Of a DNA stretch of 57,170 nt, positions 1 through 57,170 are shown piece by piece. Source of the DNA: Moniliella sp. 'wahieum'. Its lineage: Eukaryota. Each line of letters starts with the position of its first letter. The first letter of the stretch is position 1. Where the stretch lies: the NCBI GenBank assembly GCA_003971905.1, contig RSEE01000012.1, forward strand, positions 930,001 through 987,170. The letters are read 5' to 3'. The notes beneath the pieces were generated by a model. That model did no database searches and had not been told where the DNA came from. It was given only the letters and a program-made list of their open reading frames with translations. Made by a program: the position numbers and the translations under genes.

Positions 1-1775
1 TGGCCGCCCAGGGCAAACCGCCCTACCCCCCCTTCCAACAGCTTACCGGCAAAGCAGCCTTGACCAAACTCAGCTTGTACGACCTCGATGGACGCCAGGA
101 ACTGCCTCCGATCCATGGCCCGTTCCCTTCCTCTCACCAACGTCGCGGGTGGAAACATCTCTGGAGCGCACCTCAACCGTCCCCCCCTGTTCCCTCTCCC
201 CCCGCTTTGTCTGCCACTCCTTACCAATGCCTGATCACGCGCCACACCCACCCGCTCCCCCGCCCACGCAGTGCATGACATGCCACAACACCCACTGCCT
301 CCTCCTCGACGATCGGCATCCCCCTCCCCCTCCCCACCGCCATGGCCATTATCCCCATCACCATTGGCGTCGCCCTCTTCCCAGAAATCGTTTCACAAGG
401 AGACAGTCGCCCTGCTGACTCTTCCTGTCATGCCAGCGACGACAGCCTGCCCGCCCTCCCCGATCAAGTTCCCTCCCACTGGCATACGACGCAGGCTCAG
501 GCTCAGGCTTTGCCCCCCACCCATTACGACGGTTCTACACCACCACTCCCCGGTCTCCCCCACTCCCCGACCCGCGCGCAGGCCAAAGGCCCACGCATCT
601 CCCCTGCCCCGCTAAGCGGGCCCACCTAATAGCACAACACCGCTCGCCTCTCCCCATCCACCACCCTCCGTCTCCCCTTCCTATACGCTCCAGCGGCCCC
701 CTCGTCGTCCCCTTCCCATGATCCATGATCCATGAGCCATGAGCCATGGGCCATATGCTCTCATCACGAGTTTTGTCTCGGATCGCGTGTTTGTCGTGGA
801 CTCTGCATTGAACCATTCGTCCCCCCCAGTTCCTCTCCACATATCTTGCCTCAGGCTCAGGCCCACTGCTAAGAACTACTAGTCACTGATACATAATTTA
901 GTGAGGCTATGAGTGAAGCCACTATGGCGACTGCGTGCCCCACCCCGTAGAACTCCGTAGTACTTCCCATCATTGCTCGCTGGCGAGAGGAGGTACTCTC
1001 TTTGGCATGTGTGGATCGTGGATGTGTGGCCTGCATCCTGCCCGTGCTTCATTGTCTATCCTTAATTCCACCGTGCTTTTTGGCCTCATCAACGCAGTGA
1101 TCTGCCCTCGAGGCCCAGAGTGGAGAGGAGAGCTCGGAAAGGCCAGTAGAGGAGGAGGGCCGACGAATGGTAGGGAGGGGGGGAGAGAACCGTGCGGTTG
1201 TGGTGAGGCGGAAGAACGATTGATGCATGACAGTGACATGTGACAGTGACATGTGAGTGACAGGTGATAGTTTGAATGTTGATGACGTTGATGGGTGATC
1301 GATGATGCATGATGCATGGTGTCGTGCGAGCAACCCGAATTGGAACGCATGCGAATCATGCATGGTGCATGGATGATGCCGCGTGCTGGCGCAGCCAAAA
1401 TCAAGCATCGCCACAGAAGCACCGAGCGGCGTTGCACCGACCGCCACTCCCTCATGCCCCCACTGCTCCCCTGGGGCTTCGGTGCAAGGAGGAAGAACGC
1501 GATGAATAATTAACCGTCGAAATCATCGACCATCGATCACCACCTTAATGATCGATGGATCAGCCGCCCCGCGCCGATTGCGCTCCGCGAGGATCGATGA
1601 CGCTCGATTACGTAGGTGCCCCGCACACTGCCCGTTTGCGGGCGGGTGCCCGAAATTTTTTGCGCTCAAACGAATACCAGCACGGACCGCCGCTTTTTAG
1701 GCGACTTGTCCATGGCTCGAATCCTGGGCCTCGCGCACCACCTCCCCCCACCACCTCGGCCCTTTGTTACCCAGC

Positions 1776-3652
1776 ATGGTGTCTGCATCCAAGGCAAAGC
1801 GTCAGGCGGAGAAGGCCGCCAAGAACCCCAAGGACGCCAGCTCGTCCAAGACGTCCAAGTCCAAGGCCTCCAAGGCCTCCAAGAGCACCGATGCCACCTC
1901 GGCCGACGGCGTCGACGGCGCGACGGACGAAATGAAGAAGTTGGAGCTGGCTACCGACCGCAACGCGTCCGGTGTTCTTACTTCGGACAAGCAGTCGCGC
2001 GACGTGCACATTGACAACTTTACCATGTCGTTCCACGGCCGCCTCCTGCTCGACGGCACCTCGATCACGCTCAACTATGGCCAGCGCTACGGCCTGTTGG
2101 GTGAGAATGGCTCGGGCAAGACGACGTTGCTGGAGGCGATCAATGGGCGCGACGTGGAGATCCCAGAGCACATTGATATTCACCTGGTCCAGGGCGAGGT
2201 CGAGCCGTCAGAGATGAATGCGCTCGAGTACTGCATTGCGTCGGCCAAGGAAAAAGTGGACAAGCTGGAGAAGCGGATTGAAGATGTGTCGGCGTCCGAC
2301 GATGTGGACGAGTTGTTGATTGAGGCAATGTACGAGGAACTGGATGCGCTCGACCCATCTACGTTTGAGGCCAAGGCTTCCTCCATTCTCCACGGTCTCG
2401 GGTTTACGGTGCAGTCGATGAAGAAACCGACCAAGGACTTGTCTGGCGGTTGGCGCATGCGTGTCTCGCTCGCTCGTGCCCTGTTTATCAAGCCCCACAT
2501 GCTTCTGTTGGACGAGCCGACGAACCACTTGGACCTGGGTAGCGTCGTGTGGCTCGAGGCTTACCTGGCCAAGTACCCCAACATTCTCGTCCTCACCTCC
2601 CACTCGGCCGACTTTATGGACGAGGTGTGCACCAACATTATTGACCTGACGATGGACAAGGAACTAGTCTACTATGGTGGTAACTACTCTACCTACGTCC
2701 GGGTGAAGAAGGAGAACGAGGTGAACCAGATGAAGGCGTACTACAAGCAGCAAGAGGAGATTGCCAAGATCAAGCGGTTCATTGCCTCGGCCGGTACGTA
2801 CGCCAACTTGGTCAAGCAAGCTCAGTCGAAACAAAAGATCATCGACAAGATGGAGGCCGCTGGGTTGGTTCAGCCCGTGCGCGAGCCCAAGAAGCTGCGG
2901 TTCAACTTTGAGGATGTGGCACGCTTGCCGCCTCCTAACATTGCGTTTTCCGACGTGGCCTTCTCGTACTCGGGCAAGAAGGAGGACTACCTGTACAAGG
3001 GCCTCGAGCTCGCTGTTGACATGGATTCGCGCGTGGCGATTGTCGGGGCCAACGGTACGGGCAAGTCAACCCTGCTCAACCTCATGACTGGCGCGCTGAA
3101 CCCGGTCGAGGGTACAGTCAACCGCCACCCATCCATCAAGCTGGCCAAGTACTCGCAGCACTCGGCGGACCAGTTGCCGTACGACAAGAGTCCGCTCGAC
3201 TATATGGAATCCAAGTATTCGCTCAAGTTCCCCAACAAGGACGTCCAGTTCTGGCGTGGCCAGATTGGTCGATTTGGCCTGACGGGGTCGCACCAAACCT
3301 CGGAAATTCGCACCCTGTCCGACGGGCTGCGGAACCGGGTGGTGTTCTCCAGTTGGCCATGGAGTCCCCCCACATTATCCTCCTCGACGAGCCAACGAAC
3401 CACTTGGACATGACCTCGATTGATGCGCTGGCGCAAGCTATCAATGAGTTCGCCGGCGGCGTGGTGGTGATTGTCTCGCACGATTTCCGCCTGCTCAAGG
3501 CAGTGGCCAAGGACATTTGGGAAGTGCGCGACGGTCGGATTGTCAACTTGACCAAGGAGGAGAACATGGACATTGAGGGCTACAAGAAGCGTCTTCATGC
3601 TGAAACCGCCGAGCAGATCAAGAAGGCTGAGCTGCTGACCAAGCGCTCTTAA
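1776..3652 (+). CDS. ARB1: ABC-F family ATPase (Arb1/ABCF2), ribosome biogenesis; apparent 1-nt deletion near 3350
   Basis: Two ABC domains ([50 protein letters not shown]) and no TM segments. ORFs 1764-3413 and 3353-3652 join as [12 protein letters not shown] if one C is restored. Confidence 0.93.
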
Positions 3653-5009
3653 CCAAAATTGCCCCCCCCGCATTGCTTTTTTCCCCTTCCAACCCCCCCC
3701 CCCCTTCCCCACACGCATGACAGCAGACGCTGTTCCTTGTAGCATTCTTCCCCCAACATCTACTTAATCAGTGCTGTGGGCCACCAATACCATGTTTCAT
3801 CTGCCTCCTCCCTTGTCTCGCTTAGCCTATGCTTTGCATCCCAGACCGCACCTGGTAGGGGCCAGCTGGTTCCCATGGGATTCAGTTGTGGCTATTAGGA
3901 GCTGTAACAGAGACGCTAGTGCCCAGATCAAGGTGGGGCATGTTCCAATACTAGGCATGCACTAGGCATGCATCGACGCGCGATCAAGTGATCACTACCT
4001 TCACGTCAACGAGTCGCGCGAACGACAACCAAGACGCGGCAACAGAGTCAAAGAAACACTGAGTGGGGAGGGACGAGACGAAACGCGTTGGTCGCAGCCG
4101 AAAATGAGGTCCCAAGAAGAAGAGCATCGAAAATGACATGAGACCCATGGAATGAAATGAGATGAGAGATGAAGCCAAGATGAGATGAGATGATCCGAGA
4201 CGTGGTGGGCGTGCTCAGTTCGCGCAATCCTCGCAAGAGATCCAACATCCTGCCGGCAACGCAGTCGCACAGGAGATAATCATGGACTGACGGTATTGGT
4301 TGAGCAATCTGGCGGCTGAACAGTCCGGCTGCCCACCACTCATTCGTGCTCTCATTCAGGAGCACGGCACGGGCAAAGACGAGGCAGAGGGAGGCTGAGG
4401 AGGTGCGAAGTGTCCGTCTGGTGGCTGAGGCTGGGGCGGCAGGTACTGTACCACCAGTGCTAGTGATATTGGTACTATTGCTTCGTTCTGGAGTGTCTAT
4501 TCTGCTGCCCCAGTCTCCTCGTCTACAGTTCTTGCCTTTCGGCAGTAACATGCCGTAGGCAGCACTGGCGCTGTCTCCAATGATGCTACTACTACTAGCG
4601 TCACTTAGTTGTCCCCCATCATTGTCACTACTACTAGTCACTCCTCTCCGAACCCAGAACGCGCACCTCACCCATCCACCTTCATACCATCCATCCACTC
4701 TTCTCTTTCTCACACTCTTTCACTCTCACTCTCTCGATGACAACCACGCCCCCTGCGCCTCAACGATAGACCCTACAACCTACAAGTTGAGCTGGACGTC
4801 AAGAGAGGTGTGGCGAGGATAGGATCGTATCGTGTAGTACTAAGCGAGCGGGGGGAAGGGCAAAGGGAAGGGCAAGGAAAGAGCGCGCCCACCCATCCGA
4901 AGTAACTGATGGATCCGAGTTAGGGAGGGCTAAAACAATGCCCTCCTGCTCCAGGCGCCACGGCCGCCCCGCCTCCGCCTCCGCCTCCGCCTCCGCCTCA
5001 ACCTCAGGC

Positions 5010-8000
5010 TCAGCCTCCCGTCCCGCCCGTGCCGACAGGCGAGTCGGTCTGGAAGCAGGACGCGACCGACGACCCGTCCACGGACCAGGCCAGCACATCC
5101 AATGCCATCCCCGACGGGTCGGAGCGAAAGACGGCGAGGGCGAGGGAGCGGAAGCGCTCGACATCGGCTACCATTCTGCGTTGGATCGCAGTCCAGGCCA
5201 GCTGCGCACCTCGCGCGCTGGATGCTTGGCCCTGCCCCTGGCTCTCCCGCTCGGGAGAGAGCAGGTGGAAGTGCAAGCCGACTTGCCGACTGAGCGATCG
5301 TACCAGCGCCGAAACGTTGTCTGCCGAGTAAGCCTCGACGAGCGCGAGCCAGTCGTGGGGTTGGGTGCCTGGTCGCCGTAGCGGATCGCCCGGCACTTGT
5401 TCCACCTGGGCCACAAATGCGCCCATTTGACCCCAGGGCGCATGGAGAAGGGCGTGGGCGTAGCCCGCTACCGCCGCCTGCAGTGTCCGTTCCGTCTGGC
5501 TTGCCAGCTCGTCCAATGCCCGGCTGGCCACTTGCCCCGCGCCCGCCCCGTCGCCTGTAACATGGCGTCCAGATTGACGATCCGGACCAGGTCCGCGTGC
5601 AGTTCTTTCGGCGCCTGGCGCGCAAACCGTCTTGCGTCCCCAGCCCGCGCCGCGATCAGACTCAGTGCCACCTTGCCCAACTTGGCCACTGCCGCGTCCA
5701 GGCGCGCTTGGGTGCTCTTGGGTTGCGCCACGGGCGCACCCACCACCCGCAACGCAAGACGCACCTGCGCATCCGCTTGCACAAACCACCCTGGCACCCG
5801 CGTCGCACAGGGCAAGACGTACGTTTCGTGGCTCACCACAGGTGCCGGTACCGACGGCCGCCGGAGGGTCAACCTGCGTCCCAACCCACCTTTCTCCTCT
5901 CCTCTCCCACGGCCTGGGACAGAGACGGCGCGTCCTCCAACGATTGGCGTAACAGCCCGGCCTCATGCTGCACCAGTTGGTCCATGTCGGCCACCAAGGT
6001 GGTCCACAGGGGCGCCAATCGCGCGCGCGCGTATTCCATCCCGTCCTGAGGAGGTGCATTGGCGCGAGGCGAGGCGGCCAAGGCAGACTCGAGCCCAGCA
6101 AGAAGCGCAATGGGCGCCAAGCCATGCATCCGTTCCTGGTGCACCCGTTCCTCCACAGCTTGCACCGCAGGCGCAAAGATTTGGTCCAGCACCCGTTCGG
6201 GCCGCACGTCGGGCCGCGCAAGACGAGGCCCATACCCCAGCTCGGTCCTGCGCAACTAGCTCGGGCTCAAGTTGAAGGTAGTTGGCAAACGTGATTGGGA
6301 CCGAGGACAGATGCAGAAAGTCCACCACAAAACTGTGCTGGGACGCCATCAGACCAGCGACTGAATGCATCAATCGGACTGCCGCCGCTACCGAGGCGCC
6401 CTGCGAGCCAGCAGACAAAAGGGCAGGCGAGGAAGGAGAAGGGGCCAAACCAGTACCAGGGGGGAGCGACCATTGCGAAGCATTGTAACATGCACCCCGT
6501 ACCGCCACAACATATTCGTCCCTCAGTGCCTCGTAGCTGTCCGGCGCCATCTCCCGGACAAACAAGACCAGGCCGCAATACTGCTCCAGCGCCGTCTCGA
6601 TTGACTTGGCCAAGGCCAACCCTTGAGGCGGGCCTGGTTGCGTCGTGGCCAAGGAAGGGGAGGATGCAGAGGGAGAAACCGAGGCCGTGGTAGGCCTCGA
6701 CACGGCCACCGCCAGCATCTGCTGAGTAAAGGTGAGGAACTTGGCCGCAAACCGGGCTGCCGTCTCGAGTGCTCGAGGGTCCGACGAGGTGAGTAGCGCT
6801 TGTACACTTCCGTTGCGGCCGCTTCCAACGTAGCCACATGGTCACCCTGTGCTGTCAAGGGGTGGAGAGAAGCGTCTCCATTGCAGCCGCTCTGCCCGCG
6901 CGGGATGAACCATGGGCCTGCGGACAGGCACACGGCCGCTCAAGCTCGAGAGCGCGCGGGCAGGAGGGAAAAGGGAGCAACGTCCATGCTTTGGCGTCGG
7001 CGAGCGTCCAGCGCAAGAGGCATCGGTCCCCTGACTCCCTTTGCATCATCGTCCCCAGATGCGCCGCGGCGAGGGTCCGAGTCCCATATATCAGCATCCA
7101 CACTCTTGCTCGGACGCAGGCTGGGGCGAACAACGTCCATGCTCCGTCGCGTGTCCATCCGGCCCACATCCATGCTGCGCCGCAGCGCAAATCGACCAAC
7201 GTCCATACTGCGCCGCGCGTCCCCGGTTTCCATCCATGTTCCGCCGCGCATCCATCCGACCCACGTCCATGCTCTTGCGCGCATGCAGGCGCGAAACATC
7301 CATACTGGCGGGGCGTCGATCAGGGCCGGGGAGCGTAGGTGCCAAGGGACACGACGCGCGAGCCTAGTCGACCCTGAGCCGGGGCACGCCGAGGTGGGAG
7401 CGACCAGTCGTCAGCTTGGGTGAGGAAATGAAATGTCCAGTTCCCGCGCGAGCGCTTGCGCATTCGACGCTGCCAGTTGCTCGCCGTGCCGCTTTTGCGA
7501 ATCGCCACGACACGGTGCGGCAGCCAGCATGCCATCCTGCGCCGAATCCAGCATCCCGCCCAAATGCTCGAGGTGGAACAAGGCCTCCTCCACCCCATCC
7601 AGCAGTTCGTCTACCTCTCTCGAGTCGAAAATCCCATACTCTGCCCCTTCGTCTTCTGCGACGAGGGCCCAGGTGGGTCCTTCTGCTTCCGTCTCCTCCT
7701 CCCACCCGCCCAGCCGCCGGAGATGGGAAAGGATGCGGCCTTGCATCGTGCAGGCTGAGGCGCAGGAGGTCGCATCGCACGCCAAGGCTGGCGGGACGTG
7801 CCACCAACGGTACCTAGCAAGCCCACTCGAAACCCCCTCGGCCGCGGCCAGCTCGGCTGCAACGTGGCTCCAATCACATCGCCTGCCCGCACCGTACCCC
7901 GCTCCTCGGTCGAGGCACTGAGACCATAGCCAATCGTTGACAGAGCTTGCCTCTCTGCCACGCAGCTTCGTCCTCCTCCTCTGTCTGTGGCGTGGGCTGA

Positions 8001-9471
8001 ACCGGAGGGCGCGAGCGGCTGCGCCCTGCATTTTGACTCGTCGAGCGGGCCGACTTGGCCTTCGCTTTGGTCTGAACAGCTTTGACTGCGGCATCGAGCG
8101 TGGCGTAGGGTGTGCCTTGCAACAACGTTTGCTCAAACACGCGTGGATCGAACCGTTTTGGGTTCCTCCGCCGCTTGCGTTCCCCATGGCATGGGTTTCG
8201 ATCGGGCCTTGACCCATGTTGGTCGCGAAGAGTGCGGCCCAGCGGACGCGGCGGCAGGCGCTGCTGTTCTTCGGCCACGCGGACGTGTAGCATTCACTTC
8301 CGACACAGCATCTGCCTCTTCTTCCTCCTCCTCCATTCTGCCGCCCGAACAAAGGGAGGTGGGTCGGGGGGCTGAAGCCCATCCTCAACGGAAAACCCCG
8401 GCGGCTCGTCGTGCGCGGCGGCTCTGGTGCAAGAGCAGCCGAGGTGCTGCGCTCAGAGCGGCGCGCATCAGATTGAGCAGAGAAGGTCGAGGGCGAGGCG
8501 TGGCCGCATCCTCTTCCTGCACCTTTTCTTTCTTCGCTTCCTTTTCCCTCGGGTGGGAGAGCGAGGCGATGACGCAAGCTTTTTTCGGCCGGCAGCGTGG
8601 CGTGAGCGGGAGGGAGGGGCTGCTGCTCTGGCTGCTCGGCGCGCAGCGAGCGCGGACGATGCGCGCCGTGGTCGGCGTCGGTCGTCGGTGTCCACAGGAC
8701 CAGAAGGGGAGGTGGGCAGGGGCTCCACGGCAGAACGAGAGCGAGGGGGGTGACGGGAAGGCAGGCGCGCAGAGTCTAAAGGCTCGGCCCACTCGCTGTC
8801 TGGGTCAGGCGGCGAGGGGGGGGGACAGGACGGGAGGAAGAAGGTTTGGTGCGCGCGGGGCGCAGCGTCGGGCTCAGTGACGACTGTCGAGGCTGAGGGC
8901 GCATCGGACGAGGGACTATCAGGGGTGCACGTTCCAGCGCAGGGTGAAAGTGCGGCGGGTTGCTGCTGGATGCAGGCACGGACGTAGGCGAAGGCGGAGG
9001 CAGATCAGCGCCCAGCACACACTCGGCCAGTGCAGCAACAACGTCTCTGCCTCGCCTGGATCGTCGGGGACCAGCCGAGCGTGCTCTGGTTCGTATCAAA
9101 GATGAGGAGGAAGGCGGTGGGCTAGGCAGGCGAGAGGCGGCGCACCGGGACGAGTCAGGGGAGCAGCATGGGCGGGAGAGCGGGGGGGGGGGGGGGGAGG
9201 AGGGGAGCAGGCACGAACCGACTCGTGCTCGACAGCCAACAAGCGTTGCGAGGGAGGCAGGTGCGCCAATGGTGTAGGCACCATGGTGCTTCTTGGCCTT
9301 GAGAAGGACCATGGGTCGGCGGGCGCCTGCCCTCTGCTGCTGCTGCTGCTCCCGCGAGGGAGGGCCTGGGCGAGGAGGAGGAGACGCGGGTTTGTGGTCG
9401 TCGCGGCCGGCGACATGGGCGATGGGAGGGGGAGGGAGGGCGGCGGGAGGCCGCAGCGAGTGCGGCGGCAT
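5010..9471 (-). CDS. SEC3: Divergent exocyst subunit Sec3-like protein, split by several frameshifts; ends approximate
   Basis: N-terminal LLKAKKHHGAYTIG resembles the Sec3 PH-domain motif (HKA..N..GSFSIGKTW). Other Sec3-like pieces: coiled-coil segment ASNAQALARELD, YCGLVLFVREM..YEALRDEY, QHSFVVDFLHL..ITFANYL and C-terminal YSADNV..L.RQVGLHF / WTAIQRRMV. Confidence 0.65.
7130..7312 (-). repeat. 33-bp (11-aa) coding tandem repeat of about 6 units, RRSMDVGR-like, inside the Sec3-like gene
   Basis: (G/A)TCCAT-centred units recur at ~7132, 7165, 7198, 7230, 7263 and 7296, with an extra copy at ~6980. Confidence 0.85.
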
Positions 9472-9891
9472 GGCGGGTGGTGTAGTGGTGGTAGTGGCGG
9501 TGGTGGTGGTGGTGTTAGCAGCCACAACGCGGGGCCGAGTGGGAGCGGCGGGGGCAACCAACCCACACGCGGCCAAAGCAAGCTCAGGCACCCGCCCATC
9601 CCACACGCCGCCCCGCCACACTGCCCCCGCGCTGCCGTGTGCATGTGCTGCCGTCTTGCGGGGCACAGCGGCGCCGGCGGGGACGCAGGCACGGGCGCAG
9701 TGTCCCGGGGGGCGGCGTCGGGGCCCGGTGGCCGATCACGGGTGGGCACGTGACTTGCAGACCCCACGCACCCAGACAGTGCTCTACTAAAATATGGACA
9801 TGCTATGGACATGCTATCCTTCAAAACCGCCTGCTTCTTTGCTTTGCTCGACATGCAGAGTAGTGACTAGTGCCCCCCTCCCCCTTCCCCC

Positions 9892-12800
9892 TCACATGGC
9901 CTTGCTCTCCCAGTGCGACGTGAGCGAGGCGAGCAGGTCGTTGAGCGACGAGCGCGACGGCGTGGGCGGCGTCGCCTCCCGGTCCGCGTCGGCGTCCGGG
10001 CCAGGCGGCGCCACAGGCATGCCAGTCAGGTAGTCCGGCAGGCGCGGCAGCGGCGACAGCCCGCGTCGAGCGGGCCAGCAGCAGCAGCAGCAGCAGAAGC
10101 AGAAGCGGAAGTGGAAGCAGCGAACCCAGCCAGGCGTGCCTCCTCCCCGCGCCCGGCCACGCAGTCGACGCTGAAAGCAGTTGCGCCAGGCGGAACGGGT
10201 CGCTGACCGGCGGCGGCACCGGCAGTGGCGCTGCCGCCGCCGAGATGGAGGAGACCATGGCTTCGGCTGGGATGCCCAGCGCGGCCTGCACCCACAGGTC
10301 GGGCGGGAGCACCACGCTCCCCCCGCCATGCCAGGTGCGTCCTTGGCAGCCCGTCGGCCAGCTCGCCCACCTCCATTCCGAACGGTGGCCAGGCCATGCC
10401 GGGGTCGGGGCCGAACTGGGCGTGGAGCCTGACGGCGTCGAGCCCCGGCCCATACTCGACCTAGCTGGCGCTACGTCCGCTGCTCCAAACGGGTACGCCA
10501 GCACGGCCTGCGCACGCGGCGTCGCACTCGACAGCAGGTCCCATCCGGCGGGCGGGTCGAACGGGTTGGGCGGGTAGAGGGAGGCAAGCGAAGGCATGCT
10601 CGTCTCGGTCGCACCTGATGCGGTCAACGTCGCCGCATCCGGTCTCTCGGCTACTTCGGGGACCCTGGCGGTCTCGGACGATCCACCAGCTCGCGGGGGC
10701 AAGGTCCACATCGTGCTCCCGTTCGCCAGCACACGCTCCGAACGGGGCGAGGGGGGCTTGGTCGACGATGAGGCATGTGGCGATCCCGCCGTCTCTTGCG
10801 GACTGGTACGCTGCGTCGACGACGCTGGCGGCGACAGAGTGGGTTTCCTCCCGCCGGCCCCGCCCGCGTCCGAAATATCAATCGGCTGGAAATTGTTGAA
10901 CAGCGCAACGACTGGATCCGCGACCAAACTGGCCTCTAGGTCCTGCTCGTCCGCCTCGGGCGAGCTGGAGCTAGGCCCGCGCCGGGTCCGCGATGAGGGA
11001 CGCTGACGAGTGGGATGGTCGCCTGCGCCTGAGGCTGGGGGACGACCGGTGCGCATACGTTCCAGACGCGCCCGCCCCAGACGCGAAGAGAGGTAGCGTT
11101 GTCGTAGCTCCTTGCGTTGAGTGCACAGTCCATGCAGCAGTAACTGGCACACTGCGCCGAGCGGTTGCCCTGCGAGCCCAGCTCTTCGAAAAATTGCAGC
11201 GTGTCAAAGATCTTGGATGCAAACCAGTCCAAGTCTCCCGAAGGCCACGTGTGCGGCCCGCCACTGCTGCCGCCGAGCTGGCGCCGCCGAGCCATCGCAC
11301 TCGGCCGAGAGAAACGGCACGGCAAACGTCATCGACGCGCTCAAAAGGTTATCGGGGTTCCATACCGCATGGCGGCAGATACGCGGATCCTTGGTAATCG
11401 CCCGAACAAACGGGATGATCTCGAGCACTTTGCGCGCATGCACCAGCGCCGCAAACCGTAGGTCCTCCGGCGCATTCGGGTCGTCGAGCCAAGGACGCGC
11501 CAGCATCGATCGCAGCGTATACGCATTAGACCATGTATGGGCAATGAAGCCCAGCCGGACCGGGTCATTGAGCGCACGGATCGAGTCGTTTTCCCCTCCT
11601 GGGCTCGGCCCGAGGAAGATTCGTTGTTGGAGGGCGCTGGAGGACGCCAATCGAGCAGTTGCTCTTGAGACAGCCCTACCGCCGCCAGATACTCTTCAAC
11701 AGATATGCAATCAACGCGTCCAACGCCCGCGTCTTTTCCGCCTTCCTGGCGTGGTAACGTAGGCAGCACACTATCAAAGCATGTTAGCCTTCAGTCCTCG
11801 AAACGACGACAAGCAGGAGGAGGAGGAGGAGGTAAAAGTAAAAACGTACCGCAAATGTAGACTGAGCTGAACCAGCACATCTGTATAGACAAGGTACCCC
11901 ACGCGCTTTCGGAACGACATCCGATTCCGACTTGGGGGGAGAAAATTGCTCAGAGAGCGCCCGTGTCAGGGTCAAGCGTCCTCCTGCACAAACCATGGCG
12001 GTTGTACATTGAACAAGGCTGGTGTGACGGACCAGTCGCGCTGGAACAAGAGTGCCTCCCAACGGTCGATAAACACGAGTTTGTGCGCTGCACGACGACG
12101 GAACTCTTTCTGCATATCGGTCAGGTGGCGCCACGAAACGTGATTTTCGTCAAACAGATGGATCGCTTGTCCACGCCGGCAGCCGGCGCCCACTTTTTCC
12201 CACAGCAAGTCACGCGCACCCAGAAGCGAAGCGTACATGGCAGCCAGCAAGTCGGCAGCACACGCGTGAAGGAGATCTCCTGAGCGCGGGGGACCATGTG
12301 CTGCCCCGTCGGCGCGCCAAAGGGCGAAAGGCAGAGGAAGAGGGCCATCGCAGATGTCCATTGCCAGGGTGCGTAGAGACGGGGATGTTGGACCTTGAGA
12401 GGCACAGAGAAAACGGTCCCACCTCGCTCCCGGGCGGAATCAGAATACCAACCAGGGCAAGGATCAAGAGACACAGCGCCACCGCCGAACGCGGGACCGC
12501 ACCAGCATCCCGCTTACTCGACTTGGTCGGCGGATAGGCAAAGTGACCACACCCGCATCAGGTCGCCCATCGGGATGAACCCCACCGCACCATTCCACCG
12601 GCGGTACGCGTCAAACGCCGCTCAAAGTCACTCACGGCGGGTAGCAATCGGCCAACTCGGCCCAGGTCACCGAACGTTCCCGCATCATCGCGCACATGTC
12701 TGCATTTTCCAAGCACATGGCAAACCGGGTGGGATGCGCCGGAGACGCACCGAGCCGGGCCTCCCCGTCCGATGCGGCGGCCGGGGCGGTGGGTGCCGAG

Positions 12801-13764
12801 GTAAAGCCCGTAACCGGCGACACGGCGCCTTGAACATTGGGAAACGTGTTGGCTCGGGCGGGAGGTAGCTGCCGAGTAAACAGCGTGGGTTGCTGGGACG
12901 AACGGAGAACCATCATGGGCGCGTCCATTCATCGCCCGTCGGAGGCTGCATCGCCGCTGCCACATGCAGCGACTCGCGCGCCATGCGAACCACATCGTAA
13001 AATATATCTTTGGTCAATGCTTCTTTGCTCGCGCGCACATGCGAGGGCAGAGGATCGTCCGGATCACTTCGTGGTCGAGATCGTGATTGGGATCGTGATT
13101 GGGATCGTGATTGGGATCGAGGTGGTGCGCCGCTTTGGCCCGATCCCGTTGCTCCACCACCTGCAACAGCGAGTCGAGTCGATGCAGGGTACTCCGCACC
13201 CCTTCCAGCTGGGCACGAACCGCATCGACGTCCAGCGAAGCACCGCGCGTCGTCGCACCGGTCAAGGCGGCAGATATATCAGAGAGAGAGTCGAGCGCAT
13301 AGCCCTGCGGCAGGGGTTCTTTGCGCTTGCGGGAGCGAGACGCACTAGCGTCCGCACGTGGCTGCGGCGCCGACGTGGAGGCAGCAGCGGCAGTGCTTGC
13401 GCTTGCACCCGCCAGATGCGGTCGGTCCGGGTAGCAGAATTCGGTGGTGCTGCGCAGCACACACGACGCACACGGCCGGATCCGATCGCATTTCGTCTTG
13501 CGCCGCCGACATGGCTCACAGTTGCGGCTGTAGCGCGATGCGCTGCGGGCGGGCGCAAGCGCGGGAGTGGCCAGGGACGAAGAGGAGGCGGTGGCTGCCG
13601 AGGGGGGGGGGACGGCGGGAACGCTGGCATCGGGCTGGGGCCGAGGACGGGCATGGTAGGTGCGGCTGGTGGCGGGTGCGTCGTGGCCGCTGGCTGGGGG
13701 GGGAGCAGACGATGCGGATGCGGGTGGTGGTGGTGGTGGTGGGCGCAGTGGGAGGCGAGGGCAT
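9892..13764 (-). CDS. Zn(II)2Cys6 fungal transcription factor with introns and frameshifts; start uncertain
   Basis: CEPCRRRKTKCDRIRPCASCVLRSTTEFC binuclear cluster near 13430-13520, followed by a coiled coil and a long downstream region. Intron GTACGT..GCTAAC..TAG at 11771-11849. Confidence 0.82.
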
Positions 13765-15560
13765 GGTGTGGGGGCGGAGAGGGCAGGGGAGGCGGTGGCG
13801 CTGGGCTGGGCTGGGCTGCGGGTGGACGCCTGCTGGGGGCGGCTATCGAGCGCCACGCAAGAGAAGCGGGCAGGACAGCGGTTCGTGGCGAGGCGAGTGA
13901 AACTTTTGGCGCCTGCCGCCCGAAGCACCGAAAACGCCTGCGGACACCCACGGCCGCTGAGGGTTATTACGAGATGGGCGGCACACGACGCGCCTCGTGC
14001 TCCCCAGCGCACCCGCCGCCGCAGCACCTCCACCCGTGCCCATGGCTCGCACCCACTGCCATTGCTGCTCTGGGCGTGCTGGGCGCTGGGCGGCCTGAGC
14101 GCCGGTTTAAGCGGCTGCGCTCTGAGACGCTGGTCTGATCGGTACAGATCTGAGACCAGATCAGGGCAGGCTCTCACCCTCCCCTCCACGCGCCCATCGG
14201 GCAGCAGCACGCAGCACCCGCCGCCAGACCGCCTCTATCCGTCGCTGCGACTCCGCACACAAAGCACGCCAGAGCGCCAAGCTGCGGCAGAGACGAACGG
14301 ACACGCGTGTGCTGTGGGCCAAGGCATGCGTCTGGCCGCTGTGCTGGCAACGGCCGTTGCCCATTCCGGTGCCCGCAGCGAACCCAAACGGGGGTGGACG
14401 CTCGACGGGGACGGGCGACAGACAGGCCAAGTGGGGCGGGTGTGACAGGTGTGTGACGGCTGCTGGACACACAGGCGCTGGGCTGGGCTGGGGTGCTCGA
14501 TGCCCGACGGCCTCAGCCATCACTGTCGGGGGTTGGTGGACTGCGCCCCCATGCGACGCCCCCTCGCAGTGAGTCATCACACTCACATACCCATCCGCTC
14601 CTCTTCGCAGCCAGTAGGTAGACCGCCTCTGTAATGCACGGCTCCAGCTATATAATACTCGGCCGATACCATGTTCATCACATGTTGTACCACGCCGCCT
14701 GCGGCCTGCTGCAGCCTCGACACATCCCCGATGCACGCATGTCATTCGCACTCTCTGTGGCCCTCTGTTGGCGAGATATAAAAAAGGGTGTTATGGTCTT
14801 GTTTTCCTTTTTTCGCGAGCACACGTGCGTTTGGGGGCACAGGCCCTGTGCGGAATGTGGATGCACAGGCGAACGAGACACCAATACCAGAGAGAATAAG
14901 AGCCGGTTCTCCTCGTCAAGCACATCCAACAGTCACTAGTCACAGGAGATATGTGGTGTTTTGTCCAGCCGCTTCTCTCTCTACTTTGGTCCCTTGCCGC
15001 AGAGGTGGAATGAATCTGAGGAGATGCTGTGAAGAGGCGAGAACGGAGGCGAAAGGAGACAGTATACCCGGGTAAAACGCGTGCGTTGCGGTAAGACAAA
15101 AGGCGTTATCTGCTGCGGTACTGCGATATGTGGAGACCATTATAGCTTTCCTTTATTAGGAGGAACCTCAGCGGCACTGGCACGAGGCCACTAGGCCTTG
15201 TCTTCGCTTCTGCCTCTTTCTTTGCGCTCCAGTGTTCACTTCCCCCTCGTGTCTTGTCTCCACGAACCATGTCACTTCCGCTGGATACTTGCTTCCCCTC
15301 TGTGCTCGTAACCAGTCCTCTCCAGGTCTTAATAGTCAGTGAGGGCCATGTGACAACGGCTAGTTCGATGTGGCCAACGCGCAACACCGCGCAACAAGAT
15401 TCTGTGGCTCTGAATTTATATCATCGACAACCCCCCCGCTTACATGGAGGGCGCCCATTGTGACATGATCCAGTCAGTGGAACTTAAAAGCTAACTCTGT
15501 AGTCCTCCACAGCAACCCCTTGTACGCAGAGACCCGCTCTGCCTAGCTTGGCGGCACTCA

Positions 15561-16769
15561 CTAGGCCCGCAGGCCGCCAATCTCGGCACTGTGCGCCTTG
15601 CCTTCGAATGAGTTCGGCCATGACCTTACCTGTTCCTGGGCCGAGGGTGATGCCCCAGCAGGTATGACCGGCAGCAATGTAGAGTCCACGCTCGGGCAAC
15701 CCATCAATCAACGGGCCTCGGAATGCGCCGGCAGGAAGATAGCAGGCATGTTGCGCCTCCAGCACCGCGCCATCCCCCAAACTGGTCGGGGCAATATGAT
15801 GCGGATTTGTTCCATAAGCCGCTTGGTTTGGCGTGGCTCGTATCCAATGTCGTCCGCCAACGCCGGAAGCGGCTCATTGTCCGACCCGCCGCAAATGTAC
15901 ACTGTGCCATCCGCGCGAGCGTAAATCTCGGGCCCACGAGCAACAATGCCCGTGTCGCCAAAGCGCATGTCGGTAAAGAGGCAATGCGCCGTCGTCGGCC
16001 TTGTGCTGCGCAACACGATCGAATGCGCCCTCGACCCGCCCACCGTCCTTCCCTTCCGCGCGACTTTACTGTGGTAGAGCAAGCTGGTGGGCTGAATCAT
16101 GTTCTTAAACAGCTCCCCGGTCCAAGGACCGGCAGCGACCACAACGCGGTCGCACGCCAGCTCGAGAGGCACTGCGGTTTTGTACGTCGGGTCGTACGTC
16201 TCGAGCACAATGCCCTTAATCGCATCTTCCTCAGAGAGAAGGATGCTGGTCGCCTTGGTGCTCATGTAGCATTGCACGCCTGGCTGACGACACGCTTCTT
16301 CCACCATATACTCCACCAGGGCTTTGGGCATCACCTGGGCGGGTGGAGCCGGTGCCACCCATGTGTTGGTCGAGGTGACGATTTTAGGGTCGATCCAGGT
16401 AAGCTCACGCGGACATTTGGAGCGGTGCTTGGAGGTGTCAATGTTGACCTGCAGCGTCTCCACGTCGCGATAGCCCCATCGTTCTGCGCCTTGCAGTTCG
16501 TCGGCCAAGTCCGCGGTGCAGCTGGTAGCTCAACCGCGCCAGGGACGAGGTGGAAAAGCCGTGGCCAATCGCGTGCCAAGAACCCGCCAGACCGGCCACT
16601 GGCTGCAGCTGCCAGCTCCGAACTGGCTTCGACCAAGGTCACCTTGCTCCCCGGCGGACGATAGGGGTGCTTGGCGGTATAGTACAGGATCGACGCACCA
16701 ATGATGCCCCCGCCAATGATGACGACGTGCTGCGGCGGGGTGGGTGTGGGTGTGCTGGAAGGAAGACAT
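15561..16769 (-). CDS. FAD-dependent oxidoreductase, DAO family (Tda3/YHR009C-like), frameshifted
   Basis: VVIIGGGIIG dinucleotide-binding motif, ASGRSGGFLARDW, VVVAAGPWT, and C-terminal AAGHTCWGITLGPGTGKVMAELI. Confidence 0.88.
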
Positions 16770-18175
16770 GGGTGCCGGTGCCGGTGCCGGTGCAGATGGT
16801 GGTGGTGGGGCAACGGGTGGAGCGGGTGGGGTGGGGGGAGGGGGGGATATGGCTAGGGAGGCACAGGCGGCTCACAAGGACAGCTCGAGGCCAGCGTCGG
16901 CTCCAAACGGCCCCCATCCCATCGTACATACACCCACCCACCCATCCACATAACACAACCCAGTCTCACTTGGCTAGCTTGGTGCTGGCACCAGGCTCAG
17001 ATCACAGTGACCAGCGCCACACACTGCCCTTGTGCCAGGTGCTGCGGGCCGGAAGCTACGGCGGGAGAGCACAGCGCTGCTGCCTCCTTCGGCGCCGGCC
17101 GCACAGCGCCAGTGTCCGCCAGGCTGGCCCCACTCCCCCGGCGCAAATTTGAAATTGGCAACACCGGTGCCGGCAAGCCAGCGGCGCGTTTTGGGCGGCA
17201 CTTGACCACTTGAGCTGGCAGCCGCTGCCAGTCACCGCACCACTTCGGCCGGGCGAAGACGTCTCGAAGACGGGGCAGCAGGGGCTAGCGCAACCCACTT
17301 GCAACACTCAGTCGCATGACCCTGGCCATGGCCATGCCCACGCAACTTCCCTCGCCTGGCTTTTGGATTTGGCGCCCATCGCTGTTTTCCTGATGGTAAT
17401 CGGTAACCCCGGTAACCGGTAACGCCACCACGCCCAGAGATGGATCTAGCACGCGCGTGGGTAGCTGGGTAGCCCCATCTGCTTTCAAGCTTCAGGAACG
17501 CGATGGGAAGATATTTTCTTCACATTTCCGCTTCTTGTTTCCCTATAGCGTCGCCAATTAATCACCAGTCACTAGTCACTACTAGTCACTCACCTGGTCA
17601 CTTGCTTCACGAGGTCACTAGTTGACTGTCCCTGGTTACCGGTTACCGGTTACCCGCCTCTCGCACGGCCACATATCAGATTTCAAAAAGGCACATCTTA
17701 GATCTCCCAGATAGCCCCTGGGCGCGCCGTTGTCGGTCGCATTATCAGGCCAGCCCCGCTATCAGCGTTCAACATAAGAGTGTGGACCCGATGAAGGTGT
17801 CTGGCAACAATAAGCCCCCCCCTCCCTCTTCCTCCATCAGCGCACCGCCCCCATCAGGTTATCCAACCCCCCTCCGCTCACCCACCCTGTCAACTGACGG
17901 ACAGGCGCTCGTAGAAGTATTTCGCTCGTAGAAAAGCTGTCCTTCTACACAAAAAAAATCAAACCTGAGATTTCAGAACCAAATACACTCTATGCCACTG
18001 ATGATTCAATCACTCCCAGTGGAGTTGACCGTCCGTCAACGTTCAACGGACAAAAAAGCCATCATCGAGTCTTGTCCATGCCATCGTAGAGAGAAGGGGA
18101 GAGAGGAGGATGGATGCGACCAAGGGAAAACCAGTATTCAATAACAAACAACAGTAGGGGAAAACGAGAACGTCG

Positions 18176-21100
18176 TCACAGAGTAAACAGGAAGCGCAAG
18201 TCCGCCACACTTAGGCGTCCCATTGCACTGTCGTCTTTGCCAATTGCAGCCTCGATCATGGCGCTCTTCTTGTTTTGCAATTCGATGATGCGGCTCTCAA
18301 TCGAGTTTTCAATGATCAGCCGCTTGACCACAATTGGTCGATGTTGGCCGATACGATGGATGCGGTCCATAGCCTGCGTCTCAACCGACGGGTTCCACCA
18401 CGGCTAGTGCAAGCAAGCCAACAACAAAAAACTGGGTCAATCTCCGCATGAATAACGCGATAAAAAAAACGTGCCAGGAAACTGTCTACTCACGTCCATC
18501 AAATACACCCGACTTGCTTCAACCAAATTAAGCGCCACACCACCTGCCTTGAGAGAAAGCAGGAGCACCGTAGTGTGGGTGTTGGCTTGGAAGTGCTTGA
18601 TGGTCTTATCCCGGGCCTCCGGGGTCATCGAACCCTCCAACCGACAGATCGAAAAGCCAAGACGTTGGAGACGGAACGCTATCAGATCCAAAAAATTGGT
18701 AAACTGACTAAACACCAGCGACTTGATTGTCGAATCCTCCCGACGGAGCGAGAGGAGCTCTTCCACCAGCGCTTCAATCTTGGTCGAAGAACGCCACTGC
18801 TCCATGTTGAGACGAGAGAGGATGCCTTGACGAGCAGCGTCGTACCCACGGGGGGGCGCTAGCGCTTCCTGCTCCAGATTAATCACCATCGTCGCATGGC
18901 AGCAGGGGCAGTCGTGGGAATGCGCATGAGATCCCGGTTCCATCTCAAGGTATTCTCGAATGCAAAGGCGGCAAAAAACGTGCCGGCACTTGGACAGGAT
19001 CGGGTCCTCTGCCACGTCCATACAGATCCTGCACACTCGGTTGTTTTGCTCCACATCGTCGGCGAGCAGATGCTGCTGCATTCCCGTCTGGGACCGGAGC
19101 ACCAAGTCGGGGTGATTGGCCATCTGGCGCATGCGGGTCAGGAGGGTAAAATGTTGCTGTAGTTGTTCAGTACGGTGCCCTGGTTGAGGTAGGTGGAGAA
19201 CCGACGAGTGGTGTCCCTGTACAAACTCTCGTACAGGTCTTCCTCCTCCTCGTTGAATTGGTCCCGTCGGACCAAGACTGTGCGCGGGGGCAGGCCCATA
19301 TCATCCGCCCGTTCCAGCTTGGTTCGACGGAGCATAATGTGCTCCAAGAGCAAGTGCAGGCGCCGAAATGCGTCCCGCCCTTCACCCGCGTCGATACCAC
19401 CGCGTTGAATGGGCTTGAGGATTTCACTGTTCCAGAAGGCGGTATGCGTCATGGGCGGATGGCGACATTGATCGCACCAGCGCTTGTTACTAAACGACCA
19501 GTGCAGCGACTTGCATTTGCAATACAGGCAAAAGTAGAACGCATACGGATCGGCCCCCATGAACCGGACCATCGAATAGAGTTCTCCCACCCGGTTTTGC
19601 AAAGGCGTGCCCGAGAGACACCACCGGTAATCGCCGACGAGCTGGAAGGCGGCCTTGGCCATGTTGGTAGACCCCTCCTTGATATTGTGGGCCTCGTCCA
19701 GCACGATCCGATGCCAATGGGTGCTGTGGAGGGGCTGGGCTCAAAGAACAGCTGCCCCTTGCGCCGCCATCCTTTCACTTGTTTGCTGAACGACCGCTCC
19801 ATAGTCTGATACGATGTCAACACCACATCGTAGTTCTTGAATTCGTCGGCATCCCTCTCGCGATTGAGGCCGTGCCAAAGAAGGACATTCATACCAGGTG
19901 TGTACTTGTTGATTTCGTTGCGCCACTGTATAATCGCCACCGTCGGCGCCACAACCAACGCCGGACCTTTCTTCTCATGGTAGTCTGACATGAACAGCCC
20001 AATCATCTGGATCGTCTTGCCCATGCCCATCTCATCCGCCAGAATGCCACCGCCCCACATGGACTTTTCCTGCTTGGTGAGCCAGTTGATGCCTTCCAGC
20101 TGGAAGGGGAGCAACTTGATTGCCATGCCTGGCGGCTCCTCGGCTTGCTCAGCCTTCCGCACCGGAGACCGGGCCAGGTCTTTCCAAATGTTCTTCAACT
20201 CTGGGTGATACGGTAACAATCGTTGCCGCATCTGGGCGTACCGGGACCGAGTATCGTTGCTGGGGCGGGCGTGTTCCCGTCTCCGCCGTTGGATCGCCCT
20301 CTCATAGCGAATGTCCTCATCGGCCATTGAGCCACGCGCTAACGGAGGAGCCTCAGGCACATCGCCATCACCACGACTCGGATCAGGCATGGTGGACGGT
20401 TGATCGGCACTGGCCGCCTCGTCTTGGACGGGTACGTTGCTCCCCCCCCCATCAACCTGAACTTCGCTCTCCTCCTCCCCTTCCTCGCCCACCTCGCTCG
20501 GACCGTCGCCATCGATCTTGAGCCGCTTGGATGACTGGCTGGCATGGCTGCGCAGAGGCTGGGAAGAGACGGGGCCCGACTCGCCACCGCTCTCAGACGT
20601 GTACTTGCGCTTGCCCTCCTTTTTTGGCATGGATCGGGATCGGGAACGAGATCGGGATCGGGGTGGGGATCGAGATGGGGTTTGGGTCTTGGCTTTGCCT
20701 TTTCCGTTATTCTCGCCAATGGCACAGTCGGCTACGGTGGATTGGGTCGGGGCCACAGAAGATGAGGACTCCATTGGATCGTTCGAAGTGACGGACTTGG
20801 GTTTGCTTTGAGCGGCGGAAGGTGTGTCCGTCTCTTGCTCCAGCGGACCGTCAACGCCACCATGATCATCCTCTTCAATTGTCCCGCCAACTATTCCGCT
20901 CGACTCGGCCAGACCGGGTTGCATCAACTCCTTCTCCATATCCTGTTGGATGAAGGGGCGGCCGTGGCGAACAGATGTAATATGGGAGGGGAAATACGGA
21001 TTGACATCAGGAGTGGATGGGAGGGACGCGTCCGAACCGCCATTCGCCACCAGCGTCACGTTGGCAGAGGTGAGAGCGGCCGGATCGCCGCGACGGAGAG

Positions 21101-21359
21101 AAGACTGGCTGGACGGACGATCAAGGGCACGACGCAGGTTTGATCCAGTCCCGCTTGGAGTGCAGGACTGAGCGGAGGCCACGAGGGATGAGGAATGGGG
21201 TGTAGGGGGAGCCGGCTCCGGCGTGGAGGCAGTGGAGGAAAGCGTGTGCCTCGTCGCAGCGCTGGTGCGGACGGTGGACGTGGCGGCGGGAGAGGACGGA
21301 GTATCGACCACGGCGCCGAGGCGAGCGGAGCGGCGGGGCGCACTGACGTTGGACGACAT
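18176..21359 (-). CDS. RAD16: Rad16 SNF2-family helicase / RING E3 for global-genome nucleotide excision repair; intron 18404-18493; frameshifts near 19140 and 19730
   Basis: [77 protein letters not shown] across a GTGAGT..TAG intron, and a C-terminal DLRFLF. Confidence 0.93.
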
Positions 21360-22486
21360 CTTGCCTGCGGTGGCGGCGGAGGGAGAAACCGTTGCCTTAA
21401 CGAGAGGCACTCGTCCACCCGACTACTCTACTCGATCCAAGCAGAGCCCAAAGATGGCCGGCATAAAGTACTTGAGCGACTTCTCGCAACACTGCCCTCG
21501 TGCCACATCCTGACCCCTTCCCTAACCGGTGACGCATAAGAAATGCCTGATCCGTGAGTAATTTAACGGCAGTCACCGGTGGCCATCCATCGTCTGCGGC
21601 AGATTTCACCCACAAGTGTAGCAGGGTTTAGCTAAGTTAGGGCACAGCCAGCACAGGCCAACATGCGGCTCTTTAACGGCAAACGCGTCACTTCCGTCAC
21701 GTTGCGGCCATGCGCTTGTGCCACTGCGTCTCCCGTCCGGCCACGTCTCCCACGCCCGACCAGATGGTAGCAGTCGGGGCTGAGCGAGGGCGACTAAGAT
21801 GGAGCTCGAGACGGGGAGGATGGCATGATCGTTCGCGGAAGGAAACGAGACGCATCAGGCATAGGGAACAAGAGGAAAAAAATTAAGGGAAATGGGAGAG
21901 AGCGAAGGGATATATATGCAAAAAGGATAAGAGATGCAGCATTTGGACAATCGATAATAGTGAGCATTTGAATTCTTCCCCCTTTCAGGCCTCACCTCCC
22001 CAGCAGTGGAGATGGCGAACTATAGGTCGCATGCCAAGTGTTGCCCAGGAAGCATGCTTATCGGGGTACAGCGCTTGGAAGAAACGGGCCACAACAAAAG
22101 GGTGGCGTCCTGTGCTGCGATGTCGTCGGCAGCGGAGACTTCATTTTCCCGCTAGTGTGGATGGGATACCACCCCTCTGAAATGGAAAATGCCCACCTCG
22201 ATCATTAAGGGAGAGGGGTAAGTGACTCCCGTGGATGTCGTGGTGAGACGTCCCCGTGCCAGAATGGCTGGAAATAAGGGGGGGAAGGGGCTCGACTGAA
22301 GACGCCGCAACACTTCATCAACATGCTCCCCCCATGTGTGTCTTTTCGTCCGAGAAGTACGTGGAGGAGATTACCAAGCGTTTCTTATGGCATGGAAAGG
22401 GACAGGTGCGTTACAGGGAGACTGAACGATATATGACGACGAGAGACTCGAAGTGACCCTCGCGACGAGTACGAAAGGGAATATTG

Positions 22487-22543
22487 TACTCATCGCCTTT
22501 CTTGATACTCATCGCCTGCCTTGATACTCATCGTCTTTCTTGA
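22487..22543 (+). repeat. Three tandem 19-bp repeats (TACTCATCGCCTTTCTTGA consensus)
   Basis: Units read directly at 22487, 22506 and 22525. Confidence 0.85.
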
Positions 22544-24047
22544 CCTTCAAAAGGTTGTGCAATCCCCCCGGAAGTCAAGCTTTTGCGTTGGTGAAGTTGC
22601 GGGTCCCTAAAAAGCACACTCGAGCGAGTCGCTGTTGGTCTGTGTTTGAGATGTTGTACAAAACGAACTGGAGATGTGTGCGGAGTGTCGGGATCAGACT
22701 CACTTGATCATGTTCTTTGTCACCAAGTTGTCTGGCCCCCTTGATTTGTTCTATACCTGTTTCCCCCCTTTGGATTGTGCTCCCTCTTTCCCTCCATGCG
22801 ATTTATAGCTCGCATATTCTCTTCTTCTCCGAGGCATATATACCTCGCTTCCTTTCCATTAGATGAATATGATCCATGTCCTTCCCCCCATATCCATCTC
22901 CTGTTATGGAGACGCGCGACAACATCACAACCAATCGAAGACACTGTCCACATGACCAGTAATGCGTCCTCTACTATGTTATTCCTAGCATGCCGCGCAC
23001 TCTTGTTGGCCAGCTCGGTGGGGCCGTCACCAGACATCAGCTGGGACGGAAAAGGTGGCGCAGGGCAAAGAGACTAACACGGAAGCTAAAAGGAGTGGGG
23101 GAAGAAGGCATCGAGGGTTGCTCTCACCTCTTACACATCGCTTTCGGGAGTGGCAGGGATAACTATTTTTTTTACGGGCGATTATATGGAGTCTATAAGC
23201 AATTGCGGGCAACGATGAAAACGATAAGTGATGCCGATGATGTATGGGGTCGATTCTGGAAACCCGACTGGCGGTTGAACGTGGTTGAACTGGGGTGTTG
23301 GTGCTGAGCATAAAAACCGAACCTCGGAACGCCCCGTTCCCTCAACTGTTGGCAGCTGAGCTCAGCGGGAGGATGCGTTGTTGGAGCACATGCCCTCTCA
23401 GTGTGCTGACAGTTCAACCTAAGCTACACGTACAAGCGGCCGCCTCTCGACGGATAGGCGGTGGTTGAGCGTTGGACGTTGGTGGGAGTGGAGGGCAGGC
23501 CTAAGTAAGCTGACGTTGGCCGACGCATGCTGGTAACCTCCAGCTGGGCTCACCTGCACGACGCATAAAATTCTGCTCTCCCAGCAGCGCAGGCAGCCGG
23601 CAGTAGGGTTGGGCGGGGAGTGCTGGCGCTTGCCTTGGCGCTTGCCTGGCTTGTTCTTCTGGGCACAGTTTAATTTGAGCTGCATGCGCCAGGCAAGGGG
23701 CCATGCAAAGTGGGCTGCTTGCACGCACGGCGCCAGTGGCGGCGCTGGCGGAACAAACAGTTTGGCCGCACACGAGCAGTGTCCCTGCGGCAGCCCCCCT
23801 CGACAGGCACACTGCCGCCCTGCCTTCTGTCCGGCTGTCCGCCCGGCCCGGGGGCGGCACCGCGCTTGTGTTCCTCCCCGTCTCGTTTCACGGTGTCCTC
23901 CGTGGGGCATCGCAGCACACCGCACGGACCGCCCATGCTCGACGCCCCAAGCGCAACCCATTAAAAGGGCTTCTCGCTCTGGCCACATCAGCCGACCCTC
24001 TTCCCCCATCACCACCTCCTTCTCTACTCCCCCTCTTTGCATCCACC

Positions 24048-24811
<764 letters not shown>

Positions 24812-25218
24812 GCAACCCGTTACCCCCTTACGACATTTGCTCGACACCCCCCGATCTAAGCGCAATCGCAATGTGATCTATTGCACTGCCATTCCCACTC
24901 ATGTGGCCCAGGGCTTGCTGGCCCTTTTTCTTTTTATAGCCCTCCTCGTATCATGAACATCTGCGGGCACTGTCCGCGTACAGTTGCTGTTCGGCAAGTC
25001 ATCGCTGCTCTGCGAAAAAGGAACCTGTCCTGCATCTCTGAAGAGTCGACAGACGATCGTCATGCTCATGGCACGTCCTACGAAGTTAACATCCCGCCGT
25101 TGAGATGAACCAGACCAACAAAACTAGCAACCAAAGGGACCAATGCATGCATCCATTGCAGGGCTGGATATGGATAATGGCAAGATGGAGCACAGCGATA
25201 GAGGATATATACCGCCGC

Positions 25219-28200
25219 CTACGCCTCTTTCAGTCCGAGACGAGCGACGACGAGCGTCAAGTCTTGCGCCGGTTCCGTCGCCTCAGGAGGGAAAAAGCGC
25301 ATGAGCGACTCAAACAGGCGCATGCGCTGGGAAAAGCACTCGCTGCTCTTTAACGGTACAACTGCGGGTACGCGAACGGCGCCCGACGGGTCCACGTGGT
25401 CATCAGGCAGGACTTCCGTCGAAGAAAGGGTTTGCGAAATGGAAAGTGGCTCGTCGTCTGCAGCCTCACTACTGCAGGACGATTCAGCCTCGCGTCCGGG
25501 TGGGGAAAGAGGTGTGGGGGGAGACAACAGCAGTGCGCTCAGATTGCGTAAGATGGTCGTATCGTGAACTGACTGGTAATCCACCATATCCGCAACCGCC
25601 GAGTTGAGATATTTAAGTGCCACCTGCGTCGCATGGTAAGGCGATGGAGAAAAGTAGCGAAGCAACTCCTTAAACTTATGTTGCCGAACCAAAAAGCGGG
25701 CTTGCCGAAGCATCTCGCAACGGGGAGGTGGGAGAGAGTGATGTGCCAAGTGTCGCCCCAGCGCTCGCCCTGCTTGCCAACTTGGCTCTGCCCTCCAAAC
25801 ACCACCAGTTCTCCGCCATCAGGGCGGGAAACGTAAGCCATGCTCTGGGAAAGCGGGGAGGCATGGTGGAAGCAGGTGTGGCGGTGGCCCCCCCAATGAA
25901 GGTGTCACCTGAGCCGAGGCAGCGGAGGCAATAAGGGGCCCAAGCCAAAACCATAATCCTCCTCAGCCTCCACTTCAACGTCATTTCTTGTCGCCGTTCG
26001 GCGTGGTTCCTGCTCGTCGGCAACCGTCGTTTGACTGGCATCGTGCCCGTCCGAATGCTGAAAAGATTGTTTGGGGCCGAGCCAAAGAGCGCATATTCCA
26101 TCCCTCACCAAACAAGGACACGCCTGGAATGGGCCTGGACTCTTCGTTGACCCGAATTGCACCGCCAGGTAAAGTCGTGGCCAATTCGTCGGCGAACGTA
26201 TTATTCCTTTGCTGTCTTGGAAGGAGGGGAACTGCACGCTGCCTGACAGATTCGCGTCCAAGTACGCGAAGCAGGTCAAGAACCCAAACTTCGTTCTGCG
26301 TCGGCCCGTAATACCACGAGCCGTACGGGCGGGTGCTTGACCCGTCAGAGCAACAGTTCTCCTGGGCCAAGTCCAAGGCGGCCCTTGGCGTGGCACCCAT
26401 CACTGGATGGCCTGCTTCAGGTCCTAGAGATGGGTCTGGTAAAGTCTGCACCCGGTTCGCCGAGCCCGTTTGCAAATCATACGTCCATACATCATCACAG
26501 GCTAGCGTCCCACGCATGCCACCCACGACCCAGAGGCTAGCACCATGGTCAGGCACATTGAAGTGGCCTGTGCGGGGAGAGGAAGTAAGGTGTGTCCTGC
26601 GCGGGGGGGCAACCCAGATTTGTCAGGCGACGCCATTGACGAGCGACCAGGTCGTACTCCCAGAGGCCGAGCCATGGGCCATCGGCCTTGCGGGAATGGC
26701 CACGCGTCGAGCGATAGTGGCCAACGATATGGCCTCCAAACACGTACAACATCTGGCCTTCCTCATCGACGGCAATCTGGTGGTCAGAAACGAGAGGTGG
26801 TCCGCCATCAGCCTCGAGATCAGACGAATAGCAGGTCCAACGACCGGTGCGAGTGTTGTACCCCCAAAGGTCCGATCGGTAATCATTTCCGTCCATGGGT
26901 GTCATCCGAGACGCACCGGGATCCTCAATGCTCTCGTGAAGCCGGTCGAGGAAATGTTCGGTCCGGTCCACCCTAATCTCCGCGCGTGCATCGGTTGCAG
27001 TGGTAGAGTTGGACAGCATCATCAACATATCCTGGGAAACATCTAGGTACCGCCCTAACAGGTACATCATGCCCGAGCGAGAGTCGAACGTCATTGCGTG
27101 TCCTCTTCTTGCACTTGGGCCAAAGGTAGGTCCGCGGGATGAGGAAGACACGGGGTTGCGCAGGTCTACCACGGGCTGCAGCCCCATACCAGGCACAGCT
27201 TGGACCTCGGGTGCTTGCGCAGTGTTGCACGTCACCAATTCCCACTCGCGCTTGACCAAATCGTACTTCCAGAAATCGGCAAGATCACGCTCACCATCGT
27301 ACCCGCCGTGGAGGTAAAGGATTTTCTTGGCTGGGTCCAATGCCGTCGCATGCCCTGATCGGCCAGGTGGGGCCGATGGTGGTACAGTTGGCCAGGGAGG
27401 TTGATATACGCGTTCGGGGTCATGCGGGACCGACTCGGTCCAGGTGACCTGTGGCATTGCCTTGTTTGCTGCTTGCTCAAAAAGGGGTGGTGCCAGGGGG
27501 GATCCAGATACCGGGCCAGGTTGCGACGGGGGCGGCAAAGGCGCGTCGCCATAAGCGGCCCGCTCCAAGTTGGCTTCGGCGGCCTCAAAGTCGCCTTCCA
27601 GTACTAGGGAAGAAAAGAGACGAGAAACAATGGGGTGTTCAAACGGATGGGGGGCGGGTGGAGCAAGGGAAGATGAGCGCAGGAGTGTGTCAAAGGCAGT
27701 TAGGTGGCCTTGGAGACGAAGATGCTTGGCGGCGAGACGTAATGCCATGTCGTTAGTGTGCTCCTCCCATGCAGCGAGGACAGGATGAACGATAGATGGG
27801 TCGTCGCATCCCTCGACGGCAAAGTGCCATACAGTGCAGTGGTAGTTTGGTTGATGCGTAGCAAGCGGGACGAGCATGAGGTGCTGCGTAGCAAAAGGGG
27901 TGCCCGACGCGTCGGTCCAGCGCACGGAAAACGTCTCTGATGCCGGGTCGTTGCGCAAACCGTCGCGCAGAATGCGGACCCAGGGCGCGTTGCGAGTGGG
28001 CGCAGCGGAGGAGTGGACAGAAGCGGCGGCGGCGGGCGAGGCGAGCGGCAGCGCATAGATCTTGAAGTCGGATAGGTTACATGGATGGGCGCGCATGTAT
28101 TTTCCAAACACGACATTGGTGACCACGGCGGGGGCCGAGAGGTGGATGATGAGGAAGGCAGTGGTCGTGTCGGAGACACCGCTGTCGCCGGTCGAAGTAG

Positions 28201-28421
28201 CGGCTGAGGCAGCGGCGGCCACAGGCGCAGCCGCAGCCGCCGGCATGGAGCGGGCCGAGGCCTTGCGTGGACCAGCAGTGACGCTCCAGCGCGAGTTCTG
28301 GTCGTTGGGGCGGTGGTGGAGGATGCGGCTGGGATGGTAGGGCCCGCTCCAGCCGCTGTGTGCGCCGATGCGATAGGGACGTATGAGTCGGCGCAGCGGC
28401 CACGCTGCTGGCCGTGGCCAT
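25219..28421 (-). CDS. Muskelin-like protein (discoidin-like N-terminal domain, LisH, kelch repeats), frameshifted
   Basis: YHPSRIL..RPNDQNSRWS, FGKYMRAHPCNLSDFKIY, ALRLAAKHLRLQG (LisH), kelch LHGGYDGERDLADFWKY, and C-terminal RLFESLMRFFP. Confidence 0.88.
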
Positions 28422-29160
28422 GAGACGAGGGGAGGGGGCGGGAGAGGGGGCGGGAGAGGGAGATGGGGATGGAGAGGGAGTGAAGTGGGAGATGAGAGGG
28501 AGAGGGCTGAGATGGAGGTGGAGCAAGGGGCGGTGTGCACGAGGCGGGAGGGCGCGTGACGTCAGCGCCGGTGAAAGCGCGCTGAGGCGGAGGGGCCCCC
28601 TGGGTGCTGCGATATGGAGGAGTACTCAGTACTCAGTACTCAGTCCGGAAACGCCACCCTCGCACAGCGGAGCAGTGCGCAGCGCATCTGCAACTTTCAG
28701 ACGCCATGTGTGCCTCGCACTGCCCCGCCGAGCCGCATTGGTTCCGACTGCTGTCTCCGATCGCAAGGTGAGGCCTGTGTCTTCCTTATCTCTCCTCCTT
28801 CTTGAAGCTTGAAGAACGCGTCTGGGTCCATTATCTGCTCCTTCCCGCCACCTTGCGCTTGCGCTGCACACACTCCACCCCAGTCCGGCATGCTGCGACC
28901 CCCTCCGTGTTTGCCCTTCGTCTGTCGTGCGGAACAACCGTCTTGCATTTTGGAAACACGCCTTGCATTCTGAGAACAAGTCTTTGGGAACACGTTTTGC
29001 ATTTTGGTGGCCCCTTGCGGGTCCGGGACGGGATGCAGCGCAGGCGCTTCCAATGCCCCACCAGCACCCCACTGCACGCGGGCAGCGCTATCGGCCCTCC
29101 AACGGGGCGGGAGGATAAGACGTCGATGCAGCGCAACCCTGCGGACGTCTGGGCCTTGGC

Positions 29161-31153
29161 CTACGCCTCCTCCTCCTCCTCCCGCCCCAGTCGCTCGTCG
29201 CCGCCGAGCAGGGTCCAAGATTCGACCTCGCGACCGCGGGCGTCAGACCTGATGAGGAACTTGCCCTTGTCGCCCTGCTCTTTCCAGACCAGTTCGCGCG
29301 TGCGGCCAAGCGACTCAATGGCACTAACACGGTCCATGACTGATTCGAGTCGACTTTCAAAGTCCTCCTCTCCCTCCAGCACCGAGATAAATGCATGCAA
29401 GAGCGGCACCGAGTTGGCCGTCACATGGTGCGCACGGTCAATGTGGATGACGTTGAGATGGTCCAGATTCTCAATGTAGTCCGGCCGCGTCATGATCTGC
29501 CGCACATCGCCCCAAGCGATCTCAGGGTTGGGCACCTCCCGCCCATCTTCTTCCTTGGACTTCACTTCCTTCCCGGGTGAAATGGGCGAGTCGGAGCCAG
29601 GATCCTGGTGCTCCTCATTCTCATCCATGCCCGGCGGATGGGGCGCCTCTTCCTCCAGCGCCACGTCTCTCTCTTCCTCTACCAGTTCCGTCGAAGACGC
29701 CTGTTCAAGTTGACGGTAGCGCTTGGCCAACTCTACAAACTGAGCCAGGCCCGGTGTCAGTTTCCATTGGAAGAGGGCGGAGGAAGGAGGGGGGGGGTAC
29801 CAGAAGCCAGCTGCACGTTGAATACTTTTGCTCGTCCATCACATCGTCATCATGGTCTTCAATGATCCCGGTAAAAGACAAGACCCATTGTTTCTCATCT
29901 TCGATCAGGTGACGCGCAGCACTGAGCATGTCTTGCCTCCGAGCCACGGCATTAAGGATGGACAGACGACCGCCTGTCAGGCGGTACACCTCGTCCAACT
30001 CGTTCACTGGAAGGCTGTCGCCATCCCCATAGTAAACCTGGCGCATGTTGCGCAGCATGTTGAGCGACTGGAGACGGGTCAGGTCACGCACCGTGACAGT
30101 ATCCATCCGCACCCCGGTCCGACGCAGTGCCTTGTAGCAGCTATAGTTGTCACTCAGGAACACAAACGTAGCAGTACCTGTGCTTGCCCAACGCTCGGCT
30201 CGCTGCTGGAAGCAGCGTAACATCGACCGTCCCTCCTCCTCTGCCGCGAGCAAGTGAGCGGCCGACATGACAATTACCACGGGCCGGTGCTCCTTCTCAC
30301 GGCGAATGATCAAGGCTTGCTCGAGCTTGTGCAGTGCCCGTTCCAGCGCTTGCATCGTCGTTGTTCCCGAGGGGTCTCCCAAACCGAGAAGCGATCCGAG
30401 GTAATCCCGGTTCATGCTGAAGTTGATCGCCTCACTAAAGCGATCCAGCACGACCGTTAGGTCATGGTGCGCTTCAAAGTACGCCGCCCCATCCGCTTTG
30501 GTATCGGCCATGGCCTTGATAAACATGGAACTCTTCCCGCTGCCCTTGGGACCCATGAACAAAAAGTATCGACCCTCCTCCTGGCCACGGACAATGGAGT
30601 CTACCAGCTCTTGCTCCGGACGCGCAGGGCTGACAGGCAAACGAGACGGGTCGTCGCCTTCGGTTGCCTCGGACAGAGTGAGGATGGGGTCGTAGCCACC
30701 TGTATCGCAGTTCTTTGGTTAGTGGGTTGGGCGGGGGGGGGGGGGGGGGGTGACCAAGATTGCTATAAAACGACGTACCATCAAAAGCCTTGGACATCTT
30801 GGACAGCACACGCGCCTTGTACCATTCGTTGTACCAGAGCGCGGCGATGCCCAAGAGCAGCACGCCAACACTGGCGCCGGCCGCCGTCTCAAAGCCGGAG
30901 CTATTGAAGAAGGTCTTGAGAGCCCCCTCGGGCCGGCCCGCATGGGGACGCTCCCATCCGGGCGGCGGCGGCGGGCGCGACGGGCGGTGCGACGGCGAGG
31001 GCGTCTCCTGCAGCGACACGGACGAGGTGGCAAGGCTGCGCTGCAGCAATCCGCTCGGCTGACGGGTGGCGGGGCGAGCAAGCGCACGACAGGCCGCGGC
31101 AGGCACGCCGGAGCGCACCACGGCGCGGGGAGGGCCGTTCGGAGAAGGAGCAT
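29161..31153 (-). CDS. Conserved fungal P-loop (AAA-like) ATPase with one N-terminal TM helix, possibly mitochondrial; frameshifted
   Basis: Arg/Ala-rich leader, TM segment GASVGVLLLGIAALWY, Walker A GPKGSGKS, and later VYRLTGGRLSILN. Confidence 0.72.
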
Positions 31154-32002
31154 GGCTGAGCGGCTGGCTGGCGGAGGTGGCAGAGGGAAGCACTACCCCC
31201 GCCCCCCCCCGCGCCAAGAAGTGTGTTGGGCCCGTGCCCGGCCAAGCCTGGCCTGCGTGCAGGCTGGATCCACTTTAGCCGCTGCGTGCTGCGGGACGCT
31301 GCACTGCCACGCGCTGCCGCCACACACTGCCCCCCCGCCACACCTGGGGGCTCCCATTGTGGCTGTCTGTAGGGCGATCACTCAATCACCTGTCACGCGT
31401 CACGCGTCACGTCTCACCCATCGCCGGCTGGCCTGCTTCCGGCGTCGGTCGGTCGACTGCTGCCTACTGCCGGCGCGCCGCAGCAACCAGTCTCAGATCT
31501 CACCCACTCACCCCCGGGTCTCTGTCGTTACGATCGCCTCCTCCGATCCTCACTCTCCCATTTCCACTTGCCGCTTCCACGCCCACGCCTCAGGATGGGT
31601 CGCGCTGTATGCCACTAGCCGGTACGACACCCATTTGTACAGCAGGAACCAGCCCCAGACCAACGGCATTCACATGCCACATGCGCAGAACGTCGCTCCG
31701 CTCGCTCAGCCGTCCTGTCTGTTCAACCTGTCCATCCTCGCACCCCGCACCGTGCGATGCCTAGTCTGACCACGGAGAGATGGGAAGGTGGCGGCCTGTC
31801 GCGCTCCCCTTTCCTTTCTCCGCCCCACTCTGCCAACATCATCGCATCTACCAACACCGAGCTGGTCTTCTCACTCACAAAGGCAGGCTGGAGCAGATAC
31901 ACCCTCATTCAATTCATCTGTTGGATGTGTACATCGCGGCACATACCAACGCTGCTGCCACGGTCCATCCGTCGATGAGCTCAGTTGGAATCAAGCATCT
32001 TG

Positions 32003-32446
32003 TTAAATGAGCAGGCGCTCAATCTAGAAAACCAAAAGTCAGTATCATATCCCGCGACAGAGTAGAGCAGAAGTAAGGCCAACGTACAGCAGCTTGATGG
32101 TTTGAATCTGACTCTGCAGTTCGCGCGCCTCATTGGTGGTGACCGAAGCGGCAATGACAGGGCGCGAGACGTTGCAGGCGCGGCCCAGGGCCGTCTTGGA
32201 CGGGACAAAGACGTAGGGCACGTTCTTGTCCTCGCACAGGAGCGGGAGCGAGAGCACAATCTCAATCGGCTCCGTGTCGGCAGCCATGACGATGAACTCG
32301 CAAATGCCACGGTTGAGCGTCTTGGTCGCCTCGTTGGCGCCCTTTTTGAGCTGCTTGTAGTGCGACGCCTGCTGCACCAGGTCGAGGATCTGGTTGGTGA
32401 GCGTGGCGTCGGCCAAGGGGAAGGCCTTGGGGCTGATGGAGGACAT
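32003..32446 (-). CDS. SNU13: Snu13/15.5K L7Ae-family snoRNP and U4 snRNP protein; intron 32024-32087
   Basis: [59 protein letters not shown]; a GTACGT..TAG intron precedes the last exon IERLLI*. Confidence 0.96.
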
Positions 32447-32881
32447 GGCGAAGAGAGAAGAGGCGGGTGAACTGCGAAGGACCTCACGGCCGAGGATCAC
32501 GGGTCGAGGGCAGCGCAGGAGACGCGGGCGGTGGTGGGTGCGTGGGCTGGTACAACAAAAAAAAAGGAAACACATATGGGGCCGCAGGCAGGCGGAATAG
32601 GATGCGGGGGGAACACGACGACGGCTGCCAAGCCAGCCGGCCGGAATCATTAGCAAGGGCGCCTGAGGCCAGCCGGCCTTGTCCGACGGTGGAGTGGAAT
32701 GTTTTCGGGGCGGGGCGACGGGCGACGGGCGACGGGATGGGTGACACGCGACGCGTGACGGTGCGCGCTGCCCGTGGCCAGCGGCGCGCAGGAGACGCCG
32801 ACTGCGCTTCTGGGCGCTCAGCCCCAGAGAACGCACGCCCGCTGCTCTGCCCCACCGCCCCGCCCCGCCCGTCGCGCCCCC

Positions 32882-33785
32882 ATGTCTTCCTGGTGGTCGA
32901 CGTCCAAGGGCCAGTCCTCCACCAGCCTCGACAAGGACGACGCCAGCATCTGGTCCAACCCCTTCACCCGCGTCTCCTCCAACCAGTCCCTTGCCACCCC
33001 AGCACCGAGCCCCAGCCCAGCGCCTCGTCCTGGGCCAACCCGTTCCGCAGCACCCCCCCCGATCCGCCCAGCACAGTAGCGGCGGGCGGCTTGTTCTCCT
33101 CCTCCAAGTCCAAAGGCGCTGCTGTTGGCGGCGGCTCCGGCTCAAAGTGGATCAATGTCGACAGCGAAAGCTTGTCCTATGCACGCGGCGAGCTGACGGG
33201 CGAAAACTCCGAGTTCAAGCGCTGGGGCATTGACCTGACCCGCCAGCAGAGGATAATGGGCTTTGTTTGCTGGTTCGTATCCCGGTGGAATGCGTGCGTC
33301 CCTCTTTGCCACTCTCTACTGACCCTGCTCCACGGTTCCTTCCTCAGTGTGTTCGGTGGGTTTGTCCTTTCCTTGCTCGGTACCATTCTCCTCATCACGG
33401 GCAGCCATGCGGCCTTTGCTATTCTCTACTCAATCGGCGTGCTGATTTCACTGGTTGGAACTGGGTTCTTGATTGGGGTATGTAATGACTGACCATGGGT
33501 GGTGCGAATGGGTGAATGGGTGTGTGTGTGGGAATGCTAACCTAACCCGATTGTGGTGCAGTTTGTCCGCCAACTGAAGCTCATGTTCAAACCCGTCCGC
33601 ATTGTCGCCACCGGACTGATGATCGGCGCCTTTGTCATGGTCTGGGTCTCGGCGTTTGTGCTCAACATTGGCTTTTTGGCCCTCATCTTTTGCATCGTGC
33701 TGTACCTCTGCTACCTTTGGTATGCTCTGTCTACATTCCCGGTGCGCGCAACTTTTTCAAGGCGATTGTCTCCAAAGTCATCTGA
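32882..33785 (+). CDS. Got1/Sft2-like vesicle transport membrane protein; introns 33273-33347 and 33478-33561
   Basis: [55 protein letters not shown]. Both introns have GT, a CTGAC/CTAAC branch site and AG. Confidence 0.88.
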
Positions 33786-34615
33786 ACCGCCTTCCTTGCC
33801 CTTGCTGAACCTTTTGCTGCGGCTGACCGCCCCCCTTGCCATTCCTCCCGTTGCGTTTTCTTTTCCTGATGGAACCCACCCGAGCTTCCCTGTTCCACGA
33901 ACAAACCCATGTTGTTACTGAAAAAAGATGGACTGGACGAAAACGACATCGCGACTAAAAAGAACGCCATCAGCTGGTCCGGGTATGGCAGGCCTTTCCA
34001 TCCATCCGAGGGCGACCTGGCACAATAGGTAGCAACAAACGAGCCACCCCACTAGAGGATGGGATAGAAGTTGTGCTTGTGGATCGAAAGGAGTCGCACG
34101 CTCCACTTGAGGGCGTACGGAGCGCAGCCTGCGCTGCGCACTTCTCGTCCCGCTTGAGTCCTCGGTGAAGCATGGTGATTGCCCTGGTCAGAGGTCGAGC
34201 ACGAGATAGGGACACCTTGCTGGGACCGGGACCACTCAGGCTCAGCACAACAGGTTCTGATCACTATGGACTCAATGCTGGCGCTGGTGCGCCAGAGCGC
34301 GGATCTTGCTCTTGTAGCCTCCCGGGTTGACAAGGACATTCGGTTCACTGATTGCGAGAGAGGAGGGCGAGGGGCTCAAGCAGACCGTCAGGATGCACGA
34401 GCCTCATTGTCTGAGCAAGGAGTACTAGTAGAACCCATATCCTACAGGTCAATCACTTGGGCTATGCGAGAACTATCGGCATGGAGGGCACAGGTGTCAT
34501 TAGTGCTATCGTGACGCGTGATTGTGCGGGGCACCAAGACGACGGGCCCAAGCGCATCGAGCGCCCTCACGTTTGCAAACGGGGATGGAGTGGTGCCAAG
34601 GGGTACTGAGCGATA

Positions 34616-35874
34616 TCAGAGCACTGGGTCGGTTGACGGAGGGGGCAAGTCGGCTCCTGAAGTGCGTAAGTGGGCCAGAAAGGTATCGAGGGTGGTGATG
34701 AGGGTGCGGAGGCCGGAGAGGAGGCCTTGGTCGGGCCCGTGGCCTAGGACAAAGTAAGAGTGGGCAAAGTCAATCAGGCGGCAGGTCGAGATGGGAGGGC
34801 CGGTCCAAATGCGCCGGGGCGATTGCAGCTGATCCGTGGCCCAACGGTGGAGGAGGACGGGGTCGCTCTCGTAGGCAAGAAGTAAACTGGAACCGCGGAA
34901 CCGCATTTCAACCCCCCCCCGATACCACCCGTACCATCTGGTTCAGCGAAGGCAGAATGGATCGCTCCAAGAGCAAAGCAATAATCCAACCAGGGATACG
35001 GTCAGAAGGCCAGGCGCCCCCCGTGGAGCCAGACTGGGTAACCGAGCTAAAGTGAGCCTCGTCCTCTGCCGACGCGCAGCCAAGGAACATTCGCAGTCCC
35101 ACGGCAAATCCCGCATGATCCACGTTTTTGCCAAAGATCTTTCCGACCGAATGAAGAACACGTTCCTGGCGGTCTTGCGACTTTGGCCTCCCATCCGGTC
35201 CAGACTGAGGCGGAGGCGTGAGCCAATGCTGGAAGCCCGTCAGACGAACCCCATGAGTTGAAGACGTGGTGCTGGCGGAAGCAGCTTGCATCCGCTTGAT
35301 CTTCTCCTCCTTGGTCCGGCCAGGTCGTCAAAGAGAATGTGGCCCAGTTTAATGTCGATGGTGTGGGGCCATTGCATGCCGGCCACCACGTTGCTCAAAA
35401 CCATGCTCCAGCTGTGCATCTCAGGGTCAGAGGCGGCCATGGAAGTGCGCGCTAAAAGGCGGATGGCATTTCGGACGTCCGCGTCTTGGGGAGAAGGATA
35501 GGTGGGAGAGGGAAAGAGAGGATAGGCACCATAGAAGCAAGGCTGCAGCTCGACAAAGGCAGCGATCGCGGCGCGCGTGGCAGGAGGCACAGCCGCCTGC
35601 GGCAGCTGGAGCTCGGCCGCATGTTCCGCCGCCGGCGCATCTCCACCGGCGAGGCTGAGACACGCAGCGTAGAACGAAACCTCGCCCCAGGTTGTCCGCT
35701 TCAGCAGGCGGCGCTGGCAGTGCGGGCCGGCCCAGACGGCGGCTACTTGTTCGGCCGGCTCGGCGGGTCGCCACTGGCGGGCAGAGGCGCAAGGGAGGTG
35801 GGGGCGGGGGGCGGCTGGTGATCCGGAAGCAGGATTACGACATTGGCGTGGCCTCCGACCTGGAAGGAACTCAT
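34616..35874 (-). CDS. ARG82: Inositol polyphosphate multikinase (Arg82/Ipk2-like), frameshifted
   Basis: QVGGH, PxxxDxKxG (PHTIDIKLG), GVRLTG, SSLLLAYE and LIDFAHS motifs in order. Confidence 0.85.
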
Positions 35875-36649
35875 CGCCAGCCTCTGGGCATGGGCGAGGC
35901 GAGGCGAGGCGCGGGATGGGGTGGAGGGGGAAAAGAACGCAGCCCGAGGGGGCAGCAACACACTGGGGGATTTATTTGGCAGGGCAACATTCCGCTTTCA
36001 GATTCAGTGCATCATGCATCATGCATCATACATCATGCATCATGAACCACCGCCGTCTCACAATCTCCGCCTCATTTAAAAATGGAAGCCCACATGCGAT
36101 GGGGCCAGGGCGAGCCATGCACAGAGGGTGGACGTGGTAGCGAGTGGAGGCAGGTCGAAGCGGCGTCGGCGGTGGAGAGGAGACAGGTCAAGCGAGCCCA
36201 TACAAGAGCACAAATGGAAGGCGCACGCGCGCGGGCAGAGCACGGTGGTGTAATACCAGCGTCGCATGGGGTCTGTCCAGGTCAAACGCGTGGGTCTGAG
36301 GAGAAAGCCAGCCATATCGTTGCAGGAGGGTGTGGTGGTCATGCATTCATTGCCCGCCGGCCGGCGACTTGAGGGAGGATGGACGTACAGACGAAAAACG
36401 TAGGGAACGCGTGGGCTGCGTGTGCGCGGGCACTCAAGCCGCAAGCCAGAGCCATCATCAAAACACAAACACATCCCACAAGCAACGCCCTCAGAGAGAC
36501 AAAAGGGGACAATGTGCGCACGGTACGTCCAGCCTTGCCCACCAGGCCTTGGCCTCCGCTCTGCCGGGCGGCTACCGTCCCCGGTCAGCCTTAATTTCTT
36601 GCCCTGTCTGCTTGTGTTCTCATGGACAATCACCGGGGCCAACACGGCG

Positions 36650-38900
36650 GCAGTAGCGGGGCATGACAAACCTGCCGCGCCACCATCCGAGGTTGTCGTT
36701 GCCTGGCGGGGTGTTTAATCTGGTGCGGAGGGAACACCTCGGCAGATAGCGGGGCGATCATTGGCTTTCCATCGGCTATTCTCCACCGTCCAGCGTATTC
36801 GTACCTGTTTAGCGCACTGGTCAGTACATTACCGTACATGATGAACGAATAGTGGGTACATCGTGCATGACAGTGTGAAAAGGCATATTTGCACGCCTGT
36901 AAGCCGCCCATACGGGCTAGCAAGGAGAAAAGAGCCCTGTCCCCCTCAACGCTCAGGTCCGCTCCCCGGATTGCCTTCAACCTCGCGCCAGAGCTGCTCG
37001 TCGAGATCTGGTGGAGCTGGTCCGCCAGGTGGTCTGTCCTCATAGAGCGGAGCAGGTGCCGCAAGTTCTGCTGCAGAGCCACGCGCAACACATTGCTGGG
37101 AGGATGCTTATCCGGAACTGTGTGCTATCCAGCACCCCATCATCTATGTGCTGCCATGCGTTACCAATGACCTGACAGCCCAAGTGGCCCACATTGCCAC
37201 ATGAAAGAGGTGTACTCGACATCGTTCTCGGGAGCAGTGTTGGCACGACGTCACTAACTGATTCTTCCGGCGTCCCTCCCGGACATACGCCATGCCCAGC
37301 GGACAAACTGTGCTGCGGATGGTCGCAGCAGGCGCGAAAAAGCGATTTCGAGCTAGTGGCGGGAGGGGACGGGGGGGGGGAGGGCAACATAAAGCTGACC
37401 ATGCACAGGAGTACGAGGCGGGGACACCCACATATCGCAAGCTTTGGCCCTGGACTTTTTGATAGTCATGTCAACTGACAGGGGCAATGGGGATGTGTCA
37501 CAGCTGTGAATGGGGCAGTCGCCATCGAGAGGCGGGAGACGGTCATGGACGGACGGGTGGTCGTTCCCGAGCTGACAAACGATGGAAGGTTGACCGGGGT
37601 GGAACGAAAATGAGACGGGCATGCCAGTGACCAACTCTGCACCGGGTTCGGACGTCATTTCACCAACGTACCGCATCCACCTCTTTCCTCGTTCTCTTAC
37701 CTACAGCCACGGATCACCTTCGGCCACCCACCAACGGACTCGTGTGCTGCGCTCGTTTTTTTGCCGTCAACGGAGCAACATGTCCTGATAAGCCCCGACT
37801 CCAGCGGTTCATGATCCTTGTTGCATTCCTTGTTTCGGCCTTGTTTGGCTTGTGTTTTTTCGAAGTGAGATTGGTTCCTTCCCACCTTACCGACCTCTGC
37901 CAACATACACTTCGCCACCGTAGACGGCACGACTCGAATCTTCTCCATTCGGTGTTGGGCCTGGGGCAATCCGTATGCACAGTACCTTACATATGCTCGT
38001 TCGCCTGTCACATATGCTCGTTCACCGGTCACCTGTCGTGGTCAGAACAGGGTAGCAGGAAATGTACTAGAGGCAACGCGGTGCAGGGTGAGGGAGGGGT
38101 GATGTGTGTTGCGGTAGGGATGAACTGTAAACTCCCAGGTGTGCCCCACGTGTCATTGGACCGCCCACCGGCTCAAGGTTTGGGAAAAGGAGGGTAATGG
38201 AGGGTCCAGGAGAGGGGAAGACAGGGATGATGATGGACAAGTGTATTCCCTTGGCTGGAGTTGGAAGATAGGTGTTGCGAGGCACTGAGTGAGCCAAAGA
38301 TGGTCATGATCCCCCCCTTTCTTACACCCTCGGCGAGGCCACACTTGGAGGGCGGTCCATCATGGATTTGGCGTGTGTCCACGGCCTCGCAGCCGCTGCT
38401 TTTGGAATGGTGTTGGTGGGCCGACTTGATTTGGATCAGGATCGCTGGTCAGCGACTTCGGCAGCCCGGCTTCAGCTTGCCTCCGGTGCGCCAGCACCGC
38501 CATGCGCGTTCTCCACCGCATCGTGTCTGTGCATCATGCCCGAGGGCCACACGGTCGTGCCAGCGCCCCGAATTGCATGCCGTGGGTAAGGAATACGAGA
38601 AGGATCGGCAGGAGTTGGACTGGCGGGGATGGAGTGGGAGGGGGCGATGGTGGAGACTGACCTGGTGGGCATTCGACGCTCAACCGGGCTACCCATTTTG
38701 TTGGGGTCGAATCGACCGCCAGCCACTGCATTGCTTCATTCGCGCAATTTACCACGACGCAAGCGACCTCCACCGTCCATATCGACAAGCAAAAACACTC
38801 GCCGGGCGTCTGCTGCCACCGCCAGCTGCCCTCCTTGTCCCCGATCCCGCCCCCATCGCGTCCAGACACCAAATAGACCATCCAACTATACCATCCGCTT
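36650..38900 (-). mobile_element. Decayed CRE/Cnl1-like non-LTR RT copy A
   Basis: 36630-37091 encodes LRVALQQNLRHLLRSMRTDHLADQLHQI..ALFSLLARMGGL, closely matching copy C. Patchy nucleotide similarity to the RT core and 5' region continues to ~38900. Confidence 0.75.
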
Positions 38901-39299
38901 GCCCCTCACACCCTTCGGTGTGGATCCAAGCAAAAGCCGCGTTCTAAGGGGTTCTCATCATGCGTTACACACACACTGGCCGCTTGGGAGGATGGACGTA
39001 CGAAGCAATGCGCAGGCAACCCGTTATAGTGCTGTCACTAAGGTTGCTCACGACACAAGCCGGAGTCAATGATCAAACGAACACGCCCCGCAACCATGAC
39101 CGTCAGAAACAAGTTAACCCTTGCCCCCCGTCTGGCACATCAGGCGCTTCATGCGCGTTCGGCCCGGCCCACCATCGTCCACCGCGGCTCTGTAACCAGG
39201 CCGTGATGGGAAGAGACCTTGGGCCAGCCTCATCGTTTCGGGCACCTACATACCCTCCATAGAGTGCCGGTGGTGCGGTGACGGGTGGAATAGCCTACT

Positions 39300-41300
39300 C
39301 CCCACCAATGCGAAATGTCAGCAACTTGGGCCCCCGCAGAGAACATGAACCACGTGCACACCGACCAAATTGGCGCACCGGGCCCAACCTAGGTCGGTAA
39401 GCCCAGAGAGGCGGGCACCGCGACCAAGCACATCACGAGGGACAGTCAACACCAGTTCAGCTTCTCATCCAGCAGGGCGTACACCCCCATGACTGACCCA
39501 CATTCCTTGGGCTTAAGCGAGGCGATCAGCAGGTGCGCAACCCCTTCTTCCTCGGCACCAGGTTGCGGCAGAAGCTGGCCAAGATTCGACCCACATCTTC
39601 CAAATGGTCATCGATATCTTGCAACGCCTGTCTGGTGTTCTCATCACCCACGCCCCCGTCACCGTATAGACAGCGGGTCCTGGCCAACCTTCCCGCCACC
39701 ATTCGAGCTTGTCATTGCCTGGAGAAGTGTTTGATCGGCGGCGGAGGAAATGCCGTTCAGTATAGGGTGGCGATCACTTGCTTCATCCATCGCTATTGTC
39801 CTGCGCCTAGCGTATTGGTACCTGTTTGGCGGCCTGGTCAGTACGTCACTGGAGAACAAGGGTTGGGTGGTCCCGTACATGATGAACAGCAAGTGGATGT
39901 AGTAGCAGTGCCAATGTGGCGCAGAAAAGAGGGAAACTGTATTGGCACGTCTCGCACTTCGGCGCGGGCCGAATGACCGAAATGAATAGGGTGGTGCTAT
40001 AGGCTTGCCGCATGCGAACAGGAATCAAAAGCGGACCGACGAGATGCCCCACCGCCTCACAGATGCCTTGATGGAAGCGTCAACACCATCTTGGCCGCCA
40101 CCACCGCGGGAGACAGGTGCGATATGAGCCCAGTCGCATCAGGGATACCAGCAGGCGCCAATGGAAGACACCATATCCAACCCCGTCTTGTCAGTGCCTT
40201 GAATAAAAGCAACCGGAATACCACCACCGTTGGCACCCGAAAGCCTAAGGCACCCATATGGGCTAGCAAGGAGAGACGAGCTTTGTCCCACCTTCGACCA
40301 GCTGCATCACTCTCGGATCCGCTCCTCCCGGATTGCCTTCACATCACGCCAGAGCTACTCGCCCATCTACTGGAGCTGAGCCGCCAGATCCTCCGACCTT
40401 ATTGAACGGGGCAGATGCCGAATATTCGGTTGCAGAACCCCCTGCACCAAAGCAGACGGTCGCGCAGCGTCAACCCGTGCAACGAGGGTGCAGAGCCGCT
40501 TGTGGCCTAACCTCACAGCCGCGTCCTGGGGACGCAGCGGACGCGCCGTCCGCCCTAGGACGCCTGCTTTGACCTGGCGGTGCGCACGCGGCAAATCATC
40601 AATAGATGGTGGCCAGGCCCCCTCGGGATCGGCCCTGAGGGAGACGCAAACGTCGATCGAGGAGCCTCCTTGCCAGCCCGCCTTCGGAAGGAGCAAGCAA
40701 GTTGAAGGCATCGCGATCGTCGAGATGATCTAGATAGGCAATTCCAAAGCAACTCGCGACCTGTTTGAATAGAAGCGGCACCATCGCGCTGACCGGCCGC
40801 GAGGCTGCTGCGTGCTCCATCACTCGAATGGATCTGAATCGGAACTGCCAGGTTGTCCGCTTCGGTGGCAAGTTTGGGCTGAGCGCACGACTGCCTGGCG
40901 TAGCGGCTGTCGGTGTCACGCGAGTGCCCGCCGGCCGAGGGTACGCGCACCACGGCAGGCGACACGATTCGCCACGATCTCCAGGCGGTGGGCAAGGCGG
41001 ATGAGAAGGAGGTGGTGGAGAGATGGAGAAGGAATCAGTTCAACTTGGCCGTGTCAGGCCTCAGGAGGCGCCAGCGGCTTGTTTTCACCCACCACAGGAT
41101 CGTTTCAAGTTTCAATCGTGCAATCAGTCCTGCTCGGGTGACCGGTGACCGGTGACCGGTGACCCCAGCCGCCTCCATCGCCCAGACGAACTAGTTCGGT
41201 AAGCACCACTCGGACTGCGTCTTTTGCCACCGCCAGCTGGCGTTTGTCCTGCTCCCGACCCACATCCCGCCCAGAGACGGGATCAACATCCCACTACGCA
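39300..41300 (-). mobile_element. Decayed RT copy B with the catalytic core deleted
   Basis: AYLDHLDDRDAFNLL, RAHRQVKAGVLGRTAR and WDKARLSLLAHMGALGFRVPTVV match copy C on either side of a large internal deletion near 40440-40500. Confidence 0.78.
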
Positions 41301-42794
41301 CCATCGCCTCGTTCCCCTCGCTCTTAAAAGTAGACCAGAGGAACAACAGTCGGGTAGGGTGTGGTTCTCATGCATTCCATGCCGACCGGCTGTTTGCGGG
41401 ATGAACGCACGAAGAAAACCCAGGGAACCCGTGAGTACGGTCCCTCACGTCGCGAGCCAGAGCCGACCATCACAGAAACATGCCCCTCAAGCAAGGACGA
41501 CCGACACAACGCTTCATCTCGTCCAGCTCACGAGGTCTTAGGGTGCGCCCGGCCGCCCGGACCACTACGCTGGCTGGCTACTTTCGGCCCAGCTTGGGTA
41601 ATTGGCGGTGTGACGGGAACGGGGTCGGCAACAGACCTCACCATTTTCGGGTACCATCCTGATGGCGAGGTTGGTGGCTCGAGCCACCTCCTTACGCCGA
41701 ATTTCAGAGCAAAACGAGGCCACCACACCAATTTGACTGGACGCACTGCAATACTAGCCGAGGAGTCGTACACCAAGAGTGCCTTGGACCCATTCGTGGC
41801 CAAAGTAGAGCACGCAGTCCAGAACGTTCTGCGGATACACATCTTGCTCGTCTTGTATTCTTGAGCAGCCAAAGCACCGCAAATGCCTAGCCCGGCTCCC
41901 AGGCTGTGGTTTTGCAACATGGTCGGCAGGTATACCATTGCTCGCACAGGCAAGAGTCCGAGCGGCAAGGCGAATAAGGAATGACAACCAACGCTTGCTC
42001 TCCACTGGCAGTGTGCCAAAAGCAGCCCTGGACAAACCACAGGCGTAGTCACCCTCAAGGAAGACCAAAGGGAACAGAGCTAGACATCCGTTGCACAAGG
42101 ATTGTACGTTGGTGCTTTGCTTTGGTCTCTGCGTCGAACAAGATGATCATCTCCTTCTTGCACAGCGCATGTGCCGGCGGGGCGGCAACGAGTGGATGGC
42201 AGACACGGCCTAGGATTGGCGTCGCGCGTCTTGTCCCCGAATGACCACAGGGTTATGCCGTTCAATATGTATAGGTTCTTTGGAGCACCTGCTTTAGCCA
42301 TCGTGATCTGAGCGCGGGCGACAGTGGTGTGGGAGCGTCCAATTCGCTCCGGATTGTTGGATGGGTCGGGCTCTACCATACCACATCACAGCCGATGAGC
42401 TCGTTCGCCAATACGTTCACCTCTCTCCGCAAGTCAATGCCCTGGCCTGTCGAGCAAAGTCAAGAGGAGAGAGCAAGACTGATCTGCCCAAACCGACGGG
42501 CATCGGGATGCCAACATGGCCCTACTATTGATCGACCACATTGCCGCAATCGTCGCCCCGGATGACTTGCCTCGTGCCATTGCGGCTCACCTACCCAGGG
42601 GAGTTTGGCCCGTGCTAGATCCGTTTCTCCGCCTCGAGCGAAACAGATGTCGGAGGAGTTGCTGCAAGCACGAACCGCAAAATGAACAACCGGTGGGGCA
42701 ACGTGAGGGATTTCAGGCAGGGGTAGCCAGTGGTTTGATCCACATTTTGACTCGCAAGAGCATCAGTCAGGTGATAACATCCCCAATACAGAAG

Positions 42795-43400
42795 CCCACG
42801 ATCTTGGGATGTTGCGCTTGCACATCTTGTACGCTGTGTTTGAAGTCGAGCCACGTTACACATTGGAACCTTTCTTGTTCACTCGGGCCCTTCGCGTCGA
42901 TCGCCTTCTGTAATGAAATGCCCAGCCGATGCACAATCTGCCGTACTGTCCCTTGGACTTGATTCTCATCTGGGAGAAGAGTGGGGAGGGCACTCTAATA
43001 AGCTGCAGTAAAATATTCGCCCCAAGACGAGACGGAGCCTGGAAGCATATGACTTGGCAGCATCCACAGCGTCATCATGTTGGGGGATCACCAAGTGCGA
43101 AGCGATGCCGAACCATCAACATCTCCCACATAGCTGAAAAGCAGGCACTCATTTGATCCATGTTGTTGCACTAGTGCTCGGACACTCTTGATGATCCATC
43201 TCTGTCTGCATACCCGTGCCTGTACGTTCCGGCCTGCACAAGCGCGTTTTGGTCAGTACATCATCCCAGAGGAAGTGTGAGTGGGGGGATCGTCGTCGTA
43301 CATGTAAAACCAGTAGAGCGAATCATGGCCCCGGTAGTGAGTAGGGCTGCGTGGATGGTTCTTTTCGTCTTTAGTATGAATTGCGCTGACGGTCGGCAGA
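42795..43400 (-). pseudogene. Highly degenerate RT relic, duplicate of 47755-48300
   Basis: RFQCVTWLDFKHSV aligns with RFKYVTSLDFTNAF of copy E. The DNA is strongly similar to 47755-48300. Confidence 0.65.
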
Positions 43401-44039
43401 GCAATGTTGAGGTGACGAATGCGTTCGCCGTGTGGAAAGGATTGTGGATCGTGGAGGGCTTTTCAGTCTACGCCGCAAGTGAGTCTGAGAAGAGTTTGGG
43501 CCTGCTGCTGGAACAAGGCTGGGCGTTCGACCCATTCGGTAAGTCCTGGGTGGGGATCAATGCGGTTGCCATGTTGAGGAACACCCAGCCACTCTGGGAG
43601 AAGAAGAGCTGGTCGGTCTGCGTGGGACAGCGGAGGCGTGGGGGCCGAGTTGGGGAAGGGAGAACAAAGGGGGGAGCAATGGGGCCACAACACTGCTGCG
43701 AGTGGCAATGGGCGAGGTGGAGGATTCACTTTGGCACAGCTCGGGTTAGGTGGGCGAGACAGTTACTTCAACGTTCCGTATTCAATCGAGATTGAGGCTC
43801 ATTAACCCCGTCTCTATCCTCTTCAGGGGGATCACGAGGGAGATGAAGAGCAGCCGCGCGACCTGTTCTACGCGCCCGTCCCGCACAACAGAGCAGCATC
43901 GAGCAGCATCTGCTCGTCGCCAGCCGTAGAGGCCTTCCCTCCAGGCGCATCTGCAGGGGGCGGGAAGCGTGCCCTGCCCCTTTGCCAATATTCCCTGCAT
44001 TGACGCCTTGCACGTCTGGCTGGGGGGACGTGGATGCCT

Positions 44040-47000
44040 CTAGAGCTGCGTCCAGCTAATGGGAAATGCTAGCAACTTGGGCGCCAGCAGAAGGGTATGA
44101 ACACGTACAGGCATCACTACCATCGAAGTTCCGGTACCCCATAGGTGGGCGGCCTCCAGGCTGATTTGCATTCCGCCACTGTGCATCGTGCCGACCTCGG
44201 CAATCCAGCCGCCGTCTCGACGCCAGTCCGGGTACTGACTGCATCGACAAGGATGTGCAGCAAAAAGTGGAACCCACGGGCATGCCCCCCCGTGAACACG
44301 CACCGATGTGGTGTGCAGCGAGAGAAGGGTGAAGAGGCAGCAAGGACACGAGGCGTAGCAAAGCTCCAGCGTGTTGGTGGTGGAGAGGCAAAAGCGGTCC
44401 CAAACGCAGCCAGGCCAGAATCGGCGCGGGGCTAAGTTTGGGCGGTGTGGCTGCGGCCATACGGAGGAACTTCTGCGCGCCAAGCACGGCGGCAAACGCA
44501 CGTTCAACGTTAACCCCGCGGCGGGAGCAGCCCTTTCTGCGCGTCCCGCGCAGAGGCAGTCGATTGCGGTTGCTCGTGGGGCTGCTCGGTTTGCTTGCGC
44601 CACCGCCATCTGGCGCGGTTGGCGCAGCCGCGGGTGAGTGCGAAGCGTGCCTTGTCTTTGCCAATGGTGCTGCCTATGGCCAAAGCGCCCAGCGGAGGTA
44701 CTCTCTCCTTGGGCGCGTTGCACGACTGTTGAGGCACGTTGATGTGGCAACGGCTAGACGAATGTGGGCGCTCCGACGGCGCCTGGCCAATGCCAAATGT
44801 CAGCAACTTGGCCCACCGCAGAAGGACATGAACAACGTACAGGTATCCCCACCAATAAAGGTGGCGCTCTGGGCCCATCGTAGGTCGGTAAGCGCAAAGA
44901 GAGGCGGGCACCGCGGCCAAGCACATCCCGAAGGACAATCAGGAGCGGCACAGCTTTTCATCCTGTTGGTCCCTCATCTCTGACCAACATTCCTCGGGCT
45001 TGGGCGAGACGACCTGCGCATGCGCAGCCCCTGTTTCCTGCACCACTTTGCGGCAGAAGCTGTCAATGGCATGATCCATGACATATCTTGCACCCCAAGT
45101 TCTTGCAATGCCTGTCCGTTGCGTTCATCTACAGCGCCCTCGGTTAACACTAGGACGGGCCCTGGCAAAGCGGCCCTGCAACCATCCGAGGTTGTCGTTG
45201 CCTGGCGGGGTGTTTAATCTGGTGCGGAGGCGATACCTCTGGATTGAGCGGGGGGATCACTTGCTTTTCCATCGGCTATTCTCCACCGTTTAGCATATTC
45301 GCACCTGTTCAGCGCACTGATCAGTACATTACAGCACAGCAAGGCTTGGGTGGCTTCGTACCTGATGAACAGATTGTGGGTATATCGTGCATGACAGTGT
45401 GAAAAAGGATTTGTACGTCTGGACTTCGGCGTGGTGGTAAGGCGGCAAGGCAAGTGGGGGCGCGAGAGATGTGCCGGATGTAACAGAAGCGGACCGACGA
45501 GGTGCCGCATCGCGTCAAGGTGTGCCTTGACCACAGTGTCAATTCCATCTTGGCCACGGCACCACCCTGGGGGGCAGGAGCGATGTGATCCCAGTCTCAT
45601 CAGAGGTACGAGCAGTCCCACTGCAATGGAAAGCATTGTATCCAATCCCATCTTACCAGTAGCTGTGGATGGAACCAACCGGAATGCCACCACTGTTGGC
45701 GCCCGAACGCCTAAGCCCCCATTCGAGCTGGCAAGGAGAAAAGAACCCTGTGTCACTTCTGCCCGTCCTTCCCGCTCGGATCCGCCCCGATTGCCTTCAC
45801 CTCGCGCCAGAGCTGCTCGTCGATCTGGTGGAGCTGGTCCGCCAGGTCGTCCCTCTGCATGGAGTGGAGCAGGTGCCGCAGGTTCTGCTGCAGAGCCACT
45901 CGCAACAAGAGCAAGCGGTCCTGCAATGGCATACCGTGCAAGGAGGGGTAAAGCGCCGCCTGAGCCTCCACCTTTGCCTGCAGAAAAGCGAGCCGAGCTG
46001 TCCTGGGACCCACGCACGAGCCAAGGAAGGTGCCGCCCTCCAGACGCAACTTCTGCGTCGAGACAGTCTTCGTCTTGCCCAGGTTGAGTTCCAGCCCCGT
46101 CTTGCTCTGCGCCACGACACGCGAGACCAGCTGCAACGCATTGGCGTTGCGGGACAATACATAAGTGTCGTCCAAATAGGACACCGCCAACCCATCGTCG
46201 CCCAAAGCGCGCTGCGCCTACTCGAGCATACTGCGGATGCCGACAGAGAAGAAGGGCCCAAAGGGGTCGCCCTGCCTCACTCCCTGCTGGCTCAGGAGGC
46301 TTCCAAAGCCGCCTACACCAACCAACACCAACTGGGTGTGCTTCCCATAAGACCAACGAAAGAAAGGAAGGAGCTCGGGCGAAGAGTCACTCACCGCTTG
46401 GGCTACCGCTGCCCGGTCGATCGAGTTGAACGCATTCTTAAAGTCCAATGACAGCACATAGTTGAATTTGGCCCAAGCTGGGTCCCTCTCTTTCCCACTA
46501 CCCAAACGATCCACAAGCCGCACGATCGGCTTCACACCGCCCATGGACTTGACGCCGAACTGCGTGTGGAGTAGAGGAGTAACCACATCGAAATGAAGAA
46601 GTGCCTTGGCCATTACGCGGTAAAGTAGCTCACCACCGGCGATCGGTCTCACTCCACTGTCAGGCTTCGCAAGCGCCGCCCACCTACTGGTGCACAACAG
46701 CCAAGCACCCGGACACGTCCCATGAAACATGGCACACGCCATGGCTTTGAGAGCTGCTCTAAAGTCATCGTGCTTTAAAGCCAACTGGAGAAGAGGAACC
46801 AACCATCCGCCCACGCCTCCGCCCACGTCCCGGGAGAAGCTGCTTGCCGGGCGATAGATGTCCTTATCATCCACACTCCAAAACCGTTGGGGCTCACGGG
46901 CGTCTGCCGCTGCGGTGTCACCTGTTAAACCAGGCCGGGCTCGCTCCGACATTTGCCGAACCACCAAACCAGCCAGCGGGTTCTTCGGGCCTGCAGGGTG

Positions 47001-47750
47001 CTTCGCGCGCAGGGCCTCTACCGTTTCCGGCCCAAAGCCCACCGCCGCATCCTGGCGATGCAACGTGCGCGCCGCACGCCCCAGCATGCCCTCTTTGACC
47101 TGGCGGTGTGCACGGGTCAGATCATCGGAACGCTGGCGCTCTGCAGAGCCCTTCTCCATAGCTGGCGGCCAAGCCACCTCCGGATACGCCTTGAGGGTGG
47201 CACAAACGTCGGCCGAGGAGCCCCCCCGCAAGCCCGCCTTCGGCAGGGCAAGCAGGTTGAACACGGCATAATCGTCGGGATGATCTAAGTAAGCTCGTCC
47301 CAAACGACCGGCCGCCTCCTTGAATCGACGCCGCACCATCGTGCTGCCTGGCCACGAGGAGCAGTGCACTCCACCACTCGAATGGATCCGAATCGGAATT
47401 GCCGGGTTGTCCGCTGCGGCTATCAGATTGGGCTGAGCACAGCCGGCACCGACTGCCTGGCTTAGCGCGTGCGCGCCTGAGCTGTTGGTGTTACGCTAGT
47501 TCCCAGCGGCCTCGTTCACGCGCATTACACCAGGGGGTATATGGTTCGCCACGACCTCCAGGCGGCGGGCAATGCGGAGGAGAAGGTGGCGGTGGAAAGG
47601 TGGAGAGGGAAGAAGTTCAACTTGACCGCGTCAGGGGGGGGTCAGCCGCTTTTTTCCGTCGCCCAGACAAACGCATTGCGAGCGACGAGCGCCGACGCAG
47701 CGGCCAAGACGCACCGCTTGGATCGCGTCTCTTGTCACCGCCAGCTGCCC
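44040..47750 (-). mobile_element. Most complete CRE/Cnl1/MoTeR-like non-LTR RT copy C; RT ORF ~45720-47369 with two in-frame stops
   Basis: ALAKPDSGVRPIAGGELLYR, QFGV, LDFKNAFNS, GVRQGDPFGP, SYLDD, GLELNLGKT, FLGSCVG and SLPARMG.GLG are typical of CRE-clade RTs. Confidence 0.9.
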
Positions 47751-47754
47751 CCTC

Positions 47755-48300
47755 CGATCTTGGCACGTTGCGCTTGCACATCTTGTACGCTGTGTCTGAA
47801 GTCGATCCACGTTACACATTGGAACCTTTTCTTGTTCGCTCGGGCTCTTCGCCTCGATAGCCTTCTGTACCGAAATGTCCAGCAGACGCACAATCTGCCC
47901 CACTCTTCCTTCGACTTGATTCCCATATGGGAGAAGAGGGGGGAGAGGACTCTAATCTGCAGCAGTCGGATATTGGCCCACAGACGAGACGGAGCCTGGA
48001 AGCATATGACTTGGTAGCTTCCACAGGAACCACTAATATCTCCCACATAAATGAAAAGCGGACGCTGGTTTGATCAACGTCCTTGCTCTAGTGCTCGGAC
48101 CCTCTTGATTATCCATCTCCGTCGGCATACCCGTGCCTGTACGTTCCGGCCTGCACAAGCGCGTTGGTCAGTACATCATACCAGAGGAAGTGCGAGTGGG
48201 GATCGTCGTCATACATGTAAACCAATAGAGCGAATCATGGCCCCGGTATTGAGTAGGGCTGCGCGGATGATCATTTTCGTCTTTAATATGAAAGGCGCTG
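47755..48300 (-). pseudogene. Highly degenerate RT relic abutting the 5' end of copy C
   Basis: RLWANIRLLQIRVLSPLFSHMGIKSK..IVRLLD..RFQCVTWIDF aligns with RLLAKILLLHIDVRSPLLRTQLGVKSK..IVRLLD..RFKYVTSLDF of copy E. Confidence 0.7.
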
Positions 48301-49379
48301 ACCTGGCCTGTCGGCGCGGGGCAGCGGAGGCATGCAGAATGCGAGTAACAAAGGGAGGCGCAATGGTGCCACAGCCCTGATCCGAGTGGCGGGCAAAAGG
48401 GGCGACGCGGAGGAGCCACTTTGGCACAACTCGGTTGAGGTGGTGGTCGCCAGCCCACCTGACCAACAAGCGTGTCCAGCGAGGCAGTCACATCAATGAT
48501 CGGTACCCAATCGAGAGTGAGGCTCATCGACACTATCCAATCCCGTCTCCATCCTCTTCAGGAATCCAACGAGGGAATTAAGAGCAGCCGCGCCCCCCCC
48601 CGGGTTGGTTCTACGCGCCCATCACGCCGCCTTGCTTCTCTTGGTTAGGACCTGCGGTACACATGCGCTCGCGGGGACAGTGATTGTTGCGGGACAGGTG
48701 GAACGAGACAATTCGAGCGACTAACTGGGCCGCTGCTCCAACGACGGCTGCCGCCATGACAGCCGCTATCTTTGCATGCACAAGGGCATGCCGCAAGAGC
48801 CGTACCAGGGGCTCGCCGTGTGGGTACCCGCCCCAGGAGCAGCGGGGGGGCGAGGGTTGGGGAAGGGGGAACGAGGAAATGTGAATGATAAGGAGTGGCG
48901 AATGATCAGGGGGTGGCAGACAGAGGATGTGAGGCTGAGGATGCACTCCGACACGGCTTGGGGGTGGGGGTGGTCGACAGCCCACCCGAATGGCAAGCGC
49001 GGTGAGCCAAGCGCCGCATCAATCCTCGATATTCAATCGAGAGCGAGGTTCACTGACGCCAATCACACTATCTGCACCCTCTTCAGGGGTTCGAGATGCG
49101 GCGCCCTTCATCCCCCCTATATGGCAACGGCAGGCCGGGTCTCGTGCACGGGTGAAGGGATGGAACTGCGGCTGGGCCGGCCTGCTCGGTCAGCAAACGC
49201 GTTCTCTGGCAGCAGGCAAACCTGTCGCCGCCGACCCCACCTTCTTTCGGAGTGCCGTGACAGTGCGATAGACAGCCCACTGCGGCCGCTCGTTCCCCGC
49301 ACCCCGTCTCCACGTCTGTACCGGACCCGCATAACAGAACAGCATCGAACAGCATCGAACAGCACTTGTGCCTTGATAG

Positions 49380-50640
49380 CAACTTGAGGGCCTTCCTTGT
49401 CTGCGGAACCGAGGGAGTGCGAAGCCGGACTTGCTTGGCTTGTGGTGCAGCACCGATAGCCAGAAAGGACAGCGCCTTGTCGGCGTACCCTCCATACTTT
49501 GAATGACTGGCTGGGGGCGTTGACGTGACGAGGTGAAGGGCTGCGTGATGCATCCGACCCGATTGCCTCCAGGACTGCGCCTGATCATTGAGAAATGTCA
49601 GTAACTTGTGCCACGACAGAAGAATATGGACCACGTACAAGCACATCCACGCAAAAAAAAGTTGGCGCGCTCGGCCCATCCTGGAACGGCAATCCTCGAG
49701 AGGGGTGAGCGCCGCGACCAAGCACATAATGAGGGCTGAAAAGTAGCAGCACTTCTTTGCATCCCGTTGGTCGCATACGACCATGCTGCCCCCCATTCCT
49801 CAAGCTTGAGCGAGGCCATCTCCGGATGCGCATCTCCTTCTTCACCGACACAACGACGCGGTATAGGCTTGCAATGGTTTGATCCGATCCGCGTCTTTAT
49901 AATGGACCTCAAACTCTCGTGCAAAGCGTGTCCATTGGGCTCATTGGGAACGATGCCAGGCCAGTTGGGCGGCGGGACCGCCACCATCCGAGGTTGCCAC
50001 TGCCTGGCGGGATGTTTAATTTGGTATCAAGGAATGGCTCTGCAGATGGTGGGGTGATCACTTGCTTGTTTCCATCGGCTACTCGGCTCCGGCAGGCTTA
50101 TTTGTACCTGTTTAGCGCGCTGGCCAGTACATCGTGGGACAACGAGGCATGGGTGCTTTCGTACCAGAGTAACACATAGTGGGTCTAGCGGTACCAACGT
50201 ACCAACGTCGGGCAAGGCAGCGTAAAAATGATTTGCACATCTAGCAATTCGTCCTGGCCATGAGGCCAAAAGGAAGGCGGCAGCACGATAGGCCTTTCGG
50301 ATGTAAACGCAACAGAAACGGAACGACGAGGTACCACACAGCGTAACAGTGTGCCTTGATGGCAGCGTAACCCCGTCTTGATCGAAACACCGCGCCGGGG
50401 GACCGGTACGAGAGCCCAGCCTCGCTCGTCGATGAAGGAAGCAGCGGTACGAGCAGCCTCACAGCAAAGGAGGGCCCCATATCCAACCCCACCTTACCAG
50501 TGCAACTGCTGGCGAAAGTACCGGAATGTTGACCTTGTTGGCACCCGCATTGCAAAGGGAACACCCATATCCATGTCAAGAATGCTCCCCAGGTTGATGT
50601 GGCAAACGATTGTTGCTGCACCCCACTCCGACAAGCCCAA
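49380..50640 (-). mobile_element. Decayed copy D, retaining only the post-RT and 3' portion
   Basis: Collinear with ~44640-45750 at an offset of about 4.8 kb, e.g. ACCATCCGAGGTTG..CCTGGCGGG.TGTTTAAT at 45181 and 49983; TGKVGLD versus TGKMGLD. Confidence 0.72.
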
Positions 50641-52949
50641 ACGCACGCACAGCTGCTCAGGGGTCATGGGTCCACTTCTGCGTACGCCAGTTGCCACCAA
50701 GCCTTTGTGGCAAATGGTTGCTCTTGGGAGCCCAAGCACGGCCGATTTGGGGAGACATCTAAAATCGATACAAGCAGGTTGTCGGCGCTCCATCGGGGAG
50801 TGAGGTTGGCGCGCTGCCGTTGGCCAATGTGCAACGCAAATGGGAGGGCGGAACATACCAGCAAATGAATCATCCGCGAGTGGTGTTGCTTTTGGTTGGG
50901 GCGCCGCTGGCTCTGAGAGGTGTGCACGATGCATGCTGCTGACCAGCAAAGGGGAGTGGGCAATCCCTACTGCCGCCCTCGTTGCCACCACACGCACAAT
51001 CCAGTTGTCACTACCCCAAGGGTGGGCCGCCTTCAGGTTGATTTGTATTCCGCCACGCATCGTGTCGACCACGCTTTGGGCAGAAGCAGCCGAATCGGGG
51101 AAAACCCGATCCACGTTTGCACAGAAGGCCAGGTTCGTCGTACCGATGACTCGCGATGGGAGGGTGAGGGAACAGCGCGCCTTGCTCGGCCTGTTGTTGG
51201 AGCCGACCTAGGCCTGCGTCCCAGCCGCGCGCTCGCATCGGGCGCTGCTTCAACAAGGATGGGCAGCAAGAAGCGGAGGCAAGGGGCGCCGCGCCCCATG
51301 AGCACGCATCCGGCTTCGTGCGCAGCAAGAAAAGAAGAAGCTAGGACACGAGCTGCAGCAGCGGCCCCACAGTGCTGGTGGTGGCGCAGAATCAAAAGCC
51401 GCGCAGACGCGACGAGATTAAATTCAGCGGGGTGCTAGGGTTGTAGATGGTGGCCGCAGCCAATGTGGATGAATTGCAACTGCGTGCGCGCGCCAACCGA
51501 CGCGGCGGCCGCAACGCGCGACCCAACGCTCGCCGCGATACCGAGCGGCCCAGCGCTGTGCCGGGGGGTGCATCCGCACCCACACCAGCACCACACTCCC
51601 GCCCCTGGACCCTCCCCGCGCGTGGCTGCGCGGCCCGTACCCCCTCCTTGGCTGGCCCGTCCTTACTGGCCTGACTGGGCCACGAACCAACCCACGCTGC
51701 CGATTCTTGGGGACAGCAGTAGGCGTTTGCCACGCTCGGCAGCACAGCGCACCAAGCAAGCGGAGCCTTGTCTACCCACCCGCCAATCCGACACACAGCG
51801 CACCCAGTGCGCCTGTTGGTCGTGCGTCCTGCGTCCCCTCGCGTCTCGTCCCCGCCTCCCGCCTTCACCGCCGTCGTCCCCGTTGCCCCCGTCGCCGCAG
51901 CCACTTGGCTACCCCCCTTGGCCGTTGTCCCGTCCAGCACCATGCTCTGCAGCTGCTTCGCGTCGAGGCCATGTCCATGGTGTTGTCCTGCGAGCTGCTC
52001 CTCGGACTCCGCGAGGGCGCTGAGCGCGGAGGCGGTCGATTGTTGTTGTTCGTCGGGGTGCTCGCTGTGTGTCGCCTAACATCTCTCGTTGCGGCCAAGA
52101 AAAACTACCAACCTAGTCTCTCCCTTTCGCACGAGCAGCAGCCGCTCCAGACCCGTACTGCAGCCGGAAGCGCTGCAGACGGCGTTAAAGGCGTCCGCTG
52201 TTAACCCAGAAGCACGTGGCTATCCCCTAGGGGCGGCGCCCGGCCGCTAAAAGAGCCGGATGCAGGTCCGACACCGCCTTCGCACGTCTCCGCCCGGCCA
52301 AATGGCAATCAGGATCGTCCGAGCAGACCCCACCGAAGGCGGAGTGGAGCGGGTACTTTCTTCGCCAGTGCAGCTGCCAATCATCAAGTGGGGCAGTGCC
52401 TCCATGGCCACCGCGTACGCTCGTATGCCTGGAAAAGGGGTATTGATCCAGGCAGATTCCTTGGTGGGGCGTTTGATCTACTCTGATTGTCAGTAACTTG
52501 GAATGCACAAGAGAGCGTGGGTAACGTACCGCCATCACAATCTGGGGCAGCGGGGCAGCGACGGTCCTAAGCGAACAATGCCGACAGTAGCCTTGCCACG
52601 CGCGGATATCCCAGTCAAGAGGAACATTCGTAGCTGGAGCAAGGTAGACGAGGGGGCAAGGGATGAAGCAGAGATGTGCTCGTCAACACAGCCATGCATA
52701 GTGTGCCAGCCCAAGGAGGCAACTCTATTACTCAAGGAGGCTGCTCCTTGGGGGTGGGCCATGCCTTCCATGGCGACAAACAACTTGGGGGTCCAGTGCT
52801 CGGCATCTTGCGAAGCTTCGTCAAACTGATAAGGCAAAGTGTATCCAGCAAGTATATCGTCCCCTCCGGTTCCTTTTCTGGTGGGGTCGCGCCACGACCC
52901 TGAAAATCATCATCATACACGTACGTTCTTGGGCGCCAGATACGCCAGT

Positions 52950-54570
52950 CGGTCCTCCGTATCTACCAGTCGCTGCAGGACAAGCACCCGACCGGCCCGC
53001 GCAACCCGATGGCTGGTATTGTGGTCCGGCAGGTCGCCGAGCGCCCGCCGCCGACGCTGACCGGCGACGCGATCGAGGACGACGAAGGCAACCCGCTGGA
53101 AGATCTCGAGGTTCAAGACAAGGATGTGGACCGTGCTGCTGCTAGCTTCTCCCGCGACGTGGGAGGCGGCGTCAGTGGCTGGTCCCAGCCGCTGCTGCGG
53201 CTCGCACTCCAACATGACGACTTTAAGGCGGCTGTCAAGTCCATGGCCACCGCCATGTACGCCGGCACCTGCCCCGGCGCCCAGCTGCTCTGCACCAGCA
53301 GGCTCACGGCTCTTGCCAAGCCGGACGGCGGTGTGCGCCCCATTGCCTGTGGGGAGCTCATCTACCGGCTCCTGGCCAAGATCCTCCTGCTGCACATCGA
53401 CGTCCGCTCGCCCCTCTTGCGCACCCAGCTGGGTGTCAAGTCCAAGGGCGGCGTGGAGCCGATTGTGCGGCTGCTGGACCGCGTCGTCACCGGAGGCGAC
53501 CAAGGCAACGGCCCCGAGTGGGAGGACCGGTTCAAGTATGTGACGTCGCTCGACTTTACGAACGCGTTCAACAGCGTGGACCGACATGTGATGGCGCAGG
53601 CCGTCAACGACCAGTGCCGCGAGCTGGTGCCCTTTTACCGCTGGGCATACGGACAGCACACGCAGCTGGTCGCGGGCAGTGCGGGGAACGTGCGCACGAT
53701 TGTCAGCCAGCATAGCATCCGGCAAGGCGACCCCTTTGGCCCCTTTTTCTTTTCCGTCGCGATCCGGGACACGCTCGCCGCGGCGCCGCGCGCTCGGCGA
53801 CTCGGGTGTGGTCGTGTCCTACCTGGACGACACCTACCTGCTGTCGCGCGCGCCCAACGCACTGTCGCTCGTGTCGGGCGCCCTGCGGCACGGAAAGACG
53901 GGGCTGGCGCTCAACATGGCCAAGACCAAAGTCACCAGCGTGCAAGAGATGCAGACCCAGGGTGCCAAGGTCCTCGGCTCGTGCATTGGGCCGCGGGACG
54001 CCCGCCTGGCCTTTCTGCGGGACAAGATTGCGGACCAAGCCTCTCGCTACCCCGCCCTGCATGGCCTCCTGCTGCAGGACCGGCTGCTGCTCTTGCGGTC
54101 GTGCCTGCAGCACAACCTCCGCCACCTGCTGCGCTGCATGCGGACTGACGATCTCGTGGATGAGTTGCGCGAGATTGATGTGCAGCTGTGGCAGGAGGTC
54201 AAGGCCATTCGGGGCGCCGACCCGAACGATGTGGAGGGACAACGGTGGGACGAAGCTCTTCTTTCCCTGCCCGCCCGGCGGCGGGCTTGGCTTCTTCTCC
54301 CCACCTCGACGTTGCTCCCCACGCGCGGGCGGCCTCGTGCGAGGAGGCGGATGTGTGGGTGGAAACGGTGATTGCTGGCTGCCGACCGAGAGAGAGAGAG
54401 AGAGAGACGCGCCAGCGGCCACCCGACAGTCGCAGCGGGAACGGACGACCGCCATGTTTGCCGACCAACAGGCGAAGCTACTGACCGAGCTGCCGCCCGA
54501 GTTGGGACACCGGCTGCTAGAGAACGCCGAAGCGCTCAACCGGACGTGGATGTCGGTAGGCCCACCTTAA
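52950..54570 (+). mobile_element. CRE/Cnl1-like RT copy E, in inverted orientation and truncated at both ends
   Basis: ALAKPDGGVRPIACGELIYR, LDFTNAFNS, IRQGDPFGPFFFS, SYLDD, VLGSCIG, SLPAR.GGLG, SQRER..LLEN..W. Frameshifts near 53780, 54280 and a few more downstream. Confidence 0.92.
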
Positions 54571-55179
54571 GAACGACAAATGGCATATGCCCGGTGCGTG
54601 GAGCCGTATGCTGGGCCTGGGGGGGAGGGCAACGCAGAGTAGACGCGAGTGGTGAGCAGAATAGAAGCAGGAGGGAGGGGGATGTGCATGCAGACGTATG
54701 TCCAACGCTGCAACAACGCACCTGCTTAGTAGTGGCGTTTACTGTGGTGGCAGTGTTGGTGGACGTGACGGGCTTGGTGGAGGAGCGACGTGTGAGAGCG
54801 TGTGGCGATGGCTAGCATGGTGCCCCAGGCGACGTTGGTGAACATGGCACTGTTTTCTTTGCACTGGGAAGGAGCTTCGCAGGGGTTTAGACCGGGAGGG
54901 GTGGACCAAAGGCCGCTTCGAGCAGCCCCGCCCGAGCTGCCCCCTCACCCTCGCTGCCGGCCTTCTCGCCCTCCGATCCACCCCACTCGCTTCCCATTCC
55001 GTCCCCTCCTTCCTTGCCCGACTCCAACCCATCGTCGGATCCACCCGGCAAGGGGACGAAGGCCGCCTCCGCAACGGGTTACGCCCGCCCCCATCGCGGG
55101 CCTCGCTGGCGTCTTGACCGCCGCCAAAAGACTCCCCCTCCGACTCGGAGGGGAGTAGTAAACACGACCACGTCTCTTT

Positions 55180-55488
55180 TCAGATGAACCACACGCGCTT
55201 GTCCGGGACCATCCAACGCGGCAGCCGCTGCTGCCACTCCCATTCGCTCCGACCCCTTCGCCACGATGTCTTTTGTGCTGCATTCAACTTGCTCGGGGGG
55301 TACCCCTTTCTTGCGAGCAATCGCCCTGATCGCGAATCAATCACGTCCTGGCATTGGTCGCGTCGGTGACCGGGGATACGGCACAGGCCACACTTTCTTG
55401 CCCCAGTCGCCGCTTGTGGCAGACCGCTGCCGTATGCCCGAAGCGGGAGCACCACTCGCCTTGTCGAGGGCGCATCGTCGTCGTACAA
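55180..55488 (-). other. Short ORF with a CCHC zinc knuckle, probably a transposon-derived fragment
   Basis: RKCGLCRIPGHRRDQC fits CX2CX4HX4C. Confidence 0.5.
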
Positions 55489-56334
55489 ACATTCTTGCCC
55501 CGCCGTAGTCGCCTAGCCCGTTCCCTAGGCTGTGGTTTCGCAACGCAGTCGAAGGGACAAGCGCATCCCACAAGGCACATCATACCTTCACTTGATAGTT
55601 AGCGATGAGCGAGCGAGGCAATGGTGGGGACTACTGGACACTCCAAGCAGGGCATGCGTCAGCCGATGAGTGAGCTGACGTTCGGCATGTCGTTGTGCTC
55701 CTCGGCTTAGGCGCTTCGCCGGCACACAAAGGGCAATTGGAAGGGAAGACTGGGTTGTGGGAGGATGCGAGTGGCCAAGAGAAATGAGCACCGGTTGGGA
55801 CGAATCGAACATGGCTCTGCGCCCCCGATGCCGTGCATGGCCCCGCATTGGTCATGCTGCGGACTCAGGCGACAGAGTTAACACTCATGCTGAAGGTGGT
55901 GGTGGTCAGGGCGATGCCTTGGCATACGTGTGGTGTGGTGGTGGTGGTGGTGGGGTGGTGGTGGTGGTGGTGGTGAGAGGATAGGGGGCAGGCCCGAAAA
56001 CCAGCACAGTTCACTGGCAATCGCGGCACTAGGGTTGCGACTCCGCAGCAACAGAATGAACTAGGGTTAATTATAATTCCAAGCCGCGCTTCAAGGGTGT
56101 CCACGCTATAGGGTGAACAGTGCCGAGGGAAGCACGATGCTGCAACCGTACGCAAAACTGTATATATATGGGCTCTATAGGTTACGGAGGGGGAGCGGTG
56201 GGTAGGTGCAGCGTCTATATAAGCTCTATATGGTGAAGTGTGTAGTACTGACTGGGCGATACTGTGGTTAACTTCGCAGATCGGACGGGATGCGGTGCTT
56301 TCACAGTTCTATGGCCGCGGATGCCTGTTGAGTT

Positions 56335-56635
56335 TGGAGGGGGGGGTATGGGGGGGAGGGTGTATTGAGGGGGGGAACCCTACTGGGGGCTAGCCCAGTA
56401 GGAGAGGACAAGGGAGGGGGGAGAATACACCAAGGGGCAACCCTGGGGGGACACAGGGGAGGAGGGAGGGAGAATACACAACGGGCAACCCTACTGGGGG
56501 CAGACCCCAGGGGGAGAGGCTACAGGGGAACCCTACTGGGGGCAGACCCCAGGGGAGAGAGTACAGGGGAGGAGGGAGGGAGAATACACTAAGGAGAACC
56601 CTAGGGGGGGCCCTAGGGAGACCCGAGGGGGATAC
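56335..56635 (+). repeat. G-rich complex minisatellite with AACCCTA motifs and short hairpins
   Basis: Repeated blocks AACCCTACTGGGGGC (x3), GGGAGAATACAC (x3) and CTGGGGGCAGACCCCAG (x2). Confidence 0.88.
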
Positions 56636-57170
56636 TCGCCGCAGTGGAGCGAGCTGGTGAGTAGGGTTTCGGGGTGCTCGGAGCTGGGTAAACAGCACTG
56701 AAAAACGGGAGGAGTAAAAGGGTATGGCTCAAACCTGATAGAGCGTCCGGCGCCGCTCACGCAGTCTTCCCTCTTTTCTTTCCCTCTTTTCGTTCTTTCT
56801 TGCGCGCAGGCGCGCTATTTTTCTGTATTTTTCTAGGGTTCGTACTTGGACATGGACCCCCTCCCGAGGGAGGGGGGGAACAGAGGTGCCGAGATGGGCT
56901 TCAGCCGATCGTGGGAACAAGCCCACTCTACGGCGTACGGCGCTCGGACCATGCCTCGTCTGCGGGGGATTGAAAGTGTGCATAACATGTATTTGTGGGG
57001 CGTGTGGTGGGGCGTCGCCCCGCCACAGAGACCCCCCAGTGGTGTACGGCTTGCGCCTATTGGTACCCAGTCCAGCGCACATGCGAGCGTCTAGCACGAG
57101 TTCCACCTTAGAGGCGTTCAGGTGTTACTCGGCGGGCGCGGCTGCGCACCTCTGCCCGGTCGGACAGGTG

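Follow-up and report, generated by a model that had tools for sequence, protein, structure and literature searches.

Ribosomal DNA (rDNA) is the classic habitat of R2-type non-LTR elements, and unequal exchange is expected to be frequent at its edge. Introns are retained by Penelope-like elements, according to the accessible part of PMC3846280. Arrays of the fungal non-LTR elements Cnl1 and MoTeR lie at chromosome ends and possibly expand by transposition or recombination (10.1101/2021.08.11.455996, accessible part), and the Cnl1 literature, as far as it was accessible, does not describe introns inside Cnl1; no report of intron-containing non-LTR elements in fungi was found among the papers that a literature search listed. 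Homing-endonuclease genes within group I introns of nuclear rDNA carry spliceosomal introns of the 47-nt class that are removed during expression (PMC9548176, accessible part).

Here we describe a 16-kb stretch from Moniliella sp. 'wahieum', contained in a window of 57,170 nt (the whole stretch of DNA that was analysed), in which repeated reverse transcriptase (RT) units carry intron-like sequences. The stretch is bounded by the last ordinary gene on one side and the rDNA on the other, adjoining the 3' end of the large-subunit rRNA gene and a 5S gene. We lean towards reading it as a decayed array that arose by segmental or tandem duplication, at the DNA level, of one composite ancestor unit. 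Its parts and neighbors are as follows.

36593..37091, minus strand: copy A, a fragment of about 500 nt with the RT thumb (HMM positions 537-615) and part of block Y, with internal deletions
39295..41084, minus strand: copy B, an N-terminal piece (40496-41084) fused to the 3' end of the RT together with Y (39295-40513); the core of the RT (counterpart of copy C 45973-47021) is deleted
42799..43884, minus strand: copy B block X
44048..44122, minus strand: fragment G, a 75-nt Y remnant with a class 2 variant
44135..44593, minus strand: spacer S, after copy C
44622..45705, minus strand: copy C block Y, an orphan sequence substituting for the family's C-terminal CCHC/endonuclease domain and carrying class 1 and class 2 elements
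45717..47495, minus strand: copy C, N-terminal region and RT, R2-like non-LTR (tblastn E 1e-96 against P0005; HMM positions 79-598)
47755..48627, minus strand: copy C block X, a 5' leader preceding the RT frame
49403..50570, minus strand: copy D, Y only, from the GGLG-coding stretch onward, without RT
51012..52069, minus strand: spacer S', after fragment F, homologue of S in the same block order
52470..52539, minus strand: fragment F, a remnant with a class 2 variant
52937..54564, plus strand: copy E, an RT copy in inverted orientation from another subfamily, matching the family profile to about 110 residues past GGLG
56206..56322, minus strand: 5S rRNA gene (59.6 bits)
56875..57170, minus strand: 3' end of the large-subunit rRNA, truncated at the window edge (84.7 bits)

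None of the copies is intact: two in-frame stops (TAG near 46220, TGA near 45755) interrupt copy C, which is also shifted by 1 nt within the G run at the GGLG motif, copy B is without the RT core, copy D without RT, and copy A is a fragment. TPI, a housekeeping gene, shows at least one apparent assembly error of 1 nt; this suggests that some of the single-base frameshifts are not real, and such frameshifts count for little as signs of decay. Between 34 and 57 kb no tRNA and no Rfam family other than rRNA was found. As a source of the array spacers the rDNA spacer was discarded, giving a single 41-nt match only.

By profile and predicted fold the RT falls in a non-LTR family that is R2-like, of the restriction-endonuclease type, and also represented in Tilletia and uncultured fungi. 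Searched against solved chains, the family profile returns R2 proteins first (E 6e-21), and the model of P0005, one of the relatives (mean pLDDT 69.6), aligns along its whole chain with R2 proteins, which take Foldseek ranks 1-7; placement among the clades R2, NeSL, CRE, R4 and Hero is here by nearest solved proteins only, and these are R2. The RT matches listed comprise R2, LINE-1, group II intron RTs, Prp8 and viral polymerases; the array RT groups with R2 and LINE-1, and telomerase is absent among the matches listed for profile and fold. By tblastn the matches of six relatives are confined to copy C (47360-45648), fragment A and copy E, and Pfam RVT_1 scores under the cut-off in the window copies and over it in the relatives. 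Two protein searches yielded no closer relatives (best identity 42% in one and 33% in the other). The C-terminal domain of the relatives (a CCHC motif and a restriction-like endonuclease) is supported by whole-chain fold alignment to R2 together with motifs seen by eye, these being N-terminal zinc-finger-like motifs, a CxxC..H..C motif and a C-terminal nuclease-like region.

The array resembles R2-type elements in its RT and in its place beside rDNA. However, no array copy is inserted in rRNA sequence (none flanks any copy between 34 and 57 kb at E up to 0.1), copies A-D are without the C-terminal domain, and the copies have no common 3' end, nor was any tail or target-site duplication seen at the copy ends examined. 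With Cnl1 and MoTeR it shares head-to-tail full and partial non-LTR copies in a repeat-rich, recombination-prone region of a fungal genome, but it is old, chimeric with orphan sequence and situated at the rDNA edge, and is without telomere repeats, (TTAGGG)3 with up to 2 mismatches giving no match in the window.

The missing C-terminal domain was not found in copies A-D by tblastn (E up to 50), by the full-length profile or by a C-terminal profile. Copy E retains only its first ~110 residues, and the similarity between C and E ends immediately past GGLG, where in copy C block Y follows. Frameshift- and gap-tolerant protein-to-DNA alignment likewise gave no support for Y as a decayed C-terminal domain (z of -0.83 to 3.82 in 18 comparisons with 20 shuffles each, z exceeding 3 in 2 of the 18). 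As a known protein Y was rejected: 1.84 billion representatives gave two matches, both to internally tandem-repeat proteins whose scores came from many weak stretches, a comparison with Atlas gave no usable match, and Pfam placed 0 families in the 109 ORFs between 35 and 57 kb. In copy C the Y frame runs for 161 codons without a stop, a length reached in 10 of 5000 shuffles; since ORF lengths of this order are common in this GC-rich stretch (25 of at least 178 codons in the same 22 kb), the open frame was rejected as a sign of coding. By eye, Y shows WRIA after a CxxC, a resemblance that is unproven. Y might nevertheless be a fast-evolving genuine C-terminus.

The relationships among copies point to duplication of DNA. 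Copies A-D all align over one common junction between RT and Y. Differences between C and E fall on the three codon positions at 0.26, 0.21 and 0.53 (codon periodicity p = 5e-21); comparisons of C with B, A and D show no codon periodicity and 15-19 indels each that are not divisible by 3 in length, so that these copies have diverged neutrally. A composite order of class 2 element, S blocks 1-3 and second Y piece occurs twice, as F-S'-D and as C-S-G, with S and S' sharing three collinear blocks at 65-83% identity. Homology stops at differing points in B, D and C/F. The shared junction, the absent periodicity and the repeated block order together support amplification at the DNA level, one of the two origins put forward in the original prediction. 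The array is old, its copies being mutually 64-81% identical, and later deletions in such old copies could account for the differing 3' ends and the absence of target-site duplications. Dead-on-arrival retrotransposed copies also diverge neutrally, so divergence alone cannot separate the two routes.

The original prediction rested on three classes of intron-like elements recurring on the RT-sense strand, and all 11 were reproduced in coordinates and sequence.

36805..36837, minus strand: class 1, copy A, 33 nt; a 24-nt internal deletion leaves both ends intact, as originally described
39295..39357, minus strand: class 2, copy B, with GCACGT as a GC donor and without AG where the acceptor aligns
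39822..39878, minus strand: class 1, copy B, 57 nt
43234..43301, minus strand: class 3, copy B, 68 nt
44056..44108, minus strand: class 2 variant, fragment G, branch CTAGC
44783..44840, minus strand: class 2, copy C, 58 nt, GTACGT..TGCTGACA..CCAG
45305..45361, minus strand: class 1, copy C, 57 nt, GTACGA..TACTGAT..AACAG, in frame and stop-free
48151..48214, minus strand: class 3, copy C, 64 nt, GTATGA..TACTGACC..GTGCAG
49581..49638, minus strand: class 2, copy D, 58 nt
50108..50164, minus strand: class 1, copy D, 57 nt; branch CTGGC with the A lost, failing the strict pattern
52483..52529, minus strand: class 2 variant, fragment F, 47 nt

All three classes lie outside the recognizable RT reading frame, either in leader X or in the orphan 3' block Y. 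The strict local intron pattern (GTAYGN, then RCTRAY, then YAG, 40-95 nt in total) is present in seven of the elements, and a signal has been lost in the other four (class 1 in copies D and A, class 2 in copy B and fragment G). The elements are kept in every copy (4/4, 5/5 and 2/2 for classes 1, 2 and 3), with precise loss in none. Class 1 has a length that is a multiple of 3 and is open in all four copies; excision of the 57-nt form, being in frame and open, would leave the reading frame unaltered. Two other identities for class 2 were rejected: a structured RNA, since it forms just 5 weak pairs (-1.9 kcal/mol), and an introner-like element, since the five copies in the window all sit within homologous Y remnants of one array and not in unrelated genes.

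Sense-strand intron-like sequences in repeated RT units and partial tandem arrangements are features that the array has in common with Penelope-like elements; it differs in that its elements lie outside the RT frame. A Penelope-like identity was rejected: Pfam finds no GIY-YIG domain in 121 window ORFs or in the 6 relatives, and among the matches listed the RT is nearest R2, with telomerase absent. The rDNA homing-endonuclease genes, as described in the accessible part of their report, are similar in intron size class and genomic neighborhood, but they are another kind of element with splicing shown by experiment, where in the array it is putative, and the array units are outside rRNA genes.

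In the window the strict pattern has 11 matches, 10 on the minus strand, compared with 3.15 +/- 1.95 (maximum 9) in 100 dinucleotide shuffles. The RT array holds seven of these, all on the minus strand and forming three families, and its antisense strand holds none, while some 8 kb of unique sense strand would be expected to contain 0.2-0.8 (background 0.03-0.1 per kb per strand). Three sense-strand families are unusual by our own Poisson estimate (P about 0.001-0.05). Strict-pattern matches in the gene regions of the window share donor, branch and length with the elements (e.g. GTACGT..TACTGAC..YAG in SNU13). The expectation that splice signals would be better kept than interiors held for class 1 (0.89 versus 0.52, a difference matched by 58 of 10000 random column blocks) and not for class 2 (0.83 and 0.76) or class 3 (0.94 and 0.88), all three comparisons being post hoc and involving 2-4 related copies per class. 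The strand-specific excess of motifs and the conservation of class 1 signals hint, at the level of sequence, at past or present splicing, which the DNA-duplication explanation neither requires nor excludes.

GT..CTRAY..AG strings might instead have arisen once in the ancestor unit by chance, never served as introns, and recurred by copying. We judge this unlikely in view of the strict-pattern families (three sense, no antisense), the donor, branch and length held in common with gene-region matches such as that in SNU13, and class 1 signals that exceed their surroundings. It would fit the outcome of a looser pattern, which picks out three families per array strand, and an intron-like string on the antisense strand of block X that is likewise kept in both copies (43337-43399 and 48253-48324, plus strand). 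The loci of the relatives, with 0.1 strict matches per kb per strand, agree with it too, as do the signals of classes 2 and 3, kept no better than their interiors, and class 1 with its open frame, length divisible by 3 and 24-nt deletion in copy A.

In the explanation that we prefer, duplication at the DNA level, the ancestor unit would have had three parts: leader X; an R2-like element reduced to its N-terminal region and RT and truncated shortly past the RT thumb; and the unrelated Y, followed by S. Each intron-like class would have been present once, in X or Y and outside the recognizable RT frame, and would have been duplicated passively with the surrounding DNA. Recurrence of the elements would then be DNA inheritance with no RNA intermediate, so the paradox of sense-strand introns in a non-LTR element vanishes; since the copies most likely multiplied as DNA, the presence of these elements calls for no unusual biology. 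Because they match the intron style of this genome, they were probably genuine or usable introns in a transcript crossing the ancestor unit. The anatomy of the units, their common junction, neutral divergence, repeated block order and signal decay are observed; past splicing and the identity of the ancestral transcript we infer. Nothing maintains them today. Overall, the locus is probably a DNA-duplicated, decayed retrotransposon pseudogene array with probable relic introns.

The original prediction had also allowed for an RT-derived multi-exon gene family, which, as a working family, is not supported, every copy being broken. That at least one unit is still expressed and spliced, as such a gene or as a long non-coding RNA, seems to us improbable. 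The local intron style and the seven elements with all signals kept speak for it, as does copy C, which has decayed least and whose frame stays open over a long stretch from RT into Y; but copy C has in-frame stops, Y is without protein relatives, codon periodicity is absent among the copies, none of them is intact, and whatever remains would be non-coding.

The alternative of an intron-retaining element, proposed earlier as CRE-like, fared no better. Here X, RT and Y would be mobile together, with unspliced RNA as the template and introns kept on insertion. Retention of the elements in every copy agrees with this, D, G and F can be read as 5'-truncated copies with a common 3' region, and the frame from X to RT is almost open for ~190 codons upstream of the profile match. 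We nevertheless consider it very doubtful: the elements are outside the RT frame, the family's endonuclease domain is absent from A-D, the copies end differently at 3' and bear no marks of retrotransposition, and the repeated Y-S-Y' order is not expected of independent insertions. The intact relatives are intronless, three (L003, L004 and L006) having one unbroken frame from RT to C-terminus and no strict pattern on either strand, these uninterrupted frames not being in sequence homologous to X or Y; and neither protein search revealed a closer relative from which the true 3' region might be read. Intron-less copies with target-site duplications, which the original prediction proposed to look for, did not appear, array copies showing no precise loss and their examined ends no duplications. 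Marginally less credible still is an R2-related lineage at the rDNA edge that lost its endonuclease, gained short spliceosomal introns in its leader and in its new 3' region, and propagates with them. In that case the introns might help a transcript from an rDNA setting pass as mRNA, by analogy with the homing-endonuclease genes of rDNA group I introns, or might mark it for spliceosome-linked silencing; work in Cryptococcus has reportedly described spliceosome-coupled silencing of transposon transcripts.

Were the elements spliced and carried through retrotransposition, the array would represent the first intron-retaining non-LTR lineage outside Penelope-like elements and would bear on the expression of mobile elements near rDNA. 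The evidence favors instead a chimeric pseudogene unit duplicated in the ordinary way at the DNA level, which leaves no paradox to explain, and it cautions that a motif recurring in repeat copies is not independent evidence for function. What is gained is a poorly described R2-like family common to the array, Tilletia and uncultured fungi, and an example of a repeat graveyard flanking rDNA.

The reverse transcriptase (RT) array (~36.5-52.6 kb for copies A-D and fragments F and G on the minus strand; copy E, inverted, at 52937-54564) is the first thing beyond the rDNA unit, within a stretch of ~34-56 kb bounded by the last ordinary gene on one side and the rDNA on the other. The window has a G+C content of ~60% and holds fungal genes (a Zn2Cys6 cluster, fungal AAA winged helix, TPI, SNU13 and an SNF2/RING helicase), with rRNA genes at its right end:

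56206-56322, minus strand, 5S rRNA gene, right end of the window
56875-57170, minus strand, 3' end of the large-subunit (LSU) rRNA; the window ends inside the rDNA unit

Between 5S and the LSU 3' end, the spacer contains two copies of a 42-nt subrepeat (56483-56570). Across ~34-56 kb, Pfam searches of 121 ORFs returned no family except a weak RVT_1, and no tRNA, telomere repeat or Rfam family besides rRNA was found.

Three classes of intron-like GT..branch..AG elements, 11 in all, recur on the RT-sense (minus) strand of the array, and the positions and sequences given for them in the original prediction were all reproduced. A strict pattern built to resemble local introns (GTAYGN, RCTRAY and YAG in that order; total length 40-95 nt) matches 11 times in the window versus 3.15 +/- 1.95 times in 100 dinucleotide shuffles; four matches lie in gene regions and seven in the array, the latter all on the minus strand and in three families. 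At background rates per kb per strand of 0.03 (shuffles) or 0.1 (223 kb of relatives' loci, flanking genes included), 0.2-0.8 matches are expected in the ~8 kb of unique sense strand, and the three families seen exceed this expectation to an unusual but not overwhelming degree. The array elements resemble strict matches in gene regions, for example GTACGT..GATACTGAC..TCTAG at the SNU13 end. Such a sense-strand excess suggests that some of them, at least, were once genuine introns in a transcript running through the ancestor unit. That they are instead chance motifs we consider unlikely. With a looser pattern, each of the two strands has three families. A plus-strand, antisense string in the 5' leader block X (GTGAGT or GTAGGG..CGCTGAC..GGCAG; 43337-43399 and 48253-48324) is kept in both copies of that block and serves as a control, showing that being retained from copy to copy is no evidence of function.

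The proposal that splice signals are better kept than interiors holds clearly for class 1 only, where signals score 0.89 and interiors 0.52, a difference equalled by 58 of 10000 random blocks, and it is not borne out for class 2, conserved over the entire element (0.83 and 0.76, versus 0.44 in the flanks), and for class 3, conserved throughout (0.94, 0.88 and 0.79), all in post hoc tests based on 2-4 related copies. The five class 2 copies (including 44770-44850) share an invariant run, CAAGTTRCT..CA, that exceeds the length of a branch site, and no conserved RNA fold was found for this class. The branch regions of class 1 (36810-36825) and class 3 (48160-48175), minus strand, have ATGTACTGACCA (12 nt) in common, beyond the need of a branch site. 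GTACGAA or a one-base variant stands at the class 1 start (45355-45361) and directly past its end (45298-45304), likewise in copies A, B and D, so that the 57-nt element is framed by a short direct repeat.

The caution that class 1 could be coding sequence still applies: it is 57 nt long, in frame and open in four of four copies, and with a copy A deletion of 24 nt, reading frame cannot separate intron from coding sequence. The copy C frame through block Y, the orphan block 3' of the RT, is open for 161 codons, which is rare in shuffles (10/5000), while the same 22 kb contains 25 ORFs of at least 178 codons, so that such a length is common locally. A transcript still spliced at these elements seems improbable. 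A signal is missing from four of the 11:

class 1, copy D: branch reads CTGGC
class 1, copy A: length 33 nt
class 2, copy B: GC donor, no AG at the aligned place
class 2 variant, copy at 44056: branch reads CTAGC

Single frameshifts must be read with care in this assembly. In the housekeeping gene TPI (triosephosphate isomerase; ~24670-24700, plus strand) the frame shifts from ..AENT to RIIYGGS.. across a gap too small to hold an intron. This resembles the loss of 1 nt from a C run and would reflect an assembly error or a pseudogene. In SNU13, excision of a GT-AG element (GTACGT..TCTAG; 32024-32087, minus strand) shifts the conserved C-terminal IERLLI-stop out of frame by one base, whereas unspliced it shares the exon's frame. 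The assembly probably carries single-base errors, and decay is therefore argued from divergence, stops and large deletions rather than from single frameshifts. In copy C, the reading frame (47495 to ~45755, minus strand) retains YLDD and an LPxxGGLG thumb; it contains two stops (TAG near 46220, TGA near 45755) and, within a G run, a shift of 1 nt.

Relatives of this RT are proteins 33-42% identical and 680-1170 residues long, two named from Tilletia and the others from metagenome and other assemblies. Their layout, read by eye, comprises N-terminal zinc-finger-like motifs, the RT, a CxxC..H..C motif and a C-terminal nuclease-like region; Pfam recognizes RVT_1 alone. Among solved chains the family profile matches R2 proteins first (E 6e-21) and LINE-1 next, and Foldseek ranks 1-7 for a predicted model of the relative P0005 (mean pLDDT 69.6) are R2 proteins, with alignments that extend along the entire chain. 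Penelope-like elements are documented to retain introns (excerpt of PMC3846280), but the RT here is not one of them: no GIY-YIG domain was found in the window ORFs or six relatives, and no telomerase is among the profile and Foldseek matches listed.

Element placement bears on whether an intron-retaining element was copied here. All three classes lie outside the family-matching part of the array copies, which spans:

copy C: profile positions 79-598
fragment A: profile positions 537-615
inverted copy E: profile positions 207-694

Class 3 lies in X, where in copy C ~650 nt separate it from the downstream start of the long RT frame (47495), and classes 1 and 2 lie in Y, 3' of the thumb. In A-D, neither tblastn (E up to 50) nor a full or C-terminal family profile detected anything collinear with the family C-terminal domain, and frameshift-tolerant alignment of that domain to Y gave z of -0.83 to 3.82 in 18 comparisons. 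Copy E, 66% identical to C in RT DNA, retains ~110 residues of the C-terminal region and shares no sequence with Y, for which Pfam and protein-database searches found no relatives elsewhere. Y as a decayed C-terminal domain is thus not supported, and since the RT part of copy C is scarcely decayed (E 1e-96 to relatives), Y is read as a replacement, not a ruin. A metagenome scan gave 48 loci of relatives, three of which (L003, L004 and L006) hold apparently intact elements with an uninterrupted frame from RT to C-terminus and no match to the strict intron pattern on either strand, so introns are not a family trait. Two further loci, on two contigs (L031 and L033), carry a complete U4 snRNA gene (4686-4817; 71.8 bits), and a family RT truncated at its 5' end follows in the same orientation ~175 nt downstream, possibly a chimeric retrocopy or target preference. 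With the elements outside the family-matching part and the intact relatives devoid of the pattern, an intron-retaining element, one of the two origins originally proposed, is quite improbable. The boldest version, in which an R2-related lineage at the rDNA edge would have lost its endonuclease, gained introns and propagated with them, finds some footing in homing endonucleases, where small spliceosomal introns occur in mobile-element genes within rDNA (excerpt of PMC9548176); we give this version the slimmest chance. None of the papers listed by literature searches reports an intron-bearing non-LTR element in fungi. Arrays of the fungal non-LTR element Cnl1 may grow by recombination besides transposition (excerpt of 10.1101/2021.08.11.455996).

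The other proposed origin, amplification at the DNA level, is supported by a common chimeric junction and a repeated block order. One and the same RT-to-Y point is spanned by the alignments of all four copies A-D, and a sensitive self-comparison finds a composite order (class 2 remnant, spacer S in three collinear pieces, second Y piece) twice, S' being the homologous spacer:

52539 down to 49403: F-S'-D
44854 down to 44048: C-S-G

The 3' limit of homology is not the same in B, D and C/F, neither tails nor target-site duplications were seen at the copy ends examined, and losses differ (B without the RT core, D without the RT, A only ~500 nt). Differences between C and E by codon position are 0.26, 0.21 and 0.53 (p = 5e-21), the third-position bias that two once-active subfamilies should show. 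C compared with B, A and D shows no codon periodicity and 15-19 indels per comparison, in lengths that are not multiples of 3; such neutral divergence also fits dead retrotransposed copies, and duplication is argued from junction and block order. A partial second X (48913-49087 versus 48386-48562, minus strand, 68% identity) lies ~525 nt upstream of copy C's X, a further sign of local DNA rearrangement. On this sequence evidence we lean towards the array elements recurring through DNA-level duplication of one chimeric ancestor. The finding is real as sequence, and its likely cause is ordinary: one chimeric unit would have been copied as DNA beside the rDNA, where unequal exchange is expected to be frequent.
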